From positions 49,317 through 113,316 of the IMG/VR virus record IMGVR_UViG_3300038968_000013: a stretch of 64,000 nt of DNA; one strand, written 5' to 3'. The translations under genes were made by a program, and so were the position numbers. This DNA is from a virus. Lineage: Duplodnaviria > Heunggongvirae > Uroviricota > Caudoviricetes. The notes beneath the pieces were generated by a model, which ran no database searches, had not been told where the DNA came from, and was given only the letters and a program-made list of their open reading frames with translations. This document shows, one piece after another, positions 1-64,000 of this stretch (its first letter is position 1; every line of letters begins with the position of its first letter).

Positions 1-3000
1 GACGTTCGACGGCGTATCGATCTTCGCAAGCGAGAGCTTCAGAAGCTCGATCGAGGTGGCTGCGTTTGCTCCACCCTCGGCGAGAGACCCGAGCATCGCG
101 GCAATGGTTGCAAAGTCACGCTGCGACTGGTTGCCACCCTTGTCACCAATGATAGAGGTCTTGAAGACAAACCCTAGCGCCTCAAACTGCTTGATCTGCT
201 TGTCGGAAAGCCCGATGCTTTGACCCTGCAGCTTGATGAATTCACGAAGTCCTTCAGTGAACGTTCCTTGCCCACTGCTCTCGAAGTCCTTCGCGAAGTC
301 CTGTCCGAGGCTGCGATCGAAGTTACCCTTGATCCACTCCCCGTCCTGCCATACGGGGACGTTCCCCCAGAATGGCGCGAACCGACGCGACTCGTGCTTG
401 CGGCCCTTATCTTCAAGGAAGCCTTCAAATAGGTTACGGGTGACCGTTCCGCCTGTCTTCGGCTTTGTGAACATCGAGAAGAAGTACAGCGGGAGGATCA
501 TACCGGCGAGCGGGTTGCCGGGGTTCAGCGTCAGGAAGAGGTTTGCCCAGTCCATTGCACCAGCTCCACCGAACTGAGTGCGCTGGAACGAACCAAGAAG
601 GTTGCTCGCGTTGCTTCCACCACCGGGGCTTGTGCCACCGCCCCAGAATCCACCGCCCATAAATGACGACAGCGACCCAAGGCCCGCAGTGAAATTCGCA
701 ACGGCCATGGTGAACTTATCAAAACCACCCATGAAGAGCTTGCGCGTTCCTTCGTTACCGAAGACATTACCACGCCCCTCTTCAAGGGAGTTTAGCCCCA
801 TAAAGGCTTCGACCGCAGCAACGATCGCGGTAAGGATGCCGAAGCTTGCCCATGTGGTGTAGCTCGTTAGCGCATTCGCAATTCCACCAATGACACCAAC
901 CTGGGTTGCACCTTGTGTTCCCATTGCAACAGCTTCAGCCCCACTTGTTGCGCCAACGGGAACCGTCGAAGCCCCAAGCACCGCATCGCTGTACCCAACA
1001 AATCCGGGAGCGATATTCGCGAGACCTTCACCAACGGCACCGGCAATCTGAGACGAGGCACCACCGATCGCGACGTTAAACGCCTCGGTAATTGTGGCTC
1101 CACCGCGCCAAGCGTTGAAGCCGTTGTAGATGCCCTTGAGCACGGACACGACGGAGCCGGTATTCGATACGACCTGACCAAGGTTGCCGTTGACCGCGCC
1201 GAGACCAAACTGCGCAAGGCTGCCAGCTCCTTGAACCGCCTGGCCAGTCTGTCCAGTAAGGCCAAAGATACCGGCGATTGATCCGATGCCGTTTGCAACC
1301 TGACTCCAGCCGCCACCAGAACCATCGCCCCCGGTGCTCATTCCACCGAAGAGTCCGTTCCAGATACCACCAATGATATCAGCGCCACCCTTCACCATCG
1401 CGGGAAGATCGTTGAGGAAGTTCGCGCGGAACTTACCATCGAAGCCAAGCTTGTCCTTCAGCATCCCCTTCAGCATGTCGCCGAAGATTGCCTGTCCAGA
1501 CCGCTTGAAGATCTCCATCGCATCGAGACCCTTGTTGGTGCCCTGAAGGATACCGTCTACAAGGCCGTCGATGATGTTGTTGATCGACTCACCAAGATCA
1601 ATCGTGGTGTCCTCGATCTTCTTGCGCAGCTTTTCGATCGCCTGCTCTTGACGTGCAAGTAGCTCGACGTTTTCACCAGTCTGCCCATTTGATTCAGCCT
1701 GTGCCTTTGCCAGCTGAATCTCTGCTTCCTCCATCGAAAGCTTTCCGGCATGAACAAGTGTAAGAAGATCCAGCTCCTTCGCACGTAGCTCGATCGACTT
1801 ATTGACGCTTGCGTTTTCCTGCTGGGCGCTGCTGAGAATAGACTCCTGGTTCTCAAGGGTCGCCTTAGTGACCGCATCGCGAAGCAGCTGTTCCTTCTGT
1901 AGTGCAGGAATAGTCTTTGCGCGCTCTGCGAGTACCTTGGCTTCGGCAAGAGCTTCCGCCTTCTTAATGTCGACTGCCTTTACCGTCGACTGGTTGAGGG
2001 TCTGTAGCGCAACGATACGCGCCTGGATCATCTGGATATCGCGTGGTGTATCGTACAGAAGATCCTGAACCTTCTTCAGGTCAGCTTCAGCCCGCTGGAT
2101 CTCGATCAGCGCAACCTTCTCCTTCGCTAGCTGTGCCGCTAGCTCTGCGGACTTTGCGGACACACCCTTCTTGCCAGCGGCAACCAGAGCATCCGTCTCG
2201 GCCACAAGGCGAGCCTGCGCGATTCCTTCCTCGCGGATCTTGATCTCTAGCCGTGTGGCTTCGATCTCTTCCTTGAGGGAGTCGAGTGCATCGTTGGTCT
2301 TGGGCTTGTCCTTCGGAGGGTCGGTGCGCTTACCTTCTGGCGCAGGGGGTCCGTACGCGCCGATGGCGATACCAGGGATGGAGTTGGCAGCTGCGAGCGC
2401 CATGTTGTCGAGCGCCACACCAGCAGCAACAGCCTTGTTGTAAACGTCAAGAAGGTAGGTCTGGAGATTCTGGAAGTAGGTTTGCAGCGCCTGCTGCTTC
2501 TCTGGGTCCATCTCAAGGCTAAGCCCATCGAACACACCCAGCTCTTCGGCGGTCTTTTGGAGAGCGTCTACGCTGTTCTTAAACTCGGTGTTAAGGTTGA
2601 TCGAGTTGTTGACAAGATCCTTGATTCCCTGCGCAGCGTTCAGCGCATCCTGGCGTACCGCCTTCAGCGCCTCCTGCATCTCCTTCGAGGTTTGCGCAAA
2701 CTCGTTACTGCCATCTCCAACGTCCGTTAGCTTCTCGACGAGCCCATCAAACACGCCCGTGAGAGAGAGCGCGGCGGTGATCGCAATTGCGGCAAGCGCA
2801 GCAAGACGTCCCCACGGCAGCGCAAGAAAGGCTGCCCCGGTTTCGAGGATCGCGATACGGAGATTAGTGAAAGCAACGGTGAGAAGGATGATAAGTGTCT
2901 GCGCCCCCGCATACAGAATAGCGGTTTGTGCAATGGCGCTAGCGAGACCACCCATTGCCTTGATGACGTTATACATCATCTCAGCAAACTTACTCAGGGC

Positions 3001-4017
3001 AATCACACCATCCAGGATTAGGTCAGTGAGGTTAAAGAATCCGTTTGCAAGGGACGGAAGGAGATTCGCGAAGCCCCGGAGCGCGGTGTTCGCGGCTTGG
3101 TCGAAGATGTCGCGCATTCCGGCGACCTTCTCTGTGAGACCGATGACCTCCTTAACGCCACCACGGAGCGCGTTGACGAAGTTCTCGTTTTCGACGACCG
3201 ACTTACCAAACTCCTCGGACAGCGCCCCGAGCATCTGGGAAAGGATGCCCATCTGTCCAGAGTAGTTCTGAACCTGCGCTGCTGCTGATCCACCGAAGCG
3301 TGCCTCGATGATCTTCAGCGCCTGCTCAAGCTTATGCGCCTTCGTGGCACCTTCATCCACCACGATGCCGAAGCGCGAGAGCGTGGCAAACTGACCTTGG
3401 AGTGCCTTACCAATAAGGAGAGCCGCCGCATTGACGTCCTTACCCATCGCAGTTGACAGGTCGAGGGATGCCTTTGTCAGTCGCTCGATATTTTCTTTGG
3501 TTGCACCGAACGCGGTAAGCTGGCCGCTAATGTTGACAATGACATCATCACCGACGCCAGTTAGTCGCTGATACTCGGTTGCCAGCTCTAGGATCTTGTC
3601 CTTGAGTCCGGTTGTGCCTTCCCCTACGTTACGGAGAAGAACGTCGAGCTTCGCAACGGCAACCTGCTTCTCTGAGGCGGCGGTAACGGCGCTGCGAACC
3701 GCATCAGCAAAGAGAGAGAACCCGCGCTGAATCTGAACCAGGGTACCGCGTAGTGTGAAGAACGCGAGGTTCCCCTGGAACACGCCGCGAGTCAGATCGG
3801 TAACCGACGCCCCAGTCTTCCGTGCCGCATTCGAGGCGCCGTTAAGGGCATTCGACGTTTGCTGGACGGTTGTAGTGTGGACCTTGATGTTGCCGCTAGT
3901 CTTCGCAATGGCGTTAGAGAGGTTGCCAATCTCCTGGGTAAGCCTCTGCACTTCAGCAGCACTTGCGCCTACATCAACTCGGAGATTAACTGTAACGTCA
4001 TTGTTGGCTGCAGCCAT
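1..4017 (-). CDS. tail tape measure protein (partial; C-terminus lies beyond window start)
   Basis: Minus-strand ORF from ATG at 4017 stays open to position 1 (>1330 codons), so it is absent from the track. Translation is Ala/Gly/Gln-rich with long coiled-coil-like stretches and Gly-rich hydrophobic segments. It sits directly downstream of the G/G-T chaperone pair. Confidence 0.85.
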   Translation of the reverse strand, partial: MAAANNDVTVNLRVDVGASAAEVQRLTQEIGNLSNAIAKTSGNIKVHTTTVQQTSNALNGASNAARKTGASVTDLTRGVFQGNLAFFTLRGTLVQIQRGFSLFADAVRSAVTAASEKQVAVAKLDVLLRNVGEGTTGLKDKILELATEYQRLTGVGDDVIVNISGQLTAFGATKENIERLTKASLDLSTAMGKDVNAAALLIGKALQGQFATLSRFGIVVDEGATKAHKLEQALKIIEARFGGSAAAQVQNYSGQMGILSQMLGALSEEFGKSVVENENFVNALRGGVKEVIGLTEKVAGMRDIFDQAANTALRGFANLLPSLANGFFNLTDLILDGVIALSKFAEMMYNVIKAMGGLASAIAQTAILYAGAQTLIILLTVAFTNLRIAILETGAAFLALPWGRLAALAAIAITAALSLTGVFDGLVEKLTDVGDGSNEFAQTSKEMQEALKAVRQDALNAAQGIKDLVNNSINLNTEFKNSVDALQKTAEELGVFDGLSLEMDPEKQQALQTYFQNLQTYLLDVYNKAVAAGVALDNMALAAANSIPGIAIGAYGPPAPEGKRTDPPKDKPKTNDALDSLKEEIEATRLEIKIREEGIAQARLVAETDALVAAGKKGVSAKSAELAAQLAKEKVALIEIQRAEADLKKVQDLLYDTPRDIQMIQARIVALQTLNQSTVKAVDIKKAEALAEAKVLAERAKTIPALQKEQLLRDAVTKATLENQESILSSAQQENASVNKSIELRAKELDLLTLVHAGKLSMEEAEIQLAKAQAESNGQTGENVELLARQEQAIEKLRKKIEDTTIDLGESINNIIDGLVDGILQGTNKGLDAMEIFKRSGQAIFGDMLKGMLKDKLGFDGKFRANFLNDLPAMVKGGADIIGGIWNGLFGGMSTGGDGSGGGWSQVANGIGSIAGIFGLTGQTGQAVQGAGSLAQFGLGAVNGNLGQVVSNTGSVVSVLKGIYNGFNAWRGGATITEAFNVAIGGASSQIAGAVGEGLANIAPGFVGYSDAVLGASTVPVGATSGAEAVAMGTQGATQVGVIGGIANALTSYTTWASFGILTAIVAAVEAFMGLNSLEEGRGNVFGNEGTRKLFMGGFDKFTMAVANFTAGLGSLSSFMGGGFWGGGTSPGGGSNASNLLGSFQRTQFGGAGAMDWANLFLTLNPGNPLAGMILPLYFFSMFTKPKTGGTVTRNLFEGFLEDKGRKHESRRFAPFWGNVPVWQDGEWIKGNFDRSLGQDFAKDFESSGQGTFTEGLREFIKLQGQSIGLSDKQIKQFEALGFVFKTSIIGDKGGNQSQRDFATIAAMLGSLAEGGANAATSIELLKLSLAKIDTPSNV

Positions 4018-4047
4018 AGCAACAGTCCTATAGTGTGGGGTTAAGGT

Positions 4048-4913
4048 TTAGACATCATCCTCGTCATCGAGGACAATGATTTCATCTTCGCCGTTCAGGA
4101 TTTGAAGTGCGAGCTGAATACGGGAGAAGATGCGTTCCCGGTCTTGCCCTTCGATGTTGTACGTGGTGTACGCAAAGAGCATGCGGTCGGTATCGAGGTA
4201 CCAACGCGAGGTTTTGTCTTTGGGATCGGTGTGCTTGGCGCACGCGAGACGGAAGACCTTCAGAGCGAAGTTTCCGGCCTCTCCCGCAGCGATGAAAGGA
4301 CAGAGGTCACAGTCCTCATCTTCGGGGTGCTCTCCCACGCAACATGCGCGGCAGAGCCCTGGTCGCGGCGAAAACCCGTTGGCTGTCTTTCGTTCGCAGT
4401 CAAAACAGTCAACGGGCTTTGTCGCATTTTGGAGGTAGCGGAAGAGGCGGACTATTTTCCCAGGTCGTCTTCGTCCTGGGCCTTGTCCTCTTCGTCCCAT
4501 TCATCCATGACTTCCTTGATGCGGTTAGCATACTTGTCCGGAAGCGCATTCAGATAAATGAGTTCACTGTCTGCTTGGTTGAAGGGAAGCTCACCACCGT
4601 TCGACTCCTGGACCTTCTTCAGCTCCGTGAGTGCGTCCGGATAGATCGCAATCTTCAGTGGCCCGGTCAGCGTATCGATCGTGAGACCGCGCCAGCCCTT
4701 AACCACACGACGTGTGTACGCACGCGCATGCTTCTCGCGGTCGACTTCCGCCACACCCTTACGGCCTGGGGCGATACACGCCTTACCAATCATGTCTCGC
4801 TCTTTTGGAGAGAGCCAGTGAATGTTTACAACAAACTTGTCCGCGATTACGACTTCCTTCTCGCGGTCTGGGATCTCGTTTACCTTCCCAGAAAGAAAAC
4901 CACCAACTGCCAT
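4048..4913 (-). CDS. tail assembly chaperones G (4452..4913) and G-T fusion (T part 4048..4461, reached by -1 frameshift)
   Basis: Two overlapping minus ORFs, with the downstream one in the -1 frame. A GGGAAAA heptamer lies just before the upstream stop codon, and both have acidic C-termini. The position between the major tail protein and the tape measure protein matches lambda G/GT. Confidence 0.7.
4455..4461 (-). other. programmed -1 ribosomal frameshift slippery heptamer G_GGA_AAA
   Basis: Minus strand reads CTG GGA AAA TAG. Slipping back 1 nt gives GGG AAA ATA GTC CGC CTC TTC, i.e. G K I V R L F, which matches the downstream ORF translation exactly. Confidence 0.7.
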
Positions 4914-5008
4914 GTTACTTTCCTACCTGTACCTAGATAGAGTATGGTGGGGCAGGATGAACGCTCACGGTATGGTTTACGCCAGAGCCTGCCCCGATGT
5001 TTTGATGC

Positions 5009-6034
5009 TTAGGTGAAGACGAGCGTTAGTTCGCTGTCGTCGTTACCTGTTCCTACCGCTAGATTGTACTGCAGCTGCAGGGTGAGAAGACCAACGTCGT
5101 CTGCCTGCGTGACACTTTGCAGCTGACCCTTAGCAATCATCTGCATGCGCTTTCCAACTCCAGACCCGTGAGTAAAGTTGATGGTCTGGATGAAGCCGGT
5201 GCGAAGGTCATCGTAGAACTGCTGCGCATTAGCCGAGTCACAACCGATCGTGATCTGCAGCGTCGGTGAGCGCCCTACAATCAGCAGACCGTATAGACCG
5301 TCCGCTGAGTTCGCATCCTTATCTTCCTGAACGTCGATACCCGCATCAAGCGAGAACGACTTAAACTTCAGAGATGCCGCTGCAATTGTTCCCACGTTTG
5401 TGGTGATAGTGCAGCCCGAGCTTTCCATTGTTTCGGAAGTGTTACCCGCTGACTGGAAGTGCGCCGAGGTGACATTTTGTGCTGTCGTTACCGTGGGGTT
5501 ACCGTTAATGACACCCGTTAGCGTTGGATCAACCGTAATAACCTGACCCGCCGATCCAGCCATTGTGTACGTACCGAAAACACCCTTTAGCTTGTAAAGA
5601 AGTGCATTCGTGCCAACATCGGAACGCTGAACTTCGACAAGGCCGTCCTCGAAACCAGACGAGCGGAAGGTGTAGGTAAGCGAAGAAGATCCGGCCGATG
5701 CCGACTCAGACATACCGCACATGCGGAGAATGCGGCCAAGACGGAACTTCGGAGACTCGACTGTACCAGGGATCTGCGCCCCGCTGTTTCCGATTCCGAT
5801 AACCACAAGGCCAGGCGTCAGACGATAAAGCTGACGACCAACCGCATCGGAAGTCTTCGACATCGACTGACGAAGCTCCTGCAGGTTTACAAGGTCCGTA
5901 TCAATCTGAACCGGAGTGGTGTTCCGGAACTGATGGATACAGCTTGACATGTTGGGAGAGGTGCCGCCCCCATAGGTTGCCGTGGAGTTTACAGCCACAC
6001 TCATCGCAACGATACGTGATAGATGTGATGCCAT
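5009..6034 (-). CDS. major tail (tube) protein, putative
   Basis: 341-aa ORF immediately upstream of the chaperone pair, Gly/Thr/Ser-rich and beta-type in composition. The call rests on synteny. Confidence 0.6.
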   Translation of the reverse strand: MASHLSRIVAMSVAVNSTATYGGGTSPNMSSCIHQFRNTTPVQIDTDLVNLQELRQSMSKTSDAVGRQLYRLTPGLVVIGIGNSGAQIPGTVESPKFRLGRILRMCGMSESASAGSSSLTYTFRSSGFEDGLVEVQRSDVGTNALLYKLKGVFGTYTMAGSAGQVITVDPTLTGVINGNPTVTTAQNVTSAHFQSAGNTSETMESSGCTITTNVGTIAAASLKFKSFSLDAGIDVQEDKDANSADGLYGLLIVGRSPTLQITIGCDSANAQQFYDDLRTGFIQTINFTHGSGVGKRMQMIAKGQLQSVTQADDVGLLTLQLQYNLAVGTGNDDSELTLVFT

Positions 6035-6047
6035 ATTTCATTCCCCT

Positions 6048-7130
6048 TTACATAACGCCACTGCGTTTCATGTAGTTGGTAAGTGAGTTTGCGACTTGTC
6101 TCCCGGTTGACTCCCACGTCAAGTGTTGGATGGACCGTGATGCGCGCTTCCCCATTTGTAGAGCGCGTCGATAATCGCGCATGATTGATTCCATAGCCTC
6201 AATGGTGTCTGGAATACTTGCCAGCGCACTATTGAGAACTGTCTCTAAACCGTCGATCGTTGCATACCGATTGTTGTACGGCTGCCACGATACATATTTC
6301 ACCGTCTCGCTCGACGTGAAATCTAAGACACCACTGTACTTCGTAACGATGCACGGAAGCCCGGTGGACATTGCCTCGATCAGCGTCAAACCAAATCCTT
6401 CCGCTGCTGTCGGGAAAACGAACCCGTGGCTGCGGTGATAGGTTTCTGCGAGGTCTTTGACGTGCAGCTTCCGGAAATCGAGGACGATGTTATCCTTCCA
6501 AACGACTCCGGGTGAATGCTGCGTATACCCGTCTAGTAGCGCGCGACCAACCGCAGGTTCATAATCAGCGGTGGTCAGCTTGCAGTACAGGTGGCAGTCT
6601 TTCCTGCCGTAGAACTTCTTATTCCAGACAGCCTCGATAACGTCATACCCCTTACGAGCTGACGGGCTGCCAACAATGAGCCACTGGAACGAATCTCCCG
6701 CAGCCCAGGTCCGCTTCTTGTAGGGGAAGTTTTCGTGCTCCACCCCGAGCGGAATGATCTCGATGTCACACCCGACGTGCTTGCGAAAAATGTCGTAGCA
6801 AAACTGCGTCGGGACAATCAGGTGATCCGCGTTCCACAGATACGGTCGGTGCTCCTCTGGGAAATCTGCGGATTCCCACATCGAGAAGAGCACATTCTTC
6901 TTACCGCGAATCGGTCGGAAGTTGCGCGGCGAAGCAACGTGAAAGGCTACCTCGCTGCGCGGGTTGAGGGTGACGCCGTACTTCCGTACCGTAGTCAGCA
7001 GATGGCGGTTTGTCTCACACCATCCAAGATCCCACGTTTGGCCCTCGATATTGCGGTTGGTCCAGTGTACGCCAGGCATTACTGAAACAGCATTCCCAGC
7101 GCATCTTGCAGACGCTTCGTGCGAACCCAC
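6048..7130 (-). CDS. glycosyltransferase, GT-B fold (GT4-like)
   Basis: Motif EGFGLTLIEAMSTGLPCIVT matches the GT4 E-x7-E region. A likely internal start at M18 (7079) abuts the upstream gene with a 1-nt overlap. Confidence 0.8.
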   Translation of the reverse strand: MGSHEASARCAGNAVSVMPGVHWTNRNIEGQTWDLGWCETNRHLLTTVRKYGVTLNPRSEVAFHVASPRNFRPIRGKKNVLFSMWESADFPEEHRPYLWNADHLIVPTQFCYDIFRKHVGCDIEIIPLGVEHENFPYKKRTWAAGDSFQWLIVGSPSARKGYDVIEAVWNKKFYGRKDCHLYCKLTTADYEPAVGRALLDGYTQHSPGVVWKDNIVLDFRKLHVKDLAETYHRSHGFVFPTAAEGFGLTLIEAMSTGLPCIVTKYSGVLDFTSSETVKYVSWQPYNNRYATIDGLETVLNSALASIPDTIEAMESIMRDYRRALQMGKRASRSIQHLTWESTGRQVANSLTNYMKRSGVM

Positions 7131-7813
7131 TTCTCGAAGAACACCTTCGCGTTCTTTGGGTCCAGCACGTTCATGTCACGCGTGCCGCCGAAATTGTGCG
7201 TGACCTTCGCGTCGTACACCATGAGTGGATATTGACCGAACGCCTCAACTTGGCGCAGACAGTAATCCACATCTTCAAACGAGTAGAAGTACTCGGTGCT
7301 CAGTCCCCCGAGCGAGTCCCACGCATCCTTACGGACCAGAACACAGGCAAACGTCACCCACGGGCAGTATAGCGACTTGACCACATTCTCCGGGTCGATT
7401 CCCGCTTGAATGTGTACCGGCATCATATCACTGTGCCGGAAGCCGCAGCCCGCATGAATGAGCTGATTTTTCGTCGTAACGATCTTACAGCCCAAGAGAG
7501 GTAGCGCGCGCTGTTTCCATAGCGCATCAATACAGTCAGGGTCTACGATGACATCATTGTTGACGAGGAGAAGGTGTGACCCTATCGCCCCCCGTGCCCC
7601 GATGTTGTTCCCTTCCGAGAACGACGTATTGTACCCCGGCGTAATGATGGTCCATCCGTATTCACAGGCAATGTCGACCGTTTCTTGGTCGGTGCCATTT
7701 TGAATCAGGATCTTCTCCACAACCGGGAAACGATCCGGGATGGATGCCGCGAGACGTGCAAAGTAATCTGGCCGATCCTTCGACAGGCAGACTACGGTAA
7801 TACCTTCAACCAC
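7079..7813 (-). CDS. glycosyltransferase, GT-A fold (GT2-like)
   Basis: N-terminal VVCLSKDRPDYF is a typical GT2 start. LVNNDVIV provides a DxD-type motif. Confidence 0.7.
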   Translation of the reverse strand: MVEGITVVCLSKDRPDYFARLAASIPDRFPVVEKILIQNGTDQETVDIACEYGWTIITPGYNTSFSEGNNIGARGAIGSHLLLVNNDVIVDPDCIDALWKQRALPLLGCKIVTTKNQLIHAGCGFRHSDMMPVHIQAGIDPENVVKSLYCPWVTFACVLVRKDAWDSLGGLSTEYFYSFEDVDYCLRQVEAFGQYPLMVYDAKVTHNFGGTRDMNVLDPKNAKVFFEKWVRTKRLQDALGMLFQ

Positions 7814-7915
7814 TCCACAACTTCCATGTACCTAGAAAAGAGCCCCGTGTTGGAGTTTCACCACCAGTACGGTCCCTAATCAGGGGACCATACGCAAATG
7901 GCCAGGGCGTAAAAG

Positions 7916-8395
7916 CTAGCTCTTAACGTATGCTTCGCGGGGATTACCCAGCACGGTCGAGAATCGGGCTACGAATTGCACGTAGGCTCCGGGCTGAAAC
8001 TCATCGACCTCTGAAACCGCGACCATCGTTTGGTAGGGGACCAGATCTACTGATGCCCCACCAATGCTCCAAGGTGTGCCGGAAAGAAGAACTTGCTTCA
8101 CATCGGCTGCCATCTCGGCACCAACTTCTGCAGCAGAATAGCATGTTTGGCCACTGATTACAAGGTGTATGTCAAGTTCGGATTGGACCCCATCTACCCA
8201 AGTATTGAGGTTTTCTTCCTCGACGCCGCCCCAAATAAAGATACAGGGCTGAGCCGTCTGGGAATCGAGGGTAGCCTCATTAGGCATCAGCTCGTAGACT
8301 TCCCGGCAGTTAAACGAGTGACCGTTGGCCACCGAGATATTTCGGAGCGCAGCGGCTAGATCCTTGACGATTTGTGTACGAATTGACAGTGCCAT
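7916..8395 (-). CDS. tail terminator / tail completion protein, putative
   Basis: 159-aa ORF between the neck genes and the tail genes. Called by synteny only. Confidence 0.35.
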   Translation of the reverse strand: MALSIRTQIVKDLAAALRNISVANGHSFNCREVYELMPNEATLDSQTAQPCIFIWGGVEEENLNTWVDGVQSELDIHLVISGQTCYSAAEVGAEMAADVKQVLLSGTPWSIGGASVDLVPYQTMVAVSEVDEFQPGAYVQFVARFSTVLGNPREAYVKS

Positions 8396-9081
8396 TACTT
8401 CAAGTTCCCTAGGTCTAGGAGGTCGACTAGACGGGTCGCAATCGCGGGGCCGACATCAGGAACGATCCGGTCCCGAGCCTCCTGCAGGTAGCGGCGCCCA
8501 ACGCCCTTTCCTCCACCAATCTTCACATGGGTTGCCGCAGCAAAGAGCGGAATGACCTTATCCCGCTGTTGCCCACGACCCCGGTCTTCCCCACGGGTGC
8601 GGCGTCGCTTCCCGCGACCCTTAAGGGCCTTGACGCCGTAAAGCACGTCATTCCACCAGAAGGTCCGATCGAATAGCTCGCGAGCCTGGAGTGCGGTGAA
8701 CTTCGGTACCCCAGCTGCCGTCATAGCAGCCTTAAGGGGAATCGTCATGACCTTCGCCTTACGGGGCTCCGCGTCAGCTCCAAACTCCTGCGCACCACCG
8801 TAGATCGGAATCTTGCCATTCTCAGGCTTGAGGATTCCGAGCTTCGCCGTGATCGTGTCGTTATCCTTTTCGACCTTACCCATGATCGAGGCACGCAGCT
8901 TACCGGTGCGTGGGGTAAGGATCTTCCGCGTTAGGTTGTCCTTCGCGTACACTTCCGCCAGCTTCATCGACGCGCGCAGCGTATCTTCGGTCGCCTTGAC
9001 GATCTTCGTATCGATCGTCTTCAGGCGACGAACCAGCGCCTTGAGCGGCTTCAGGTCGACGGCGACCTTCACACTCGCCAT
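8395..9081 (-). CDS. head-tail joining (neck) protein, putative
   Basis: 228-aa ORF downstream of the gp6-like adaptor. It carries an Arg/Lys-rich insert. Called by synteny only. Confidence 0.3.
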   Translation of the reverse strand: MASVKVAVDLKPLKALVRRLKTIDTKIVKATEDTLRASMKLAEVYAKDNLTRKILTPRTGKLRASIMGKVEKDNDTITAKLGILKPENGKIPIYGGAQEFGADAEPRKAKVMTIPLKAAMTAAGVPKFTALQARELFDRTFWWNDVLYGVKALKGRGKRRRTRGEDRGRGQQRDKVIPLFAAATHVKIGGGKGVGRRYLQEARDRIVPDVGPAIATRLVDLLDLGNLK

Positions 9082-9659
9082 TACAGTCGAACCACCGCGT
9101 AGGCAGACAGAATCGAGTTCACTGCCGGAAGAAACTCCAGCGACGTGTAGGACGCAGAACTATTCCCAGTGCCCTGTGACTGCAGCCCCGACTTACTGGC
9201 TAGCTCGATCTCATGCCCCGCCTGTAGGATGCACGCGAACTTGATGTCGTCCGGAATCGGATCAAAGCCACCCACGTAGATTACCTGGACCGTGTTAAAT
9301 CCCTCAAGAAACGCGGTGTAGCGCAGCTTGAGAATTCCCGCCTCGGTGTCAACGCCGTACGACGTGGTGGACATGGCTGCAGCGGTTGAGAAATCACTCG
9401 TTGACGATTCCTTCACAGACGTCACGCTGGCAATCGGAAGTGCATGCAGCTGGAGCACTGACTGCTCTGCTGCTGGTGAGAAGTACTCCGTGTACGTATC
9501 CTTCGTGAACCGACGTCCGATCTTCTTCTCGAAGCGACTCGATACCGACTTGATCGCGAGCTGGTAGAATTCTTCGTCCGCAACATCGACCGTCGCCGCG
9601 CGAATCTTACGGAAGGATGGATGCAGCTTCAGTTCATCTAGTGTGCAAAACTCTGCCAT
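9081..9659 (-). CDS. head-tail connector (gp6-like adaptor) protein
   Basis: N-terminus CTLDELKLHPSFRKI resembles the gp6-like connector family start (..LDE.K.HLRI..). The position in the operon fits. Confidence 0.5.
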   Translation of the reverse strand: MAEFCTLDELKLHPSFRKIRAATVDVADEEFYQLAIKSVSSRFEKKIGRRFTKDTYTEYFSPAAEQSVLQLHALPIASVTSVKESSTSDFSTAAAMSTTSYGVDTEAGILKLRYTAFLEGFNTVQVIYVGGFDPIPDDIKFACILQAGHEIELASKSGLQSQGTGNSSASYTSLEFLPAVNSILSAYAVVRL

Positions 9660-10051
9660 TACGAGGTTACCTTCCGTAGGTTCTCAACGCGGAAACGAAC
9701 TTCGTGGGCGCCCTGCTTCGTTGGAGAGCCGTAGAAGAAATCGAAGCGCGCGATGTGCAGCTCTGTATTAAAACGCTCGTCGATGATTGGGTTGTCCGCT
9801 GACTGCATATTCCACGTCAGTAGCCCCGAGGTTGGATGGATCTCGACGTTGTTTGTGTTCTTGACGTCCTGCTCATTCCGCCCGTTGATGATATTCGCGG
9901 TCAGGGGTGACGGTTCGGGAACATCAGCATTGAACAGTGTCAGCGTAATCGCCGTAAGCGAGGCGAGCGGGATCACTGTCCCCGTCTCATCCTTGAGCGT
10001 GGCGGTATAAATTGCTGCGGTATCCTGTTTGACGCGGAAAGTATTGACCAT
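9659..10051 (-). CDS. hypothetical virion-module protein
   Basis: 130-aa ORF, translationally coupled to its neighbours. Confidence 0.4.
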   Translation of the reverse strand: MVNTFRVKQDTAAIYTATLKDETGTVIPLASLTAITLTLFNADVPEPSPLTANIINGRNEQDVKNTNNVEIHPTSGLLTWNMQSADNPIIDERFNTELHIARFDFFYGSPTKQGAHEVRFRVENLRKVTS

Positions 10052-10054
10052 GGG

Positions 10055-10486
10055 TTACTCTGTCAGTTGGTCGAGGGAGGTCTGAAACACCGTCTGCTTC
10101 TTTGCGGCTTCTTCGTCGGAGAGAGCAGAGCGATACAGATGCTCCGTTGAGCAGGCGGGACACAGGACGGTGTGACGCTCACCATCATATGGCGGCGCCC
10201 CAATTAGCTCTGAAATGTCCTGCCCGCAGTGTGTGCGGAGGTCCATCAGCTTTACGAGGCTGGTGTTCCACGCACCAAGCGTGTCTTCCGTGGGCAGCTC
10301 CGAAGCTCCGAGAATTTCGTTGAGCGCAATCGTCAGCTGCTTCAGCCCATGCCAATCCTGTTCGTCGATAAGGCGATGACGCTTGGCATTGATTGCACGC
10401 ATCCGATCTTCATGGAGACGGCGCGGCCCACGGCAGTAAACCTTGAGGAATCCCCTATTGAATTCCTGTTGCTGTGCATTCGTCAT
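10055..10486 (-). CDS. hypothetical virion-module protein
   Basis: 143-aa ORF in the same operon. Confidence 0.4.
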   Translation of the reverse strand: MTNAQQQEFNRGFLKVYCRGPRRLHEDRMRAINAKRHRLIDEQDWHGLKQLTIALNEILGASELPTEDTLGAWNTSLVKLMDLRTHCGQDISELIGAPPYDGERHTVLCPACSTEHLYRSALSDEEAAKKQTVFQTSLDQLTE

Positions 10487-11301
10487 TAGGTGCTGCTACC
10501 TACAATCTGTAGCGTGAACGTGCTCTTGAGCGCGCCCGTGCTATTCGAAAGCGTCTGCTTGATCCACAGACCTGAGGCTTCTCCCGCCGCGAGAACGCCC
10601 GCTGCTGCCACTTCACCAGACACCGCAGGAATCTGTGTTGCGGCATTCGTGGTGATGAAGGTGACGGAGCTTGGGCTAGACGGCGCCGTGAGACGGTTGG
10701 TTGTGGACTGCGCCGAACCGGTCGCAAATCCCCACTCGATTACGGTGTCCGGATCAGCGGTACACGCGATCGTGGCATTCGTAAGCGAGAGGGTTCCGTG
10801 ATTGTTCTTCGCGTAGATCTTTTCGTAACGATCGACAGGGGAGCCGGTGGGAGTCTGCGAGTCGTAGAACAGCACGCGCACGGCACGCTCACCCGCAGCG
10901 ATAGTCGTGAAATCCGGGGTGTCCCCATCATCCCTTATTGTAATCGTTCCCACCGCGTTGGTGAGTGCGGACCCAGATTGAAGGCGAACCTCCGCAAGTA
11001 GGATGCGCTCAAAGACCTTTGCACCTGTGGTAAAGGTGTTGGCGCTTGCTGAGATGTTGATGTCCTCAGTGTCAATAACACCGGTCGCGAGACGTCCAGT
11101 GATACGAACCTTCTTGTCGCCGTCGCTTGTTCCACTCGATGCCACCTCAACGGCGGTTCCCGTAGAACCAGGGATCTGTCCGGTCGAGAAGACTGGACGA
11201 GTCTTGGTTGTCGTTTCGATAGCGCCACCCGACGTTCCGCTGTCGGACGTCGGCATATTCGCGCTGGTGTAAAGTACTAGATCAGTAGCTGCGATACTCA
11301 T
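10486..11301 (-). CDS. Ser/Thr/Gly-rich beta-type structural protein (decoration or fibre candidate)
   Basis: 271 aa, very S/T/G-rich. The start overlaps the upstream stop codon. Confidence 0.4.
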   Translation of the reverse strand: MSIAATDLVLYTSANMPTSDSGTSGGAIETTTKTRPVFSTGQIPGSTGTAVEVASSGTSDGDKKVRITGRLATGVIDTEDINISASANTFTTGAKVFERILLAEVRLQSGSALTNAVGTITIRDDGDTPDFTTIAAGERAVRVLFYDSQTPTGSPVDRYEKIYAKNNHGTLSLTNATIACTADPDTVIEWGFATGSAQSTTNRLTAPSSPSSVTFITTNAATQIPAVSGEVAAAGVLAAGEASGLWIKQTLSNSTGALKSTFTLQIVGSST

Positions 11302-11313
11302 GTTGTTACTCCG

Positions 11314-12720
11314 TTAGTTCAAGACATCCTCGTCCGTAATGTCTGCGACAGTGACAGATTCGTCTGTGAAAGTTGCCATCTTTAGTTCTTCGGTAGCAGT
11401 AGCTAGCGTCAAAGCTTCCCCACTGATGGTGAGAACCTGTAGTGACTCTAGAACCATCTCCGCTGCACGGACCATCTCGTTTGTGAACTTGATGAACCGA
11501 ATCAGCGAGGGAAGGCCGATAGCCTCAAAAGGGATACCCTTAGAGCTAGCAACCTTTTGTAGGTTCTCGTAGGCTAGCTCGAAGGCTTTGATATTCTTCG
11601 TCAGGTTTTCAAAAGCCACCTGACTATCAGACCGTAGCGTTACTAGAGCTTCGATCTGAACGGCGCGAGACGCCGAGATAAGGCCCCCGCGTGCTTCGTA
11701 CGGAACCTCTGACGTCGATTGCACACCCGTCACGTTTTCAACGGGTACAATAAGGGAGGATGTACGGCTCCCGAGATTTTCTAGCGCGACATCGATCCCG
11801 TGCTGGATCTTAGAGACCGCCTCTAGGGCTGCCTGGCGAGACGCCTGGAGTCCTACCAGCGCCTCATACGCTCCGACCACACTTACCGCCGAAGTCTTAA
11901 GTGCCTCAAATTCTACCACAAATTGCACCGAAAGCATAGAAGATGTTGCTTCAAATGCTACCGGAACGCCCCGTGCTAGCCCGCTAAGGTTTTCCCAATG
12001 CGCCTGGACCGTAGCCTGGAGGGCTATGATGTTCTCGATCGTGGCGTCATGGGTAGAAACGACCTTCGCCAGCGCCTCGTAGGACGTGGCAAGATCCTTG
12101 GCAATTTGCTTCTTTGCCTCAAAGCTTACTGCCGAGCTGTTCATGGTGCCTGCGACCGCCTCCAGAAGAGGGGTCTGGGTGACCAGAATCCCGACAAGCG
12201 CCTCGAAGCTAATGTCCTGTGCCCGCGCCAGGGTGACCAGCGACTCAAAGCTTACCGTGCTTGGCTGGACCGCCCGGAGCAGGGCTTCAAATTGGTTCAC
12301 CCGGCTGGCCGCGAGCCCAACCACGTCCTCGTACGACGGGGTTAGACTCGTAGCCAGTGAGACCAGGGCTTCAAGAACGGCAGGTTGATTTGCCGCAACC
12401 GTATTCGTAGCTTCGTAGGAAACCTGCAGCGCCTTCGCCAGGCCGACGATATCCTCGTGTGAAACATCACTAGAGAGCGAGACTTTAACCAGGGCTTCGT
12501 AAACAGCCTGGAGCCCAAACGCGAGCGAGGTCAGGTTCTCAATACCTACCGTACTGCTGGCTACTTGCCCAACCAGTACCTCATACGCGATCGGAGAGAC
12601 GGTCGAGATCCCGACGATGTTCTCGTAGGCGACGCTGCGGGTCTGTTCTAGCTTGACGATGTTTTCGAAGACAGTCTGAACTTCGGTACCAACGTCGTTG
12701 TCATCAATCAGTAGTAGCAT
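11314..12720 (-). CDS. tandem 14-residue-repeat protein (x-S/A-Y/F-E-A/N-L/I core), function unknown
   Basis: About 30 consecutive repeats are visible in the translation (VAYENI, IAYEVL, AVYEAL, VSYEAT, PSYEDV, NQFEAL, VSFESL, ISFEAL...). Confidence 0.6.
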   Translation of the reverse strand: MLLLIDDNDVGTEVQTVFENIVKLEQTRSVAYENIVGISTVSPIAYEVLVGQVASSTVGIENLTSLAFGLQAVYEALVKVSLSSDVSHEDIVGLAKALQVSYEATNTVAANQPAVLEALVSLATSLTPSYEDVVGLAASRVNQFEALLRAVQPSTVSFESLVTLARAQDISFEALVGILVTQTPLLEAVAGTMNSSAVSFEAKKQIAKDLATSYEALAKVVSTHDATIENIIALQATVQAHWENLSGLARGVPVAFEATSSMLSVQFVVEFEALKTSAVSVVGAYEALVGLQASRQAALEAVSKIQHGIDVALENLGSRTSSLIVPVENVTGVQSTSEVPYEARGGLISASRAVQIEALVTLRSDSQVAFENLTKNIKAFELAYENLQKVASSKGIPFEAIGLPSLIRFIKFTNEMVRAAEMVLESLQVLTISGEALTLATATEELKMATFTDESVTVADITDEDVLN

Positions 12721-15700
12721 TAGTCAAAGTCACAAAAGTAGTAACCACACTGCTTATCCTGCGAGCATGGGAGTCCAATCTTACTATCTGCACCAGCTGA
12801 GCAAGCATAACAATCGGCTGCCGTAGAGCAGGCACGTCCCTTTAGAAAGCCACTCTGGCAGGTAGTGCTACAGGTCGGCGCAGTGTTGCAGACACCATCT
12901 GTCTTCTTCCCCAGGTTCCCAGCGAAATCCACATTTGCAGCACAGGCGCTAAGGAGATCACAGTAGGCGCTTGACCCCTCCTGAGTATAATGGACCTTAT
13001 CAGCCAAGTATGGGTGCGAGGCGTCCTTCGTAAGGATTGAAGCGCCACCCTTGTCAATGAAGTACTGGAACGAATCGACAAAATTTCCACCTGTCGCGAT
13101 TTGCTCGGCTACTAGCCAAGATCGCCAGGAAATGACATCTTGAGTTCCTTCAAACCACCCAGTCTGCTTCCCGTTTTCTACGCCCGAATTAGTCGGAGCT
13201 GAGGTCACCCAAACGTTCTCAACCACCTTACAGACTCCGCTATCGCATTGTCCACCGGAGCTACATGTTTGGCCATTCTGTGTCCCACCGCGACAGCGCA
13301 TCGTTGCCTTATCGTCAATTGATCGCTTGCCCCGAATCATACGCGCAAGGGTATTAGACGTTGCACAGATACCGCTACAGCCAACTGCTCCCGTGGCTGG
13401 GGTACACCCGCTGTAGGAGTCCGCATGAGTAGCCGCTGACGCGGTTGCGACTACGCTGGACCGTGCTGTTACGCAGACGTTAGAGCTACATGTCGTTGTA
13501 GTGATAGTGCCACAGGTACCACTTGGGCAGTCTGCTGGCTTTGTGCAGGAGAGCCCATTGTTTGCGCCGCCGGAGCACGTCGAGGGAAATGGGCCCGCAC
13601 CACCGAGGTGGCACTCTGAGCTTGAAGAGCAGGAGCAGGGCCCAGAGATGTTTGCTAACCCGAATGAGGTTGAGTTCTTAGCCATAGCGCAGAACGCCAC
13701 AAACGGGTAATCCTCTGAGTCCCAATTTGACGTCTCGGGACAGGAGCACTCTTTTCCCTGGTCGGTGCCGTACCCGCCAGCAGCTGTCCACGACTCACAG
13801 AACCCATTCTTTAAGATTCCCCCGTAGGACGAATTATTATAGGGAGCCGCCGTCGCAACCGGGTGAACCGTGTTGTTAGCGATCTGAATGAACGCTACAT
13901 CAATGGCTAGTCCACCTGTTCCAGTAATTGGAATGGTTGTGATCTTGTTTCCGGTTCCACTTTGCCCAGCCGCAAGCGTGTAGAAATCGCGATCGATGTC
14001 TCCCATGGAAGCACCGCCACGGGCCTGATCGTAGATAGCCGAAGCCTCAATCATGCTCGCCGCGCATGCAACCTTAACAGTAGATTGATCGGTTCGCGAA
14101 TCACCCATTAGGCCAACTCGCTTGTCACCCGGCAGCACATCGGAGGGGATCGGCGTGGGGCTTTGACTTACAACCTCTAGGTCCGCAAAAGTAATACGCG
14201 CCTGGTCCCCATTTTTGTGAAAAACGGTCTTATGAACCTCACCGATATAGTCATCAATCCCAGCATAGCTAATAGTGCTATTGTCGGGGTTTGTATTGAT
14301 GAGAAAAGGCACCGGGAAGTACAGCGTATCGCCAGTTCCGTCGTCTGGAACAAAGTTGTTCAGATCAAAGGATGTGCCAGTCTTAACGTTCGGCGTTCCG
14401 GCGATATCGCGGAGGCTGAGTTGCACGCCAGCCCCTAGGGTGTCGCTCCCCTCTGTGTCTTGCGCCGCAACATTAAAGACCGCAGCAAGCGGCGTAAAGC
14501 TACGGCTCGTTGGCTCCTGGAATTCAACCTCGCGGAGCCAGTCGGCATCATCGACACTAGTGTTTTCTGAAATACGAGTGGTGTTTCCATCCGGCTCGTT
14601 CGCAACGGTTCCGTTTCCGGTTAGACACTTATACTCATTGCCAGCCCCAGAGCACCCAGTCCCGACCCATCCTAGGTCCGCTCCGTTAGCGTCTACCCAC
14701 AGGGATTCAGAGACCCAGTTTGTTGATGGCGAGCTGCCTGTTTGCACAATCAGATTGTCACCAAAAACGCGCGAACGCTCTCCACTGTCATCCGGCCCAA
14801 AGAGCACACGATCCGGGGAAACAAGGCTGGTGTATGGACTTGTGAGGCCAGTTGTCGTACAGGATGCGTTAACGCATGACCCAGCAAGAGAGCAGTTGTT
14901 GCTATTGCAGTCCCCGTTTACAGTACAAGTCGCACCAGCGTTTGTGCCGCCAACGCAAGCCTTCATGAGGTTGTAAGTAGGCCACGTTGTGTTACACTCA
15001 CAGTCGGTATTCGTCGCGCAGGCTAGGTTCAGCGTTCCTCCGTTTGCCAGGCGGGAACGAATAGAGTCTCCCCCTGTGCATTTCCCCACCCGTTGAGTTC
15101 CAAGTCCGCGCTGATAAACGACGGGTAGATTGCTTGTGCATACGCCTCCGGTCCCGCAGTCTGCGTTGACGTTGCATACTGACCCGCTAGGGGCCGTTCC
15201 GGCAGTGCAGAGCTTGCCAAACTCGCCGCTATAGAACTTACAGGTTACTTCACCGGTTCCGTTTACCTGCTCAACTGCCATTACGTTTTGGCTGTTTTGC
15301 GCACGGGAAATTAGACCAAAGTAAGAGGGGGAGCACTTCGCCTCATTTGGGCGAAGCTCATCGCATTCGTTAATGCAGTGACAATCGCTTCCGTCGCAAC
15401 TAAGGGTTTCGTTTTCATCGCGAACGCACGCCGTTGGGTTGCTTCCCATTGAAAGGTAATCGGGACGGCCAGGTAGGCAATCCGCGACTGTAGTACAGGA
15501 TTGCCCGCATACGGTATCCACCATTTCAACCGACTGCTGGCATCGACCAACGACCTCCTGCGCATTCCCGTAAAGTACGGCAAAGTGCTCAAGGGGCTGA
15601 GAGCAAGCACCAGAGATAGTATTTAGACCCTGGTCTGTGCATGTCTGCCAATGATAAAGCGAACACCCCTTTTCGGTGCTTGTGGCAAGGGAGATAAGGG

Positions 15701-16157
15701 GACGACGCTGTGGCTTGCAGTACCCGCTTCCGCAGTTTGCTGCCGAGTTGCATGGGGAACCATTACGGGTCGGACCAACGCAAATGGGCATAGCCCCCAG
15801 CATAGGGAGCGTGTACATTCCGGCTAGGAGTTGCGTGTAAGTCGACCCGAGAAGCACGGTGCCGTTAGAATTGACTCCATCCGCGCTGCTACTGTCAAAG
15901 TCAATCAACATGCGGTTATTCACAGCCGACGTAAACAATGTTGTGTTGAGACTTGGCCAGTACGGATTAGTACTAGCAGAAATCGCGACGCTGTTAGAGC
16001 GATATCGCGGCGCTGTCCCTCCGACCCCACCTGTAAAGACCGAGGTCTTAACCGGCGTGTCGTTTGTTGCAACGTCCGATCCGGCAAAGAACTGAGTTGT
16101 TGCAGCTTGCGCAGGCGAAGCAAACAGTAAGAAGAAGTAGAGAATGATCCAATACAT
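12720..16157 (-). CDS. 1145-aa secreted Cys-rich protein
   Basis: Classic Sec signal peptide MYWIILYFFLLFASPAQA|AT. Many CxxGxC / CxSGxC-type Cys pairs (CGSGYC, CGTGGVC, CNSNNC, CDSGVC, CPSGTC). The start overlaps the upstream stop codon. Confidence 0.65.
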   Translation of the reverse strand: MYWIILYFFLLFASPAQAATTQFFAGSDVATNDTPVKTSVFTGGVGGTAPRYRSNSVAISASTNPYWPSLNTTLFTSAVNNRMLIDFDSSSADGVNSNGTVLLGSTYTQLLAGMYTLPMLGAMPICVGPTRNGSPCNSAANCGSGYCKPQRRPLISLATSTEKGCSLYHWQTCTDQGLNTISGACSQPLEHFAVLYGNAQEVVGRCQQSVEMVDTVCGQSCTTVADCLPGRPDYLSMGSNPTACVRDENETLSCDGSDCHCINECDELRPNEAKCSPSYFGLISRAQNSQNVMAVEQVNGTGEVTCKFYSGEFGKLCTAGTAPSGSVCNVNADCGTGGVCTSNLPVVYQRGLGTQRVGKCTGGDSIRSRLANGGTLNLACATNTDCECNTTWPTYNLMKACVGGTNAGATCTVNGDCNSNNCSLAGSCVNASCTTTGLTSPYTSLVSPDRVLFGPDDSGERSRVFGDNLIVQTGSSPSTNWVSESLWVDANGADLGWVGTGCSGAGNEYKCLTGNGTVANEPDGNTTRISENTSVDDADWLREVEFQEPTSRSFTPLAAVFNVAAQDTEGSDTLGAGVQLSLRDIAGTPNVKTGTSFDLNNFVPDDGTGDTLYFPVPFLINTNPDNSTISYAGIDDYIGEVHKTVFHKNGDQARITFADLEVVSQSPTPIPSDVLPGDKRVGLMGDSRTDQSTVKVACAASMIEASAIYDQARGGASMGDIDRDFYTLAAGQSGTGNKITTIPITGTGGLAIDVAFIQIANNTVHPVATAAPYNNSSYGGILKNGFCESWTAAGGYGTDQGKECSCPETSNWDSEDYPFVAFCAMAKNSTSFGLANISGPCSCSSSSECHLGGAGPFPSTCSGGANNGLSCTKPADCPSGTCGTITTTTCSSNVCVTARSSVVATASAATHADSYSGCTPATGAVGCSGICATSNTLARMIRGKRSIDDKATMRCRGGTQNGQTCSSGGQCDSGVCKVVENVWVTSAPTNSGVENGKQTGWFEGTQDVISWRSWLVAEQIATGGNFVDSFQYFIDKGGASILTKDASHPYLADKVHYTQEGSSAYCDLLSACAANVDFAGNLGKKTDGVCNTAPTCSTTCQSGFLKGRACSTAADCYACSAGADSKIGLPCSQDKQCGYYFCDFD

Positions 16158-17479
16158 TACATCACCGGAATAAAGTAAGTTGCGTTAGCTGACCCAGCAT
16201 TCGACCACGCGCACTGCACCCAAACGTCCGCAATATCCATCGCAGCTCCACTTGCAGAGGCGCTTTTATACCCACCAACCTCTAGGCCGTTAAGGTAATT
16301 AAGCCGCGTTGAAACCCCTGATCCGAACCCAGTGATGATGATGTTAAAGGTACTGTAGGTCTCGGCAGAGAGCGTAACTTGGGTATCGACAGGCGTCGGA
16401 GTCGCAGCTGGCGCCGTTGGACTTGGTGCAGGAATCGCAATATAGCGAAGCTGGTAAGTTCGATTCGTACCAGTAGTGCGTCCCGCCCTGGCTTGATAGC
16501 GGCACCCGTGAATAAAATCGACACCAGCTGCCGAAGCTGGAATTGCCGGGGTTGGCGTACCTGAGTCCCACGCCGCGAGACCCATGGTCTGTCCTGTGGT
16601 GTCGTCGCCTGCGTTTGACTGCGCATAGTTGTTGTCTGAGGTAGTCCCATCGTGATTCGCTGCCCAGACGTAGGACGCTGGCGAAGATTCCCATACCGCC
16701 CAAATGTTCGACGATCCGGTTCCGTTGTTAACCTTAGTAGAGGCTGGCCAGTTGTTGTACGTCCCGTTCGAGTCACCTTTTCGAATATTTACGTAGGTGT
16801 TCGGCGTCGGCATATCTCCGGTTCCGATGTAGAGGTCGTCAAACTTTTGATACTGGAAGTGATTACCAGAAACCGTTAGCGCAGCCGAGAGGGTAAGGGC
16901 ATCGATGTTCGTAATAGTACGACCAGTGTGAGTAGACCCAAGCTGGGACCACGTACCACCGGACTCTTGGTACCATTTTGTAGAGCCTGATCCGCTTCCC
17001 GTTACCACCTCAATTAAGAAGGGCACCCAGGTATTCGTTGGAAGGGCGTAAGTGTTTCCTGACTGCGCCCCATTTGTTTCTAGCGTTAGCGTGTAATCGG
17101 TTGTGCCGTTGGGGCAACTAAACTTTAGCTTGATGTCTCCCCAATCGGCAATCGCGCCGGTTGGGGTATTCGTGCAAGTTGTAAACGGGGTAACTTGAAT
17201 GCGGAAAAACAGGTAAACCGTTCCCGTAGCCCCAAGCCCTGTAACAACAGAACAAGTCCCGGATGTCCCAGACGACTTCTCCATGAGCACAAAGTAGTCA
17301 CCTGAAGCGGCCGACCCGCTATTGATCTTGGTCTGGGATAGTCCGGTATTACAGGCAAGGCCCTTTTCCCCCTGCTCAAAGCCTTCAGCCCAGAGCATCC
17401 CTGCTTGTACGTTCCCGCACAGAGTTAAAACAAAAAGAACTGCGGCAATTAGTCCGCGTCGACAGTGTAGGAAAAGCAA
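16157..17479 (-). CDS. 440-aa secreted protein
   Basis: Signal peptide ...AAVLFVLTLCGNVQA|GM. The body is Thr/Gly/Ser-rich. Confidence 0.55.
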   Translation of the reverse strand: MLFLHCRRGLIAAVLFVLTLCGNVQAGMLWAEGFEQGEKGLACNTGLSQTKINSGSAASGDYFVLMEKSSGTSGTCSVVTGLGATGTVYLFFRIQVTPFTTCTNTPTGAIADWGDIKLKFSCPNGTTDYTLTLETNGAQSGNTYALPTNTWVPFLIEVVTGSGSGSTKWYQESGGTWSQLGSTHTGRTITNIDALTLSAALTVSGNHFQYQKFDDLYIGTGDMPTPNTYVNIRKGDSNGTYNNWPASTKVNNGTGSSNIWAVWESSPASYVWAANHDGTTSDNNYAQSNAGDDTTGQTMGLAAWDSGTPTPAIPASAAGVDFIHGCRYQARAGRTTGTNRTYQLRYIAIPAPSPTAPAATPTPVDTQVTLSAETYSTFNIIITGFGSGVSTRLNYLNGLEVGGYKSASASGAAMDIADVWVQCAWSNAGSANATYFIPVM

Positions 17480-18942
17480 ATGTTGATCCGTTTCGCGTTA
17501 GAACCTGACACGTAGTCCAGGTCGATTTCATCACCAACGGCCACCTTACCCTCCGCTGCTTGGATAGTGGTCGTACACGCCCCACCTGTTGAGGTAGAGC
17601 AAGCAAGATCGCTTGTCGCAATATCGGCGGGAGAGCCGTCATCGCGTTGAATGTTGATTGTAGCTGCCGCTGAAGCCTCGCTACTAATCTCGCAACACAG
17701 CTGCGTGATTGTAATCGCACGAGCCTTATTCATCCAGATGGATGGAATATCGAGAGTGGCTGGATTAAGGGCCGAGGTTTCGTTGAAGATTGTAAAACAC
17801 GCCTGCTGCGTCTTCATGGCCACAGAGGCATAAGTGCTGTCGATGTCAACGCATGTCGGAGCTGCGTTGTCCGTAAGTGTTTGGGCAACTGTTCCAGCGC
17901 CACAGGCCCCCGCACCCGCCGCCGCTACGGATGAGGTTGCGAAGGTGGTCCCCGTCCCGCGTAAATAGCGACCGGAGGTTGCAGTGTTGTTGGCACCAGT
18001 GCCACCGTACGATTCGTCTAGTGGGGTGGAAATCTTGAGGCCCGTGAGGATACTTACCTCTTGGCCATCAAACTCAAGGTCGTTAAGCGTAGAGTCGTAT
18101 TCAATCGACATCTGTTGAGTTGTACCGAAGTACTTCTTAACGTCGTTCAGCATCCAAGTAGCGGGCATATTTCCGGTAGCAATTGGATCTGTAACCCGCA
18201 GTAGATTGGCCCCAGCGGAAACAGTCAGAACCCCTCCGGTTGCCGAACCAGAGAAATCCCCCGTGGTGAATTCGATTTTTTCTACCCGGTCGCCTGGAGA
18301 TACAACACCAATAGAGGCCCGGATGCTTGGAATTCGCCAACCGTAAGTAGAGCTTCCAAGGTACGAGCAGTAAAAGAAGCTCTGCCCATCCGTAGTAAGA
18401 TCATTGTCGATGCAGACGCGCCCAACCTCATCCGCAGCATCACAGTTGGCGGAAGAACAGGAGGTTGCATTTGGGAGTTCGACTTGCGCTGCGCCAAAGT
18501 CCTGCACCGTTGCCCCGTAGGTGTTAGCCTCATCCTCATAGCAAATCGCCGAGGGGAGCTTAGATCGTGTTGTGATGCCACTCGCATCAATGTCTGCATC
18601 CGCAACGGTCCCATTTGCAATCTCTGCGGTTCCAACAGCACCCGTTGCGATCTCTGTCGCGGTTACACCATCGGCCTTGATGCTGATAGCACCACTCGAC
18701 GCTGAGAAGTTGTTTGTGTTGAATGACGCGGCGCCCTTCTGAGAGGTCGAGGCATCGGGGATCGAGATGCTACACTGCCCTCCGCTAACACTTCCGGTCA
18801 GCGGAGGCGTGATGCTCGTTTCGAAGCAGGTATCGTACGCTCCACCGTAACTAATCGATGGAGGCGGATAACTGATCTGCGCCCACCCTGGCGTTGCGAG
18901 TAGGAGAACGAAAAGAATGACCAGGAGGTAACGCTTTACCAT
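17449..18942 (-). CDS. 497-aa secreted protein with fibre-like GTAEIANGTVADADI repeats
   Basis: Signal peptide MVKRYLLVILFVLLLATPGWA|Q. Contains the phage-fibre-like repeat IKADGVTATEIATGAVGTAEIANGTVADADI. Confidence 0.55.
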   Translation of the reverse strand: MVKRYLLVILFVLLLATPGWAQISYPPPSISYGGAYDTCFETSITPPLTGSVSGGQCSISIPDASTSQKGAASFNTNNFSASSGAISIKADGVTATEIATGAVGTAEIANGTVADADIDASGITTRSKLPSAICYEDEANTYGATVQDFGAAQVELPNATSCSSANCDAADEVGRVCIDNDLTTDGQSFFYCSYLGSSTYGWRIPSIRASIGVVSPGDRVEKIEFTTGDFSGSATGGVLTVSAGANLLRVTDPIATGNMPATWMLNDVKKYFGTTQQMSIEYDSTLNDLEFDGQEVSILTGLKISTPLDESYGGTGANNTATSGRYLRGTGTTFATSSVAAAGAGACGAGTVAQTLTDNAAPTCVDIDSTYASVAMKTQQACFTIFNETSALNPATLDIPSIWMNKARAITITQLCCEISSEASAAATINIQRDDGSPADIATSDLACSTSTGGACTTTIQAAEGKVAVGDEIDLDYVSGSNAKRINICFSYTVDAD

Positions 18943-19358
18943 TTTTGCACCCGGAGGGTCTTGTTGTTGGTTGTAGCTACACAGTAAACGTTCCCAGTAA
19001 AAATACCTGGACCATTCTGCTGATAGGAACCATTGTTTGGAATAGGAATCCCGTTGGTTGAGGCAACCGAGGAGTGGAATCCCATGTAGATTGTCGCGCC
19101 GGAATTGTTGTAGATGAGCCAGCCCACCTTCGAACCAGCCGCGACTACGATCTCAGGCGTATTGGCGGTATCAAGGGTTAGCTCGACGGGAGCTGTTTGT
19201 GTGGCGCCCGCCGTAACATTGCCGCCGTCTGGATCATCGAGAGAAACGCGCTGCACATAGCGAGTAACGGGCCCAGGGTCCGACACCTGATATGTCGCAA
19301 CGTTGTGGGTCGTCCCGGCTGTTGCGGTCCCCTTAACTACACTCGCCTTTGTTGCCAT
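18936..19358 (-). CDS. hypothetical small beta-rich protein (decoration candidate)
   Basis: 140 aa, Thr/Gly/Asn-rich, sited between the GT4 gene and the secreted-protein genes. Confidence 0.45.
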   Translation of the reverse strand: MATKASVVKGTATAGTTHNVATYQVSDPGPVTRYVQRVSLDDPDGGNVTAGATQTAPVELTLDTANTPEIVVAAGSKVGWLIYNNSGATIYMGFHSSVASTNGIPIPNNGSYQQNGPGIFTGNVYCVATTNNKTLRVQKW

Positions 19359-19361
19359 ACG

Positions 19362-20351
19362 TTACAGATCCTTAATGATATCAATGATACCTTGCGCGGA
19401 TCGTTCCCACGTAAACGCTTGAAGGTCTTGGTGAGCACGCTTTCCGACGATGAGCGAGTTGTCGTAATCGTGCATCACCGCTGCCATCTGCCTTGCGAGG
19501 CCCGGAAGATCCACGATCGCAAACTCGTACTTGCCTGTTGGGTTCGTAACTGCGGGGCCACCCATTGACGCTTCGATCCGCTCTAGCTTGTGCGGAGCAA
19601 AGAAGCAGTTACGGCGATTCGCAAACTCCAGCATCCCAGAGTACTCAGTGGTAATCGTGGGAAGCCCAGAGGACATCGCCTCGGCAACGGTCAAACCCCA
19701 GCCTTCGCCCATGGTCGGCATCACGAAACAGTGCGCCGAATGATACAGCTCGATCATTTCCTCGCGTGTAACATTTCGCCCATCCGTGATGGTGTTGCCA
19801 CGCTTGAAAACGTTCTGAAGATCTGGGTTGTGCGAGGTAGTTTTGATGTACAGTTCAACGAAGGGAATCTCTTTGAAGAAGTGATCCCAGACCACTCCTA
19901 GATTCCACCACCCCTTACGAGCATTAAAGGCGCCCACCCACAAGAAACGAAACTTCTCGTTCTGATCTTGTGAAATCGAGCGCCTTACGTAGGGGACATG
20001 ATCTGTCCCGAGAGGCACCACCTCCACGCGCTTCCCCGTCCACTTACGAAAGTATCGCTGGCAGAACTTGGAAGGCACGATGATAAGGTCGGCCTTGCGC
20101 ACCCGATCAAGCACATCTTGCGTGCAATCGGGTGTTTCGTACATCGTGATCAGAACATTAAACTTGCCTTGAAAGTGCTCAAACGCGTGCGGAGCACAGT
20201 AGGAAATATGAATGGGGCTGCGCCCGGAGATCTGAACCCCAAGCTTTTGAAACGCGGACTTCGTTCGAAAGATCGCGTTGTGATACCCGTAGTAGTTCCC
20301 GCCAGGAAGGTACTCGCCTTCCTTCGTGAACCACGAAACACTGACTGCCAC
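19362..20351 (-). CDS. glycosyltransferase, GT-B fold (GT4-like), paralog of 6048..7130
   Basis: EGWGLTVAEAMSSGLPTITT motif. Overall collinear with the 6048..7130 protein. Confidence 0.8.
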   Translation of the reverse strand: MAVSVSWFTKEGEYLPGGNYYGYHNAIFRTKSAFQKLGVQISGRSPIHISYCAPHAFEHFQGKFNVLITMYETPDCTQDVLDRVRKADLIIVPSKFCQRYFRKWTGKRVEVVPLGTDHVPYVRRSISQDQNEKFRFLWVGAFNARKGWWNLGVVWDHFFKEIPFVELYIKTTSHNPDLQNVFKRGNTITDGRNVTREEMIELYHSAHCFVMPTMGEGWGLTVAEAMSSGLPTITTEYSGMLEFANRRNCFFAPHKLERIEASMGGPAVTNPTGKYEFAIVDLPGLARQMAAVMHDYDNSLIVGKRAHQDLQAFTWERSAQGIIDIIKDL

Positions 20352-20382
20352 TCACTGAAGCCTGATCGTACCCAGATTAGGT

Positions 20383-20622
20383 TTAGCGACGGTTTTGACG
20401 CGTCATCATGCGGTGGTTCGGAGGAAAATCATCAGCCGCTGTCCCTGCCTTTGGAGGCGGTGGCGGTGCTGGCTCTTCACTCTCGAAAACTTCGAGCCGA
20501 ACGACTAGCTGTCGAATCCGCAGCTCTTCAGCTAGTGGGACCACGAAAATCGATCCCTTGGGATGCCAGACGCCATCGGCTGTCGCGACCGGCAGGATTG
20601 CTTGAACTTTGCTTAGTTTCAT
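20383..20622 (-). CDS. hypothetical small Pro-rich protein
   Basis: Track ORF 20383..20646, with the likely start at the internal MKLSKV. Confidence 0.3.
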   Translation of the reverse strand: MKLSKVQAILPVATADGVWHPKGSIFVVPLAEELRIRQLVVRLEVFESEEPAPPPPPKAGTAADDFPPNHRMMTRQNRR

Positions 20623-20694
20623 AACACAACAACGGGGGAAGAGCAAGAAATTCCCACTCTTCCCCCGCTTCCTGTTTTGATTCCCTACGACGGA

Positions 20695-22020
20695 TTAGCT
20701 GTAGGTCTTAGCGACCGACCACGAACCCGTGTTAGATCCATCAGCCTGATTTACGCAGACGAAAGCGAAACGCTCCATCACACGCATCACAAGCTCGCCA
20801 GTGGTGAAACCGGCGTGAGGCGAAATGTCGATCGACATACGCTTGCGATCACCGAAGATCGCGTGCTTGAAGTCACCGTAGATCAGGAACTTCGAGCCCG
20901 AAGTGTCATCCGCAGCCTTCGGCATCACTGTCGAAGTGTAAACCGGACGACCAAGCAGACGGCGAGGCGAGGCTTCCGTTACAGAAGACACGTTGTCCGC
21001 AAGGTTGAACGGACGACCGTTGTTGTCGACCATAGCGGTCTGGATCTGGTTCCACACGTAGTTGGACATGACCCATACGCCATTCTCCTGAAGCTTCTCA
21101 TCGACCTTATTGTAGATTGCAATCAGGTCGTTCCACTTGATGTTCTTGAACGAGGTAGAACCGGAAGGAAGGGTATGGATACCCGCCGTACCAGTCTCGA
21201 CCATTACACCAGTGAACGGAGTGTGGTCGGCACGAAGCACCTGGAAGTCTTCCGCAAGGGCCACAGCCTCTGCGAATACGTCGACCAGGAAGGACATCAG
21301 ATCCGGAGTCGAATCCTCGTCCACTTCGAGCGAGATGTTGTCCAGAGCCATGAGGCGAGTTGCCACCATCTCTGGACGGGTGAACGCCTGAGTCGACTGA
21401 CCTACGCCACTCGCTTCAGTTGTCACCGCCTTGTTTGCGCCAGACGACGTGATGTTCTGGCCTACAAGAGTCGTAGGGCCATAGGTCGCGACCGGTAGAC
21501 GCATGACCTCACGGGTCATCGGCATGATGCGGCAGAGCTTGCGAGCAAGACCAAAGTTGCTCACAAGGCGGATGATTTCGTTGGCCTGCTCCGGTGGAAC
21601 AAGCACACCACCGCCCGCGTCAGGAGTACCGCCAGTGTAGACGTTACCTTCCTTCTGCGTACGTGCGTTCTTCCAGAAATCATACTTCTCATCGAGGCCG
21701 CGAGCCTTGCGAGCAAGGTCCACAACCATCATTCCTACACCCTCACGGGCGCGCGCACGGGCATCTTCCCCATTAGCAGCGGTGTAGTGCTTTTCACCGC
21801 GAGGAAGCTGCTTGTCCATCTCGTCCATGCGCTTGTTGACGTTCTCTAGAAGCCCACGGGTCTGCTCAAGGGCCGCACGAACTTCGGCGGTTTCCTTATC
21901 AATCGCAGCTCCCTTGGACTCAAACTCACGGAGGGCGGTTTCTACCTTCTCCGTCTGCTCAAGAACCGCATCCTTCAGCTTGTAAAGGGGGTTCTCGTCC
22001 TTAACATGAATGTCAGCCAT
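20695..22020 (-). CDS. major capsid protein, HK97 fold, with N-terminal coiled-coil (delta/scaffold-like) domain
   Basis: 441 aa. The N-terminal 100 aa are coiled-coil. The position after the protease and the composition are typical of HK97-family MCPs. Confidence 0.75.
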   Translation of the reverse strand: MADIHVKDENPLYKLKDAVLEQTEKVETALREFESKGAAIDKETAEVRAALEQTRGLLENVNKRMDEMDKQLPRGEKHYTAANGEDARARAREGVGMMVVDLARKARGLDEKYDFWKNARTQKEGNVYTGGTPDAGGGVLVPPEQANEIIRLVSNFGLARKLCRIMPMTREVMRLPVATYGPTTLVGQNITSSGANKAVTTEASGVGQSTQAFTRPEMVATRLMALDNISLEVDEDSTPDLMSFLVDVFAEAVALAEDFQVLRADHTPFTGVMVETGTAGIHTLPSGSTSFKNIKWNDLIAIYNKVDEKLQENGVWVMSNYVWNQIQTAMVDNNGRPFNLADNVSSVTEASPRRLLGRPVYTSTVMPKAADDTSGSKFLIYGDFKHAIFGDRKRMSIDISPHAGFTTGELVMRVMERFAFVCVNQADGSNTGSWSVAKTYS

Positions 22021-22107
22021 TGCTGTATTTCCTAGTTGTTGTCTATGGCTGGTAGTTAACCAGCGAGTAAGAGTTTCTTGGTTCTTTGCCTACAAAAGAA
22101 CTGGGAG

Positions 22108-23322
22108 CTACCCGTTCTTTGAGCGAGCCTTAGTCTTCGTGACCAGCTCGCCGAGAATGTCCGCTGCGAGACTGCGCTGACGGATCTCTTCCTTGCGCGC
22201 ATTCATCGCTGAGCGAATGTCTTCGATATCTTCAAACTTAAACTCAGGCTCCTTAGGAGTCTCTGATTCACGCTTCCCCTCAGGCTCTGCGGCTGACTTG
22301 CCGGTGTCGGCGTCGCCATCAGCTTCCTGTGGCCCTGCGTTACGAAGCACTGCGGCGATCAGCTGCATTGCGTCCGTTAGCGCCTTGCGGTTTGCGGAGT
22401 TGAGCACCGCACCCTTGCGATTCTCCCCAACGGGGATCTCGTCAATGCGCTTCTCTAGTGACTCAAAACGAGCACCAAATTCCTTCATCAGCTTCTCTAG
22501 ATCCATGACTGTCTCGTCCTTGGTTCCCTCGGCTGCCAGATCAACGCCGACCTCAACAGGGGCCCGCTGTTCGTTCTCTGGGTCCGCATCGACCGTTTCG
22601 TCATCGTCACTCTCTACGATGCGCCACTCACCCGCCTTGAATTCATCAGGCAGGGTCTCGCGTACCTCGTAGATTCCACGCTCATTCTTGGTGGCCACAA
22701 ACCGCTCTGGGTTTAGTCCACGTTCACGAATGTTCGTGATCAGCGCATCAGGGTCCGCTGGGACCGGAACAACGCTGGTCTCCATCGCGTCAGTGCGAAT
22801 GAAGTTCCATCCCGTGTAGTAGCCGTCGCCATCGCGAATCGGCTCAGCTTCAAGGGTGCGCCACCCAAACGACACTGTGCGTAGATCGCCATTCACCAGC
22901 ATCTCAAAAATACTATCGGCGAAACGCTTGTGCTCCGTGTCAGTCGTAGTCTTGAGCGGGGTGAAGCGGATCTTCAGCACCTTCCCAAGCCCCTCAACGT
23001 TCGTCTTGCGGAAATCCACAATGCGACCGATCGGTGGCTGGTCATAACGGTGCGCCCACATCAGGACCGGGTTGGCCTTCAGATTACGAAGGTCAATGCC
23101 CTTGACCTGGATAGTGCTGCCGTCGCGCTTGATTCCTTCGCTAACGGCAATCGCCTCCACGACGGGGCCTGAGCTGGTCTCGTCAACCTTGCGTGCGCCG
23201 AACGCACTGTAGTTGGTCGCTACCGGCTGCTTATTGTCAGCAAGCGCCTCGGCAAAGCGAAGCGTCGCCATCTTGTCCCCATCAGGGGTATCCTTACGAA
23301 ACTTTAGATCCGTGATCTTCAT
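22108..23322 (-). CDS. prohead protease (HK97/S78-like) with C-terminal scaffold-like coiled coil
   Basis: Likely start MKITDLKF with an AGGAG RBS 6 nt upstream. Motifs PVLMWAHRYDQPPIGRIVDF and LRTVSFGW match the protease family. The C-terminus is acidic coiled-coil. Confidence 0.6.
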   Translation of the reverse strand: MKITDLKFRKDTPDGDKMATLRFAEALADNKQPVATNYSAFGARKVDETSSGPVVEAIAVSEGIKRDGSTIQVKGIDLRNLKANPVLMWAHRYDQPPIGRIVDFRKTNVEGLGKVLKIRFTPLKTTTDTEHKRFADSIFEMLVNGDLRTVSFGWRTLEAEPIRDGDGYYTGWNFIRTDAMETSVVPVPADPDALITNIRERGLNPERFVATKNERGIYEVRETLPDEFKAGEWRIVESDDDETVDADPENEQRAPVEVGVDLAAEGTKDETVMDLEKLMKEFGARFESLEKRIDEIPVGENRKGAVLNSANRKALTDAMQLIAAVLRNAGPQEADGDADTGKSAAEPEGKRESETPKEPEFKFEDIEDIRSAMNARKEEIRQRSLAADILGELVTKTKARSKNG

Positions 23323-23626
23323 TGATGCTCCTGTGATACTGTTCCTCGCGCGTGGCGATCGTATGGCAATTCGCGCAAAGCAAAGTGAGTTCCCCAAGGA
23401 GGAACCGTTGTAAAATGCGTTGCGCTTGTTGCAGATTTACTGCCGTCGCGCGGAAACCACGTCGCCGATCTTCAGCTCCGTCGTGGTATCGATGGTGAAA
23501 CTCTAACGCCCGCCAGTCTGAAAACCGGCATTGGGAGCATCTTCCACCGACTTGCTCAATGATCCACTGTCGGTATTCAAACCGACGTTCATGAGCCTGG
23601 GACTTCTCTTCCGCGCTATTAAACAC
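23294..23626 (-). CDS. HNH endonuclease
   Basis: EFHHRY...LLCANCH motif pair. Confidence 0.65.
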   Translation of the reverse strand: MFNSAEEKSQAHERRFEYRQWIIEQVGGRCSQCRFSDWRALEFHHRYHDGAEDRRRGFRATAVNLQQAQRILQRFLLGELTLLCANCHTIATREEQYHRSINEDHGSKVS

Positions 23627-23659
23627 TAATTACTGACAAAAATCAAGTGATTTACGTAT

Positions 23660-25957
23660 TTACTCGTCGTCATCGCCGCCCGCAGGGACGGTGGTGCAAC
23701 GACAGTTGCAAACATCAGCTGCCGACCCGAGGACATCACCTGGCCAGCGAAGCCCGTTACTGAAGGTTTCCCCAACAACGACAACCTCATAGTCGATATC
23801 GTGTCCAGCACGAACGAGGTCATCTTGACTTGAAAGCCAGCCATGGCGCTCGACACCCTGCTCTGCGTATTCAAGCGAACGCGCCTCGTTTACCGCCGAC
23901 AGCATTTCTGTCCGCGCGATGCGGTTTGCCCGCGAGGTTGTGAGGGTCATCACTTCCTTCGTGGCATCCTCCAGCGCCGCCGCTTGCTGGTTGATCGTAA
24001 GCCCTTCCATAGCGGTCTCAGCGAGCGAGGCCTGCAGCAGTTTACGTACCGTCTTTTCAATGTCCTGTGGCACCTGGCGAATCTGAATGACGCGCGTATC
24101 CAGCAGCGTCTTCATCTTGTGCGAGTCAATGGCGATGGGATCTTCGCCGAGCGTCATCGCGGCAGACTTGATACCCAGCTCAATGGCTGCCTTGTAGTGC
24201 TTACGCGAGAACTCCTCGATCTGGCTCTGCGCCTTTGGAACGTCAAACATGATGCCGTCAAGAAGATCATCAAGCACACCGCGCTTCTGCATGCGTACCG
24301 TCTTCTTGACCTTAGCGAGCATTTCCTTCCGCAGCCCGTAGAAGAAGTTATGCAGCTTGCGATAGAAGGCGTGCTCTAGCGGCACCAGCATGCGCTCAAA
24401 ATCCTCGGCCAGCTTGGCGCGGCGAGCTGAGCGAGTCTTGCCCTTGAAAGACTTCTCTCCGACCGCCTTCTCGACGGCCTTGTCCTTCTTCTTTTTCTTC
24501 TTGGCGCTCTCTACGGCGTCGTCAATTTCCTTCTGTTCCTTCTCGTCGTCATCCATCACGGCGTCATCAGTGGCGCCGTTCGACTGATCCTCAAGAAGGA
24601 GATCGTCCCCAAGCCCTGCCGGGTCACCAAGACCCATCACCATCGCCATGCTGGCTTGCTCACCAGCAAGCATACGGGCAGGAACGAGGTTGTTGGCCAC
24701 GAGCCAATCGTCACCCCATTCGACACTTTCGAAGCCAAGTGAAAGCACCCGATTGATCTGGTTGATCGGCCAGCCCATCTGGAAGAACTTCATGGCAATC
24801 TCTGCCTTCTCTCCCATGTCCTCGCGCATCGCGGGGATCTCATCGATGGCAAACCCAGCAACCTTCCCTGGTGCGTACGACTTCACCAGCGTCTTTTGCA
24901 GCACAGACGACAGACGGTTGATCTTCGGCACGATGTTGTTTTCGAACAGCATGCGCTGCGCCGACTCAACACCATCACGGCTCAGTCCTGCGCCCTGGAA
25001 GTCATTTAGTAGGGGCACAGGTACACGGAAGCAGGCAGCGATCTCCTGACGGGACCACTTACGCCCTTCCACAAAATCCATTTCTTTCTGCGAGAGACCA
25101 AGCTCTTCGAGCTGCATCCCCCCGTGAACAATGGCGACCTTGTGAATGTTGCGCGGCCCACCCCACTGGTCCTCGATACCCATACGAATCTGACGCATCT
25201 GCTCTTCCGTAAGGAAGATGTCATCCGGACGTGTCTCCGGTGGCGTGAAGGTCAGCTTCAGTGACGGGCTTGATCCGTTCAGAAAGAACTTCTCGTCGAA
25301 CACCTGGCGCGCAATGTCCGCACGAATAGACTTCATCGCGGCCTGCAGCGGCCCAATGCCCATGATCTGATTGTGTGATGCGGGGTCGGTGTACTTGAGG
25401 TGAATCAGCGAATCACCAGGGACGTTAAACGCCACCTTGCCAATCTTGACGGACCAGCTAACGAACTTCCCTGACGCATGCTCATAGTTCGGCGACACAT
25501 GCTGCACCCCGAGGGCGAGCAGTGAGCGAGGAAGTCCCCGCGAGTTGGGAAGGTCTGGCATGATCCAGGCATTCCCAGCCGCCTCTAGGTAGAGCGCAAT
25601 AGTTTCGATGAACTGACAGAAGTCGGCGTAGATGCCGGGGTAGGGGTCCGCAAGGAGGTCGAGCAGCGGGTCTTCCTTCACCGCAATCGGCAGCCCATCT
25701 TCGTCAGGCTGCTCTAGGTACATACGGTAGGGAACAGACGCCATCGCCTGCGAAATGATCGTCATACAGGCGTAGGTTGTGCTGTGATTGGAAAATGGGT
25801 CGCGGTAACCGGACTCGCCGCCGTAGGTCTGAATCTCACGACCCTCAATAAAGGCACGCTGGATTTCAGCTAGGCTCGTCGAACGCTGCTGTGGTGCAGG
25901 CGTCTTCGGTGCGAAGAACGGAAGGTTCTTTATAGTAGTTCGAAGGCGATCAAACAT
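23660..25957 (-). CDS. portal protein fused to MuF-like minor head protein domain
   Basis: 765 aa. The N-terminal ~430 aa are portal-like. A poly-Lys linker (KKKKKKDK) separates them from a C-terminal domain ending RAGHDIDYEVVVVGETFSNGLRWPGD, typical of Mu gpF / SPP1 gp7 domains. Confidence 0.75.
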   Translation of the reverse strand: MFDRLRTTIKNLPFFAPKTPAPQQRSTSLAEIQRAFIEGREIQTYGGESGYRDPFSNHSTTYACMTIISQAMASVPYRMYLEQPDEDGLPIAVKEDPLLDLLADPYPGIYADFCQFIETIALYLEAAGNAWIMPDLPNSRGLPRSLLALGVQHVSPNYEHASGKFVSWSVKIGKVAFNVPGDSLIHLKYTDPASHNQIMGIGPLQAAMKSIRADIARQVFDEKFFLNGSSPSLKLTFTPPETRPDDIFLTEEQMRQIRMGIEDQWGGPRNIHKVAIVHGGMQLEELGLSQKEMDFVEGRKWSRQEIAACFRVPVPLLNDFQGAGLSRDGVESAQRMLFENNIVPKINRLSSVLQKTLVKSYAPGKVAGFAIDEIPAMREDMGEKAEIAMKFFQMGWPINQINRVLSLGFESVEWGDDWLVANNLVPARMLAGEQASMAMVMGLGDPAGLGDDLLLEDQSNGATDDAVMDDDEKEQKEIDDAVESAKKKKKKDKAVEKAVGEKSFKGKTRSARRAKLAEDFERMLVPLEHAFYRKLHNFFYGLRKEMLAKVKKTVRMQKRGVLDDLLDGIMFDVPKAQSQIEEFSRKHYKAAIELGIKSAAMTLGEDPIAIDSHKMKTLLDTRVIQIRQVPQDIEKTVRKLLQASLAETAMEGLTINQQAAALEDATKEVMTLTTSRANRIARTEMLSAVNEARSLEYAEQGVERHGWLSSQDDLVRAGHDIDYEVVVVGETFSNGLRWPGDVLGSAADVCNCRCTTVPAGGDDDE

Positions 25958-25968
25958 CCAGGTGGTCC

Positions 25969-27441
25969 TTACATAACTCGGATTGACGCCGAGTAGTCAT
26001 ACTGTCGTTGGTTGGTGACCGTCGCAAAAGCTAGTAGTAGCGCGTCGGCACGATCGGGTGAGGGCAGTCCTCGCTTGAGAAGTTCATCCTTAGTTTCGAC
26101 ACGCCGTTGCGTTCCGTTACGTGCATAACGCACTTCCCGGTTACACAGCTGGTGCTGTAGCTCCTCGTCTCGTTGAGGGATGGAGATGCGGTCCATTGCA
26201 AGCTTACCGTCCACGAACCAAAGCTCATCTCCCCGACTGGCATAATGCTTAGGGTTCCGTGGCTTTGATCCGTTGTTAATTCCAGAGACAGTCCATCCCT
26301 GACTACGGAGAGCATCAATCACTCCTCCACCAATCCCGACTTCATCAACCACAATCAGCGTGTCATCCTGGCACTTCAGGAAGGCGTCTGGATCAAGGTC
26401 AAACTTATTCGGGTTCCCAAAGGGCTGCCGCCACCACATGGTTGCCGCCTGTACCGTCATCCCCGCAACTGACATCAGGTCGAGGCGCTTGTAGGTCTGA
26501 ATGTCCAGCACAAGGTTGCCGCGACGAACGAGGATCACGGTTTCACAGTCCCCGTACCGGGCAACGTCTACCCCAATCTGAATCGGGAGCAGCGGCATAT
26601 CCTCGCAGAAGCGGTCAAATGCCTGCTCCACCTCATCGTAACCGAAGATCGTCTTTCCCTCTGCGATCATCGGGAAGAGCCCATGGACCTTCGCCTGCAC
26701 AATCGGGGAATCTTCACCGTGTAGATCAATCAGGCGCTGGCTCGCTTCGGGGTTCACAAATGAAGACTCCCGTTGATCTACGTGCCGTGTAATCCAGTAC
26801 TTTTTGTATGACGGCTTGGTGAAGATCTCGTAGAAACGACCCGAGCGCCGTTGCGGGTTTCCAATGCAGAGACAGACGTTCCGAATGCCGCCCGTGAGAG
26901 TCGCCATCTTCGCGTCGAATTGTGCATCATCGACCCCGCTAGCCTCACTGATGACAATAAGAAGGTAGTCAGCATGGAGTCCCTGACCAGCTTCGGCATG
27001 GGCGTCCCCGGTTACCGCTGAGACACGTTTAGCCGCGATCGACTGGAAGGCCCGCCACCGCTCACCATATCCACGCACCTTTATTGTAGAGGGAGTCCAC
27101 TCCAGGAGCTGCGGTAGGTACTCAGAGTCGGAAATAACGCGTTGGATCTCCATCCAGAGCGATACTTGGATTTGCTGGGCACTCGCGGACATCGCCGCAA
27201 CCTTCGCGTACGGATGCACGAGCAGGAACCACACAATGGCCACCGACGCGAGGAAGTCTTTACCGACTCCTGTTCCCGCCGCGACCGCGACAAGATCGTT
27301 CGTGGCAAGAGACATCAGTACTTCCTCTTGCCACTTATCGAGCTTCTTTACTTGAGCAACTTCATAGGCAAACTTGACGGGATCTTTGCGGTAATCTTCC
27401 CATCGTGCCTGTAGTAGCTCTAGATCACTACTTTGACTCAC
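25969..27441 (-). CDS. terminase large subunit
   Basis: 490 aa with a P-loop-like AAGTGVGKD. The length and the position upstream of the portal fit TerL. Confidence 0.75.
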   Translation of the reverse strand: MSQSSDLELLQARWEDYRKDPVKFAYEVAQVKKLDKWQEEVLMSLATNDLVAVAAGTGVGKDFLASVAIVWFLLVHPYAKVAAMSASAQQIQVSLWMEIQRVISDSEYLPQLLEWTPSTIKVRGYGERWRAFQSIAAKRVSAVTGDAHAEAGQGLHADYLLIVISEASGVDDAQFDAKMATLTGGIRNVCLCIGNPQRRSGRFYEIFTKPSYKKYWITRHVDQRESSFVNPEASQRLIDLHGEDSPIVQAKVHGLFPMIAEGKTIFGYDEVEQAFDRFCEDMPLLPIQIGVDVARYGDCETVILVRRGNLVLDIQTYKRLDLMSVAGMTVQAATMWWRQPFGNPNKFDLDPDAFLKCQDDTLIVVDEVGIGGGVIDALRSQGWTVSGINNGSKPRNPKHYASRGDELWFVDGKLAMDRISIPQRDEELQHQLCNREVRYARNGTQRRVETKDELLKRGLPSPDRADALLLAFATVTNQRQYDYSASIRVM

Positions 27442-27664
27442 TCTTTACGTTCTTCTCCCCGGCTGCGACCATCAGCGCCAGCGCAGAGATAAACGGGCCC
27501 AGCTTCTGCCCGAGTCCTTCAATACCGGTAGGGATGGTGCCGTTGCGTACTAGCTCTCCCGCTAGGAAGACCGTCATACGAAAGCACCGCTCGAAGAACG
27601 TCTCGTCGTAGAGAAACTTCTTAATCCATTCAAGCATCGCTCTTCTTCTTTCCCCCGGCACCAA
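27428..27664 (-). CDS. hypothetical protein
   Basis: 78-aa ORF between the TerS candidate and TerL. Confidence 0.3.
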   Translation of the reverse strand: MVPGERRRAMLEWIKKFLYDETFFERCFRMTVFLAGELVRNGTIPTGIEGLGQKLGPFISALALMVAAGEKNVKSESK

Positions 27665-28109
27665 TCGCTAGCGCGAGAATGTCCAGCGCCTTACTGTTCT
27701 GGGCATCGCCCGCACGCTGAACGTGACCGAGATCCTGTGCCAGTTCCTTCAGCATCTCGGTCGTCTTATTCGCACCAGAGACATCGCGCTTTTCGAGCGC
27801 CATGTCGTAATTTGCACGTAGCTGTGCAATTAGCTGGCCGACGAGTTCGGCCCCGATTTCCCCATGCTGCATCGCCTTCGCCATCCCGATGTTCACGACG
27901 CGGAGGTCCGCGTTCACGATGCCTTCGGACGTCTTCAGGATGCGAGCAATCTGGCGTACCGCGTAGCGCATTTCGTATCGCAGAAACTCGACGCAGAGAC
28001 GCCGATCCTCGACAGAGAGCGTCTTCGGATCAACCTGATCCTTCGCAATCTGCTCGATGGTTTCACGAATAGAATTTAGCTTCTGTTGCTTGTCGCTGGT
28101 ACGCGCCAT
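27630..28109 (-). CDS. terminase small subunit, putative
   Basis: 159-aa helical protein directly upstream of TerL. Called by synteny only. Confidence 0.35.
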   Translation of the reverse strand: MARTSDKQQKLNSIRETIEQIAKDQVDPKTLSVEDRRLCVEFLRYEMRYAVRQIARILKTSEGIVNADLRVVNIGMAKAMQHGEIGAELVGQLIAQLRANYDMALEKRDVSGANKTTEMLKELAQDLGHVQRAGDAQNSKALDILALAIGAGGKKKSDA

Positions 28110-28112
28110 TGG

Positions 28113-28742
28113 TTATCTTTCGATGTCGTACTGCCGGTTCACAGCAGTCATGACAATTTCGGTGATGTCGACTTGTCCGTACGCATCACCGAGTGCGCGA
28201 ATCTTCGCTTGGAAGTCCGCGTGTTGGTCACTAGGTACCCACAGGATCACACGCTCAATGGGTGTTTCCTGCGGCTTGTTCTTTTCCGATTCGGGCGAGA
28301 TCGGGTCGTTCGGATCAAGCTGCTCCTTCTCTAGGAGATAGGTCAGCTCATCTTCGCCCCAGAGCCCCTTGAGGGAATTCTCATCCTCGTGGAGTAGGTC
28401 TTTCAGCACGTCGGTATTCCATCCGCCGCCTACTTCCTGGGAGCGATTGTCGAGCAGCGCCATGCGGACCTTCTTCTTGCCCTTGAGATCCTTGCGCCGC
28501 ACCGCGATGATTTCTGATCCGTCCGTGTCGACAACACGAACCTTGGTGATCCCTGCAGCCGTAGCCGCTTCGACCACACCGTTGCCAGCGATCAGTTCAC
28601 CGTCTTCGTCGATCAGAACTGACCGACCCATGCCCACTTCATGCACGCCGTCAATCAGCATGCTGATATTCTTCTCGGTATGAATCCGAGCATTCTTCGG
28701 ATCGTACTTCAGATCCTTAACTGACTTAATGTCCTTTGCCAC
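28113..28742 (-). CDS. ParB-like nuclease domain protein
   Basis: N-terminal KYDPKNARIHTEKNISMLIDGVHEVGMGRSVLIDEDGELIAGNGVVEAA resembles the ParB/Srx fold. Such proteins often sit near phage terminases. Confidence 0.55.
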   Translation of the reverse strand: MAKDIKSVKDLKYDPKNARIHTEKNISMLIDGVHEVGMGRSVLIDEDGELIAGNGVVEAATAAGITKVRVVDTDGSEIIAVRRKDLKGKKKVRMALLDNRSQEVGGGWNTDVLKDLLHEDENSLKGLWGEDELTYLLEKEQLDPNDPISPESEKNKPQETPIERVILWVPSDQHADFQAKIRALGDAYGQVDITEIVMTAVNRQYDIER

Positions 28743-28995
28743 GCTTTACCTCTCCACACGTTGGGAAGGGAACTTCCCCACGATCCATCCGGGCCAATCC
28801 GGAAAGATCCATGACCTCCACCGGCACTCCGTAGTTGTGGTACTTCCGATACGACAGTCGATACTCGATCATGAACGCCGGTTCGTGCCCGCGTTCGTGA
28901 CAGTAGTGACACATCCCAATCGTCATCGGGCCCAACCGCGACGCATACGTATTCACTGCGCCGTTCGGTGCTCCACAGCAGTCGCATTTACCCAA
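28726..28995 (-). CDS. hypothetical Cys/His-rich small protein
   Basis: 89 aa with a CDCC..CHYCHERGH pattern. Confidence 0.3.
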   Translation of the reverse strand: MGKCDCCGAPNGAVNTYASRLGPMTIGMCHYCHERGHEPAFMIEYRLSYRKYHNYGVPVEVMDLSGLARMDRGEVPFPTCGEVKRGKGH

Positions 28996-29848
28996 GGAGC
29001 TTCACCACTTCCTGGACAACTTCCTCCACGGACACATAGGTCGGACATGGATTGCGAAAGCCGTTACAGACTTCCTCGCAGTTACACCCGGTTCCCGGAT
29101 TCACGGGGTAGGTATTGCTGTAGGCGCGAAGATTTGAATCCTTCGGGCCAAAGACAATCACCTGAGGGGTACCCATGGCGGCTGCAACATGCATCAGTCC
29201 CGAATCTTGTCCGAGGTACAGGGAGCACCAGTTGAGTAGTCCCGCTGTCTCGCGCACCGAGAACGTGTCGATGTAACACGCGTCGGTGTCTTGTAGGATC
29301 TCGGTGCGACGTTGCCCAAAGCAATCGGGCGTTGAAGCACCAATCTCAATGATTGGATACGACTCACGCAGCTCCGACACGACCGCCTGCCACATGTCGA
29401 AGGGCCAACGACGCGACGGCCATCCTGCCCACGTATCGATGGCGATGGTGCCAGGGGAGATGTCACGACCGACTTCGAGTTCCTTATCGGTCAGAAACAG
29501 CTCAGGCATGCGGTACTCGTCGCGTGGGGTGAGCCCACACGCGGCAACGTACGCATCCACCATGTGCTGGTGACTATTGCCACCTAGCGGTAGCTCCACC
29601 TTTCGGGGAAGCTGCAGCATTTCGTGCGTCCCGTTGAATCGAGGGCTATGACTGAAGATCCAAGGACGACGAACGTTGACCTCGATCTTGAGGTCAGGGT
29701 ACGTGTGTCGTAGCGCACGTACAGCGCCGGTTACTGCTATCTCGTCACCGAGAGAGCCAAACAGTTCTAGAAGCATCGCTCCAGCCAATCGCTCATCACG
29801 ACTACAGCGTTGGCATAGGAATACGGTGATCCGTACTGCTTGTCCCAA
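28988..29848 (-). CDS. glycosyltransferase family 9 (heptosyltransferase-like)
   Basis: GQDSGLMHVAAAMGTPQVIVFGP matches the GT9 signature region. LLELFGSLGDEIAVTGAVRALRHTYPDLKIE matches the GT9 N-terminus. Confidence 0.7.
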   Translation of the reverse strand: MGQAVRITVFLCQRCSRDERLAGAMLLELFGSLGDEIAVTGAVRALRHTYPDLKIEVNVRRPWIFSHSPRFNGTHEMLQLPRKVELPLGGNSHQHMVDAYVAACGLTPRDEYRMPELFLTDKELEVGRDISPGTIAIDTWAGWPSRRWPFDMWQAVVSELRESYPIIEIGASTPDCFGQRRTEILQDTDACYIDTFSVRETAGLLNWCSLYLGQDSGLMHVAAAMGTPQVIVFGPKDSNLRAYSNTYPVNPGTGCNCEEVCNGFRNPCPTYVSVEEVVQEVVKLLG

Positions 29849-30393
29849 TTCTCCTTGCCCACCTCGTATACCTTGGGAGCAAGTTGATGCAGCATGATGC
29901 GCGGCGCGTTAGATTTTTGTGCCGCTTTGTCTAGCTCTCGATTGAAGCCCACTGGCCAAGTGAGACAGTAGTGAGAGCTGTTTACAATAATAGAGTGAAG
30001 TGTTTCAGCCGCTTCTTCGGGTCGATGTTTCTGGGCACCCGATCCGCCATAGTGGCTCTCGTCAACCCCGATGTGCTCTAGCGTTGAAATCGAGAGGACC
30101 GTGAGCCCCGTAAAATCGAAGCCTACCGCGTCAACCCGTTCGGCCTTGATGTACGGGTCATACGGGTCGAGCACCCGGTGCGGCACAATCGCGGCATCCG
30201 CGTTCGGCAGCACCTTCAGCGCGCGGCGATAGGGCACGTTAGGATCGTACCAGTACGGGGTCACAGCCCCGACTTCCACGATGTCCCACGGCTCTTTCAG
30301 GTCGCCGTACCACTCGGCCACGATGGGGATCTCAACCGCTCGCTCCCCTTCATTTACCGCGTAGCTTAATTCTTTGCCACGGAACAAAAACAC
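29767..30393 (-). CDS. putative SAM-dependent methyltransferase
   Basis: Weak motif I (DIVEVGAV) and motif LTVLSISTLEHIGVD of the class I MTase type. Confidence 0.3.
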   Translation of the reverse strand: MFLFRGKELSYAVNEGERAVEIPIVAEWYGDLKEPWDIVEVGAVTPYWYDPNVPYRRALKVLPNADAAIVPHRVLDPYDPYIKAERVDAVGFDFTGLTVLSISTLEHIGVDESHYGGSGAQKHRPEEAAETLHSIIVNSSHYCLTWPVGFNRELDKAAQKSNAPRIMLHQLAPKVYEVGKENWDKQYGSPYSYANAVVVMSDWLERCF

Positions 30394-31004
30394 TACAGCT
30401 TCTCAAATACCGCGATACCGCCCCAATTCAGGGACTCGTCGATCGCCATCTTCACGAGGCGCCAGTCGCTGCGGAGTTCCGGGAAGAGCCCGAGCTTGCG
30501 CAGAGCTTCCCGCGTCGCGGTGCCAAAGTCGACGTGATCCTTCGGACCACTACCTTGCCAGTCCATCTTGTTCTGGGCTGCAGGGGAGACGTCATGGAAC
30601 AGCATGAGCCCGCCCTTTTCTACCTTGTCGCCGTAGTGAAGCGCGTCGAGCATCACATGCGTGATGTCGTGCCCGCCATCCACGAACAGGAACTGCAGCG
30701 GAGCTGGGACGTGCATGTACACGTACTCTGACTCACCCTGCACAACGTTCGCGCCAGGGAACGGAGGTTGCTTCGCGCAGATAGCGCCAGCAGCGCCGTC
30801 GCGGTCATTGTCCACACCCCAATACTCAAACTCACGCCCGAGATCCTGGAGGTGCTGGGCGATACCACGAGAGGTGTCGCCGTGACAGATTCCAATCTCA
30901 CACACGCGCAGCTTCTGATCAGGAAAGCGACGCGCCACTTCTTCCAACGCCTCGGCTACTGCCGCCGCGTCGGTTGCACTAATGATTCCGTATGACTTGA
31001 GCAA
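30393..31004 (-). CDS. class I SAM-dependent methyltransferase (Methyltransf_24 / TylF-like)
   Basis: VCEIGICHGDTS ... LFVDGGHD motifs. Confidence 0.55.
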   Translation of the reverse strand: MLKSYGIISATDAAAVAEALEEVARRFPDQKLRVCEIGICHGDTSRGIAQHLQDLGREFEYWGVDNDRDGAAGAICAKQPPFPGANVVQGESEYVYMHVPAPLQFLFVDGGHDITHVMLDALHYGDKVEKGGLMLFHDVSPAAQNKMDWQGSGPKDHVDFGTATREALRKLGLFPELRSDWRLVKMAIDESLNWGGIAVFEKL

Positions 31005-31773
31005 CTTTTTCCACCACTTCTTCTACCGAGATTTCTTCGAGGCACGGGGCAATCCCGTGTACCGCCACATCACAATCCAACTTCCAGCACGGTGAGCAAA
31101 CAATCTGCGACTCGCACCACACGTCGTCAGGGTACCCCACGACGCTGCGCTGCTCCCGTCCACCAGCGATCACGACTGACCGAGTGCCAACGGCGTTCGC
31201 GAGATGCATTGGGCCACTGATAGGGCCAACGTGGCACAATGCATCTGCAAGCATAACGAGTGTTTCGGGTAGCGGCTTCCCCATACAGAGCGAGAGGCAC
31301 CCGATATCTGGGTCCGTGAGTCCACCAATCTGAACTACGTAGACGCCTAGGTCACGTACGTCACTAACAAGCTTCCGCCACTTCTCTAGCGGCCATCGCT
31401 TGGTATTCCCTGCCCATGCCCCTGCGGTGCTCTGCACGGTCACGTAGCGGAATTCCGAGAAGGCGTGGTTGCCTTCTACGCGCGCGAACAGCTGCACGCG
31501 CCCTGGAGGTTCAAGCCCCAGCTTGCGACACATGAACACAACCATGTGCTCATCGCCGCAGACCCGCATATCATCCAACTCCGGGAAACTTCTGGCGCCA
31601 TCCCATGGCACCGCTTCTCCGATGTAGGGGTTCCCGGCAAACAGTTCCGGGTATGCGGATGAAACTACCGGTCGAACACCACGCTGCTGATAAATCTCTC
31701 GCGCCACTGCCGAGAGAAGTATTGCATCGCCGATACCGGGACCGCCCGCGCTAATCCTCTCATACGAGAGCAT
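30979..31773 (-). CDS. glycosyltransferase family 9 (heptosyltransferase-like), second copy
   Basis: GIGDAILLSAVAREI N-terminus and GPISGPMHLANAVGTRSVVIAGG signature. Confidence 0.65.
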   Translation of the reverse strand: MLSYERISAGGPGIGDAILLSAVAREIYQQRGVRPVVSSAYPELFAGNPYIGEAVPWDGARSFPELDDMRVCGDEHMVVFMCRKLGLEPPGRVQLFARVEGNHAFSEFRYVTVQSTAGAWAGNTKRWPLEKWRKLVSDVRDLGVYVVQIGGLTDPDIGCLSLCMGKPLPETLVMLADALCHVGPISGPMHLANAVGTRSVVIAGGREQRSVVGYPDDVWCESQIVCSPCWKLDCDVAVHGIAPCLEEISVEEVVEKVAQVIRNH

Positions 31774-32383
31774 TGTAGGCGCAGAGAGGTCGATTCACGA
31801 ACAGAAACTCAAGGGGCTTCTTGTTGTAGATCGCCTGGTAGAACTCGCCGTCGTTCACGGACGAATTCACATTCCAGCGTTCGTCGCCCACTAGCTCGAT
31901 CGGGATGCAGCCTTGTGCCGTATCGATCCCGCATGGACGCACATTCTGTGGAGCCGCGATGCAGCGATACGAACCATCGAGGTTCACCTGATCGTAGAAG
32001 AAGCCCTTGCTAGGAAACTCCTTCATCAGGAACTGAATCGTCTCAAGATAGCTCGTGAGCATCAGGTTGTCGTCATCAAGGAAGCAGATGCGACACTTTC
32101 CACGCTCCGTGAGGTAGTCGAGGACTTCGTTACGCTCCGCTGTCCCGCCGATACCGGGAGACTCGCAGCGCGTCTTCACGACGTATATACCGTCTTCCCA
32201 TCCCTGCTTCTCTTGCAGGGGGATAAAGTGCGCATGCGACTGCCACCAGACAATCGGCAGCGTGCTCTTCTCCATCGACATGCGAATCGACTTCTCTACG
32301 AACGGCAGGTTGTCGAGGCGTGTTACCGGCGTGATGATGACGAACGGGTATTCAAACTCGTGTAGATTTACATCTAGCTTCAT
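31760..32383 (-). CDS. glycosyltransferase, GT-A fold
   Basis: Likely start MKLDVN. FVIITPVTR is a GT2-type N-terminus. CFLDDDN provides a DxD motif. Confidence 0.5.
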   Translation of the reverse strand: MKLDVNLHEFEYPFVIITPVTRLDNLPFVEKSIRMSMEKSTLPIVWWQSHAHFIPLQEKQGWEDGIYVVKTRCESPGIGGTAERNEVLDYLTERGKCRICFLDDDNLMLTSYLETIQFLMKEFPSKGFFYDQVNLDGSYRCIAAPQNVRPCGIDTAQGCIPIELVGDERWNVNSSVNDGEFYQAIYNKKPLEFLFVNRPLCAYNALV

Positions 32384-32880
32384 GGTTGCTTCTGCCCCTC
32401 GATCTTGCAGTGCCCCTCGATCCACCCTGAGGCAACCTCGCGCGTCTCCGGTGAGAGAGATTGGACTAGAGAGAACGGCGCAAACTCAGCGAGGATGATC
32501 ACCATGGCTGTAATTGCCGCTGCCTTATCTAGCGAGGCGTCTTCCGTTAGGATCTCAGCATGGGCCGCGAGCTTAAACATGTACCGCTCTGACAGCACAC
32601 AGCTTGGCGTGATGAATGCCGAGACACGCGCGACCGCAGGGTTGTTGAAGAATGTTGTGGACTCTTCGCCCCCAAGGTTGTTGCGCGCCGCTTCTTTCAC
32701 CATCCAGCGTTGGAAGAAATCCGAAGCGAGATACTTGACGTTCTCGTAAAAAACAGAGTCGAGATACTGACCTAGGTGGTCTTCCCCGGTGCCAGATCCT
32801 TGCGCAGATGGAAGCCATCCAACACTTGGCTCCATGCACCGACTCGCCGATTCGCTGAGACCACTGCCGCTAATCCACAT
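32380..32880 (-). CDS. hypothetical protein
   Basis: 166-aa ORF within the glycan island. No motif recognised. Confidence 0.3.
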   Translation of the reverse strand: MWISGSGLSESASRCMEPSVGWLPSAQGSGTGEDHLGQYLDSVFYENVKYLASDFFQRWMVKEAARNNLGGEESTTFFNNPAVARVSAFITPSCVLSERYMFKLAAHAEILTEDASLDKAAAITAMVIILAEFAPFSLVQSLSPETREVASGWIEGHCKIEGQKQP

Positions 32881-33386
32881 AGACCACCCTTACCCACGTA
32901 CGCTTTCGCGCCGAGCACCACTCCAGCTTGTAGAGTCGCAAAGTCACATACGCGTGCTTCCGCTCCTACAATGACACCTGACCCGATCATCACATGGCTG
33001 CCGAGTTCGGCACCGTCCATGATCAGGGCTCCAGGCATGACAATACTACCGACCCCGATCTTTGCTGAAGAGGCGATGACAGCCGTTGGCGCCTTCACGC
33101 TCCTGATCGGCCAAACCCGCTTCTCCTGACGGGCACTCAGCACAGGCGTAAGAGCCGCCGCGCGTTGCACCGGATCAGGATTCGTAAAGACCAGTTGCCC
33201 GGTGACGGGCATTTCCGCTAGCGCCTCGGTGAACCCGATGATGCGCAGCCCGTGAAACGTTGTCCCGATTTCGCCGTACCCGCGATCCGCGAGTACTTCA
33301 ATGTCCACCAACGGATTCGCATCCATCAGCAGATTTGCAACTGTGCGTGCTTCTTGGCTCGCTCCTACAAGAAAAACCTTCGACAA
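32772..33386 (-). CDS. sugar acetyltransferase, NeuD/PglD-like (left-handed beta-helix)
   Basis: N-terminal Rossmann-like MSKVFLVGAS... followed by hexapeptide-repeat stretches (IGVGSIVMPGALIMDGAELGSHVMIGSGVIVGAEARV). Confidence 0.6.
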   Translation of the reverse strand: MSKVFLVGASQEARTVANLLMDANPLVDIEVLADRGYGEIGTTFHGLRIIGFTEALAEMPVTGQLVFTNPDPVQRAAALTPVLSARQEKRVWPIRSVKAPTAVIASSAKIGVGSIVMPGALIMDGAELGSHVMIGSGVIVGAEARVCDFATLQAGVVLGAKAYVGKGGLCGLAAVVSANRRVGAWSQVLDGFHLRKDLAPGKTT

Positions 33387-33391
33387 CGGAC

Positions 33392-33775
33392 CTACCTCAG
33401 ACCCGCAAGAAGGTAGCTAACTGCGCTAGCTAGAACCTCAGGCTTGTCATGGAAAAACGCGATGCCCGTATTACACTTACGACACAGGAGACCACGCACT
33501 CGACCAGTAGCATGACAGTGGTCCACCGCAAGACGACCATTCTTAGCGCGCTCAGGGGACTTACAGATCGCACAAACGTGCCCCTGTAGCTTTAGGAGCG
33601 TTTCGTACTCAGCAAAAGATATCCCGTATCGCTTAACCTCAACCGCAATACGACACTGACCGCACTTGACGTGATTAGGGTTTTCCCTGCTGATGTATTT
33701 ATACTTTGCGTCGTGACCCTTCGCGCATGGTGTCTTCAGCTTACGAAGGATGCGACCCCGAACCGGTGCATCCAT
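33392..33775 (-). CDS. recombination endonuclease VII (Holliday junction resolvase)
   Basis: CAIC...LAVDHCHATGRVRGLLCRKCN matches the Endo VII zinc/HNH-like core. Confidence 0.65.
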   Translation of the reverse strand: MDAPVRGRILRKLKTPCAKGHDAKYKYISRENPNHVKCGQCRIAVEVKRYGISFAEYETLLKLQGHVCAICKSPERAKNGRLAVDHCHATGRVRGLLCRKCNTGIAFFHDKPEVLASAVSYLLAGLR

Positions 33776-33818
33776 TTACGCCGGTAGTTTCTCACAGAAC
33801 CCATTGAAAGTCAAGGAA

Positions 33819-34349
33819 TTACATGAGGTTTTTCCATGAAACCCGGTCGATGATGTTCGCGATGGTTTTGCGGGTCACCTTGTATTGTCGCGCAAGGTCG
33901 CCGAGCGTAAAGAGCTTCGAGGCGTACTTCTTTCGGATCGTCAATACTTCGGCCGGTCCCAAAGTAGCGCGGGGTTGTCCTGGACGACTGCCTGGACGCC
34001 CGCGTCCTTTAGAATAGCAGTCACGAATGTTAGCCTTTCGGGAGTCAACACGGATATGAGCTGGATTAACGCATAGCTTATTATCGCAAGCATGAAGGCA
34101 GTCTTGAGTACGCGGAATACTTGCAACATTATGTTCCAGCATGTAGCTGAACCGATGAGCCCCGAGAAGTCGCGGTCGTCCACTTGGCGTTTGTTCTCCG
34201 GTGTACGCGGCGCCGTAACCATCAGAGCTAACCGCGCCTTGCCACCACCAGCAGTCTGTTGTCTTTCGTACCTTCGCATAGAACCGATCCTTGATCAGCG
34301 ACGGCCATACCTTGGTTTCTATGGCGTACCCGTTGGGTGGTACCCGCAA
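33819..34349 (-). CDS. HNH homing-type endonuclease (HNH_3-like)
   Basis: HRFSYMLEHN ... CLHACDNKLCVNPAHIR. Confidence 0.6.
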   Translation of the reverse strand: MRVPPNGYAIETKVWPSLIKDRFYAKVRKTTDCWWWQGAVSSDGYGAAYTGEQTPSGRPRLLGAHRFSYMLEHNVASIPRTQDCLHACDNKLCVNPAHIRVDSRKANIRDCYSKGRGRPGSRPGQPRATLGPAEVLTIRKKYASKLFTLGDLARQYKVTRKTIANIIDRVSWKNLM

Positions 34350-34771
34350 AACTCACAGTCGCTATAACCGTGTCGAGTACAGACCGACATCATGGGGTCG
34401 CGCGGTTGTGGTCGCTCGATCGTTACCGTTGGTACTCCACCAAACCATGATGCTGACGAAAAAATCTGCGATGCCGGTGGCCCCGCATGTAGCTTGCATT
34501 CCTTCCGCTCGATCTCCGGATCGCAGATGATCTTCTGAAGGCCCATCAGGGCACGACATGCCCCGTGTGCTGCTTCCGTCTCGGCGCCATCTTCGGCGTT
34601 ACGAATGGCCACACTGAAATGCACAATCGCGCGTAGCAGATGTTCCTGCCACGTTTGATCGAGCCACTTGTGACCCTTGTTGCTATCGTGTGCTTCGAGT
34701 AGTTCGTCGACCCGCGCTAGTGCATCAACCAGCTCTGGCCCCAAAATTCGTGTTCTCTCTTGCTTCAGCAT
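34319..34771 (-). CDS. hypothetical protein
   Basis: Track ORF 34319..34864, with a likely internal start at MLKQER. Confidence 0.3.
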   Translation of the reverse strand: MLKQERTRILGPELVDALARVDELLEAHDSNKGHKWLDQTWQEHLLRAIVHFSVAIRNAEDGAETEAAHGACRALMGLQKIICDPEIERKECKLHAGPPASQIFSSASWFGGVPTVTIERPQPRDPMMSVCTRHGYSDCEFCGYHPTGTP

Positions 34772-35204
34772 CTTTCCTCTTCTTCCGCTCCTCAGCCTGT
34801 ACGATCTTTTTCGCATCCGCTTGCAACCGCTTAATGAACGCGTCTGCCTCAGGGGTACGGTCACCCTCTTTCAGGATGCGATACATCGTCCGCACCTCGT
34901 CCTTGCACCGCTCCACCCGTAGCTTCCAGATTGCCTCACGCAGCGCCGTGATCTTCGCACCACCAAACGAAATGATGCCGATGTCTTCCACGACGTCGAT
35001 TGCGGCGTTCTCTAGTCCGAGCCACGCCTTCTCGTATTCGTCTGACTGCTCCGGGTAGGTGTTCTTCCACATAGGCTCCGGAAGGACGATTTTCTTCTTT
35101 GGCTTACTTGCCACGACTCCACCTCTTCCGCTTCTTCTGTGTTCCGTGCTTCTTGTGATGCTTCCGGTTCTCGCCGCGATTCGGAGGACAGAGCGCGCAC
35201 CCAA
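34725..35204 (-). CDS. hypothetical protein
   Basis: 159 aa, helical and Lys/Glu-rich C-terminus. Confidence 0.3.
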   Translation of the reverse strand: MGARSVLRIAARTGSITRSTEHRRSGRGGVVASKPKKKIVLPEPMWKNTYPEQSDEYEKAWLGLENAAIDVVEDIGIISFGGAKITALREAIWKLRVERCKDEVRTMYRILKEGDRTPEADAFIKRLQADAKKIVQAEERKKRKDAEARENTNFGARAG

Positions 35205-35242
35205 GGTTCAATTGCCTACGGATGCGGTCATCCATCTGCGAG

Positions 35243-35653
35243 TTAACGTCTTCGGCCTTTAGTAGCGTCTTCGCCCGGTGGATCATACTCGACTACGAAT
35301 TCCTCCGTGGGCTTGCCGAGTTCTGCTGCGCGGTCGCGGGTCCAACCGCTTCCGTAAGATTTGGATCGGGACCAGGCGATACGAACCAGCCGCTCACATC
35401 GTTCCGCGATTTCTCGATTTCGAGACATATATCCGCGAAGTTTGCCTCGATTACCCCACTGCGCGACTTCGGGTAGAAAGATACATGTAGGGATTCCGCG
35501 TCGCGTGGCGGCTTCAGCTGCCAACGTGTCAACGCCCAGAGCCCCGCCAGATACCACCTCAGAAGGCTGATATTTGTCCAGAACCTCTTCCACAATCCGT
35601 TTCGCTTCTTCACTCTCACCTAACGCCACCGATCCTACGATTGCTAGTCGCAC
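35243..35653 (-). CDS. SLOG / DUF2493-like Rossmann protein (DprA-LOG superfamily)
   Basis: MRLAIVGSVALG...VVSGGALGVDTLAAEAA matches the pattern. Confidence 0.45.
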   Translation of the reverse strand: MRLAIVGSVALGESEEAKRIVEEVLDKYQPSEVVSGGALGVDTLAAEAATRRGIPTCIFLPEVAQWGNRGKLRGYMSRNREIAERCERLVRIAWSRSKSYGSGWTRDRAAELGKPTEEFVVEYDPPGEDATKGRRR

Positions 35654-35856
35654 GGAATCGCCTCCTCTAGTTGGATGCTCACCCGCAGGATCTGCGCGCC
35701 CTTATAGTGATGGCACCGCACCGCAGACTTCGCGTGGTTGATCTGGCGATACACCTTTGCGCGCTCGATCTTCTTGGTCAGCTTATGACCGCGCCCGCCG
35801 CAGAAGTATTCGCCGTTGTGCTCAACGATGTATCCCTTGAACGTCTCGTCAAACAT
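35644..35856 (-). CDS. hypothetical protein
   Basis: Likely start MFDETFKGY, which contains CGG..H.. Cys/His. The upstream part of the track ORF looks like non-coding shadow. Confidence 0.3.
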   Translation of the reverse strand: MFDETFKGYIVEHNGEYFCGGRGHKLTKKIERAKVYRQINHAKSAVRCHHYKGAQILRVSIQLEEAIPCD

Positions 35857-36061
35857 TATTGTTCCAGTGCTGCTGTCTGTGGAGAGCATCCTGGTCCATC
35901 TGGGTGACGTACACCATTTCGACGGTCCATAGCTCTGCGTAGTTGTCTCCGGACATCGTAAGCTGCGCGCCTGAGTGAATACCACTCCGCATCGGCAGCC
36001 ACACGACGGCCCGCTCGTCTCCTTTACGGAGCATGACTTGTTTCATTCGTTGGTTGGTCAT
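35849..36061 (-). CDS. hypothetical protein
   Basis: 70-aa ORF with protein-like composition. Confidence 0.3.
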   Translation of the reverse strand: MTNQRMKQVMLRKGDERAVVWLPMRSGIHSGAQLTMSGDNYAELWTVEMVYVTQMDQDALHRQQHWNNNV

Positions 36062-36303
36062 AAGAAAGGTGCCCCTTGCAGTATTGCGCCTCCGGTTTCA
36101 GCCGTCGCTTACTCCTGCTAGTTTTGATAAGGAGGAGGGGCTAGCTCTAAAGATTCCCGTACTCGATACACCAGTCGTACGCGTCGCGGTGCTCTACACG
36201 ATCCTGCCAGTCTTTTGGCTTCTCGGTATAGCGACGTTCGCGGTAGGTGTTGCCCTTGCCGCAGACCGGACAGTAGGCATACGTGATGTGGTACCAGTGC
36301 GGC

Positions 36304-36660
36304 CTAGGCGTGGGCATAGATGGTTTCTTTCCAGGCGAAAGGTAGGTCGTAGACGAAGTGGTAACGTTGCTTCAGGATCTCGACCATGCGCTTCCTGCCA
36401 TCCTCGTTGATCGAGTGGCAGATCACCGACACGCCGAACTTTGCGACGTCAGGGTTCCCGATCATCCACTGCGCGAGACCGGTGCCGTCCATTTCCGTGC
36501 CGAGGTCGTGATCGAGCATGATCACGTCGTACGGAAACGACATCAGCAGCCGTTGCGCGTGGTAGGGATTCTTCGCGTAGTCCGTCTCGTGGTGTGGATT
36601 ATTCCACGAGTACTCTTTGAACCGCTCGACCTCATCGTCCACAAACAACACCCGCATCAC
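36304..36660 (-). CDS. orphan response-regulator receiver (REC/CheY-like) domain protein
   Basis: MMRVLFVDDE...YDVIMLDHDLG shows the acidic pocket and phospho-acceptor Asp context of REC domains. No output domain is present. Confidence 0.5.
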   Translation of the reverse strand: MMRVLFVDDEVERFKEYSWNNPHHETDYAKNPYHAQRLLMSFPYDVIMLDHDLGTEMDGTGLAQWMIGNPDVAKFGVSVICHSINEDGRKRMVEILKQRYHFVYDLPFAWKETIYAHA

Positions 36661-36944
36661 ACCACCCCGTACTCGATCTTCAGGTTCTCGTCGCGCATCA
36701 TGTCATCCACGCGCGCATCGATTGACTCGTACCCACGAAGCCGCGCCGCTGTTTCCATCCGTAGCCAAGTTTGGAATTGCTTACTCTTAGCCATGCGGAG
36801 AAACGCGAGGCGCTTGTTCTCGTGCTGAGAACGCGTATCCTGCGCCGTGCCTACAGCTCCGCTAAAGACGGTGGCGACACCGACAGGCTGAAGACGTCTT
36901 CTGCTTCTTCTGGCCACCGTGACCAGATCCACGGAAGAATTCAA
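36657..36944 (-). CDS. hypothetical protein
   Basis: 95-aa ORF. Confidence 0.25.
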   Translation of the reverse strand: MNSSVDLVTVARRSRRRLQPVGVATVFSGAVGTAQDTRSQHENKRLAFLRMAKSKQFQTWLRMETAARLRGYESIDARVDDMMRDENLKIEYGVV

Positions 36945-37092
36945 ACTCTAGGTCTTTCGACCCCACACTAAAAAGTAGCTCTTTCATGCTTAGTCCGTTG
37001 TTACTGCTACCGCGATGTCGATAATCGCCTCACCGAGGCAGAAGAACATTTCCGCCACCTCGATCAATCCTCGCCACACCCATCCGCCGCGC

Positions 37093-37347
37093 TTAGGCTT
37101 TTTCATCTTCCCAGACGATCTCGGTTGCCCCATCGTGCCCATGGATTGCTTCAAGCACAGAGATGGAGTCGTAGATTGCCACACAGCTGGTCGGCTTTAA
37201 CCAGCTGAGGGCGCATTTCCCGTTCGTGAATTCGATTCCTTCCGCAACGACACCAGTTCCCGATACTCCGGAGATATCTTCGTTGCGTTGAAGCCAGAAT
37301 CTCTTGTTGGTCACCTTAGGTTTGTTACTGGTTTTCGATCGCCCCAA
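37093..37347 (-). CDS. hypothetical protein
   Basis: 84-aa ORF. Confidence 0.25.
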   Translation of the reverse strand: MGRSKTSNKPKVTNKRFWLQRNEDISGVSGTGVVAEGIEFTNGKCALSWLKPTSCVAIYDSISVLEAIHGHDGATEIVWEDEKA

Positions 37348-37747
37348 GCGTTACCTCGATGGATGCTACCGTTGCCTCGGTGACACTGATACTCTCCGAG
37401 GTGCCCGTCAGTACTACGTCGTCCTTCGTCCAGGTGACGATGACAGCGCACATACCAGCCGCCTTGCCTACAAGCTTCGGTACACCCAGCTCGTCTACCA
37501 CTTCGCCTACGTTCGAATCGTTGACGGAGTAGGCAAGCGTCCCGCCATCAAGCGAAACCACCTTCCCTGCCGCCGACTTCCCTGTCACTACAACGGTGAC
37601 CTTCTGCTCTGTGCTGATTGTTGCCATAGGATATCCTTTGTCGTCTAAGAGTTTAACTACAATGTATGCCGGTTCTGCATATGCGCGCGCGATGATGATA
37701 AGACACAGCAGGAACAGGCATACGGCGAGCGCCACCAGTTCGAACAT
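37325..37747 (-). CDS. membrane-anchored Ig-like (Big_2-type) protein
   Basis: Likely start MFELVALAVCLFLLCLIIIARAYA (TM or signal sequence) followed by a beta-rich Ig-like region. Confidence 0.35.
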   Translation of the reverse strand: MFELVALAVCLFLLCLIIIARAYAEPAYIVVKLLDDKGYPMATISTEQKVTVVVTGKSAAGKVVSLDGGTLAYSVNDSNVGEVVDELGVPKLVGKAAGMCAVIVTWTKDDVVLTGTSESISVTEATVASIEVTLGAIENQ

Positions 37748-37917
37748 GTTAGTGGGCGCAGTTACGAAACACAGGGGCACCACCCCATGTGATCTGAGGT
37801 ACTACTCGCATACCCCACTCACGCTTGCACGAGGTGCAATAGCGGACCTGGCATGTGTAGCAGTACACAATCGATGGATGCAGACAGTGCCAGTGGGTGT
37901 GGGTATGGTGCTGATGG

Positions 37918-38211
37918 TTATGCGTATAGGTCATCGTCTTCTTCTAGTTCCTTTGCTAGCTCTGCAGGGATCTCTGGACCGATCTTCACGGGGAACCCTT
38001 CCGGTTCCCACTCAGGGAAGAGTACTTCGCCTACCATGCAGAAAAAGTTATGCAGCCATGCTGCGGGTGGGATGAGCCAGTCGTAGACGACGTTCGTTCC
38101 GCGAAGGAAGTTCTCGCCGTCCTTTTCCCCGAAGTAGCAGGGGATTCCGTAGAAGCTGGCGTAATTCTGATACCTGTATGTTCGTCTCAAGTGCGCTCCA
38201 CGACTCGCCAT
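37918..38211 (-). CDS. hypothetical protein
   Basis: 97 aa with an acidic C-terminus. Confidence 0.3.
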   Translation of the reverse strand: MASRGAHLRRTYRYQNYASFYGIPCYFGEKDGENFLRGTNVVYDWLIPPAAWLHNFFCMVGEVLFPEWEPEGFPVKIGPEIPAELAKELEEDDDLYA

Positions 38212-38484
38212 TTCTTGAGAAGGCGGTCGACCAGCTCCTGGACGGAGGTGGTATGGGTATTGACAAGGAATTCAACGAGTTCTACGTATGACGCGTCGCG
38301 GTGGAGGCACCAGAAAGACATAGGTTGTGTAGTATTTTCATCCATGTTCTACAATATGCCGTGTGCGTTCCGCACTACTACTCTCACCTATTTCCGGGGC
38401 TTGCGCAGATCAGAAGGTTCCGCTAGCTATTCATCATCACGAAAGGAGGACGGTATCGCCAGCACGCGAACCGTTACATGAACA

Positions 38485-38841
38485 ATGCCGAAAACCATCA
38501 CATTCACCGAACAGCAGCTGCTGACGCTTCTTCGGGGAATCGCACCACAGCGCCAGACTAAGCTTTCCGTGAAAGACCTCGTACGTCTTTCTGGAAGCGC
38601 CGACCCCAACCTTCAGCTGTCGATTCGCGAAGCCATTCGCGCGACGCTGGAGGAACACGGGGAGTTGAAGTCTCGCGACATCAACTACCATCTGAAGCGC
38701 GACAACCTGCCTCTCGCTACCGCATCCACAAACCTCCCTGCACTCATTCAAACCACCCTCGGAACGATGCAAGCGAACAAGGAAGTCGTCCGACGTGGAA
38801 AGCGTGGACGCTCGACCTACCGACTCGCGAAAGCAGCGTGA
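38485..38841 (+). CDS. hypothetical DNA-binding-like protein
   Basis: 118-aa plus-strand ORF that converges on the terminator at 38937..38973. Confidence 0.4.
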   Translation: MPKTITFTEQQLLTLLRGIAPQRQTKLSVKDLVRLSGSADPNLQLSIREAIRATLEEHGELKSRDINYHLKRDNLPLATASTNLPALIQTTLGTMQANKEVVRRGKRGRSTYRLAKAA

Positions 38842-38936
38842 AGGGGGCGCTTCGAGAGACATACTAGCACCCCCACCACCACCCGTCAAGAAAAAGCGTG
38901 TGCGTGGTCTCGCCCCCCGTGCTGCGCACAAGAAAA

Positions 38937-38973
38937 GGGCCGGAACCCATCAGGGAACCGGCCCTTTCTCTTT
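38937..38973. terminator. bidirectional rho-independent terminator
   Basis: GGGCCGG(38937-43)...CCGGCCC(38958-64) stem with an inner CCC/GGG pair, followed by TTTCTCTTT. It is preceded by AAAAG, so it also works for the minus strand. Confidence 0.55.
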
Positions 38974-39318
38974 ACCGCTCCACATTGCCACCCCACCGGG
39001 CTGCAGCCGGGTGTGTGGACTGGACCCTCGTCATGGTCACACCGTCCGCGTTTCAACCCCTTCGCACTCGATCCTTCTCAGCTACTCCTTAGGACTCACC
39101 TTTTAAGGGCTTTGTTGGCCCTGCCAGCTGCAGGCTGGCGATGACCATCCCGTTTGGCTCCAGACCGAACACTACTCTTGGTGCGGATTTCCCTAGGCGT
39201 CCCTAGGGCATTGCTGTTGAAGGTCCTGCCCCCGTAGGGCTGCAACTAGCTCACCGGGCGACCTAGGCGCCTAGTACCCGTGTATTTTGCCGTGCAGCTG
39301 CCTACGGGGCACAGCTCG

Positions 39319-39542
39319 TTACGCCGCAGCCTGCGCCTTGGCTTCCTTCTTCTGCTTGTCGAACTCGTCGCAGCCGTCCGTGAGCATTGCCATCACGACG
39401 TCACGCTTGGTCACGCCCTGCGGACAGGACTTCGCGATCTTGCTGATGCGATCGAACAACGCGGGCGGGATCTTCACCGCCAGCAGCTTGTCTTCGTTCT
39501 CTTTCGCTTCCTTCTTCGTGAGCAGTTCCTTGATGTTCTTCA
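39319..39542 (-). CDS. ribbon-helix-helix (Arc/CopG-like) regulator, putative
   Basis: GTG start with a GGGAGG RBS 7 nt upstream. KLLAVKIPPALFDRISKIAK...VTKRDVVMAML fits an RHH beta-alpha-alpha layout. Confidence 0.4.
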
Positions 39543-39731
39543 CCGTGGTTCCTCCCTTTCGTGAGTGAGCTGCAACAGCTGACCACCGTACTACTACAGG
39601 TATGCTCAACTGTCAAGCCCAGAAAGCATGCCCCGGTCACTTCGTTTGCGACCGTCCAGGTGCGACGTACTCTCGCATACGTGAAACCATCTGTCAAGAG
39701 CGAAGAATTCATCAGCCATTCACCAGGGCAC

Positions 39732-39760
39732 TTGACACGGTGCGCCATATCCGCTAAAAT
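39732..39760 (+). promoter_or_regulatory. sigma70-like promoter TTGACA-N17-TAAAAT
   Basis: TTGACA at 39732-37, 17-nt spacer, TAAAAT at 39755-60. It lies upstream of the small operon ending at the terminator 40548..40599. Confidence 0.55.
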
Positions 39761-39791
39761 GGCTGCGAATACAGAGAAAAGGAGAATACAC

Positions 39792-39887
39792 ATGACGAAG
39801 ACAGACTCAATGGGAATCTTCGGAGTCGCATGGCTCGTCGTGCTGCTTGCATTCACGGTTTCTGCACGGTATGCTTTCCTTCCGTAA
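39792..39887 (+). CDS. small membrane peptide (31 aa)
   Basis: AGGAG RBS 8 nt before the ATG. MTKTDSMGIFGVAWLVVLLAFTVSARYAFLP has a single TM segment. It is below the track's length cut-off. Confidence 0.35.
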   Translation: MTKTDSMGIFGVAWLVVLLAFTVSARYAFLP

Positions 39888-39899
39888 GGAGGAAGCACC

Positions 39900-40196
39900 G
39901 TGCGATTCAAGACCCGCCCAAAAAAGACCAAGGCACTCCGGGCGCACGCAAAGCTCCGTGCGCTCCAACGCTACGACCTCGATCTCACCGCGAAGATGCG
40001 GCGCAAGATCATCGAGGAGATTCAGCAGCAACGTAGCATCCATCTCGAAACGCAATCCAATCGCGTCTCGATACACCTCGTCGAGATAGAGCAGCGCGAT
40101 ATCCGTGTGGTATACGACCGCACGCGCAAAGAAATCATTACCGTGCTGCCCCCGGAGAACGAGCATGCTCAAGTGGCTACCTGTCACGCTCTGTGA
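39900..40196 (+). CDS. hypothetical protein
   Basis: GTG start with an AAGGAGG RBS 7 nt upstream. 98 aa. Confidence 0.4.
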   Translation: MRFKTRPKKTKALRAHAKLRALQRYDLDLTAKMRRKIIEEIQQQRSIHLETQSNRVSIHLVEIEQRDIRVVYDRTRKEIITVLPPENEHAQVATCHAL

Positions 40197-40512
40197 TCCG
40201 CCACACTCCGTGTCGAGACCGAATCAGGTCGTCGATCTCGCAAACGACTTCCACGAAACCGGCTGGTATGGTCCCGCGCTCGTTGGGTATCCGCTCAACG
40301 GACGCATCCAGCTCCTGACCGGTTCGCATCGGTACGCTGCAGCTCGTCTCAGCGAGAAGGATCAGCTCCCCGTCTACTTGGTCTCACTCGCCGAGGTCGA
40401 GGCATTCTGGGGCAACGTCGGCCAATGGAAGCGCATTCTGAACAGCGCACCGCACGTCATCGCAGGATTCCCCGGCAAGCACTTTGTCGACCGTAAAGCG
40501 ATTCAACGCTAA
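40165..40512 (+). CDS. ParB-like (sulfiredoxin-fold) domain protein
   Basis: Likely start MLKWLP. LLTGSHRYAAARL resembles the ParB GxxR box. Confidence 0.45.
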   Translation: MLKWLPVTLCDPPHSVSRPNQVVDLANDFHETGWYGPALVGYPLNGRIQLLTGSHRYAAARLSEKDQLPVYLVSLAEVEAFWGNVGQWKRILNSAPHVIAGFPGKHFVDRKAIQR

Positions 40513-40547
40513 GGACGGACTCACCGGTCCCTGGCCAAAACTAGAAA

Positions 40548-40599
40548 AGCCTATCTCTCATTGGTGCGGTGGTTTCGCTACCAGAGAGATAGGCTTTTT
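40548..40599. terminator. bidirectional rho-independent terminator (long composite hairpin)
   Basis: AAAAGCCTATCTCTC ... GAGAGATAGGCTTTTT. The stem is 12 bp and encloses a structured 24-nt loop. It is flanked by an A-run and a T-run. Confidence 0.6.
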
Positions 40600-40798
40600 G
40601 CGTATTGGTACAGAAATAACGTACTACACGATGTGCGATCGATGCTACGCGGTATTCGCGTTGTCCTTGCTGTAGCACTCGTAGCAGCGCACCGGGTACC
40701 CACACCAACGGTGTGTCAGTGTTCCACACCGACAGCATCGTTTACGGCGGTACCCATAGCGACAGTCTTCGCAGGTTGCTGGATTGTGTTTCATAGAG

Positions 40799-40872
40799 CG
40801 GAACCGAGGGGGATCGAACCCCTAACCTTTCCCGTGACAGGGGAGCGTTCTAGCCAATTGAACTACGGCTCC
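40799..40872 (-). tRNA. tRNA-Asp (GTC)
   Basis: Manual fold. Acceptor GGAGCCG/CGGTTCC, D-arm GTTC..GAAC, anticodon loop CTGTCAC and T-arm AGGGG TTCGATC CCCCT. Confidence 0.6.
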
Positions 40873-40877
40873 GTGAG

Positions 40878-40951
40878 AGTCGATACCCGGATTCGAACCG
40901 GGACCGCTAGTTTGGAAGACTAGCATGCTAACCGTTGAACACTACATCGAC
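40878..40951 (-). tRNA. tRNA-Gly (TCC), probable
   Basis: Manual fold. Acceptor GTCGATG/TATCGAC, anticodon stem CTAGT/ACTAG with loop CTTCCAA, and T-arm CCCGG TTCGAAT CCGGG. The D-stem is weak, and the 5' end overlaps the ORF 40928..41182. Confidence 0.45.
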
Positions 40952-41182
40952 ATTGATATGACCGCCATCTGCGGTGGTATAGGGGGCGCAGGTTCTGATG
41001 TGGAACCCCTCGACCGTCTTGCCACTTCCCTCATGTATTGTACGGAAGTACTTCTGAGCCGCTTGGCAAGCACTGAGGACGTCTAGCGCCACTACCCTTA
41101 CGATTCGATTAACCGTCGAAGGCATACGACTGTCCGTAACCCTTGCCTCACACTCCACCACGTATACCTTCATTGTCATCAC
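40928..41182 (-). CDS. hypothetical protein (doubtful 3' end)
   Basis: 84-aa ORF. Its last 24 nt overlap the predicted tRNA-Gly. Confidence 0.25.
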   Translation of the reverse strand: MMTMKVYVVECEARVTDSRMPSTVNRIVRVVALDVLSACQAAQKYFRTIHEGSGKTVEGFHIRTCAPYTTADGGHINVDVVFNG

Positions 41183-41397
41183 TCAATCAACCCCGCTGCC
41201 TTACACCGCGCCTCGAATTCCCGCGACAAAATGCGGCATCCCTCCAGCTGTCGCTTCACGAACTCCCTATCCTCGATCAACCTAGCCGTTGGACATGGGC
41301 TGAGATTCGCACACCCACGGCAGAACTTCGGATTGGATGGCATCGCCTGATGGTACCCCCTGAGTACCTTCAACTCCTCGTCCGTGATCAAATCCAT
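41179..41397 (-). CDS. hypothetical Cys-containing small protein
   Basis: 72-aa ORF downstream of the minus-strand promoter at 41517..41546. Confidence 0.35.
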   Translation of the reverse strand: MDLITDEELKVLRGYHQAMPSNPKFCRGCANLSPCPTARLIEDREFVKRQLEGCRILSREFEARCKAAGLIE

Positions 41398-41516
41398 CCA
41401 CCCCTCTTCTGCAGGCTAGCTCGCTTGACATGGATTTGGGCAACCATGTCGTATTCAGGATTCGCTTCTGAGCTATCTGCCTCGTCGCCCGAAGTACAAG
41501 CGAATCGGCAAAAGGC

Positions 41517-41546
41517 ATTATACGCACACCCTCAAGAAGGCGTCAA
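41517..41546 (-). promoter_or_regulatory. sigma70-like promoter TTGACG-N18-TATAAT (minus strand)
   Basis: Reverse complement of 41517..41546 reads TTGACGccttcttgagggtgtgcgTATAAT. Confidence 0.55.
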
Positions 41547-41614
41547 GGTGTTTTTTAGCAGCAATTCCGCGTATTTAGGCCCAACCTCGCGGAATCGTTG
41601 AGGAAAATCGATTT

Positions 41615-41626
41615 TTCCCTAGGGAA
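41615..41626. promoter_or_regulatory. perfect 12-bp palindrome TTCCCTAGGGAA (candidate operator, copy 1)
   Basis: Exact palindrome followed by TCAAC. An identical copy lies 105 bp away. Confidence 0.45.
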
Positions 41627-41719
41627 TCAACGTGAGGGGCGCATCCCAAGAAGACGTGAGAAAAAACTCACCCCTTTTCCCTATATGACCGGGAAAAGTT
41701 CCCTATGCCTGCGTAAGTA

Positions 41720-41731
41720 TTCCCTAGGGAA
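41720..41731. promoter_or_regulatory. perfect 12-bp palindrome TTCCCTAGGGAA (candidate operator, copy 2)
   Basis: Identical to copy 1 and also followed by TCAAC. A CTTTTCCC/GGGAAAAG inverted repeat lies between the two copies. Confidence 0.45.
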
Positions 41732-41938
41732 TCAACAGGTCTGTTTTGTGGTCCCGTGCTTTAGGGCTTTGTTCATGGCGCGTTCAGACTCTCGAATCAA
41801 GGCACCCACAGCCTTGCCTATACGTTCGCGCTGAGCGTAGGTGAACGGATCGTTCGTCTCTACGCTGGCGAGTAGGAGCACGAGGCTCTGTACGTGAGTC
41901 TCGACCTTTTCTAGGTAGTCTCTGACGGTACGTGCCAT
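41732..41938 (-). CDS. hypothetical protein
   Basis: 68-aa ORF. Confidence 0.3.
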   Translation of the reverse strand: MARTVRDYLEKVETHVQSLVLLLASVETNDPFTYAQRERIGKAVGALIRESERAMNKALKHGTTKQTC

Positions 41939-42150
41939 AGCGTTACCGGATGCTTCGGGAAGAGGACGAACGACTGCAGCGGGAACTGTAGCTCAGTATC
42001 CCAAGCGACGGGCGTACCATTGACCACCACAGCCTTATTGTTGAACCATCGGCGTAGTTCGGACCCAGAAGCCTCGCCACGTTTCGCGCCCTCACGAGTT
42101 TGAAAGTGACAGACCTCATGCAGTTCCTTTAAGAAGTCGAGCGCCCTCAT
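41911..42150 (-). CDS. hypothetical protein
   Basis: 79-aa ORF. Confidence 0.3.
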   Translation of the reverse strand: MRALDFLKELHEVCHFQTREGAKRGEASGSELRRWFNNKAVVVNGTPVAWDTELQFPLQSFVLFPKHPVTLWHVPSETT

Positions 42151-42223
42151 TCCTCGAATGTACCATAAAAGCTAGCTGGGTACAATAGGTGGAGAAGGTT
42201 ACTTGTATGCCGGGTTCCCGGTT

Positions 42224-42502
42224 TTACTGCCAGACCGGCTTCGACATGTCGAGGATCTGTCCGAACTGATTGCGACAGTCTGCCAGACATGCCGGGGCCT
42301 TCTCGTGTTTGAACCGGATGATCTTCGCGACCCGTGCCGCCTGTGCCGCCAGCGCCACGCTGTTGGCGCGAGAGCAGAGATCCACCAGATACCGACATTC
42401 CGCTTCCTCGTTCGGAAGCGTCGCCGCCACCGTCTCTGGGTCTGCCTGTGCCGTTGCTGCCGTGAAGAGCACCATTGCTGCCGCGAGTATGATCTGCCTC
42501 AT
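42224..42502 (-). CDS. secreted 92-aa four-Cys protein (paralog A)
   Basis: Signal peptide MRQIILAAAMVLFTAATAQA. Near-identical to 45127..45405. Confidence 0.5.
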   Translation of the reverse strand: MRQIILAAAMVLFTAATAQADPETVAATLPNEEAECRYLVDLCSRANSVALAAQAARVAKIIRFKHEKAPACLADCRNQFGQILDMSKPVWQ

Positions 42503-42630
42503 GATGGTTCCTCCCTTTCGTGCGTCTTACTTCATTCCGAAGTACTGCTTCAACCGCTCCGGAAGCAGAATGATTGAATACCCGATGTAGAGCACTAAGC
42601 CAAGAGCAAACCAGCGAGCCTTGCGGACCA

Positions 42631-42867
42631 TCACACTCCCCACTCGTACCCGTCGTGAGAGTGCGCGGCTAATGCCTGGTACATGTTGTCGAAAAACTTC
42701 TTCCACGCAATGCGCCTACCCTCCGTAAGACCTATCGTGTCTATGGTCTCACGTACCCGTTCTTCGCTAAACAGATGTAGCAAGTGCCCTAGTTCCTTCT
42801 CGGACTGCACCGTGATGCTGATAGTGATGTCCTGAAAGGGGGTTTCAGGTGCGCGACGGAACTTCAT
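42631..42867 (-). CDS. hypothetical protein
   Basis: Likely start MKFRRAPETPF within the track ORF 42631..42942. Confidence 0.3.
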   Translation of the reverse strand: MKFRRAPETPFQDITISITVQSEKELGHLLHLFSEERVRETIDTIGLTEGRRIAWKKFFDNMYQALAAHSHDGYEWGV

Positions 42868-43223
42868 ACCAACACCCACGCCAGGAAGAAGTAGGTCAGC
42901 GCATGAAGGTACTGATCGAACCCCAGCAAGATCCAGAACCACTCGCTATTGTTCGGCAGTAAGCCGTAATGCGCACCAACGTTCATCTTGGCCCAATCGA
43001 TGTGGTAGTGAGCTACCCCGTCGACCACCATCGACAACATAGCGAGCGTCACGCTATCGCAGCACGAGAGCACAACCCAGAACGTTGCCAGCGCATGCAG
43101 CCCCGCGTGGAGAATTCCGCCAGGGTGACCGTACGTACCCTTATTGGTGTACATGTACGGATGCGCCTGCATCGGAAAGTCCACGATGAAATGCTTCGTG
43201 AATAGCCAGAAGAGTAGCGTCAT
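42864..43223 (-). CDS. polytopic membrane protein, His-rich
   Basis: 119 aa with 3-4 hydrophobic helices. Confidence 0.4.
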   Translation of the reverse strand: MTLLFWLFTKHFIVDFPMQAHPYMYTNKGTYGHPGGILHAGLHALATFWVVLSCCDSVTLAMLSMVVDGVAHYHIDWAKMNVGAHYGLLPNNSEWFWILLGFDQYLHALTYFFLAWVLV

Positions 43224-43954
43224 TAGCCCTCCATCCCCATGTCATACCCCGGATGATCCGGAATCAGGCTACCGAGATATGCTCGGTCCTGCGTGAAAAC
43301 CGGAGGACACCCATTTGTTCCCCAACCATGCGACAGGCACTCGCGCCAATACTGCTGCACACGACCGCGACGAAAGCCTTCCGGATGATTGTTCCAGTTG
43401 TCACCCTTCGCGTGAATCATGTCGTGTAGGTCGGGCGACTTCTTCCCGTGCAGTTCCTTGTGCGAGTAGTAGTGCTGCGCCAGCATCTGCAGGGAATTGC
43501 GTTCCGCATCCTGCTGCCGCCAGATGAAGTAGTTCATGACCTCGGTGCGATCTGGGATCACGAACACGCGCGCATCGAAGACAGCCGCCATGTCGACGCC
43601 CCAGCACCGGTTGAACGCGACCGATGCCGTTGCCGCCGCGATCGAGCACATTTTCTGCAGGTTGCCGTCGAACCACGCGTCGGTCTGAATCGAGTCGAAG
43701 TCCGTCAGGAGTAGCGAGATTTCGTCCGACTGCGTGAAGGCGAATTGGGTACCCTGAATGCTTTTGCAGAGCGCCAACGCGGTGACGTCCATCGCGTTCA
43801 TGAAGCCCTTATCGTATGGCTTCTCCATGTGACGAGTCAGCGTGTGAAACGCTTTCCCGTCGACACGGATGACGGTGTAGGTGCGCCGAGGAAGGGAAAT
43901 GCGGTACCGATCTTCGTACTGCTCCTTCATGCGATCACCTAGCGAGTCAGGCAT
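43223..43954 (-). CDS. tRNA-His guanylyltransferase (Thg1-like protein)
   Basis: YEDRYRISLPRRTYTVIRVDGKAFH, EKPYDKGFMNAMDVTALAL and AFTQSDEISLLL align with the Thg1 family blocks (..VVRLDGRGFH.., ..KPNDERALNLMN.., ..YGYSDEYSFVF). Confidence 0.65.
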   Translation of the reverse strand: MPDSLGDRMKEQYEDRYRISLPRRTYTVIRVDGKAFHTLTRHMEKPYDKGFMNAMDVTALALCKSIQGTQFAFTQSDEISLLLTDFDSIQTDAWFDGNLQKMCSIAAATASVAFNRCWGVDMAAVFDARVFVIPDRTEVMNYFIWRQQDAERNSLQMLAQHYYSHKELHGKKSPDLHDMIHAKGDNWNNHPEGFRRGRVQQYWRECLSHGWGTNGCPPVFTQDRAYLGSLIPDHPGYDMGMEG

Positions 43955-44249
43955 CCATTACCTCTTCCGCAACGTCGAACAGGTGGAAAACCAGCGGGCT
44001 GCCATCCTCGATGAACTGCACCGTTCCGATGAACTTCGAGACGTCAGGAACGTTGCAATGAAACCAGCCGGTTCCGAGGATCTTCACGATCCGATGTACC
44101 TTCTCCGCTTCTGGATCGACCCTCGCCCAGAGCACGATATCGTTGCCCTGCGCTCCGACCGAAAGAAGCTGCGCCCCCTTCGGCATAGTGATCGCCGAAT
44201 CTTGCAGAAACGGATTCGGGACCGGAACGATGTACTTGAAAATGACCAC
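43947..44249 (-). CDS. hypothetical protein
   Basis: 100-aa ORF. Confidence 0.35.
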   Translation of the reverse strand: MVIFKYIVPVPNPFLQDSAITMPKGAQLLSVGAQGNDIVLWARVDPEAEKVHRIVKILGTGWFHCNVPDVSKFIGTVQFIEDGSPLVFHLFDVAEEVMDA

Positions 44250-44250
44250 G

Positions 44251-44571
44251 CTACTCCCTCCCCTTCGTACGCTCTCCGATGACGCCGCCTTTCTTCACGA
44301 GCATGAAGCTCATTCCGTACGGCGACGCGAACCGGATGCCGTCCTGAGGATGACCGTGCGGCGGGATGCCAAGAATGCTGCGGCGCCCACCACAGGTGAA
44401 ATCCTTCCCGACGAACTCGATGTAGTCTTCGGGAAGACCACCAACCTCGGCGGGATCGGCCCACCGAATGTCGACCAGCTCAGTCTCCGCGAGCGCAGGA
44501 GAATCGCAATCCTCCTCGATCAGCCAGCCACCGATCCAGTCTGCTTTCTTGTCGATCAGATCCTGCCACAT
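44251..44571 (-). CDS. hypothetical protein
   Basis: Likely start MWQDLIDKK within the track ORF 44251..44733. Confidence 0.3.
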   Translation of the reverse strand: MWQDLIDKKADWIGGWLIEEDCDSPALAETELVDIRWADPAEVGGLPEDYIEFVGKDFTCGGRRSILGIPPHGHPQDGIRFASPYGMSFMLVKKGGVIGERTKGRE

Positions 44572-44602
44572 CAGTGCATCCTCCCTGATTCTTTCCTGAG
44601 TG

Positions 44603-44935
44603 TCAAGCCTTGAAGCAGTCGGGCACCGGAACGTCCGTCTCGTTCCCGTCGTCGTCCGGAGGGCCCACGAGAAACACGTCGCCCGCCAGGTAATCGCCAG
44701 GACGGAGATTGCGTCCCGCCATCTGCGTCGCACGGCGGTTGAGCGGCAACCCTTCCAGCTTTCCCTCTTCGTTACAGAAGAGAGAAACCTCGTGCCGAGT
44801 CCCCGCGAGGTTGAGCGTCATGGGAACCAGCTCGATGTAGCCACCGACCACCTTCTGCATAGCGTCGAGACCGTTCAGCTCTTCGAACCGCACCGGCTGG
44901 GTTTCGTCTGCCGGGATGATCATTGCCTTTGCCAT
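44603..44935 (-). CDS. DUF3846-like protein
   Basis: MAKAMIIPADETQPVRFEELNGLDAMQKVVGGYIE resembles the DUF3846 N-terminus common in phages and plasmids. Confidence 0.35.
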   Translation of the reverse strand: MAKAMIIPADETQPVRFEELNGLDAMQKVVGGYIELVPMTLNLAGTRHEVSLFCNEEGKLEGLPLNRRATQMAGRNLRPGDYLAGDVFLVGPPDDDGNETDVPVPDCFKA

Positions 44936-45126
44936 CGCGTCACACCTCCTTAGTGAATGACTGATGCTTTACTAGCGGTACCAGGGCTTCGTGTCAAGCC
45001 CCTTGATCAATCCGTAGAATCCGCCATCGCCACCGGCCCAACGGAAGATATGTCCCGTGCGTGTGTCGAGCGTATCTCCGCTGTTGAAGTACACCTTCGT
45101 GCCGATGATCATGTAGATGCCGAGGT

Positions 45127-45405
45127 TCACTTCCAGACCGGGGCGTTCATGTCGAGGATCTGGCCGAAGTTATTCCTGCAGTCGGCCAGGCACGCGGGAG
45201 CCTTCTCGTGCTTAAATCGAATAACCTTCGCGACTCGTGCCGCCTGTGCCGCGAGCGCCACCGAATTCGCGCGAGAGCACAGGTCCACCAGAAACTTGCA
45301 CTCTGCTTCCTCGTTCGGAAGTACCGCAGCTACCGTTTCGGGATCTGCATGCGCCTTCGATGCCAAACTGATGGCGAGAGCTACCGCCAGAATGATCTTT
45401 TTCAT
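45127..45405 (-). CDS. secreted 92-aa four-Cys protein (paralog B)
   Basis: Start MKKIILAVALAISLASKAHA inside the track ORF 45127..45621. The mature parts are ~90% identical to paralog A. Confidence 0.5.
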   Translation of the reverse strand: MKKIILAVALAISLASKAHADPETVAAVLPNEEAECKFLVDLCSRANSVALAAQAARVAKVIRFKHEKAPACLADCRNNFGQILDMNAPVWK

Positions 45406-45788
45406 CGCGTCTCCAATTCTTGTGTGATTTTGTTGATCCACTCTTGAAGGGAACGTCCCTCGTGATCTACCGGTTCCTCTGGTGCTTCCCCTGCTGCCAC
45501 TAACTGCTGACTGTACCATGTAAGGTACACTTGCTGAGACTGCAACTGCTCGCGAAGGATGATCAGGGAGCGCCCGTCGATCTTCTGGAGCCCGTACTTC
45601 GTGATCCAGCAGACCGGGCACTTACAAGAGAGCTTCTGAAAGACTTCTTCAGGCTTTCGCATTCCACAGACCTCGACCGCCCACTGTGCCGCATTGCAGA
45701 CGCGGTACACTTCGTCCTGGATAGGACCGTGAGCTGCAGCTGCGGACACGTACATGATGTCGTCGAGAACGGGCCAGCCTTCACTCAT
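45402..45788 (-). CDS. hypothetical Cys-rich protein
   Basis: Likely start MSEGWPVLDD. Stop and start overlap (ATGA) with paralog B. Confidence 0.35.
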   Translation of the reverse strand: MSEGWPVLDDIMYVSAAAAHGPIQDEVYRVCNAAQWAVEVCGMRKPEEVFQKLSCKCPVCWITKYGLQKIDGRSLIILREQLQSQQVYLTWYSQQLVAAGEAPEEPVDHEGRSLQEWINKITQELETR

Positions 45789-45982
45789 CGCTGCGCCTCG
45801 ATTGCGCCCAGCACTGCACGACACGCGGCTTCCAATTGCTCTCGTGCTGTTGCGTCCATTTCCGACAGCACCCGATCGGCCTGGGTATGGCCATCGGTAC
45901 GCATGAAGGCGATCAGAACGTCCTCGAAATCACGCCCGACTGCATGAATCCTGCTGACGATACCAAGAACCCCTCGCGGCAT
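45785..45982 (-). CDS. hypothetical protein
   Basis: 65-aa ORF. Confidence 0.25.
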   Translation of the reverse strand: MPRGVLGIVSRIHAVGRDFEDVLIAFMRTDGHTQADRVLSEMDATAREQLEAACRAVLGAIEAQR

Positions 45983-46185
45983 AACCCTTACCTCCCTTTA
46001 TTGTACGTTTAGGCTAGAGCGTTTACGGGGAGCCTTGCGCGACACAATGGAGACACGCGACCACTCACTCCCACTCCGATGTTGACATACGAAGTTGGCA
46101 GCTGCCGAGACCGAACGAAACGGACCTACTCGGCTAAACTGCGCTGCCTTTGAAACGACGAACCACTGTCTGTCGAATGTCATTG

Positions 46186-46431
46186 TCAGATAACCCGAAG
46201 GTGTTCGCAGAAAACGTACAGATTGTGCTTCACTGACGGGTGGTCCATCTTCACCGTTGCGCATTTCCCGTCGAGAGCAATCACGGTACCGTACTTCGCG
46301 CCGCGCATCCACAGGTCGCAAGCCGGATGCAACTCGATTCGATTCCCTACAGTAACCGTCTTTCCTTGGTAGTCCGTCATAGTCACCCCTCCAGTGCCCA
46401 AATCCATATCGACCTTCTCGGATTCTGTCAA
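46186..46431 (-). CDS. hypothetical protein
   Basis: 81-aa ORF, the last minus-strand gene before the repeat region. Confidence 0.3.
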   Translation of the reverse strand: MTESEKVDMDLGTGGVTMTDYQGKTVTVGNRIELHPACDLWMRGAKYGTVIALDGKCATVKMDHPSVKHNLYVFCEHLRVI

Positions 46432-46439
46432 GCTTTTTC

Positions 46440-47980
46440 TGGATGGATTTCTGATGATTCGTTATTTGTTCAACTTGGTAGCTAACTTAGGCGACTTGCC
46501 AGAGACGCTACTTTGGGCTGGATCAATTTGAAACTGGGTGGGTTATACATATGCGGGACTTTGGGGAGGAGCTATTCAGGGAAACGTGAAATATTATAGC
46601 GCGGGGGTACACTACAGAATAAGCTAACTCATTGATCCGACTGGGAAAACCAAATTGCCCAATGTTTTCGCGGGGTTAGGGGCTGGACAAGATCCGTGCC
46701 AGCCGATTGGCACGGGACTTGCTAGCGATCGTTGGCATGCGGATTATCCCTGCTAGATCGCGGGGTTACGCGCTTCCCCAAAACATGAGGGGTATCGCGG
46801 ACTTAGGGCACCTAATGAAATCAGGTACTTAGCGCCAATGTCCGATAATGTTCTATTATGTCAACTCGCCACTCCAATTAAATCAGGTACTTAGTTAGGC
46901 TCGCCGAATATTATTAGGTCGCGGGGCCGTTACGCCTAACGCGCTTTTCGGCCAGGTGTGGCATAATCCTTGCTAGAACCGACGCGTAAGGCGTTGGCAT
47001 GATTCTTGCAGGGTCGGGGATCGCTAGGGTGGCCCCCCCCTGTATCATTTCGTTACACCCTGTCTCATTTTAACACATATCGACCCATCCCTTAGTGCGT
47101 CATTATGTCGCACCTACCTTAGGCGAAAGTCGCTTCCTTAACAATTCCGGGCACTTACCCGAGCTGGCACGATTCTCGCGTATCTGATTCTTCTTTACTT
47201 TCGCGCACTTAGGTCTGGTATGGTACTAGTGACATAGGCGAAAGTAGGGCAGATTTTGACGGCGTGCGTCATTTTTCGCTAAACTTTCGCTTTTCTGGAC
47301 CATGCGCTAATCGAGCGGAAACCGGCATAGGCAACGCGTCAAGGTCGGTTGATACATTGGCATGGTCTCAGGGTTGCGCGTGTCCTAGGGCAATTGTGGA
47401 CGTTCTAGACCTACGTTCCGAATGACATAGGTTGTTTCGGTTGCTATCTATTAAGGGCGGTTCCCGGTTCGCCCGGTTGGTTCCCGTTCCCGTGGCCTCG
47501 GCGCGGTTGGCCACGGTTCCCGGTTCGCTCATGGTTCCCGGTTGAATTGGCCACGGGTCGCGGTTGGTTTTCTGGGCTAGACGCGCGCCCGCTAGCGTCT
47601 AATCGGGCGCGAATTTTCCCGGTTGGTAGCGGATTATGCGCTAAGTACCCGGAAACATTAGAAAAGAAAAATTACGATTGACGCATTTTTTTTGTTGACA
47701 ACCGCTTGCGGTTTCCTTAGGATCGGTTCCGTTGATAGCGCAACCCCGCATGACGGCGGTTCGCGGATTCCGTAGGGTGCAAGGTTGTTCGCCGTTTCGC
47801 ACGCGGTTCAACGGAACGTGCGTTAAGGTTCGCGGCGCGCTAATCCGTAGGCTTTGACGTCGGAACGTTGCCCGGTTCCGATACCATGCCACATAGGGCG
47901 GAAACATTGGGAACGCGGTTGACCCTCACTGCTAAACCGCGCGGAATTAACCGCGCCGTTTACCTAGGAGGGTTTCACCA
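46440..47980. repeat. 1.5-kb repeat-dense non-coding region (candidate origin / partition / control region)
   Basis: No credible ORF. Direct repeats TTGGCA(C/T)G..TGCTAG x4 (46700-47030), AAATCAGGTACTTAG x2 (46815, 46882), TAGGCGAAAGT x2, and CGGTTCC/GGTTCCCGGTT x>8 (47460-47900). Palindrome CCGTGCCAGCCGATTGGCACGG (46693-46716). Also contains a C8 tract (47035-42) and T8 tracts. Confidence 0.6.
47695..47723 (+). promoter_or_regulatory. sigma70-like promoter TTGACA-N17-TAGGAT preceded by an A/T-rich UP-like tract
   Basis: TTGACA at 47695-700, 17-nt spacer, TAGGAT at 47718-23. It points into the plus-strand module. Confidence 0.45.
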
Positions 47981-48153
47981 TGGCAAAGGTTGTCGGCAAG
48001 GTTGTTTTGCGTAACGGTAAGGTTGCAACGCACGGCGGTTGCGCGTTGCTGCGTCGTTCCCTTTCCGGTCTCACGGTTCGTGTCATGACGTCGCCGAACA
48101 TTCGGCGCGAAACCGTCATGGCGCACGCGTTGCGGTTGGCGGTTGCCCGGTAG
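47980..48153 (+). CDS. small hypothetical protein (57 aa)
   Basis: AGGAGG RBS 8 nt before the ATG at 47980. Translates MAKVVGKVVLRNGKVATHGGC... and is below the track's length cut-off. Confidence 0.3.
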   Translation: MAKVVGKVVLRNGKVATHGGCALLRRSLSGLTVRVMTSPNIRRETVMAHALRLAVAR

Positions 48154-48264
48154 GTAGCAAGTAGGACGCTCGCGCGGTTCGGAGCGTCTTACATGATATC
48201 AACCGGTCAAGGTTGGTTTCCCGTGTCGCATGGTGCGGCATAGTATCTAGGAAAGGTTCGAACA

Positions 48265-49188
48265 ATGGCGCACGAATTGGAAATGAACAACGGCGAAGCT
48301 TCCATGATCTATTCTGGCGAGCTTCCGTGGCATGGTCTCGGTTTTCGGATTCCGCGAAACGTTCCGTGGGAAATTGGTTTCGTGAAATGCGGCGCCGATT
48401 TTCATGTTCAGCGTGCGAAGCTTCAAACGGAAACCGGTTCGCACGTTCCGGGTCATTTCGCGTTGCAACGCACGGATACCGGGCGCGTGCTTTCCGTGGT
48501 CTCGGATCGGTATTCGGTGATTCAAAACGTGGACGCGTTCCGGTTGTTCGGCGAAGCATTCGGAAGCGCGGCGGTTTTGCATACTGCCGGGGTTTTGCGG
48601 CATGGCGCGGAAGTTTGGGGGTTGGCGGAATTGCCGCCCATGGCCATCGTCTCGCGCGAGATTCATCGTCGTTTTTTGCTGGTCACTACTGGCCACGGTT
48701 CGCGCAAAGCGTTGAAAGTGATTCCGACCGCAACGCGCGTCGTTTGCGCGAATACTCTCGCGGTTGCGCTCGGCGGTTCCACGGATGGAATTACCATCCG
48801 GCATTCCGGCGACGTCAACGCGAAGCTTGCCGCCGCTGGCGAAGCGTTGAACGCGGCATATGCCGAATTCAACGCCTATGCCGAAACGGCGGAACGGTTG
48901 GCAAATAAGACGTTGACCAATGGCGAGCGAACCGAATTGCTCGAAACGGTTTTCGGCGACAATTCGGAAGCGATCGACCGTTGCAAATTCCTTGCGGTTC
49001 ACGGCAAGGGTCAACGCGGTTCTGATATCGTCGGGAGCGCATACGCGTTGCTGGCGGGAATCACGGATTACGTAGACCACGAAACCCGTGCGGCGCGTTC
49101 CCGGAACGTCAACCGTCGTTTCGCGGTTGCGACGCTTGGCGCGGGCGCGCGCGTCAAGTCAAAAGCGTTGCAATTGCTCGCGGCGTAG
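48265..49188 (+). CDS. DUF932-like phage/plasmid protein
   Basis: 307 aa. N-terminal MAHELEMNNGEASMIYSGELPWHGLG is typical of the DUF932 family found in ICEs and phages. Confidence 0.5.
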   Translation: MAHELEMNNGEASMIYSGELPWHGLGFRIPRNVPWEIGFVKCGADFHVQRAKLQTETGSHVPGHFALQRTDTGRVLSVVSDRYSVIQNVDAFRLFGEAFGSAAVLHTAGVLRHGAEVWGLAELPPMAIVSREIHRRFLLVTTGHGSRKALKVIPTATRVVCANTLAVALGGSTDGITIRHSGDVNAKLAAAGEALNAAYAEFNAYAETAERLANKTLTNGERTELLETVFGDNSEAIDRCKFLAVHGKGQRGSDIVGSAYALLAGITDYVDHETRAARSRNVNRRFAVATLGAGARVKSKALQLLAA

Positions 49189-49191
49189 TTT

Positions 49192-49266
49192 GAACGCTAG
49201 ACGCGTGCGCTCGCATAGGCGCGCGTCTAGACGTTTGCACTAACGCGAACGGGAAAGGTTTAGACG
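49192..49266 (+). repeat. conserved intergenic cassette, copy b (GC-rich imperfect palindrome + GTTTGC-ACTAAC-GCGAAC hairpin + GGGAAAGG RBS)
   Basis: Shares about 60 bp with copies c and d. It ends 6 nt before the ATG at 49267. Confidence 0.6.
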
Positions 49267-49662
49267 ATGATTCAACGCATGTCGGAACCGGAATTGTTGG
49301 AACGGGCGGCAACCGCCGCACGGTTGGCAATGCGGGCGCGAACCGGAAACGGTTTCGCCTATTTTTTTCGCATGGCGGTTGAAACCGACCGCGAATTACA
49401 GGAACGCGCCGCAACGCGGGCGGTTGTTTCGGCAATGCTCGCAAGCGTTCCGGAAAACAACGCGCGCGCGCTGGCAACGCTCGCGGCATTCGGGCGCGCG
49501 TTCACCATGACGGCGGCAACCGAGACCAACGGCGACAACGGAAGCGACAACGGCGACGGCGGGTCAAAGGTTCGGCGACGAAAACCGCGACCGCAACCGC
49601 CATCGGGAACGCTCGCGGAATTGTTCGCGGCGAAGCTTGCGACCGCGAACGGGAAAGGTTGA
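49267..49662 (+). CDS. hypothetical protein
   Basis: 131-aa, Ala-rich ORF preceded by cassette b. Confidence 0.4.
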   Translation: MIQRMSEPELLERAATAARLAMRARTGNGFAYFFRMAVETDRELQERAATRAVVSAMLASVPENNARALATLAAFGRAFTMTAATETNGDNGSDNGDGGSKVRRRKPRPQPPSGTLAELFAAKLATANGKG

Positions 49663-49665
49663 CCA

Positions 49666-49890
49666 ATGAGCTATACCCTCACGAAACGGCAATTGACAAC
49701 GCTTCGCGCGGGGTTGACCCGCGCTATTGGTTCGGGCGATGCGGCGAAAGTAGCAAAGCAGGTTCGCGGCGCCCGCGTTGTTTTCGACTCGTTCGGCTAT
49801 CCCGATTGTTGGTCAAATTGGCAACGCGCATGGGACGATTTCTGCGCGAATGATGTTCGCTTTTTCGGCGAACCTAACCCGATGCATTAA
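49666..49890 (+). CDS. hypothetical protein
   Basis: 74 aa. Its GCGAACGGGAAAGGTT RBS module is embedded in the 3' coding end of the previous gene. Confidence 0.4.
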   Translation: MSYTLTKRQLTTLRAGLTRAIGSGDAAKVAKQVRGARVVFDSFGYPDCWSNWQRAWDDFCANDVRFFGEPNPMH

Positions 49891-49974
49891 ACGTGAAACC
49901 GCTAGACGTTGCGGAATCCGCGTTTATTGCGTGGTATGCCGCATGGGTTGTCGGCAACCTGCTTTTCTAGTGTC

Positions 49975-50056
49975 AACGTCGGGCGCGTGCGCTAGTCTCG
50001 GCGCGCGTCCTATCGTTTGCACTAAACGCAAACGGGAAAGCGAGACCGAAACGAAT
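49975..50056 (+). repeat. conserved intergenic cassette, copy c (hairpin GTTTGC-ACTAAAC-GCAAAC)
   Basis: Same architecture as cassette b. It precedes the ATG at 50057. Confidence 0.6.
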
Positions 50057-50797
50057 ATGGGAAAACTTTTGACCCTTGGAAGCTGCAACGCAAAAACCGT
50101 GAAAGGCGAAGCATTCGGGGTTTTGACCGGGATTCTTCACCTTGCGCCGGAACGCGCCAGCGGTTTCAATGTTTGCGCCTATGCGGGCGCGTGCGTCGCG
50201 CCATGTCTTAACACTAGCGGGCGCGGTCGACCCGAAACCCCGCTAGGTGAACGGATACAATCGGCGCGGTTGCGTAAGACGGCGCGGTTTTTTTCCGACC
50301 GCGCCGAATTCATGCGAGACCTTGTGCGCGACGTTGCGGCGGTTGAACGCAAAGCGAAACGGCGCGGCATGGTTCCGGCAATTCGGTTAAACGGAACGTC
50401 GGATATTCCATGGGAACGCGTAGCGGTTGGCGCGGCGCCGAATATCATGGCGTTGTTTCCTGACGTGCAATTTTACGATTACACGAAATACCCGGTAGCG
50501 CGGCGGTTGCTGCTTCCGCCGAATTACCATTTGACGCAATCGCTGGACGTTGGCCACAATTCGGAACGCGAAGCGTTGACCGCGCTTTCCATCGGGCGAA
50601 ACGTGGCGGTTGTTTTTCCCGTGGCGCGTTCCGGACCTTTACCCGAAACGTTTACGCTAGGCGCGTCAACGTTCCCGGTAATCAACGGCGACGCTTCCGA
50701 CCTTCGATTTACTGACCCGGTTGGCGTTATCGTGGGGTTGCGTGAGAAAGGTCGGGCGAAGCATGACGCAAGCGGATTCGTGCGGGCGGTTGCCTAA
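50057..50797 (+). CDS. conserved phage hypothetical protein
   Basis: Start MGKLLTLGSCNAKT inside the track ORF 49778..50797 and preceded by cassette c. 247 aa. Confidence 0.45.
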   Translation: MGKLLTLGSCNAKTVKGEAFGVLTGILHLAPERASGFNVCAYAGACVAPCLNTSGRGRPETPLGERIQSARLRKTARFFSDRAEFMRDLVRDVAAVERKAKRRGMVPAIRLNGTSDIPWERVAVGAAPNIMALFPDVQFYDYTKYPVARRLLLPPNYHLTQSLDVGHNSEREALTALSIGRNVAVVFPVARSGPLPETFTLGASTFPVINGDASDLRFTDPVGVIVGLREKGRAKHDASGFVRAVA

Positions 50798-50877
50798 ATG
50801 ACCGACGCAATGCGCGTTGTCTGGAATTGCGTTAAACTTGCCGTTGCGTTGTATCTGCTAGGACGGTTGACCCGGTA

Positions 50878-50955
50878 GCGTAAACGCTAGGCGCGTGCGC
50901 TGGTCTCGGCGTGCGTCTAGACGTTTCCACTAACGGAAACGGGAAAGGTTGCACG
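50878..50955 (+). repeat. conserved intergenic cassette, copy d (hairpin GTTTCC-ACTAAC-GGAAAC, compensatory change)
   Basis: The stem changes G-C to C-G at the same pair relative to copies b and c. It precedes the ATG at 50956. Confidence 0.6.
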
Positions 50956-51207
50956 ATGAATGTTCCTGAGATTGTTTGCGGCAATTGCGACCAATGGAAA
51001 CACGCAACGGGAAACGACGCGGCGCCGTTTGATTGCGTCAACCGTTGCACGGAACGCAAACTAGATCCGGTCTCGCGTTGCCGAACATGCGAGACGAAAC
51101 TTGACGCGCGTGCGCATGTGGACATGCGTTCCGACAATCGCGGCGCCTATTGCTCGCGCGTATGTTTGAACGGCGCGACGAAACTACAGGAAAGGTCGGG
51201 ATACTGA
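50956..51207 (+). CDS. Cys-rich zinc-finger-like small protein
   Basis: MNVPEIVCGNCDQW...CVNRC...CRTCE...CSRVC. Confidence 0.4.
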   Translation: MNVPEIVCGNCDQWKHATGNDAAPFDCVNRCTERKLDPVSRCRTCETKLDARAHVDMRSDNRGAYCSRVCLNGATKLQERSGY

Positions 51208-51210
51208 ACC

Positions 51211-51456
51211 ATGGAAATTTTCTATTCTGACGGTGGACACGGCGGACCTTACCCTAGCGTCTATGCCGCAGAATGCGCCGCTCGCGTCTATGTGAAACGG
51301 AACGCGCGTCTAGGTCGCAAAGTCTCGGTTCAAGTAAGACGGTCGACCACGGAAACGGAACCGGTTTCCACGGTTGACGTCAAAACGTGCATTGTGACGG
51401 CGGCAATTGACGGCGACGTCGAGACCGTGCGCAAATTGCTCATGGTGCTTTCATGA
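51211..51456 (+). CDS. hypothetical protein
   Basis: 81-aa ORF. Confidence 0.35.
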   Translation: MEIFYSDGGHGGPYPSVYAAECAARVYVKRNARLGRKVSVQVRRSTTETEPVSTVDVKTCIVTAAIDGDVETVRKLLMVLS

Positions 51457-51722
51457 GTCGACCACGGGTCAAACAATGGGAACGGTTGCCGTCATGGGAA
51501 CGCATGCCGGGTCAACCGAGACCGGAACCGGAAACGGAACCGCCGCTATGCTTCGCGTGCGGCGCGGCGTACGTTGACGCGGTTGGCGTTGCGTGCGGCG
51601 GTTGCGTGGACGATTGCGTTGCGTGTCGATACTGCCGAACCGCATACGCGTTGAGCAACCGCGACGATTGCGCCGAATGCGCGTTGACGGCGGCAATGTC
51701 GCGGCATGAATCCGAACGATAG
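51453..51722 (+). CDS. Cys-rich small protein
   Basis: 89 aa with multiple CxxC pairs. Confidence 0.35.
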   Translation: MSRPRVKQWERLPSWERMPGQPRPEPETEPPLCFACGAAYVDAVGVACGGCVDDCVACRYCRTAYALSNRDDCAECALTAAMSRHESER

Positions 51723-51749
51723 ACCACGGGCGGAACGCTTTGACCCTAA

Positions 51750-51780
51750 CCGGGCGAAGCGTTCCGCCCGGTTTTTTTTT
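51750..51780 (+). terminator. rho-independent terminator
   Basis: CCGGGCG(51750-56) AAGCGTTC CGCCCGG(51765-71), a perfect 7-bp stem, followed by T9. Confidence 0.65.
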
Positions 51781-52277
51781 GCCTACCAACCGCCAACCGC
51801 TAACCGCGCCAACCGCGAAACCCTACCTAGAACGCGCCACGTTGACCGTAGACGCGCGCGCGCCCTATCCCCTACCCTATCCCCTACCCTCGCCGTTGCG
51901 TTGCTCTAATCGAATCCTAGGACGTCGCCTAATAAATCGCGGGTCGCCGCGACCACGCACCTTTCGTGCCAACCTGATTCCCATTATTAAGAATGGGAAT
52001 GTAAATGTAACAATGACAATGTAATTCTTACATGTAGGAATGTAAGTTTTACAACGGGGGGTCGCGCAGGGAGGCAGCGCGGCGCAATAGCCCAAAAATC
52101 GCTTCGAACCGCTGGGAAAAATGACCTCTTTGGACCAACCGCCTAACCCTGTAAACAAACTCAACTTTTCGCAATTTTCGTTTTGAAAGTTTTCGTTTTG
52201 AAATTTCTTCACGAAAAATTTGCGGAATCGTGATATAATTATTGCGAATAATTGAGAGAGGGGGGGGGTGTTTTGAG

Positions 52278-52748
52278 ATGCCTTACCGAACAGCAGAGGA
52301 ACGAAAGCAATACGCGAAGCGTTGGAGAGAGCAGAACCCAGACTACTATAAGCAATGGAGCGAAAGGGTAAAGTTAGGTGAGCGCACGGTTAAGCCACAG
52401 GCGCGTGTGCCTTATTCAGCTAAAGGCAAGAATAAGTGGATTGAGCGGTATCCAGAGAAGTACAGGAAGCAGATGGAAGCCCAACGTGAGCGCAGGCTTG
52501 AGAACAAGAGGAAGCTTGTAGAAATGTTTGGCGGGAAGTGTGAGCTATGCGGGTACGACAAATACCTCGGCGCGCTGGACTTTGATCACATAGATCCAAG
52601 CACTAAGTCATTTAGTATCGGTGGACTTCTCCACGCTAGCCTTGAGAAGTGTGTCGAGGAGGCAAAGAAGTGTCGCCTTCTCTGCGCAAACTGTCACCGT
52701 GAGCACGGAGCCCGTCCGAAGCTGGACAAGTACAACGCTCTACAATAG
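52278..52748 (+). CDS. HNH endonuclease (homing-type), AT-richer than its surroundings
   Basis: GGKCELCGY...DFDHIDP...LLCANCHR. Likely ATG at 52278 (MPYRT); the track shows an upstream TTG start. A G9 tract lies inside the RBS region 52262-70, and a TATAAT box at 52233-38. Confidence 0.6.
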   Translation: MPYRTAEERKQYAKRWREQNPDYYKQWSERVKLGERTVKPQARVPYSAKGKNKWIERYPEKYRKQMEAQRERRLENKRKLVEMFGGKCELCGYDKYLGALDFDHIDPSTKSFSIGGLLHASLEKCVEEAKKCRLLCANCHREHGARPKLDKYNALQ

Positions 52749-52993
52749 AGGTGAGGGTTTCAATTTCCTGCTCCCTATCGGCTATCGACTTGAGGTGTGG
52801 ACTCGGTATCACCACCACACCATACGGCCAATCTTGCCTCACTTTATCGTGCGATCCTTAGCTATACACAATAGCCCAATCGCGAGCGTCAAAGCCAGGA
52901 AAAATGCATGCCCGTCTATCTCCGGAGCAGCGTTGCCCGATTGTGCTACGTGGTGACTGTTCTCACAGAACCAACCAAACCAATCGCACAGCA

Positions 52994-53452
52994 TTACTTT
53001 TCCTCGCAGTCTTTCGGTTGCCACTGGATACGCGGTACCCGATCTTCTTCATCGTGTCGTGCCACGACTAGCCGATTACACTTCGGTGGCCAGTACATCA
53101 CCAGCGGTACGTCAGCGTCGACAGGATTTGAGGCTTGCGAATCAAGTGTCGGTCGTTCCCCTACTGCCTTGAGCCAGTAGCGACGGTTCCCGAAGGCTTG
53201 GATCACGACGTCGCTAGTTGTACTCAGCTCACAATGCACTTGGCCATCGTTTGGAATGACCGCATCGCTTTGGGCTTGCGCCAAACTAGGCTCAGGCTTG
53301 CGTGTCGTGATTGGTGCCGAGAGGACTTCCCACCCTATTGTACGCTCACAATCCACCGGTTGGCTCCAGGTGAACGTCATAGGGATCGAAACAGGATTAG
53401 CGGCTGCCACCGACGATGCGAGGGCGGCAGCCGCGATTGACTTGAGAAACAT
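52994..53452 (-). CDS. secreted hypothetical protein
   Basis: Likely start MFLKSIAAAALASSVAAANP (signal peptide) inside the track ORF 52994..53524. Confidence 0.4.
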   Translation of the reverse strand: MFLKSIAAAALASSVAAANPVSIPMTFTWSQPVDCERTIGWEVLSAPITTRKPEPSLAQAQSDAVIPNDGQVHCELSTTSDVVIQAFGNRRYWLKAVGERPTLDSQASNPVDADVPLVMYWPPKCNRLVVARHDEEDRVPRIQWQPKDCEEK

Positions 53453-53453
53453 G

Positions 53454-53969
53454 TTAGTTGCTGGGCTCGACGCCATGGAGGATCGGCGGGGCGAGACGCG
53501 TTGGCGTCGGCGTCGGCGTAGCACTCCGAGTAGGCGTTGTTGTTGCCACGGGCGTTACCGTCCGCGTGCTTGTTGGCGTTGCGGTGGCTGTTGCGGTTGG
53601 CGTTGGTAGCGTCGCGAATCGGTCTGGCGTATCACACGGATCGACGCCACCACACCCGGTACACGATTCACCCGCTGTGTTTGATTGGCACAGGCGGAAA
53701 CGAATAGTGTCACCCGGTGAAGCAAGCGTAGAGAAATCTGCGCAAAGCACGCCCGGTTGTGGTGAAGGGCAAGGTGCTTGAACCGCCAGAACGTTCGTAA
53801 TGACGGTCTGTTGCGTTGGCGTGAGGCGCAGTAGTCGCGCCCCCGTTGCCGAGGAATCGAACGGAGCAAACCTCGCACGAAAGTTTTGATTGGTTTGCGC
53901 GTTAGCAAACTGCGCGAGGTATAGAATGAAAACGATGATCGCAGCTAGTGCGAAAAACAGCTTACGCAT
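53454..53969 (-). CDS. secreted protein with Thr/Pro-rich linker
   Basis: Likely start MRKLFFALAAIIVFILYLAQFANA|Q. The C-terminal stretch is TPTATATATPTSTRTVTPVATTTPTRSATPTPTPT. Confidence 0.4.
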   Translation of the reverse strand: MRKLFFALAAIIVFILYLAQFANAQTNQNFRARFAPFDSSATGARLLRLTPTQQTVITNVLAVQAPCPSPQPGVLCADFSTLASPGDTIRFRLCQSNTAGESCTGCGGVDPCDTPDRFATLPTPTATATATPTSTRTVTPVATTTPTRSATPTPTPTRLAPPILHGVEPSN

Positions 53970-54444
53970 GTGGCTTCTCCATGATCGACTGCACGATCGC
54001 GAGGGAGTTCTTTGCATTGATATGCAGCACGAACAATCCATTCGCCTCGATCCAGTCTTTGGCGTACTTGAGGTAATCGTCCACGAGGATATCTCCCGCG
54101 TGGCAGTATTTGTTCTTCAGGAACGAGCGCCCCACGGTACACATAGTGAAGCCCTTGAAATGCTCCTGGCCCCACGCGATCTTTTGCGCCTCGGACCACC
54201 CACCTTCTGGGCATCCGGTCAGGATCACGGGGCGGTACTTTTGTAGCCCGCGCATGAGATCCCAGGCGTCGGGCATAACGGGCAGCTCCGCGTAGAAGTT
54301 TGGCGCCTTCTCGCGAAGCTTAGCCCAGGCTTCTTCCCAACCGAGTTTTTCCTCGGTTTCCTTCATGGAGCCACCCATGAGGTCGGCGTACGCGCGGTCG
54401 AAATCCGCGAGCACGCCGTCACAGTCGATGAAGATCCGGCGCAT
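53962..54444 (-). CDS. HAD-family 5'(3')-deoxyribonucleotidase-like
   Basis: Likely start MRRIFIDCDGVLADFD, a HAD motif I of the NT5C type. Confidence 0.55.
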   Translation of the reverse strand: MRRIFIDCDGVLADFDRAYADLMGGSMKETEEKLGWEEAWAKLREKAPNFYAELPVMPDAWDLMRGLQKYRPVILTGCPEGGWSEAQKIAWGQEHFKGFTMCTVGRSFLKNKYCHAGDILVDDYLKYAKDWIEANGLFVLHINAKNSLAIVQSIMEKPHA

Positions 54445-54582
54445 TACCAAAGCTTGTTCCAGATCTTGCGGTACCGAGCTGCGAGAGTATCGTTGGTGCG
54501 ACCGTCGAACGTTTCGAGCGACCACACGACGATGACGGCGAGGTTCGCCACCACGAATGCTGCACCGATGAATCCCACCATG

Positions 54583-54711
54583 TTACTGTCCTCCCATCCC
54601 TACGATGATGTACTTGAAGTAAGCCGCGCCCGAGATAAACCCGAGCGCGACTCCCACACCCACCGCCACCCCAAACACCACCGACCGAAAAAACGTCTTT
54701 ACGTTGTCCAT
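54583..54711 (-). CDS. small membrane peptide
   Basis: MDNVKTFFRSVVFGVAVGVGVALGFISGAAYFKYIIVGMGG. The start overlaps the SPFH gene stop codon. Confidence 0.3.
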   Translation of the reverse strand: MDNVKTFFRSVVFGVAVGVGVALGFISGAAYFKYIIVGMGGQ

Positions 54712-55796
54712 TACTGTGCCTGCTTCAAGTCGACCATGGGCATCGCGGGACCGGAGACGAGGGAGAGTTTTCCATCCCACTTCCGAATACGTTCCCACTC
54801 GACCAGTGTCGGCGTGATTGACTTGGCGAGGATTTCGTTTGCTTGTGCCTCGGCCTTGGCGCGGATCAGCTGTGCATCGGCTTGTCCTTGAGCGAGCGCC
54901 TTAGCCTGGTCACCCTCGGCTTGCTTGGCGCGCACCATGTTCTCGGCTTGGATTGCAGCCTGTGTCGCGGCGATAGCCTGGTTGACTGCCTGCATGACCT
55001 TATCGTCGACCCGCAGTCCCGAGACGAAGGCGAACGATTCCACCTTGATACCGTCCGGTGCCATACGAGTCTGCAGCTCCTTGAGCACGTTGGCCTCTAG
55101 CTCGCGGCGCCCTTCTCCGAGAATGAGCATCGTGTCCATCGTCTGGCCATAGTGGGCCACGATGTCACGAATCTGAGAGCGCATGTATGTGTGTGTGATG
55201 CGTCCGATGTCCTGGCGGAACTTCACGAAGAGCTGCGGAATCTTCTCCGGTTCCAGCGAGTAGGCCAGGAAGACGTCGGCGTTCACGAGGCTCGACTGCT
55301 TCGAGTTGAACGTGATGCTCTCGTCGCCGGGGGACTCTGGGGTATCGTCCTTGGTGAATACCTGCTGCTGCAGGAAGATCGGGAACAGATGAATCTCGGT
55401 CTTGAAGGGGTTGTACACCTGAATGCCAGTAACGGCAGTCGCGTTAGCAACGCCCTTATCTGAGCCCCAGAGGTTCACCTTGACGCCTACGTAGCCAGGC
55501 GGCACCCGTGTATATCCACAGCCGCTACCTGTCAGCAGAAACGCGGACAGCGCCAGCGGCAGCAGCACGGCGGGGAACGATACCTTACCCACGTTCTCGG
55601 TGAGCCAGGCGAATCCCATGTAGAGTAGCGTCGCGGCCAGCATGAAATCGGCCAGACACACGAGCAGCCCAAAGATAGCGAGGAACGTGCTCTTCGCGGA
55701 CCACATTTCGATCCCGAGCGTCCACACCCCCACGACCACGAGTAGCGCGCAGATGACGCTACCTACGACTTGAACGAGAAACCGCAATCCACTCAT
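54711..55796 (-). CDS. SPFH/band-7 (flotillin/HflK-like) membrane protein
   Basis: N-terminal TM helices followed by an SPFH-like core, then an Ala/Gln-rich coiled-coil tail (AQAENMVRAKQAEGDQAKALAQGQADAQLIRAKAEAQA). Confidence 0.65.
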   Translation of the reverse strand: MSGLRFLVQVVGSVICALLVVVGVWTLGIEMWSAKSTFLAIFGLLVCLADFMLAATLLYMGFAWLTENVGKVSFPAVLLPLALSAFLLTGSGCGYTRVPPGYVGVKVNLWGSDKGVANATAVTGIQVYNPFKTEIHLFPIFLQQQVFTKDDTPESPGDESITFNSKQSSLVNADVFLAYSLEPEKIPQLFVKFRQDIGRITHTYMRSQIRDIVAHYGQTMDTMLILGEGRRELEANVLKELQTRMAPDGIKVESFAFVSGLRVDDKVMQAVNQAIAATQAAIQAENMVRAKQAEGDQAKALAQGQADAQLIRAKAEAQANEILAKSITPTLVEWERIRKWDGKLSLVSGPAMPMVDLKQAQ

Positions 55797-55822
55797 ACCA
55801 TCCTCCCCTTATTGTACTCGGT

Positions 55823-57544
55823 TTACTTAGCCTGCATTCGATACCGCAACTCCGACTCGTGCTGACTTCTCAGCGCGGTAAGGACTTGCGCAGAGTCGAT
55901 TGGAGTGTATAGCTCCCGAACCATGGCGACTCTTTCGTCCCAGCTGCGACTACGAAACGCCTCTGGCTTTTCGTACCATTCTTCGGGCACGTCGAAATCG
56001 CTAGCATTCGCGAGTACCGTATCGATAGTGTTTTTGATTGAACGTCCGGTGAAGTGTTCACTTTGCTTCCTGAAATCCTCGCACTCCATCCCGAGGTCGA
56101 GCCACGTATCCGCCATGTCAAAAGCGGGAGCCTTGTGCTTCGTCTGCGCCCTACGTGGACGGGACAGTGGCTCGTATCTCGTTGATGGAATCTTGACGAT
56201 ACCCTGTTTGGTGGCTTTGCGCAAGAGGAGCGCGATCAGATCCGCGTAATCCTCTGGCGTCTCCGGTCCCATGACTGGAAAGCGCGCGACGAATCGCTGA
56301 CGGAGAGCCGCGTCGGTGGCGGTCGGAGCATTCGTGGCTGCAATTGTGATGTATGAGCCCGAATAGGCTGAACCGACACCAGAGAAGAAATCCATCAGCC
56401 CCTTGAGAATGTCACGATCGCCGCCACCCATGCCGGGAGAGGAACGATCGCCACCCGCGAAGAGCAGATCCACGTCGTCGAGACACATGATCGAGAGACG
56501 ACCCGGATCTCTCAGGTCGTTCAGTAGATCATTTAGAAGCGTAGCTGTTTTGCCATACCATTCCGACTTCACGTCCGATGCACCCAGCGACTTGAAGTAG
56601 GTTGGCATACCGATTTGGTCAGCGCGACGCTGTAGCAGCGTCATCGCCATCCTCATGATACTGCTTTTACCAGTGCCCGGAGGTCCGTCCAGGAGGATGC
56701 TTTCGAGAATACCCCCCATTTCACAAAATGGATTCTTCCCGAGCTGTGGGTCGTAGCACGCGAGACGATCCATTTGCCGCCTGAGCTGTAGTACCGCAGC
56801 GTCGTTGCCGACGATCTCTTCCGGTTGAACCGGGACAAAGGAAACACTTGTAGCATCTTTTGCTTTCTCTACCGTTGTTCCCGTGATGGTGAACTTCTGG
56901 TATCGGAAGGTGACTTGATCGAGAGACGATCCGAGTGTCTTATGAGCACGGGCTTTAATCCGAGCTTGTTCAGCAACCCAGCTCCAGTAGTCGCGAGAAA
57001 TACTAAGCTCGTCGCCAACGATATGGACGATAGGATTGCCGTGCTGATCTTTTGCTTGAATGGCATCGATGTACCGTGCAAGGCAAAGCCCGAGGTCGCC
57101 GTCGATAGATCCACGGATATCTAGCTTCAGGATGCTTGTGTCGAGAGTTGCGAATTGACCTTCCCGACGTCGCAGCAGGCGAGCCGCTTCCACTTGAATG
57201 AAGCTCGCTGCTACGAACGTCGAGTAGGCAGAAATGAATGCTGCGCGTTCTTGAATCTCCGGAGAGATAACGCCACCGCGTGCTTGAAGCTCTTTGGCAG
57301 CCTCGCGCTGCCCGGTGCGTTCCATCAGATGGTCCACGAACCAGTAGTAGAAGCACACGGCTTGCCGAATGAGGAAAACGAGAGCCATTTCCTCAGGCAG
57401 GACTCGCCAGGTCTCTTGTGGCGAGAGGTCTTTCAGAATGTCTTCGAGGTCGCGTTCACCGTCGATCTTGGAGAGCGCCCGTTCGGCGGTCGCAATCCAC
57501 TTATCGAGGTCTTCAGCCTTGATGGGGAGGGCTTCGCGTTCCAT
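55823..57544 (-). CDS. AAA+ ATPase (classic-clade AAA domain) with ~330-aa N-terminal domain of unknown function
   Basis: Walker A LLDGPPGTGKSS, Walker B IMCLDDVDLL and sensor/Arg-finger region IAATNAPTATDAALRQRF. Confidence 0.7.
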   Translation of the reverse strand: MEREALPIKAEDLDKWIATAERALSKIDGERDLEDILKDLSPQETWRVLPEEMALVFLIRQAVCFYYWFVDHLMERTGQREAAKELQARGGVISPEIQERAAFISAYSTFVAASFIQVEAARLLRRREGQFATLDTSILKLDIRGSIDGDLGLCLARYIDAIQAKDQHGNPIVHIVGDELSISRDYWSWVAEQARIKARAHKTLGSSLDQVTFRYQKFTITGTTVEKAKDATSVSFVPVQPEEIVGNDAAVLQLRRQMDRLACYDPQLGKNPFCEMGGILESILLDGPPGTGKSSIMRMAMTLLQRRADQIGMPTYFKSLGASDVKSEWYGKTATLLNDLLNDLRDPGRLSIMCLDDVDLLFAGGDRSSPGMGGGDRDILKGLMDFFSGVGSAYSGSYITIAATNAPTATDAALRQRFVARFPVMGPETPEDYADLIALLLRKATKQGIVKIPSTRYEPLSRPRRAQTKHKAPAFDMADTWLDLGMECEDFRKQSEHFTGRSIKNTIDTVLANASDFDVPEEWYEKPEAFRSRSWDERVAMVRELYTPIDSAQVLTALRSQHESELRYRMQAK

Positions 57545-57663
57545 TAGTACGCCAGGAAGTAGTACACGTTAAGACTGCACGAGCCGAGAAGTAGGAGAAG
57601 CGAGACGCCCGAGACCCACATGAGGGTCGTAAGCGCATCCCCGATGCCACGTCCGTCCATTAC
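57544..57663 (-). CDS. possible 39-aa membrane peptide
   Basis: MDGRGIGDALTTLMWVSGVSLLLLLGSCSLNVYYFLAY sits between the coiled-coil and AAA genes. The upstream part of the track ORF is antisense shadow. Confidence 0.2.
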   Translation of the reverse strand, partial: VMDGRGIGDALTTLMWVSGVSLLLLLGSCSLNVYYFLAY

Positions 57664-58772
57664 TCGTGCCGTACGCCTTCGTGAGCCTCGCGCTCGACGT
57701 CCGCAAACTCTTTGAGGAAGTCGTTGACGTGACCGGTAAGCTGTTGCAGCAGCTCCCGCGAACGCTCTGGGCTGATTGCCGCGTGCTTGAGGCGCTGTGC
57801 CGCGATTTCGAGTGCCGCTCCTGCCACCGCCACGTTGTGATCCGTGATCACTTCCACGGAACGGTTGAGCGCAGGATCGACCGCCTGGTAGCGTTCCAGC
57901 TGAGCGCGCGCACGCACTGCCGTCATGGAGTTTTCGAGCACGACGGCCAGGTTCTGCCACTTCTCCAGCAGGTTCCGACGCATGCCGTGAACCGACTCGA
58001 TGGAGAGCGCAGCTGCATCCTTCGACTTCTGCAGCGTGGGGATGGCGCGCTGAGCCTCGGTGACGATGGTAATGAATTCCATCACGTCGAGACGCACCTT
58101 CTCCAGGTCACGCTTCAGAGCTTCGAATTCGGCTTCCTTCGCGGGCCGATCCTTCTGCTCGATGGTTCCGGACTTCAGCTCCAGGTCGAGCGCATTGTAG
58201 CGCCCTTCCAGCTCTGCTCTGCGCTGTTCCGCTTGGAGTTGACGCGGGGTCGCTTCCTTGAGCTTGGACAATACGGTATCGATGCTCTTCCCGTACGACT
58301 CGACGTTGGACACGTACTCCGCTTCTACCGTCCCCAACTTCTCGATCGTCTCCTGCACGAAGGTCTCGACTTCGCGACACGCCTCTTCGACCGAGGCAGT
58401 GTCGAGCCGCGAAACACGGAGCGCCTGAGCCTTGTTCATCGCCTTGTCGGAGAACTGCCCGAGGAACGCCAGGGTCTTTTCCTTGACGCCCCGGAATTCG
58501 CCCGACCGCGCGATTTGCAGCCCGATGGCCTCGATGCGCTGAATCACGTCAGAGCACAACGCCCGAAGCTCCTGCTCCATGGCGGCGCCCTTCTCGTGTG
58601 CGTCGGCCAACTTCTGGCTACCGTGCGTGACGCGTTGCTTGCCCTGCTTGACCTCGGTGGCTTGCCGTTCCTGCTTGATGTCCAGGTCCGAAATCACCGT
58701 GTCGTTCTGCAGCGATTCGCGGATAGCTGCCCGCCCGGTACGCTGCGCCGTTTGTTCCCTCACTTGCGCCAC
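57660..58772 (-). CDS. all-helical coiled-coil protein (TelA/YaaN-like?)
   Basis: 370 aa. GTG start with a GGAGGTGG RBS. Long heptad-like Glu/Arg/Leu-rich segments. The family assignment is tentative. Confidence 0.45.
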   Translation of the reverse strand: MAQVREQTAQRTGRAAIRESLQNDTVISDLDIKQERQATEVKQGKQRVTHGSQKLADAHEKGAAMEQELRALCSDVIQRIEAIGLQIARSGEFRGVKEKTLAFLGQFSDKAMNKAQALRVSRLDTASVEEACREVETFVQETIEKLGTVEAEYVSNVESYGKSIDTVLSKLKEATPRQLQAEQRRAELEGRYNALDLELKSGTIEQKDRPAKEAEFEALKRDLEKVRLDVMEFITIVTEAQRAIPTLQKSKDAAALSIESVHGMRRNLLEKWQNLAVVLENSMTAVRARAQLERYQAVDPALNRSVEVITDHNVAVAGAALEIAAQRLKHAAISPERSRELLQQLTGHVNDFLKEFADVEREAHEGVRHE

Positions 58773-58799
58773 TGTGCCACCTCCGTTTGATAGTATGCG

Positions 58800-58925
58800 A
58801 ACATGTTGTTTGTGACCATCTTTTTACCGGTGCTCTAACACTGAGCTACTTCCACATGTGGAAGGCTGGACTTTAACCAGCGACCCCCGGTCCTTCATGA
58901 GAACAGTCAACAGTCGGCTCGCAAG
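58800..58925 (-). ncRNA. Y RNA-like permuted tRNA mimic, E1
   Basis: Reading 5' to 3' on the minus strand, in order: leader GCGAGCCGAC, anticodon-stem 3' strand ACCGG, variable loop GGGTC, T-arm GCTGG TTAAAGT CCAGC, acceptor 3' strand CTTCCAC-A, a 1-nt link, acceptor 5' strand GTGGAAG, TA, D-arm GCTC AGTGTTA GAGC, A, and anticodon-stem 5' strand CCGGT. The 7-bp acceptor and 5-bp anticodon stems are perfectly complementary between the two halves. Confidence 0.5.
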
Positions 58926-59109
58926 CCGTTAACATTGGTCCCGATGCCGTGGACACAACCCCCGGCTCTCCCGCACCAACGCGGTTGTTCTGTGTACATG
59001 TCGGGCTACACCGAATCGTGCTGCCCCGGCCGGGTCAACAGCAGAGATTCATCTGGCAGACATTTAACCAACACGGTCTAGTTTCTGAACTACATCGGGA
59101 AAAGAAAAA

Positions 59110-59246
59110 GCGAGCATGTAGCTTCTTTGAGGAGTGTATTTTTGACGGTTGCTCTACCAACTGAGCTACATTCTTGGTTGCCCTTGAATGGCTGGATTCG
59201 AACCAGCGACCCACTGTGTGTGATAACCCTCAAACGTTCGGCTCGC
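59110..59246 (-). ncRNA. Y RNA-like permuted tRNA mimic, E2
   Basis: Same order as E1. T-arm GCTGG TTCGAAT CCAGC, acceptor halves CATTCAA / AAGAATG (5 of 7 bp) joined by a GGGCAACC loop, and D-arm GCTC AGTTGGTA GAGC. Leader GCGAGC pairs with trailer GCTCGC. Confidence 0.5.
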
Positions 59247-59328
59247 GAAAAATGACCCCGAAGTCATGCTAATTATGCATGAATACTCAGCCTCGATGAG
59301 CATCGGGGAGAGAAGCTGTTTCAAAAAG

Positions 59329-59411
59329 TACCGGTGACAGGATTCGAACCTGCAAGAGTTTCCCCTACTAGTTCCTAAGACTAGCGTGTACGCCAATGCC
59401 ACCTCACCGGC
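59329..59411 (-). tRNA. tRNA-Leu (TAG), class II
   Basis: Manual fold. Acceptor GCCGGTG/CACCGGT, anticodon arm CTAGT CTTAGGA ACTAG, a 13-nt variable arm and T-arm GCAGG TTCGAAT CCTGT. Collinear with E. coli tRNA-Leu. Confidence 0.6.
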
Positions 59412-59421
59412 AAAAAGAAAG

Positions 59422-59531
59422 TGGGTAGGGGTGGAGTTGAACCACCAAGTAAGCTCTCAAGTAGGCATACTCAACTAGTATTTTCAGCCCACCATCCAGC
59501 TATTCTCTGTACAACAAATGTACACCTACCC
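59422..59531 (-). ncRNA. 110-nt tRNA-like RNA (perfect 7-bp acceptor + T-arm, ~35-nt extra internal sequence)
   Basis: 5' GGGTAGG ... GGTGG TTCAACT CCACC CCTACCC A 3'. The D-arm is a 4-6 bp palindrome (G)TGTACA..TGTACA. No canonical anticodon arm could be placed by hand. Confidence 0.35.
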
Positions 59532-59595
59532 ATAGTCTCGGACAACGGATTGCGGTCTCACTGTACCGCGCTTAATCCCCGAGCTTAAAACGGTT

Positions 59596-59650
59596 GGGGC
59601 CAGGCTGGATTCGAACCAGCAGAGAGGGATGGCAAATCCCCCACGAACTG
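59596..59650 (-). ncRNA. tRNA-like 3' module (anticodon-like hairpin GGGGA TTTGCCA TCCCT + T-arm GCTGG TTCGAAT CCAGC + CTGGCCC)
   Basis: No matching 5' acceptor strand either upstream or downstream. It shares a GCTGGCAAAA submotif with E4. Confidence 0.3.
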
Positions 59651-60100
59651 AGCGGATCAAAGCGTGCAAGCTTTTGCCAGCTCAGCGACACTACCCGGTC
59701 TAGACTTCCTCAGCCCGCCGCCATTGCCAACCATGCGACTTACTGACCCCAGAAAACTAACCACGAACATAAAAGTGAAGAGCGAGCTGTCAGCTGGGTA
59801 CCCTTGATCTACTCGTACCGCCCCATTGATGCGAAGGCTTATCAGCTTCGTAGAGGGTATCACCCCAGGTGACTTGTCATCCATCTTACACCCCGGATGC
59901 ATAGGTGTGCTGCCTTCATCGGTGGACCTGACCTTTTCACTACTCAGTTAAACGTTGTTTCGAGGGCGCCTTGTCCGGTCTCCCCCTGGCTTTTTTATCA
60001 AAGTAGAGAACACTCTTCGATTGGCTCGTGGTTCTTGTCCCAGCAATCCTACCCCTCAGTGTGCTAATGAGTCTCAGATCTCAGCCGGGACCAAAACTAT

Positions 60101-60235
60101 ATACCCTGAACGTATGGGCGTCGATGCGGTTTAACGCTCTGCCATTGAGCTAACTCTGCAGGTTAGTGCAGAGCCTGGGACTCGAACCCAGATCTTTCGA
60201 TTATCATTCGAGAACACACCAACAGTCGGCTCAGG
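60101..60235 (-). ncRNA. Y RNA-like permuted tRNA mimic, E3
   Basis: Leader GTTTCACCCTGAGCCGACTGTTG..., T-arm CTGGG TTCGAGT CCCAG, acceptor 3' strand GCTCTGC-A, loop CTAACCT, acceptor 5' strand GCAGAGT, TA, D-arm GCTC AATGGCA GAGC. Head ACCCTGA pairs with tail TCAGGGT. Confidence 0.45.
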
Positions 60236-60284
60236 GTGAAACTTAGATTGTCAAAGAACAAGGTGGAGAACGAGTTACAGAAAG

Positions 60285-60365
60285 CAGGGATTAGTGGGAT
60301 TTGAACCCACATCAGCCGGTTTTTGCCAGCTTCGTCATCCAGTAGCGATAACCCTGCCTAGTTCG
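60285..60365 (-). ncRNA. tRNA-like module E4 (shared leader + T-arm GTGGG TTCAAAT CCCAC)
   Basis: Leader GAGAGCCGAAC matches those of E1-E3. The tRNA-like features are incomplete. Confidence 0.3.
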
Positions 60366-60380
60366 GCTCTCCGGATCTTT

Positions 60381-61043
60381 TTACAGCGCCACTTCGCGTG
60401 GCGTGTGAACTGACGGCATCGTAGCACCGATGGATGGCTTTGTCAAATCCTGATGCTTTGCCATCCAATCCTGCACGAACCAGAGCTGTCCACAGCCGCC
60501 GCCGATGTCGTCCTGTCCCGCAGGATCGAAGCAGCGCACCGAGTACCCGATCGTCTTCATCATGTCCATGAAGTTGGTCGCGAGGGTCCGCTGACGATGA
60601 TTCGCCGCAGCCACGCTCTCGTCCCGCTCACAGATGACGCTGATCGTTGCTTCCCACGTATCCGGGTGAAACAAGCGGCGCAGGTTGTTGACGTCCTGCC
60701 ACGATACGTTACCCGGATGCGCGCAGTAGTTGAAGAACGGGCGGCGCCCGGTGACGTTGTAGAAGCGATTGCCTTGGTACGCGATCTGCGCGAGGTTCAG
60801 CTTTGCCTTGAACGGAATGAGCTGATCGCGCTTCTCGTCGGTGCTCTCATGAACCGAGAATTGCAGCCCGATGGTAGGAATCTTCCGCGCCGCTTCCATG
60901 ATCGGGTCGTAATCGACGTCCGGAGCACTCGTGGAAATGAGCAGCGAGAAGTTCGGGTAGAGGAAGTACAGGTACTCCATCGCCCTGATCAGTTCCTTTT
61001 GGTTGAGCATTTGTTTACACCAATTGTAAGTAAGATAACCCAC
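60381..61043 (-). CDS. hypothetical protein downstream of rsr
   Basis: 220-aa ORF. No motif recognised. Confidence 0.4.
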   Translation of the reverse strand: MGYLTYNWCKQMLNQKELIRAMEYLYFLYPNFSLLISTSAPDVDYDPIMEAARKIPTIGLQFSVHESTDEKRDQLIPFKAKLNLAQIAYQGNRFYNVTGRRPFFNYCAHPGNVSWQDVNNLRRLFHPDTWEATISVICERDESVAAANHRQRTLATNFMDMMKTIGYSVRCFDPAGQDDIGGGCGQLWFVQDWMAKHQDLTKPSIGATMPSVHTPREVAL

Positions 61044-61160
61044 TACCCGGTCGGCTCACCGTATGCCGTTATGTCTGAGACGCGAACATGTAGACGCCTA
61101 GGGCTGTTTTCATTTAGGCAATGGTAACCCTAGAGCTATCGGCTCGCGCGTATCTTGTCG

Positions 61161-62777
61161 TTACAGACCCTTCGCGAACTCCGAGATTAGCTGCGGGGTG
61201 GCAGTGTCGAAGCCCACCACGTCGAGCTGACCCGGATCGTTTGGATCTGCGATGGTGAAGTTGGTCGCAGTCATGCCGACCGTTACCATCTTGCAGTCCT
61301 TCTTGTTCATGCGCGTACGGAACTGGCGCAGAGCAGTGCTCGCGTGCGTGTTCCCGGCCCAAACCTCGTTGTCCGTGATGATCACGAAGCAATCGACGTC
61401 GAGGCTATGCTGCATCGCGTACTTCATTGCGACCGCACCGTCCGTACCACCGAAGTTGGCGTCCTGAGCAGCGCGCGCAGCATCACGGAGCGACATGCCC
61501 GGATGGATACGAAGATCCTTGAAGTGATGCGCGAATCCACCGATGAAATAGTTGCTCTCGGTGTTTGCGATCACGAGCGCCATTGCTGCTGCGCCGATGC
61601 ACGGAGTCAGACCCGGCACGCCCGCGATGCTGCCGCCCGCCATCGAGCCCGAGACGTCGACTCCCAGGAAGAAGTTCTTCCCGGTCGGCTCGACCGCCTT
61701 GAACGCGAGGTAGAACGCCTCGTCGAGGGCCTTGACCACCTTCTGCGAAGGTGTCCAGGTCTTGGACATGTCGCGGGCACCACGCCCCGCCGCGTACGTC
61801 AGGTTCGCAGCCAGGATCTGAATCGGATGCACACGGCCCTTGATGATCGCGTCCTGGTTGCCCAGAAGCTTCACGATGTCCTTCTCGGCCTGCGACAGCG
61901 GCTTCAGCAGTCCGACACGCGTCATGGTCGCCAGGTTGCGGATGACCATGGTGATCCCGCCCGTCGACAGCAGCGCCTCCCAAACCTCTGGAGCGTTCAG
62001 CAGCTGCGTCGGGATGATCTCGCGCGGCAGGTTGAAATCGGTGATCAGCTGCACCGCAGTCTTCACGTCGGCCTTGGTAGCCCCCGTGATTGCCTGCATG
62101 ACACGCGCACCCTCGATCATGTCCGGACCCTTGGTGAAGTCTTCCTTCTTCAGGGCGAACTCGAAGACAGCACGGCGCATAGCATCGTCGGTCTTCGGAT
62201 GCGTCAGACGCAGGAGGTCACGATGCGACCAACCGTCACGCTGCTGGTACTTCACGACCTGCAGTGCCAGCTTGTCGACCGGCTTGGCAAGGTACCAATC
62301 ACGCACCGCGTTCTTCAGCGCACGACCCCAGCCACGATACTGGCGGGCGAAGGCGATGAAATGGAACAGATGCGTTCCAGTACGCGCGACCTTGTGCAGA
62401 TTGGCGAGCGCGTAACGCTTCACGTCGTCGCTACCCTCGGAGGCAGCGTATGCCAGTGCCAGCAGCGCCGGATCGTTCTTCGGCGCGCGACCGTCCTGCG
62501 AAATCTGGACGATCTCGTTGACGAGACGCATGCCATCCTCCAGGAGGCACGCCTTGACGGCGTTCAGGCTCTCCTTGGTGTGCTGGCGCTGGTCAGCGTA
62601 GTACGTCCCACCCTCGGTGCCGAGGATCAGGAAGCGACGCAGATGCATCCAATGCCCGGTGGCAAAAACGTAACCACCCGCATGGTTCTTCACCTGGCGC
62701 GCGTCCAGCGGCTCCGACTCCGGAACCGGCTTCGAAATCTCGTTCAGTAGATAGCTTCCCTTGCGTCCCATCGTCAT
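61161..62777 (-). CDS. rsr: Ro60/Rsr ortholog (TROVE domain + C-terminal vWA/MIDAS domain)
   Basis: GGYVFATGHWMHLRRFLILGTEGGTYYADQRQ...ISQDGRAPKNDPALLALAYAAS aligns with the N-terminus of the Ro sixty-related protein (..RFLILGSEGGTYY..RAPKND). GVDVSGSM is a MIDAS motif. Confidence 0.85.
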   Translation of the reverse strand: MTMGRKGSYLLNEISKPVPESEPLDARQVKNHAGGYVFATGHWMHLRRFLILGTEGGTYYADQRQHTKESLNAVKACLLEDGMRLVNEIVQISQDGRAPKNDPALLALAYAASEGSDDVKRYALANLHKVARTGTHLFHFIAFARQYRGWGRALKNAVRDWYLAKPVDKLALQVVKYQQRDGWSHRDLLRLTHPKTDDAMRRAVFEFALKKEDFTKGPDMIEGARVMQAITGATKADVKTAVQLITDFNLPREIIPTQLLNAPEVWEALLSTGGITMVIRNLATMTRVGLLKPLSQAEKDIVKLLGNQDAIIKGRVHPIQILAANLTYAAGRGARDMSKTWTPSQKVVKALDEAFYLAFKAVEPTGKNFFLGVDVSGSMAGGSIAGVPGLTPCIGAAAMALVIANTESNYFIGGFAHHFKDLRIHPGMSLRDAARAAQDANFGGTDGAVAMKYAMQHSLDVDCFVIITDNEVWAGNTHASTALRQFRTRMNKKDCKMVTVGMTATNFTIADPNDPGQLDVVGFDTATPQLISEFAKGL

Positions 62778-62927
62778 CCCCTCACATTCGGTTATCGGCT
62801 CACACGGTAGGTTTTAAGACACCACTTACCCGGCCCAGCCACGCTTGCGCTTTCGATTCGGCCCGTGTGCTCAGGAAACAGAGCTTATGCTATCCTGATG
62901 GTTGTGTCAAGCGGTCGCGCAGATTTT

Positions 62928-63098
62928 TTAGCAGTCGTCTTCTTCGAGAGCAGCGGCCCACGCGTCTTCGAGGTCGTAGGTGTCGAAAATTTCACCGCAG
63001 TTGTTGCATTCGAACTCGTAGACTTCACCGTCGATGTCGTCTTCCAGATAGTCCGACTCGACGTCTCTCGATCCACATTCGATACACCGCACCGCCAT
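62928..63098 (-). CDS. small acidic zinc-ribbon protein (56 aa)
   Basis: MAVRCIECGS...CNNCGEIF... has two CxxC pairs. It is below the track's length cut-off. Confidence 0.4.
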   Translation of the reverse strand: MAVRCIECGSRDVESDYLEDDIDGEVYEFECNNCGEIFDTYDLEDAWAAALEEDDC

Positions 63099-63099
63099 G

Positions 63100-63738
63100 T
63101 CATCCCCCTTGAATGATCGACAGGATATGTTGAGCGGAAATCGGCGCGTAGTTCCACACGTCGACTCCGACGTTGATACGCTTGTCGAGAACCTTCCAGG
63201 CTTCGTGAACGTGGCCGCAGAGCAACCACTGGTTCGGGTTGTACTCCGGACGAAACTCTTCGAACCGCACTTCGTCGGAATGATCCGCGTTGACGCGCGC
63301 TTCCAGATCCGGGAGGTGGGCGAGAGTTACAACGGGACCATCGATTCCCAGCTGCAGCTCCAGAGGTGGCTGCCAGATTTCAGAAATGCCACCCCACTCC
63401 TTGTATTGTGCTTCGTGCTTGTCGCGATGCTTCGTGGAATGCCCGTCGCGCCCCTTGTCCCAGCAGTTGTCATGGTTGCCAGGAACCACGATCTTGGTAC
63501 CCCGGCACCAGCTGAGCCACGGGACCGTTTCGGCACGCTTCCCCATGGCAACGTCGCCGACGTGAATGACGGTTGCACCTTCCGGAACAACCGCATTCCA
63601 GTTGAGCACAAGACCCTTGTTCATGCTGGGTACATCAGCCCATGGCCTCGTGCAGTACGTGAGGATATTGCCATGCCCCCAATGTGTGTCGGAGGTAAAG
63701 TAAAGCTTACTAATATCCTCCCATACTTTTCTGATCAT
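63100..63738 (-). CDS. calcineurin-like metallophosphoesterase
   Basis: FTSDTHWGH, IHVGDV, GNHD and GHVH form the dimetal phosphoesterase motif set. Confidence 0.65.
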   Translation of the reverse strand: MIRKVWEDISKLYFTSDTHWGHGNILTYCTRPWADVPSMNKGLVLNWNAVVPEGATVIHVGDVAMGKRAETVPWLSWCRGTKIVVPGNHDNCWDKGRDGHSTKHRDKHEAQYKEWGGISEIWQPPLELQLGIDGPVVTLAHLPDLEARVNADHSDEVRFEEFRPEYNPNQWLLCGHVHEAWKVLDKRINVGVDVWNYAPISAQHILSIIQGG

Positions 63739-64000
63739 CTACTTAGACTCCGTAGCCCCAGGACTATTATCAGCCCAACCAAGGCGAGTAAGAAGGCGTC
63801 GTTGTTGACTATGCCTCTGGTAATTGCGGCGCTGCCTCTCTCCCACCAAGTCAGAGAGGTCTTGTTTCTCGGCGGGACTGCGATCACTCTTCGCCTCGTA
63901 CGCTTTGATCGCTTGATCCAACGTCGAGTCCTGCATCCACCGCACCAGCAGCCTTCCCATCTTCCCTCCAAGGAAACGATATTTGGTTGATGCTGTCGTC
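63739..64000 (-). CDS. hypothetical protein (partial; the frame is open to the window end)
   Basis: The ORF has no stop between 63960 and 64000. Its stop overlaps the start of the phosphoesterase gene. Confidence 0.25.
   Translation of the reverse strand, partial: TTASTKYRFLGGKMGRLLVRWMQDSTLDQAIKAYEAKSDRSPAEKQDLSDLVGERQRRNYQRHSQQRRLLTRLGWADNSPGATESK

Follow-up and report, generated by a model that had tools for sequence, protein, structure and literature searches.

Phased factor sites upstream of promoters and cooperative binding to them are already well known, and the array described here challenges no current concept. Several described systems come close to it. The looping operators of the lac, gal and ara systems have spacings of 92 bp (lac O1–O3), 113 bp (gal OE–OI) and 210 bp (ara O2–I1). 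In rrnB P1 and tyrT, sites for Fis lie at about −71, −102 and −143, in addition to an UP element. RHH proteins use heptad operators, as in omega of pSM19035 and the centromere-operators of ParR and ParG, where contiguous units overlap the regulated promoter. Phased heptads also bring to mind iteron origins and the heptamer boxes of P1 parS, and the geometry usual for enhancer sites is that of NtrC-type systems.

The window, by which we mean the whole stretch of 64,000 nucleotides analysed here, comes from an uncultured phage with a genome of at least 113 kb. Its genes for a terminase, a portal and a major head protein, together with many small ORFans, identify it as a tailed phage; it further encodes an RNA-related set of proteins, namely Thg1, Ro60/TROVE-vWA, a cREC receiver and an S4-like protein. 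Cultured relatives are not close (the best terminase match is 33% identical) and offer no host information. Two minus-strand genes, for a 68-aa ORFan and a 72-aa protein, enclose an intergenic region of 334 bp (41398-41731). Judging from their composition and conservation, the 117 bp at its upstream end (41615-41731) probably constitute, though we hold this only by a modest measure, a conserved cis-regulatory platform, that is, a phased protein-binding array coupled to a promoter. None of the specific families to which we compared the array matches it in all defining features, and it is filed here as a general cis-regulatory protein-binding array.

Palindromes, heptads and their spacing

In the direction of transcription, the array begins with a perfect 12-bp palindrome, TTCCCTAGGGAA (P1, 41720..41731), which lies immediately next to the stop codon (TGA, 41734-41732, minus strand) that ends the 68-aa gene. 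The right half of P1, as read on the minus strand, is the heptad TAGGGAA. This heptad recurs on the minus strand 21 bp further on as H2 (41699..41705) and another 22 bp on as H3 (41677..41683), the latter inside an invariant block, TATAGGGAAAAGGGGTGAG. A nearly invariant segment of 50 bp follows (41627..41676, minus strand) and then, 62 bp past H3, the fourth heptad, which is again part of TTCCCTAGGGAA, the proximal palindrome P4 (41615..41626). Both palindromes are neutral with respect to strand and contribute inverted copies of the heptad. The four copies in the direction of transcription start at 0, 21, 43 and 105 bp, corresponding to 0, 2.0, 4.1 and 10.0 helical turns, which places them on one face of the helix, and the gaps separating the heptad units measure 14, 15 and 55 bp.

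This arrangement is rare in the window. TAGGGAA occurs there 11 times, six of them within the 117 bp of the array, and the 8-bp palindromic core CCCTAGGG is found at three sites only (39201, 41617 and 41722). Duplication of a non-overlapping, perfect 12-bp palindrome within 200 bp was seen in one of 1,000 first-order Markov simulations of the window. A search for further copies of the palindrome, as suggested in the preliminary description of this DNA, returned exact TTCCCTAGGGAA nowhere else in the 64 kb, and related sites only at 39.2 kb. That description had also pointed out the two identical palindromes, 105 bp apart, and an inverted repeat between them. The palindromes are indeed exact at 41615-41626 and 41720-41731, and two inverted repeats lie between them: CTTTTCCC/GGGAAAAG at 41674-41698, and GTGAG-T6-CTCAC at 41656-41671, a small hairpin or bend element in the segment between H3 and P4. 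Its view of the locus as a two-palindrome unit, in contrast, had to be widened, as both palindromes are real but belong to a four-member heptad array.

The array resembles the looping operators of lac, gal and ara in having two symmetric sites at a whole-turn spacing (105 bp, 10.0 turns) that has been kept in evolution, in tolerating a full-turn insertion and in having a bendable segment between the sites. It differs from them in that their operators overlap or flank the promoter, whereas here both sites are upstream and two half-sites lie within the would-be loop. With RHH operators it shares a 7-bp unit in direct and inverted orientation, and the core CCCTAGGG has the size of a single RHH dimer site (the MetJ box is comparable); 2 kb from it there is an ORF for a weak RHH candidate, and the pair of related sites at 39.2 kb is spaced by 10 bp. 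Unlike in RHH operators, however, the units of the array are 14-55 bp apart and far upstream of the promoter, and the RHH assignment is weak.

P1 parS and the iteron origins are similar to the array in their short direct and inverted boxes spread over about 100 bp, with a bendable centre and a 21-22-bp spacing. The array could accordingly be read as a replication origin or a partition (centromere) site, in which an initiator or a ParB/ParR-like protein would bind the heptads as its iterons or centromere boxes and the promoter would provide transcriptional activation. We judge this to be unlikely. Direct repeats at intervals of about 21-22 bp on one helix face, flanked by palindromes, would suit such a site, but the common core comprises only 7 nt and its flanks differ, unlike in iterons of 17-22 bp. 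T and A tracts are present in and beside the array; an AT-rich unwinding region is nevertheless missing, with a GC content of 47-52% at 41520-41760 compared with 55% for the genome, and there is no DnaA box (TTATCCACA, up to one mismatch) within 4 kb. A small ORF 1.1 kb away (40165..40512) has a ParB_N-like match (Pfam E = 0.0036, below the family cut-off), yet the protein has only 115-135 residues and is without a recognizable DNA-binding domain, and no initiator or ParA was recognized among the neighbours, which are ORFans, the S4-like protein and tRNAs. The array is, moreover, tied to a promoter by a strict distance to the −35 element, which points to a link with RNA polymerase, and a better place for an origin exists at about 46-48 kb, where a strand switch and the GC-skew minimum coincide with a gene-free region of 1.6 kb.

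Conservation among related phages

Relatives of the locus were reached through homologs of the flanking 72-aa and 79-aa proteins and are represented by short contigs. We compared four diverged lineages of one uncultured phage group (the window, L029/L030, L035-L038 and L039), two of which are close to the window. The phage of the window itself is present in several metagenome assemblies, with 100% identity over the intergenic region. In every lineage, the module occurs as a single copy at the same position, and its identity from P1 to P4 is 89% between the window and L035.

All 28 heptad columns are invariant, compared with 166 variable columns among the remaining 322 between P1 and the start codon (Fisher p = 5e-9). 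The heptads are spaced by 21, 22 and 62 bp in three lineages and by 32, 22 and 62 bp in L039, where an insertion of 11 bp ahead of H2 leaves the helical phase unchanged. The spacing of ten turns to which the preliminary description had drawn attention is thus retained as a whole number of turns, with 105 bp in three lineages, the window among them, and 116 bp (11.05 turns) between P1 and P4 in L039.

P4 is a perfect palindrome in all four lineages. As for P1, the window and L035-L038 have the perfect palindrome, L029/L030 match it at 10 of 12 positions (CTCCCTAGGGAA) and L039 retains only the TAGGGAA half. The left half of P1, (T/C)TCCC, comes from three upstream contexts, namely two variants of the end of a 68/71-aa gene and the end of the S4-like gene. 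Since three different contexts each give P1 its left half, the comparison suggests that the palindrome is under selection. The bases next to the palindromes behave differently. In the window, TTCCCTAGGGAA and the adjacent TCAAC form an exact direct repeat of 17 nt at a spacing of 105 bp, and TCAAC had been described as following both palindromes; it is present in the window but not conserved, as the proximal flank reads GTTGA in the window, GTCGA in L029/L030 and GTCTT in L035 and L039, and the distal flanks vary as well. In the sequences compared, the 17-nt identity that includes TCAAC is peculiar to the lineage of the window.

The segment between H3 and P4 has a pattern of its own, GGGGTGAG-T5/6-CTCACGTCTT...CTCACGT, which is almost invariant across the lineages; CTCACGT occurs in it twice (as ACGTGAG on the plus strand at 41630-41636 and 41654-41660). 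Its conservation exceeds what the heptads require, so something else may be encoded there, and the segment may help to bend the DNA or bind a second factor.

That the whole block is conserved, including the small hairpin, would also be expected if it worked as RNA, either as the 3' untranslated region or a small RNA of the upstream operon. In that case, pairing of P1 with P4 would close a domain of about 90 nt, or the UAGGGAA repeats would bind a protein such as the S4-like 79-aa protein. The minus-strand fold does pair P1 with P4 (MFE −67.1 kcal/mol, z = −3.1), although a self-complementary sequence pairs with its own copy by construction. Covariation was not observed: in L029/L030 and L039, the altered left half of P1 breaks the P1:P4 helix without compensation, and an 11-nt insertion that keeps the 10.5-bp phase is meaningful for DNA, not for RNA. 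The gene of the S4-like protein, of whose family 10 of 20 members match Pfam S4, is located immediately upstream of the module in two lineages. The module nevertheless stays in L030, where this gene has an internal deletion, and distant homologs of the S4-like protein have no heptad cluster. Where more distant phages have the homologous gene, it precedes about 240 nt of gene-free DNA that ends in a terminator. We found no convincing terminator after the block in the window and no Rfam match at E ≤ 1. Taken together, a function as RNA seems quite improbable.

The 68-aa gene upstream of P1 (41732..41938, minus strand), whose 3' end forms the left half of the palindrome, is an insertion or deletion relative to the other lineages: it is absent from L029/L030 and L039 and has a 71-aa homolog in L035-L038. 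The right end of this indel coincides exactly with the centre of P1, with CCTAG at both ends, and the neighbourhood is a hot spot of gene insertion (DUF559, a 155-158-aa ORF and Endonuclease_7). The palindromes could therefore be sites of recombination or mobility, such as cassette junctions, targets of a homing-type endonuclease or the ends of a miniature transposable element, with any regulation being incidental. P1 and P4 also form terminal inverted repeats of 13 nt, and the five extra bases that they share in the lineage of the window suggest gene conversion. On the other hand, P4 is off every indel boundary, a target-site duplication is missing, the flanks being ATTTT and TCAAC, and no recombinase gene was recognized. 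A cassette junction would have no need of a conserved interior with phased inner heptads, nor would a mobile element be expected as a single copy at an orthologous position in all lineages. We consider this explanation very unlikely.

Searches for the module beyond these lineages agree with its single-copy nature. Scans of viral sequences and genomes with an internal 17-mer, TAGGGAAAAGGGGTGAG, revealed no further copies: in none of the 33 hits (0/33) was the match extended to the block. As all 33 matches are due to chance, they indicate no prophage and give no clue to the host. In a metagenome scan for TAGGGAA-N14-16-TAGGGAA-N53-57-TAGGGAA, the module was not among the matches listed, which are dominated by tandem repeats of 7-mers and 21-mers. 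Viral contigs contained no relatives of the 68-aa or the 72-aa protein; viral-contig relatives identified via Thg1 are phages with 43-58% identity that are without the module, and the distant homologs of the 79-aa protein (L031-34, L193-196) are in other contexts and without heptads. A literature search for the 12-mer palindrome TTCCCTAGGGAA found no paper.

Among viral contigs, the exact 17-mer formed by the palindrome and TCAAC matched L001-3 only, which are three copies of one unrelated phage. Two occurrences of the motif AGGGAATCAACARCTTAC, at a distance of 31 bp, are found in that phage, and the motif agrees with the IHF consensus WATCAANNNNTTR. The sole protein that this phage has in common with the phage of the window is an endonuclease VII. 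We judged the match to be coincidental, because the TCAAC part of the 17-mer is not kept in the relatives of the window.

The promoter and its transcription unit

A sigma-70-type promoter is located downstream of the array on the minus strand (41517..41546), with the −35 element TTGACG (41546-41541), an 18-nt spacer and the −10 element TATAAT (41522-41517). It agrees with the consensus at 11 of 12 positions and is one of two such sites in the 64 kb, compared with about 0.33 expected from shuffles. TTGAC, TATAA and the spacer length of 18 nt are kept in all four lineages. Since hexamers and spacer length are retained while the spacer sequence drifts (window and L035 are 11% identical there), we consider the promoter very likely to be genuine. 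We thus agree with the preliminary description, which had seen here a near-consensus minus-strand promoter, TTGACG-N18-TATAAT, reading toward the 41179..41397 gene and a pair of tRNA genes. Transcription is predicted to start near 41509-41511. Relative to this start, the centres of the palindromes are at about −110.5 (P4) and −215.5 (P1); positions of −110 and −215 are unusually far upstream for a sigma-70 promoter.

P4 and the −35 element are connected by a linker of 68 bp (41547..41614, minus strand) with a lineage-specific sequence. In the window it contains an inverted repeat, ATTCCGCG-N16-CGCGGAAT (41564-41571 and 41588-41595), and an A6 tract beside the −35 element; an A-tract directly upstream of −35 is found in three of the four lineages. 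A further palindrome, AAAATCGATTTT (41604-41615), is not conserved. Linker identity between the window and L035 is 40% and each lineage has a different small inverted repeat, yet the linker always measures 67-68 bp. The last heptad is 75, 75, 74 and 75 bp away from the −35 element in the four lineages. As these 74-75 bp are constant even though the DNA has been replaced, the array appears to be tied to the promoter, and the comparison shows that the length of DNA separating the array from RNA polymerase is constrained.

Palindromes at about −110 and −215 also match the usual geometry of enhancer sites, and in principle the array could be an upstream activating sequence (UAS) for a sigma-54 enhancer-binding protein. 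Look-alikes of −24/−12 elements do exist in the window, but these cluster at 46686-47180, and the minus strand of 41398-41614 contains no TGGCAC-N5-TTGC with up to two mismatches. The conserved promoter is of the −35/−10 type, and the window encodes no Sigma54_activat domain, a 573-aa ATPase (55823..57544) matching the classical AAA family (PF00004) instead. A role of sigma-54 is therefore highly improbable. Readings of the heptad as a promoter for a phage RNA polymerase (T7-like, TATAGGGA) or for an ECF sigma factor were rejected by eye, because there is nothing common upstream of the four sites and no −10 element at a fixed distance downstream of them.

With the Fis sites the array shares its setting: a strong sigma-70 promoter for tRNA genes, sites on one face far upstream and an A-tract near −35. 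It differs from them in that TAGGGAA and the palindrome are distinct from the degenerate 15-bp Fis consensus and that its sites begin only at −110.

The promoter is followed by a conserved leader of about 113 nt (41398..41510, minus strand), which comprises two hairpins and then a ribosome-binding site, GGGGTGG. The first hairpin, GATTCGCTT/AAGCGAATC (41459-41467 and 41498-41506), varies in its loop and shows a single double change, from G-C to A-U; the second is GACATGG/CCATGTC (41427-41433 and 41444-41450). The transcription unit downstream (40798..41397, minus strand) contains the ORFs for the 72-aa protein (41179..41397) and for an 84-aa protein (40928..41182), followed by tRNA-Gly(TCC) at 40877-40951 and tRNA-Asp(GTC) at 40798-40872, all on the minus strand. 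The tRNA-Gly/tRNA-Asp pair is the only cargo common to every lineage. The leader of L039 leads almost directly into the tRNAs; the 72-aa gene of L037 is interrupted at its start by a DUF559 gene; the two tRNAs of L035 and L028 have an ORF of 155-158 aa between them; and an Endonuclease_7 gene is present in L025 and absent in L024.

Proposed mechanism and candidate binders

If the 117 bp function as proposed, P1 and P4 would be recognized as strong sites, and H2 and H3 as auxiliary half-sites, by a symmetric DNA-binding protein that is encoded by the phage or its host and binds as a dimer or a higher oligomer. Bound copies would contact each other, so that the intervening DNA would be looped or wrapped, and the invariant T-tract block between the third and fourth heptads might help the DNA to bend. 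The complex would then be positioned 74-75 bp upstream of the −35 element, as counted from the last heptad, and would act on a strong sigma-70-type promoter, from which the structured leader is transcribed together with one or two small ORFs and the genes for tRNA-Gly and tRNA-Asp. Output of the promoter would be set from upstream rather than by covering it.

Recognition of double-stranded DNA is indicated by the palindromic symmetry, by the 10.5-bp phase that survives an indel and by the fixed distance to the promoter. From these features we infer the binding of a protein, its cooperation by looping or wrapping, and this promoter as the target. Simple repression by occlusion of the promoter is unlikely, as both palindromes are far upstream (about −110 and −215). 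There is likewise no support for a loop that traps the promoter in the manner of lac, gal or ara, because no heptad is nearer to the promoter or in the leader: from P4 to the start codon, TAGGGAA is absent in every lineage, and the nearest heptad is at least 68 bp upstream of −35. The cooperative binding of a dimeric regulator with DNA looping, as envisaged in the preliminary description, is thus compatible with symmetric, conserved and phased sites, but the anatomy does not provide for a repressor loop that occludes the promoter.

A more elaborate version of this mechanism appears doubtful to us. It would have a wrapped nucleoprotein complex act on the sigma-70 promoter at a distance, like an enhancer, with a small phage protein of the RHH type that also binds the site at 39.2 kb, 2.4 kb away, and in this way couples the tRNA genes to the RNA-repair set (Ro60, Thg1, cREC, S4-like protein); or it would have the array double as an origin or centromere.

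The value of the array lies in its well-defined motif, geometry and target, which are open to experiment. Should the proposed function be true, it would be a cis-regulatory module of an uncultured phage that is clean and validated by evolution, and for which the motif (TAGGGAA / TTCCCTAGGGAA), the phasing and the target, a tRNA promoter, are defined. It could then serve as bait in DNA pull-down or DAP-seq experiments for a new regulator of phage or host, and would show how phages time their supply of tRNAs.

Among about 50 ORFs of the window that were compared with Pfam or PHROGs, none has a convincing DNA-binding domain. The products of the 68-aa, 72-aa and 84-aa genes are unlikely to be the binders, since the module persists in lineages where these genes are missing or truncated. 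As a possible regulator, the preliminary description had named an RHH candidate, the ORF at 39319..39543. This ORF has no Pfam match and obtains weak family matches elsewhere, to the PHROG 'Arc-like repressor' (E = 0.0057) and to the RHH protein ORF56 (PDB 2k9i, E = 0.23). Its sequence can be read by eye as a strand-helix-G-x-T-helix pattern; the single-sequence AlphaFold model is all-helical and of mediocre confidence (pLDDT 71). Its own upstream region contains no heptad, and we regard the assignment as weakly supported.

A second, smaller cluster of sites is situated in a gene-free stretch 110-130 bp downstream of the stop codon of this ORF. Half-sites of the CCTAGG type, whose recurrence in this region had been noted before, are found across 39189-39275: CCTAGG itself is at 39192, 39202 and 39262, including GTCCCTAGGGCA (39199-39210), and TTCCCTA is at 39189-39195. 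On the minus strand, 39189..39210 reads CCCTAGGGAC-GCCTAGGGAA, two heptad-type sites that are 10 bp apart, which is the spacing expected for a dimer of dimers.

Gene turnover and conserved elements around the tRNA operon

Near-identical phages differ by the gain and loss of genes around the heptad array (four copies of TAGGGAA) and the tRNA operon, which makes this region a hot spot. The gene for a 68- or 71-residue protein (41732-41938 in the window) is present or absent among related phages, with CCTAG at the bounds of the indel. In L037, a DUF559 endonuclease-like gene (1032-1415) is inserted immediately past the start codon of the 72-residue ORF's counterpart, with a duplication of GTGGATGGATTTGA. 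tRNA-Gly and tRNA-Asp can be separated by an inserted ORF of 155-158 residues (L035 4225-4692; L028 679-1155), and an Endonuclease_7 gene found in L025 (13796-14179) is missing from L024.

The leader of the tRNA operon (41398-41510, minus strand) has two hairpins that are kept in four lineages. The arms of the first lie at 41459-41467 and 41498-41506; its loop is variable and its stem shows one double change from G-C to A-U. The block CTGAATACGACATGGTTGCCCAAATCCATGTCAAGC of the leader is nearly invariant. Further downstream, the ORF called for an 84-residue protein (40928-41182, minus strand) overlaps the 5′ part of tRNA-Gly (40877-40951, minus strand) by 24 nucleotides, which renders its end, or even its reality, doubtful. 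Upstream of the promoter, a third perfect 12-bp palindrome, AAAATCGATTTT (41604-41615), abuts the proximal palindrome P4; when this region was compared in the other lineages, its palindromy was not kept. Beyond the array, the minus strand encodes two paralogous proteins of 92 residues (42224-42502 and 45127-45405), both with signal-peptide-like N-termini and with a common cysteine-rich core, ADPETVAA.LPNEEAEC..LVDLCSRANSVALAAQAARVAK.IRFKHEKAPACLADCRN.FGQILDM.

Gene-free stretches near the RHH candidate and at the operon switch

Between a convergent gene for a 118-residue protein and the RHH candidate (39319-39543) lie about 350 bp without genes (38925-39318), which contain a strong bidirectional terminator hairpin (38933-38970, AAAAGGGCCGGAACC...GGAACCGGCCCTTTCT), a heptad pair (39189-39210) and a perfect 12-bp palindrome, CTAGGCGCCTAG (39263-39274). 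A minus-strand small RNA may originate from this stretch. Besides the promoter of the tRNA operon, only one site in the window matches the sigma-70 consensus at 11/12 positions: TTGACA-17-TAAAAT (39732-39760, plus strand). It is arranged divergently to the RHH candidate, and an ACGTA-N8-TACGT repeat is located near 39664-39682. This predicted promoter would drive a 98-residue ORF and a ParB_N-like ORF; since it reads toward the tRNA operon, transcription would be convergent.

A longer stretch without genes, 1.6 kb in length (46381-47978), lies where the leftward operons give way to the rightward ones. Look-alikes of sigma-54-type -24/-12 promoters cluster in its part 46686-47180 on the plus strand: TGGCACGGGACTTGCT (46708, no mismatches), TGGCATAATCCTTGCT (46959, one mismatch), TGGCATGATTCTTGCA (46995, one mismatch) and TGGCACGATTCTCGCG (47165, two mismatches), joined by an inverted copy at 46686-46701. 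Although such look-alikes are not enriched across the window (4 versus 2.2 expected with at most one mismatch), three of them fall within 300 bp. The same gene-free stretch holds four copies of ACGGTTCCCGGTTC (47457-47878).

RNA repair or quality-control genes and an unrelated viral contig

The phage carries a set of genes for RNA repair or quality control, all on the minus strand: a Ro60 homolog (61161-62777) with TROVE and vWA_Ro60 domains (E = 1e-42 to 1e-49), the tRNA-His guanylyltransferase Thg1 (43223-43954), a cREC receiver of the 'cyclic-phosphate processing' type (36304-36660), a YAcAr/DprA-like SLOG protein (35243-35653) and a 79-residue S4-like protein (41911-42150), in whose family 10 of 20 members match Pfam S4. 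Rfam searches for a Y-RNA in this Ro60-bearing phage found none. In a more distant phage (L193 1380-1625; also L194 and L195), about 240 nucleotides without genes follow the S4-like gene and end in a strong terminator, AAAAGCCCCGG...CCGGGGCTTTTT. This stretch has no match in Rfam and is a candidate small RNA adjoining a gene for an RNA-binding domain.

An unrelated viral contig, represented by three copies, contains AGGGAATCAACARCTTAC twice, 31 bp apart (L001 5549-5590; L002 2022-2063; L003 1684-1725). The pair lies inside a leader of about 190 nucleotides downstream of a TTGACA promoter, both of its copies fit the IHF consensus WATCAANNNNTTR, and an endonuclease VII gene is divergently transcribed.

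Follow-up and report, generated by a model that had tools for sequence, protein, structure and literature searches.

An apparently intact Thg1-like protein of an uncultured tailed phage, probably acting in template-dependent repair of tRNA 5′ ends

A physiological substrate is known for no bacterial or phage Thg1-like protein (TLP) (PMC6471195), and the TLP gene described here, carried by a 64-kb stretch of tailed-phage DNA that was analysed as a whole and is called the window below, raises the general question of what these enzymes act on in vivo. The original prediction, made from the letters of the sequence, read the gene as a phage-encoded Thg1-like tRNA-His guanylyltransferase of a kind that adds G-1 or repairs tRNA 5′ ends, and held such proteins to be rare in phage genomes. 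The gene and its ribosome-binding signal are:

43223..43954, minus strand: TLP coding sequence, 243 aa, a single long ORF with an ATG start
43961..43964, minus strand: GAGG Shine-Dalgarno motif, 6 nt 5′ of the TLP ATG and inside the 3′ end of the upstream gene

The ATG is supported because the N-terminus MxDxLGDRMK is common to the TLP and its homologues in an alignment of 32 sequences, which comprises the window TLP and 31 of its closest database relatives. GC content by codon position is 0.58/0.41/0.75, a pattern also shown by the neighbouring genes, and the GC3 of 0.75 is somewhat higher than that of the structural genes of the phage (~0.55-0.68). ENA sample ERZ27277020 has an identical TLP on a contig of 10.5 kb, which is 99.99% identical to window positions 36024-46522. 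Judged from its sequence, the gene is genuine; its product is a Thg1-like "reverse" RNA polymerase that appears intact, and the carrier is an uncultured tailed phage.

Family membership was supported alike by HMM search, comparison with solved structures and the predicted fold, as the original prediction had proposed. The search with PF04446, set beforehand as the test that could refute the assignment, gave a clear match between Pfam Thg1 and the TLP (E = 3.5e-28, profile positions 3-130 of 130) at 98.6 bits, where the gathering score is 29.2. PHROG 4717, "tRNA-His guanylyltransferase", matched at E = 3.7e-79, the Thg1C C-terminal Pfam domain matched weakly and under its cut-off (E = 0.011), and no NCBIfam model matched. 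Three recognisable Thg1 blocks had been pointed out at the outset, and these coincide with invariant columns of the 32-sequence alignment (R30-x-D32-G33; Q75-S76-D77-E78; F126-D127-x-R129 ... W145-R146-Q147), an agreement far beyond chance. When the protein was searched against all PDB sequences, the closest was BtTLP (4kgk; E = 5.8e-52, 179.9 bits, query residues 3-230), with lower scores for archaeal MaTLP (58.4 bits) and for the Thg1 enzymes of Candida (50.2), yeast (40.6) and human (35.7). These scores place the window protein in the bacterial-type TLP clade, nearer to BtTLP than to the archaeal TLP or the eukaryotic Thg1 enzymes. The placement makes 5′-end repair the activity with the better support, and the label "tRNA-His guanylyltransferase" is in essence inherited.

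The active site was mapped by reference to BtTLP, for which the functional roles of individual residues are described in the structure paper (PMC3701042). D32, D77 and E78 are predicted to be the catalytic carboxylates (D30, D75 and E76 in BtTLP; D29, D76 and E77 in hTHG1). Predicted nucleotide- or phosphate-binding residues, with the BtTLP counterpart in brackets, are E14 (E12), R18 (R16), R30 (R28), H37 (H35), T40 (T38), K45 (K43), S76 (S74), K101 (K99), R129 (R131) and R146 (R147). Each mapped side-chain catalytic or nucleotide-binding residue of BtTLP, including that at Met157, is identical in the phage protein. Ten positions are invariant among the 32 aligned sequences, all three carboxylates as well as E14, R18, R30, S76, K101, R129 and R146; H37 and M157 are nearly so, and T40 and K45 are variable, with R as the consensus at position 45. 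The purine-stacking position of the activation site is occupied by Met157, equivalent to BtTLP M158, in a local sequence (RNSLQMLAQ) that aligns with KNSISMVAQ of BtTLP. In yeast and human Thg1 the equivalent residue is an Asn (ScThg1 N161, hTHG1 N158) that is critical for adenylylation (PMC3701042), and this eukaryote-type Asn is absent from the phage TLP. The protein is apparently an active, catalytically competent enzyme of the bacterial type.

Structure prediction, which had been suggested as a further check, led to the same family. The AlphaFold2 model built on the 32-sequence alignment had a mean pLDDT of 88.3 and a pTM of 0.86, was confident to about residue 230, and has the polymerase-like palm fold of solved Thg1/TLP structures. 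All 32 matches found by Foldseek in the PDB at E <= 0.001 were Thg1/TLP structures. BtTLP was the top match (E = 3.5e-24; TM 0.82-0.88 on 4kgm/4kgk), followed by MaTLP and then the eukaryotic enzymes, an order that agrees with the sequence ranking. The model also has a β-hairpin at about residues 198-214 (198-203 and 210-214), next to R196 and G197, which are invariant in the 32-sequence alignment; the sequence alignment to 5axk stops at query residue 199, before MaTLP R215.

The gene was predicted to be phage-encoded, and this is confirmed by matches in the window to the portal, large terminase and major head protein of a tailed phage:

20698-23397, minus strand: head protease or scaffold-like protein and major head protein
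23663-25957, minus strand: portal
25972-27441, minus strand: large terminase

No cultured or deposited phage has a large terminase more than 33% identical to this one, and megablast of 16 kb of the window returned no match. By these comparisons the carrier is a novel tailed phage, unrelated to the cultured phages that carry a TLP. The ORF at 37093-37314 bears a precomputed Pfam label, "Acb5", which a search with the local Pfam copy did not bring back and which was set aside. The TLP gene lies within a run of small minus-strand genes that have overlapping stop and start codons:

44603-44935, minus strand: DUF3846 gene, in the 5′ part of the same run as the TLP gene
between the DUF3846 and DUF7352 genes, minus strand: ORF of 106 aa
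43947..44249, minus strand: DUF7352 gene, 100 aa, upstream of the TLP gene (Pfam PF24043, E = 1.3e-17; phrog_3848)
42864..43223, minus strand: DUF3307 membrane protein gene, 119 aa, downstream of the TLP gene (Pfam PF11750, E = 7e-8; phrog_2470 "membrane protein", E = 1.3e-16)

The 3′ end of the DUF7352 gene overlaps the TLP start by 8 nt, the TLP stop and the DUF3307 ATG share one base (TAATG), and further small ORFs are found 3′ of the DUF3307 gene. Promoter and terminator consensus counts in the window were not above those in shuffled controls, and we therefore claim no transcription-unit boundaries. Neither DUF7352 nor DUF3846 adjoined the TLP gene in 24 related metagenomic or viral loci or in three cultured phages. 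DUF3307 likewise adjoined it in none of these; it was near a TLP gene in just one other locus (L002), and a TLP was within 5 kb in none of nine viral DUF3307 loci, so the idea of a functional TLP-DUF3307 pair was dropped. No neighbouring gene family was common to TLP loci beyond closely related contigs, and the DUF7352 and DUF3307 genes are context, not conserved partners of the TLP. When about 70 ORFs of the window were scanned, Pfam gave no match to polynucleotide kinase, RNA ligase, Macro, CCA-adding enzyme or RtcB, and the idea of a local RNA-repair operon was dropped. Because no gene for a repair partner is detectable by Pfam, a repair role has no local operon to anchor it.

We then asked how the protein is distributed. 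Clustered at 50% identity, 5,719 groups of the family reach E <= 1e-3 and 1,317 of them E <= 1e-30, and in a 90%-identity database at least 8,000 relatives have E <= 1e-10, a level reached by every one of the 8,000 candidates scored. Besides the identical copy, the best relatives are 55-67% identical to the window TLP, and the closest of those that have long contigs lie amid phage genes, for example holin, rIIB, family A DNA polymerase and HNH endonucleases. IMG/VR gave 20 further viral TLP loci at 43-58% identity. A homologue was found by tblastn in 164 of 50,697 cultured-phage records (0.3%), the hosts being mainly Bacillus (46), Prevotella (15), Caulobacter (13) and Mycobacterium (11), and these copies are all below 60% identical to the window TLP, with none above 49%. 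The original claim of rarity in phage genomes is thus correct as a frequency, but the family has its own PHROG, most of the 40 records among the matches listed are already annotated as tRNA-His guanylyltransferase, and it has been in the literature since 2010-2013. Homologues of Thg1 in caudoviruses were noted in 2010 (PMC2904730), gp143 of Bacillus phage Bc431v3 was singled out as an unusual gene in 2013 (PMC3601020), and a 2021 survey described Thg1 as sporadic in jumbo phages, where it was listed as a 5′-end restoration enzyme (PMC7824862). The window TLP is a fairly divergent further member of a known family and is not novel to phages.

The window has three tRNA genes:

40798..40951, minus strand: tRNA-Gly(UCC) and tRNA-Asp(GUC) (ARAGORN; Rfam tRNA 53.8 and 62 bits)
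59328-59411: tRNA-Leu(UAG) (tRNA scan)

The tRNA-Gly and tRNA-Asp genes are on the same strand as the TLP gene, 2.3 kb downstream of it, and their products are possible substrates of the enzyme. In each of the three phage tRNAs the acceptor stem is paired throughout if G-U pairs are included (G1-U72 in tRNA-Leu); with no 5′ mismatches in these stems, nothing points to a need for 5′ editing of the kind seen in protist mitochondria. Neither ARAGORN nor Rfam found a tRNA-His in the 64-kb window, where the tRNAs are Asp, Gly and Leu only. ARAGORN likewise found no tRNA-His within 10 kb of the TLP gene in any of 23 related metagenomic loci, three of which have a tRNA of any kind in that range, and there is none in the 40 kb viewed around the TLP gene of Rhodococcus phage Weasels2.

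With an intact active site and clear membership of the bacterial clade, the protein is therefore best supported as an enzyme that restores 5′ nucleotides of tRNAs. We consider it probable that the TLP is a template-dependent 3′-5′ nucleotidyltransferase that repairs 5′-truncated tRNAs and is used for tRNA upkeep during infection. The activity, its substrates and its part in infection we infer, and the mechanism is drawn from close homology to BtTLP and MaTLP. We hypothesize that the TLP grips a tRNA at the acceptor stem and elbow and does not read the anticodon. ATP or GTP would then activate the 5′-monophosphate of a 5′-shortened tRNA at the two-metal site (D32 and D77, with K45 and S76), and the 3′-OH of an incoming NTP, held by Watson-Crick pairing to the 3′ strand of the acceptor stem, would attack the activated end. 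The missing nucleotide would thereby be added in the 3′-5′ direction, and the cycle would be repeated until the acceptor stem is full length. Activation of the 5′ end by ATP or GTP, followed by attack from the 3′-OH of the templated NTP, is the reaction order described for TLPs (PMC6471195, PMC4820378). In the infected cell, such an enzyme could maintain the tRNA pool by mending host or phage tRNAs whose 5′ ends are mis-processed or nibbled, possibly by host nucleases, a role that would be comparable to those of phage CCA-adding enzymes and RNA ligases. Such maintenance of tRNAs by a phage TLP would be in line with earlier comparative-genomic proposals (PMC2904730, PMC7824862).

It is also conceivable, though in our estimate unlikely, that the TLP is a true tRNA-His maturation enzyme, which would add G-1 opposite C73 on a host tRNA-His, or on a phage tRNA-His encoded outside the window, and thereby enable charging by HisRS. 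This is the activity named by PHROG 4717 and by most phage annotations among the matches listed, and with 64 kb of the genome in view a tRNA-His gene could sit elsewhere. The hosts speak against it in one instance, as Caulobacter, to which 13 of the TLP-bearing phage records belong, has a tRNA-His that naturally lacks G-1. Bacterial TLPs can carry out templated G-1 addition on C73 tRNA-His, and BtTLP weakly complements a yeast thg1 deletion (PMC3061083); MaTLP has a second binding mode for tRNA-His that depends on the anticodon (PMC4820378). Set against these capacities, the BtTLP study reports kinetics that favour repair over -1 addition, with 5′-truncated tRNAs preferred 5-160-fold over full-length tRNA-His, and states that most bacteria encode G-1 in the genome (PMC3061083). 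The G-1 role is disfavoured because the linkage to tRNA-His is missing, whether in the window, in the 10 kb around the TLP gene of the 23 related loci or in the 40 kb of Weasels2, and because position 157 is Met, as in BtTLP, and not the Asn of yeast and human Thg1. A dedicated tRNA-His G-1 enzyme is probably not what this gene encodes.

Apart from the TLP gene, what stands out most in the window is a Ro60/Y-RNA-like locus:

61164-62777: Ro60 (Rsr) gene (TROVE, E = 2.2e-42; vWA_Ro60, E = 8.5e-49)

The ORF that follows Ro60 on the same strand faintly resembles the C-terminal half of RlmN/Cfr, and after it comes an array of Y-RNA-like tRNA mimics (58806-60355) that is interleaved with the real tRNA-Leu. 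Downstream of Ro60 there are three or more YrlA-like elements that score under the threshold, along with six T-arm motifs in a stretch of 1.1 kb. A protein with a cREC domain is encoded in the same 64-kb window. It and Ro60 with the Y-RNA-like elements are genes of an RNA-repair type, and their presence, like that of the RNA ligases near the TLP genes of Weasels2 and RAS14, is context that favours the repair reading.

This locus enters into two further readings of the TLP. In the first, which is speculative and which we regard as distinctly unlikely, the TLP would be a counter-defence enzyme that rebuilds the 5′ acceptor strands of tRNAs, or of Ro60-bound mimics, after attack by an undescribed host nuclease, and would form part of a dispersed RNA-repair kit (the TLP, Ro60 with its Y-like array, and a cREC phosphoesterase) in a mid-sized phage. 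If true, a prokaryotic or viral TLP would for the first time have a physiological substrate assigned to it. In the second, the TLP would act on non-tRNA or tRNA-like RNAs, such as the 5′ ends of Ro60-bound Y-RNA-like mimics or of other phage transcripts. Ro60 and Y-RNA-like elements are encoded in the same window, tRNA mimics have an acceptor stem and an elbow, the parts of a tRNA that TLPs recognise, and the Dictyostelium enzyme DdiTLP4 has documented non-tRNA substrates (PMC6471195). We nevertheless find this second reading improbable, as the Ro60 locus is 17 kb from the TLP gene, a Ro60 homologue lies within 10 kb of the TLP gene in none of 24 related loci, and action of a TLP on Y-like RNAs has no biochemical precedent. 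The carriers also overlap little, with Ro60 phages being mostly actinophages (356 records) and TLP phages mostly those of Bacillus, Prevotella and Caulobacter.

That the TLP is a decaying or inactive passenger of horizontal transfer, functionless in the phage, would fit its variable, non-conserved surroundings and its somewhat raised GC3, but is extremely improbable for a full-length frame with a good ribosome-binding site, all mapped catalytic residues, a confident model, a 99.99% identical copy in an independent assembly, and relatives 55-67% identical on phage-like contigs, which point to a long-maintained phage TLP lineage.

Repair of tRNA 5′ ends remains our preferred reading, and for the known family the finding adds one divergent member, at most 67% identical to other public data, the identical copy aside. 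The only mildly unusual point is the type of carrier, a phage with few tRNAs in whose 64 kb in view neither an RNA ligase nor a kinase is recognisable. With three ordinary tRNAs in view, no tRNA-His nearby and a Ro60/Y-RNA-like locus, the phage is a reasonable, though not unique, system in which to ask if phage TLPs mend tRNAs damaged during infection.

Among known systems, the TLPs of Bacillus phage Bc431v3 (gp143), Weasels2 (gp231), Stenotrophomonas phages RAS14 and CM1, and Xanthomonas phage XacN1 are members of PHROG 4717 at 42-48% identity, and annotated phage TLPs resemble that of the window in being stand-alone genes of ~230-250 aa in non-structural regions. The neighbours of the Weasels2 TLP gene include RtcB, a 2′-5′ RNA ligase, a phosphoesterase and seven non-His tRNAs, and RAS14 has an RnlA-type RNA ligase 4 kb downstream of its TLP gene, so that both phages have RNA ligases near the TLP where the window has no detectable one; the neighbours in Staphylococcus phage PMBT8 are uninformative. 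The eukaryotic Thg1 enzymes (human 3OTB, Candida 3WBZ and yeast 5XOX) share the superfamily and the two-metal palm active site, but they score 36-50 bits against the window TLP, and their Asn is replaced by Met157. Eukaryotic Thg1 adds a non-templated G-1 opposite A73 by way of anticodon recognition, and nothing in the context of the window points to addition of this type.

MaTLP of Methanosarcina acetivorans (5AXK-5AXN) is alike in fold (Foldseek E ~1e-15, TM 0.73-0.82, rmsd 2.5-3.2 Å), whereas its sequence similarity to the window TLP is much lower (58 bits). It is the mechanistic model for anticodon-independent, template-dependent repair, as it binds the acceptor stem and elbow without contacting the anticodon and halts when the acceptor stem is full length (PMC4820378), and its flexible β-hairpin (residues 198-215) touches the tRNA elbow and gauges the length of the acceptor stem. 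The closest characterised relative is BtTLP (4KGK/4KGM), which adds any Watson-Crick-templated nucleotide and also works on tRNAs other than tRNA-His (PMC3061083). BtTLP is encoded by a bacterium and the window TLP by a phage; BtTLP H33, which makes a main-chain contact only, is Ala35 in the phage protein, L49 is Phe51, and the phage protein has a 4-residue deletion after residue 120. The two are otherwise alike in length (245 aa for BtTLP and 243 aa for the window TLP), are ~44% identical over 197 aligned residues, and have in common the catalytic carboxylates, the nucleotide-binding residues and the TLP-type Met at the activation site.

The block that contains the gene for the Thg1-like protein (TLP) is bracketed by two paralogous genes:

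42224-42502, minus strand: 92-aa protein
45127-45405, minus strand: 92-aa protein, paralogue of the first

The two proteins have in common the motif DPETVAA.LPNEEAEC..LVDLCSRANSVALAAQAARVAK and a hydrophobic segment at the N-terminus that resembles a signal peptide, and neither has a family match in Pfam or PHROGs. A stretch of ~1.8 kb (46400-48260), in which the longest ORF is at most 88 aa, separates divergent blocks, a minus-strand early block and a plus-strand DUF932/GP88 block. In this stretch a 19-nt repeat of the GGTTCCCGGTT type occurs four times (47451-47565), along with several short inverted repeats, and the stretch may be an origin or regulatory region.

The following features belong to the window or to other phage loci with a TLP homologue:

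48265-49188, plus strand, window: DUF932 protein
21667-22776, locus of Rhodococcus phage Weasels2 (L026): DUF932 protein
8040-8999, loci of one IMG/VR group (L005, L007 and L021): DUF932 protein
54714-57544, minus strand, window: SPFH/Band-7 protein (PF01145, E = 1.9e-18; phrog_200) and an adjoining 573-aa AAA ATPase
7359-7784, locus L013: phage-encoded tmRNA with tag peptide ANNAGVTVANSVAGFVRSIKGAFVAQPQVVMA (ARAGORN call)

DUF932 lies 1-4.3 kb from the TLP gene in three independent phage lineages (the window, Weasels2 and the IMG/VR group), a proximity that could be due to chance, since DUF932 is common in mobile elements. An SPFH homologue is found 2 kb from the TLP gene in another such locus, L006. 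The tmRNA of L013, which is on a 112-kb IMG/VR contig, is 2.2 kb upstream of the TLP gene, and tRNA-Leu and tRNA-Arg are present in the same locus.

Two further minus-strand ORFs are close to each other in the window:

36307-36657, minus strand: cREC_REC protein, a cyclic-phosphate-processing receiver domain (PF20274, E = 5.4e-14)
37093-37314, minus strand: 73-aa ORF with a precomputed 'Acb5' (PF26761) label in a public index

The cREC_REC gene is 6.5 kb from the TLP gene here and 2 kb from it in locus L002, which also has a TLP homologue. The Acb5 label was not confirmed with a local copy of Pfam.

Sugar-modifying genes are unusually numerous for a phage, and fall in two minus-strand regions (6051-7813 and 28991-33386):

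6051-7130, minus strand: GT4 'conflict-system' glycosyltransferase
7082-7813, minus strand: GT2
28991-29848 and 30982-31773, minus strand: two GT9 heptosyltransferase-like proteins
30396-31004, minus strand: Methyltransf_24
32775-33386, minus strand: hexapeptide acyltransferase

This gene set suggests modification of a glycan, of DNA or of the virion.

A phage Ro60 gene and, downstream of it in the same orientation, an array of tRNA mimics that resemble Y RNAs make up a locus spanning 58800-62777:

61164-62777, minus strand: Ro60/Rsr (TROVE, E = 2.2e-42; vWA_Ro60, E = 8.5e-49)
60384-61010, minus strand: 209-aa ORF, placed after Ro60 and ahead of the Y-like RNAs, with faint RlmN/Cfr similarity
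60167-60235 and 60286-60355, minus strand: weak tRNA matches
60115-60214, minus strand: YrlA-like element (26 bits, sub-threshold in Rfam)
59328-59411, minus strand: tRNA-Leu(UAG) (Rfam, 45 bits)
59123-59234, minus strand: YrlA-like element (36 bits, sub-threshold)
58806-58901, minus strand: YrlA-like element (40 bits, sub-threshold)

The Ro60 gene scores 558 bits against NCBIfam Rsr, under the model cut-off of 900. The 209-aa ORF resembles only the C-terminal half of RlmN and Cfr, which are radical-SAM RNA methyltransferases, at E-values (2e-7 to 5e-6) far under the family cut-offs. An overlapping plus-strand ORF (60453-61127) offers an alternative reading of the region; read on the minus strand, the 209-aa ORF may represent an RNA-binding module that has been truncated or repurposed.

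The T-arm motif GGTTCRANTCC occurs six times inside 59194-60307 and seven times in the whole window, where 0.43 copies are expected. Several of these T-arm motifs have a GAGCCGAM motif 35-60 nt upstream. The tRNA-Leu(UAG), whose top pair is G1-U72, looks genuine, and is positioned mid-array among the Y-RNA-like elements. The number of tandem Y-RNA-like modules downstream of Ro60 looks high. A Ro60 homologue is present in 356 phage records, and Ro60 together with a YrlA-like RNA is already known from actinophages.

Follow-up and report, generated by a model that had tools for sequence, protein, structure and literature searches.

Within the window, that is, the whole 64-kb stretch of DNA from an uncultured phage analysed here, leftward accessory genes on one side and a rightward DUF932-GP88 module on the other are separated by a gene-free stretch of ~1.6 kb (window 46,381–47,979), which lies between two divergent start codons, at 46,380 on the minus strand and at 47,980 on the plus strand. 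On its flanks lie small unknown ORFs and the gene of a DUF932 protein. The longest ORF in the gene-free stretch does not exceed 88 aa, none of its nine small ORFs matches a Pfam or PHROG family, and independent gene calls on the same phage also left it empty, in agreement with the initial annotation, which had described it as gene-free.

Three phage lineages were compared: the window phage, a sister phage (L021) and a relative at 50% protein identity (L023), hereafter the 50% relative, whose DNA is no longer alignable to the region by BLAST. No lineage beyond these three was found among isolate phages (searched by DNA and protein), in IMG/VR (by protein and pattern), in metagenome and genome collections (by the conserved-block pattern) or in genomes searched with the terminase. 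A more distant DUF932/GP88 phage (L102) was set aside as uninformative, since its sigma-54-like matches are located within a signal-peptide ORF and ahead of a tRNA. The non-coding DNA is 75–97% identical to that of the sister phage, where the ORFs on either side are replaced or absent. The alignment with the sister phage shows indels of 1, 2, 11, 24 and 33 nt, which exclude a reading frame, and no conserved peptide was found between the gene-free stretch and the 50% relative. The possibility that the region is coding in relatives, or is a pseudogene here, was thus rejected on three grounds, namely the lack of family matches, the lack of a conserved peptide and the frame-breaking indels; these point to functional non-coding DNA. 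The comparison with related genomes, which had been proposed as a check, found the region conserved across the three lineages; the gene-free stretch is conserved non-coding DNA and the most conserved element of the locus. The elements recognised in it are the following, from left to right:

46,403–46,431, minus strand: leftward sigma-70-like promoter, TTGACA, 17 nt, TATGGA, ~20 nt upstream of the first leftward gene (ATG at 46,380)
46,585–46,664, no strand assigned: conserved upstream block, GAAATATTATAGCGCG, 45 nt, ACCAAATTGCCCAATG; candidate enhancer (UAS) for P1
46,625–46,637, minus strand: IHF-like site with one mismatch, inside the upstream block
46,686–46,701, minus strand: P1', leftward sigma-54-like site TGGCACGGATCTTGTC; its -12 element is GT, not GC; overlaps the palindrome
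46,694–46,715, no strand assigned: palindrome CCGTGCCA-GCCGAT-TGGCACGG, two back-to-back -24 elements
46,708–46,723, plus strand: P1, sigma-54-type promoter TGGCACGGGACTTGCT, 11/11 consensus positions; predicted start at ~46,735
46,819–46,831, plus strand: IHF consensus site 1, AATCAGGTACTTA, with the A/T tract TAATGAA before it
46,840–46,865, no strand assigned: conserved box GTCCGATAATGTTCTATTATGTCAAC, lying between IHF sites 1 and 2 and unchanged in the sister phage
46,881–46,893, plus strand: IHF consensus site 2, AATCAGGTACTTA, with AATTAA before it, within the direct repeat D12
46,935–46,945, no strand assigned: conserved box CCTAACGCGCT, in all three phage lineages and in the same order
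46,959–46,974, plus strand: P2, sigma-54-type promoter TGGCATAATCCTTGCT, 10/11 consensus positions
46,995–47,010, plus strand: P3, sigma-54-type promoter TGGCATGATTCTTGCA, 36 nt after P2, 10/11 consensus positions
47,033–47,040, no strand assigned: C8 homopolymer, variable
47,061–47,078, no strand assigned: conserved box TGTCTCATTTTAACACAT
47,165–47,180, plus strand: P4, sigma-54-like promoter TGGCACGATTCTCGCG, -12 element TCGCG, 9/11 consensus positions
47,189–47,276, plus strand: long hairpin (arms 47,189–47,204 and 47,238–47,253) followed by a small hairpin and T5 (47,257–47,276)
47,451–47,569, plus strand: iteron-like cluster, GGTTCCCGGTT in three exact copies (47,459–47,543) and about three degenerate ones, in 18–22-nt units
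47,686–47,723, plus strand: T8 tract, then rightward sigma-70-like promoter TTGACA-17-TAGGAT (47,695–47,723, 10/12 positions)

The repetitive character of the region, which had first drawn attention to it, is real. We counted 44 repeated 9-mers against 6.7 ± 3.4 expected, and none of 500 dinucleotide-preserving shuffles reached 44. Yet the coding module next door (48.2–51 kb) holds 98 and is denser than the gene-free region, so that repeat density alone does not single the latter out. The strong palindrome is likewise present, and its arms are kept in the sister phage, where the spacer GCCGAT has become GCTGGT. Both homopolymer tracts exist as described: another assembly of this phage reads C7 where the C8 tract stands, the sister phage lacks that tract, and the T8 tract (47,686–47,693) is not conserved in the sister phage. 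Iteron-like direct repeats were found as well, and the cluster at 47,451–47,569 has the three or more direct repeats of ~17–22 bp that are expected of an iteron-type origin. The sister phage is without 33 + 24 nt of this cluster, with a different copy number, and no counterpart of the cluster was found in the 50% relative, though the rest of the architecture is kept there. An enrichment in CGGTT was considered as a specific protein-binding signal and set aside, because it runs along both strands from 47.3 to 52.2 kb, extends into coding DNA in every frame, accompanies a general CpG-rich composition and is absent in the 50% relative.

The dominant signal, which the initial annotation had missed, is a different one, of the sigma-54 type and accompanied by IHF sites. 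The pattern TGGCAY-N5-TTGCW has three exact matches in the 64 kb on both strands (0.19 ± 0.49 expected; 0 of 100 shuffles reach three), and all three lie on the plus strand at 46,708–47,010, within 303 bp. The GG and GC of TGGCAC-N5-TTGCW stand exactly 10 nt apart, as a promoter of this type demands. In the syntenic gene-free region of the sister phage the motif occurs at three sites, and that of the 50% relative also has three sigma-54 sites, two of them identical copies 28 nt apart. P1 is kept in the sister phage as TGGCACGGAACGTGCT, and its positional homologue in the 50% relative is a tandem pair (L023 6,290 and 6,318); P4 is identical in the sister phage (L021 3,768). P2 and its flanks are almost the same as the tandem sites in the 50% relative. 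Conservation at the same location therefore holds for P1, P4 and the tandem pair, whereas in the sister phage P2 is weakened (TGGCATAGATACTGCT) and P3 is lost. The leftward P1' is kept in the sister phage (L021 3,298, minus strand), and sites like it (CTGGCAC-N5-TTGTCC/TTGAC) are present in the 50% relative. A second gene-free region of the window carries one sigma-54 site, at 51,971 on the minus strand, which is deleted in the sister phage.

Between and around these sites lie others that resemble binding sites of IHF. The IHF core WATCARNNNNTTR, with an A/T-rich tract upstream, is found at both putative sites. The sister phage retains the consensus positions with an altered N4 spacer (AATCAAGGGGTTA), changed alike in both copies; the tetramer is GTAC here, GGGG or CGGG in the sister phage, and takes eight different forms in the 50% relative. 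A consensus that is kept while its N4 varies among relatives is what would be expected of IHF. Matches to WATCARNNNNTTR fall inside the gene-free region in 2 of 3 cases in the window, 3 of 3 in the sister phage and 8 of 8 in the 50% relative. In the whole window they are not enriched (3 against 2.3 expected), so the case for IHF rests on position and on the relatives. The upstream block shares 93–97% identity with its counterpart in the sister phage, and the 50% relative retains both of its end motifs and the exact 45-nt spacing. No dyad typical of known activators was recognised within 46,585–46,664; the block is in the right position and kept in the three lineages, and we infer that an activator may bind it. 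In the 50% relative the order is the conserved block, three IHF sites and the tandem promoter pair, an order that corresponds to the textbook enhancer-IHF-promoter layout.

The conserved boxes follow the same pattern. The box GTCCGATAATGTTCTATTATGTCAAC appears in the 50% relative as GTCCGATAACCGTTATTATGTCAAC with the order unchanged, and the counterpart of TGTCTCATTTTAACACAT in that phage contains a TTGACA scored as a -35 element of the sigma-70 type. At the left edge, the TTGACA...TATGGATTTGG element is found in the sister phage and in the 50% relative as well; it had been missed by a consensus scan because its -10 hexamer matches in only 3/6 positions. The rightward sigma-70-like promoter has the form TTGACA-17-TACTAT in the sister phage. 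The hairpin and terminator (47,188–47,282) have a fold energy of -28.5 kcal/mol (z = -2.5), with stems that are invariant against the sister phage and changes confined to the apical loop. The unit at 47,189–47,276 is a candidate for a short transcript of ~85 nt from P4, or for a protein-bound inverted repeat.

By sequence, the region is bordered at both edges by outward sigma-70-like promoters, with four rightward and one leftward sigma-54 matches between them, two canonical IHF sites, boxes ordered alike across three lineages and an iteron cluster. We consider it, on balance, probable that the region is an enhancer-type, sigma-54/IHF-dependent transcription-control hub between the divergent modules. 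Host RNA polymerase bearing sigma-54 would form a closed complex on the -24/-12 sites, IHF would bend the DNA, and an AAA+ enhancer-binding activator, encoded either by the host or in a stretch of the phage genome outside our view, would bind the conserved upstream block and switch on rightward transcription. The product could be short non-coding RNAs, such as the 85-nt hairpin-plus-terminator unit after P4, or read-through into the rightward module. With either output, the rightward module would be expressed in response to a signal rather than by constitutive sigma-70 initiation alone. Several observations speak against the hub. Both P4 and P1' deviate at the -12 element, and site spacings of 25–36 nt are too short for two polymerases side by side. 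The rightward sites have no ORF directly downstream, and the nearest rightward gene is 0.8–1.3 kb off, with its own sigma-70-like promoter. Moreover, no enhancer-binding protein (Sigma54_activat domain, GAFTGA motif) was found in the 64-kb window and 10 kb beyond it. Of the earlier interpretation, functional non-coding DNA, repeats and iterons stand; its proposal of an origin or partition site, which failed in most of the tests applied, is not supported, as set out below.

It is worth asking whether this arrangement is peculiar to one genome. In IMG/VR, at least 120 contigs, which belong to at least 72 sequence clusters, carry two TGGCAYG-N4-TTGCW sites separated by 2–30 nt, against 5 for a control pattern with the wrong spacing; more than 100 uncultured viral contigs against 5 suggests a general phenomenon rather than a curiosity of a single genome. 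Among the matches listed, the arrays consist of 2–8 tandem -24/-12 sites in phages with a G+C content from 31 to 64%, many of them with a site spacing of 25–29 nt. The unconstrained flanks of the 432 array sites among these matches reproduce the sigma-54 consensus (T/C before TGG, a purine after TGGCAYG). The gene upstream of the array is on the opposite strand in ~65% of the listed cases, according to crude ORF calls, as expected for promoters at divergent junctions. No universal upstream motif was found around the listed arrays, nor an enhancer-binding protein in the ~1 Mb that flanks them. Isolate phages with such arrays were not found, no relatives were found for three array-bearing contigs, and the 112-kb isolate Pseudomonas phage phiK7B1, of similar G+C, has no such cluster. 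Clusters of sigma-54 promoters in phage genomes were not described in the literature that we searched; some Salmonella phages need rpoN and himA, a requirement that was attributed to indirect effects. Perhaps, arrays of sigma-54 sites, often with IHF sites, at divergent junctions are a widespread and so far undescribed phage control device, a reading that we find possible rather than probable. Phage transcription programmes are usually described through host sigma-70, phage sigma factors or phage RNA polymerases. Sigma-54 stays promoter-bound yet silent until it is remodelled by a signal-sensing ATPase activator. An array could thereby place a module under the gate of an ATP-driven activator, either a stress-sensing enhancer-binding protein of the host or an unrecognised phage activator; alternatively, it could serve to capture host sigma-54. 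If the device is indeed widespread, the region in the window would be one elaborate member of the class. Should phages carry genuine sigma-54/IHF promoters, some of their genes would be expressed according to host physiology or stress, or under the control of phage activators of a new class. For the window itself, what was labelled a repeat-dense spacer is better described as the most conserved element of its locus.

The same sites may also bind their proteins without productive transcription, either building a compact nucleoprotein structure or titrating sigma-54. Such DNA could insulate the divergent operons from each other, serve as a cis-acting DNA-entry site like the iss of T5, or form a sink that blunts host sigma-54 stress responses. 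The stable closed complexes of sigma-54 holoenzyme, and the ability of sigma-54 to bind promoter DNA by itself, would suit a decoy, as would spacings (25–36 nt here, 25–29 nt in many listed IMG/VR arrays) that are too tight for simultaneous polymerases, a search for an activator gene that found none in the window and 10 kb beyond or in the ~1 Mb around listed arrays, the lack of a directly downstream ORF, and IHF sites both upstream and downstream of the conserved promoter pair. Still, the sites are strongly biased to the rightward strand, which a pure sink does not need, and the ~65% of opposite-strand upstream genes in the listed arrays (crude ORF calls) fit promoters; we regard architectural or decoy DNA as rather unlikely. 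The likeness to T5 deserves a closer look, for in the injection-stop (iss) region of that phage, Repeat Region 3, the order of elements is conserved among relatives and the neighbouring ORFs are poorly conserved (Davison, bioRxiv 10.1101/866236). Like it, our region is a large untranslated stretch, conserved over more than 1 kb, in which ordered repeats and palindromes are better conserved than the varying flanking ORFs. However, the T5 region is defined by eight paired DnaA boxes, set in inverted repeats, none of which is found here, and it stands at the terminal-repeat boundary; T5 has no reported sigma-54 motifs, and the terminase shows the window phage to be unrelated to T5 and T5-like phages. 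A further alternative takes non-coding RNA genes as the real payload, for example protein-sponge RNAs rich in UAGG/CGGUU and made by any form of polymerase. TTAGG occurs 8 times against 0.38 expected, TAGG 18 times on the plus strand against 6 on the minus strand, and in their second gene-free region all three phages have a TAGG-type motif preferentially on the minus strand. One hairpin-plus-terminator unit, with its invariant stems, folds better than shuffles, and sRNAs driven by sigma-54/IHF are known in bacteria as GlmY/GlmZ (PMC3045617). Against this, the fold z-scores of the other four putative transcripts are -0.85, +0.34, -1.63 and +0.88, a single compensatory pair was seen, a permissive Rfam search of the region gave two chance-level matches only (E 0.73 and 4.1), and the elements kept across lineages resemble protein-binding DNA boxes. 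Of the ncRNAs that had been suggested, structured ones are thus not supported beyond that one hairpin and terminator, and we hold an RNA payload to be quite improbable.

The origin or partition site that had been thought plausible would be built on the iteron cluster at 47,451–47,569, with the lower-G+C stretch and the IHF sites as accessories. The region does share features with the iteron origins and IHF-centred centromeres of lambda ori, R6K gamma ori, P1 oriR and parS. IHF assists several iteron origins as well as P1 parS. Here too, three exact and about three degenerate copies of GGTTCCCGGTT form 18–22-nt units whose copy number differs between the sister phages, G+C drops to 41% at 47,600–47,699, the lowest value nearby, and IHF sites lie within a few hundred bp. 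Of the two statistics that the initial annotation had wished to see, the repeat count is high without being specific to the region, and the cumulative GC skew indeed has its minimum at ~46 kb, although this coincides with the switch in gene orientation and so is not independent evidence of an origin. Known origins and centromeres differ in other respects. The region has neither a DnaA box (TTATCCACA, up to one mismatch) nor a strong A+T-rich element, its flanking genes include no initiator, and the iterons are missing from the 50% relative, in which the other elements of the region are kept. The window yielded no gene for Rep, ParA or ParB; the ParB-like genes said to lie elsewhere in it could not be confirmed by Pfam scans of ~110 window ORFs, which returned no ParB domain. 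Just beyond the window, ~24 kb away, lie genes for an initiator-like HTH_36 protein, a 171-aa protein and a DnaB helicase, and TGTTCACA repeats stand just upstream of these HTH_36/DnaB replication genes. This locus, with its own repeats, is a better origin candidate, and we judge an origin or partition site in the gene-free region to be unlikely. A cos or pac site, or a genome terminus, had also been suggested. Lambda-type cos regions contain IHF sites, and the sister phage has a contig end that is shared, to the base, by three independent assemblies. That shared end is, however, ~3 kb to the left of its gene-free region and thus outside it, and contigs of the window phage pass through the region unbroken in several samples. 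The large terminase (25,969–27,441) and portal (23,660–25,957) genes are 19 kb away, which makes cos or pac unlikely by position, and we rate packaging as highly improbable.

The hub that we favour has its closest parallels in the sigma-54/IHF enhancer promoters of bacteria, such as Pu of the TOL plasmid, nifH, pspA and glmY/glmZ. The -24 GG and -12 GC with exact consensus and spacing, the canonical IHF sites with an upstream A/T tract, the conserved block 55–150 nt upstream and, in the 50% relative, the placement of IHF between block and promoters are all shared with them. With glmY/glmZ (PMC3045617) the region would have in common a non-coding RNA as its putative product. In contrast to the bacterial promoters, the sites lie in a phage genome as four to five clustered tandem sites, 25–36 nt or a few hundred nt apart, some of them evolutionarily labile, with no activator gene found and no gene directly downstream. 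The arrangement is well known in bacteria, and our literature search met with no account of it in phages. Among lytic phages, tandem early promoters, for example A1/A2/A3 of T7, are alike in that several promoters of the same orientation head a non-structural module at a divergent junction; those are sigma-70 promoters that fire without an activator, whereas the sites described here match sigma-54, which needs an ATPase activator to start.

The stretch between the leftward accessory genes and the rightward DUF932-GP88 module (window 46,381–47,979) is rather probably a conserved sigma-54/IHF-type control hub, a function that we infer from its sequence only. That it is gene-free was confirmed: the longest ORF between the divergent starts at 46,380 (−) and 47,980 (+) reaches at most 88 aa, gene callers also left the region empty, and 0 of its nine small ORFs matched Pfam or PHROGs. 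The palindrome and homopolymers reported in the initial annotation are present (CCGTGCCA-N6-TGGCACGG at 46,694–46,715; C8 at 47,033–47,040; T8 at 47,686–47,693), and repeats are indeed over-represented, with 44 repeated 9-mers vs 6.7 ± 3.4 in 500 dinucleotide-preserving shuffles, although the coding module to the right (48.2–51 kb) has a higher repeat density still. All homopolymers of at least 7 in the window fall within 47.0–52.3 kb, which points to an odd composition of that whole 5-kb segment. The oligonucleotide composition of window 47,300–52,200 (~5 kb, including coding DNA) is unusual: CGGTT is found 6–17 times per kb on its plus strand, is raised on the minus strand too and averages ~1.2 per kb elsewhere, with GCGCG and CGGCG likewise enriched. 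Within the DUF932 gene CGGTT falls in each of the three codon phases, and the same composition is found in a sister phage, not in a distant relative.

These two further lineages were reached through homologues of the adjacent DUF932 protein, to which the sister phage (loci L020–L022) shows 92% identity and the distant relative (loci L023–L025) 50%. In both, the same divergent junction holds 1.36–1.46 kb of gene-free DNA. Compared with the sister phage, non-coding positions 46,380–47,740 show 75–97% identity and indels of 1, 2, 11, 24 and 33 nt, so that a reading frame, and with it a coding or pseudogene origin, is excluded. The ORFs directly flanking the conserved DNA are not themselves conserved; the last leftward ORF (46,020–46,380) is replaced in the sister phage, and the first rightward 57-aa ORF with its 250-nt leader (47,740–48,153) is absent from it. 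The region is thus not coding in relatives and its repeats exceed chance, the two points on which the initial annotation could have failed. The distant relative gave no BLAST alignment of the region's DNA and no shared peptide; it keeps collinear short boxes, namely the leftward promoter, GAAATATWATARCGCG, ACCAAWTTGCCCAAYG, TTATTATGTCAAC, CCTAACGCGCT and TGTSTCATTTTRACAC, with ACCAAWTTGCCCAAYG again exactly 45 nt after GAAATATWATARCGCG.

In a scan of the 64 kb for TGGCAC-N5-TTGCW that covered both strands, the top three matches fell together on the plus strand within 303 bp (3 matches vs 0.19 ± 0.49 expected; at least 3 in 0 of 100 shuffles). The elements of the region are as follows.

46,708, plus strand: P1, sigma-54-type site, full match, TGGCACGGGACTTGCT
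46,959, plus strand: P2, sigma-54-type site
46,995, plus strand: P3, sigma-54-type site
47,165, plus strand: P4, fourth sigma-54-type site
after P4: 20-bp hairpin, then a small hairpin and T5 (fold z = −2.5)
47,451–47,569: iteron cluster, three exact copies of GGTTCCCGGTT
47,695–47,723, plus strand: sigma-70-like promoter TTGACA-17-TAGGAT (TTGACA-17-TACTAT in the sister phage)
directly before the first leftward gene, minus strand: sigma-70-like promoter TTGACA-17-TATGGA, conserved in all three lineages

The palindrome corresponds to two back-to-back putative −24 elements, its other arm yielding a leftward sigma-54-like site, TGGCACGGATCTTGTC. In the sister phage P1 and P4 are kept, P2 is weakened and P3 is missing. 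At the position homologous to P1, the distant relative carries two copies of TGGCATGATCCTTGCT spaced at 28 nt, and a third sigma-54-type site lies 220 nt upstream of its first rightward gene. The stems of the hairpin after P4 are invariant, changes being confined to the apical loop; this unit may represent a short RNA (~85 nt) or else an inverted repeat to which a protein binds.

The 19-nt direct repeat noted in the initial annotation, AAATCAGGTACTTAG, is present in two copies, matches the IHF core WATCARNNNNTTR perfectly and is preceded by an A/T tract. Over the whole window IHF-core matches are at chance level (3 vs 2.3 expected), two of the three lying inside the gene-free region; all 3 matches of the sister phage and all 8 of the distant relative fall inside the homologous region. 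The consensus positions are kept and the four free positions vary between sites and between phages, a pattern that is predicted for indirect read-out by IHF. Neither an RNA helix nor a regulator that reads specific bases would be expected to leave such a pattern. In the distant relative the conserved block is followed by three IHF sites and then by the tandem promoter pair, an order that matches the classical geometry of bacterial enhancer-IHF-promoter systems.

Built on these motifs, their statistics and their conservation, the proposed mechanism would have sigma-54 holoenzyme occupying the −24/−12 sites, IHF bending the DNA and an AAA+ activator on the conserved block triggering rightward transcription, which would end as short non-coding RNAs or enter the DUF932-GP88 module. 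The host would be Proteobacteria-like, judging solely from this apparent use of IHF and sigma-54. No activator gene was found within the 74 kb examined (the window and 10 kb beyond). Also against a control hub, no gene lies directly downstream of the sigma-54-type sites, and part of these sites are evolutionarily labile. A serious rival, if a clearly less probable one, is a role without transcription, in which the region would form a nucleoprotein structure or act as a sink for sigma-54; the spacings between sites are too short for two polymerases, and the closest phage analogue of such a conserved "repeat jungle", the iss region of phage T5, is believed to function as a DNA element rather than a gene (bioRxiv 10.1101/866236).

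The origin or partition site that the initial annotation thought plausible would have to rest on the iteron cluster, and this we regard as unlikely. The cluster is 57 nt shorter in the sister phage and without counterpart in the distant relative, the region has neither DnaA boxes nor an adjoining initiator, and the ParB-like genes said to lie elsewhere in the window were not borne out, no ParB-like domain being found in it. GC skew does have a minimum at ~46 kb, but this is also where gene orientation switches. Following the genome 10 kb past the window's right end revealed a replication module at ~72–74 kb window-equivalent (L235, the locus covering this extension, 1–1,870: HTH_36-type protein of 248 aa, 171-aa protein and DnaB helicase) with four TGTTCACA/TGTGAACA repeats directly upstream, which makes it the better origin candidate. 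Structured ncRNA genes, also raised earlier, are still harder to credit, since Rfam gave no match and fold z-scores are near zero, the hairpin after P4 apart. Least probable is a cos or pac site, with the terminase 19 kb away and contigs reading continuously through the region.

Prompted by the 28-nt spacing of the distant relative's pair, we searched IMG/VR for two TGGCAYG-N4-TTGCW sites 2–30 nt apart and found tandem arrays in at least 120 contigs (loci L105–L224; e.g. L109, L152, L160 and L164), vs 5 contigs when N7 replaced N4 as a wrong-spacing control. The 120 loci listed form 72 megablast clusters with a G+C of 31–64%; among them, arrays hold 2–8 sites at preferred spacings of 25–29, 35–38 and 41–47 nt, and IHF matches nearby are 2.4-fold enriched. 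The unconstrained flanks of these putative promoters (among the matches listed, 71% T before TGG and a purine after TGGCAYG) reproduce the published sigma-54 consensus. In L152, six tandem sites (7,080–7,292) lie in the gap between divergent genes, in front of small ORFs, with a terminase gene ~1.3 kb upstream. Only scattered chance matches were seen in a Pseudomonas phage of 112 kb with similar G+C, and no GAFTGA or enhancer-binding protein is encoded in ~1 Mb of array flanks. Our literature search turned up sigma-54-type regulators encoded by phages and reports of indirect effects of rpoN on infection, and no account of clustered sigma-54 promoters in a phage genome. The putative hub of the window may be one member of a widespread class of such arrays.

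The rightward module is closed by another non-coding stretch.

51,457–52,277: second gene-free region
51,731–51,780: strong terminator
51,971, minus strand: sigma-54-like site, preceded by four AATGTAA/TTACATT repeats

Further features of this region are a TAGG- and G-rich segment with two copies of GGGTAGGGGATAGGG, a tandem repeat of 15 nt, the homopolymers T9 and G9, and a TATAAT promoter ahead of the gene that follows. In the sister phage the sigma-54 site is deleted and the TTACATT repeats and the TAGG-rich segment are kept; at the equivalent place the distant relative carries five CGTACAAC repeats together with two further sigma-54-type sites on the minus strand.

The window belongs to the genome of an uncultured tailed phage, for which no close isolate was found and near-identical copies exist in several metagenomes, on contigs of at most 113 kb. 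In the sister phage, position 1 of L020, L021 and L022 (three assemblies from three sequencing runs) is the identical base, at about window 42,100 equivalent and about 3 kb left of its gene-free region; this shared end may mark a genome terminus, the boundary of a terminal repeat or a point at which strains vary. The window encodes three tRNAs, a Thg1-like enzyme, a Ro60 homologue, a Band_7 protein and an AAA ATPase, and an RNA-quality-control module occupies the minus strand at 58,806–63,738.

20,695–22,020, minus strand: major capsid protein
23,660–25,957, minus strand: portal-MuF, one 765-aa ORF with a Mu F-like head-morphogenesis domain, apparently a fusion
25,969–27,441, minus strand: large terminase
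43,223–43,954 and 40,798–40,951, minus strand: Thg1-like tRNA-His guanylyltransferase and, near it, tRNA-Asp and tRNA-Gly
55,823–57,544 and 54,711–55,796, minus strand: 573-aa classical AAA ATPase (PF00004, not of sigma-54 activator type) adjoining a Band_7/SPFH protein and an NT5C-like nucleotidase
60,115–60,214, 59,123–59,234 and 58,806–58,901, minus strand: three sub-threshold YrlA (Y RNA-like) matches of the RNA-quality-control module (26–40 bits vs a gathering score of 69)
59,328–59,411, minus strand: tRNA-Leu
61,161–62,777, minus strand: Ro60/TROVE, same module
63,100–63,738, minus strand: metallophosphoesterase, same module
L235 1,873–3,030: seven more tRNAs including tRNA-His, clustered just past the window's right end

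The arrangement of AAA ATPase, Band_7/SPFH protein and NT5C-like nucleotidase is kept in all three lineages.
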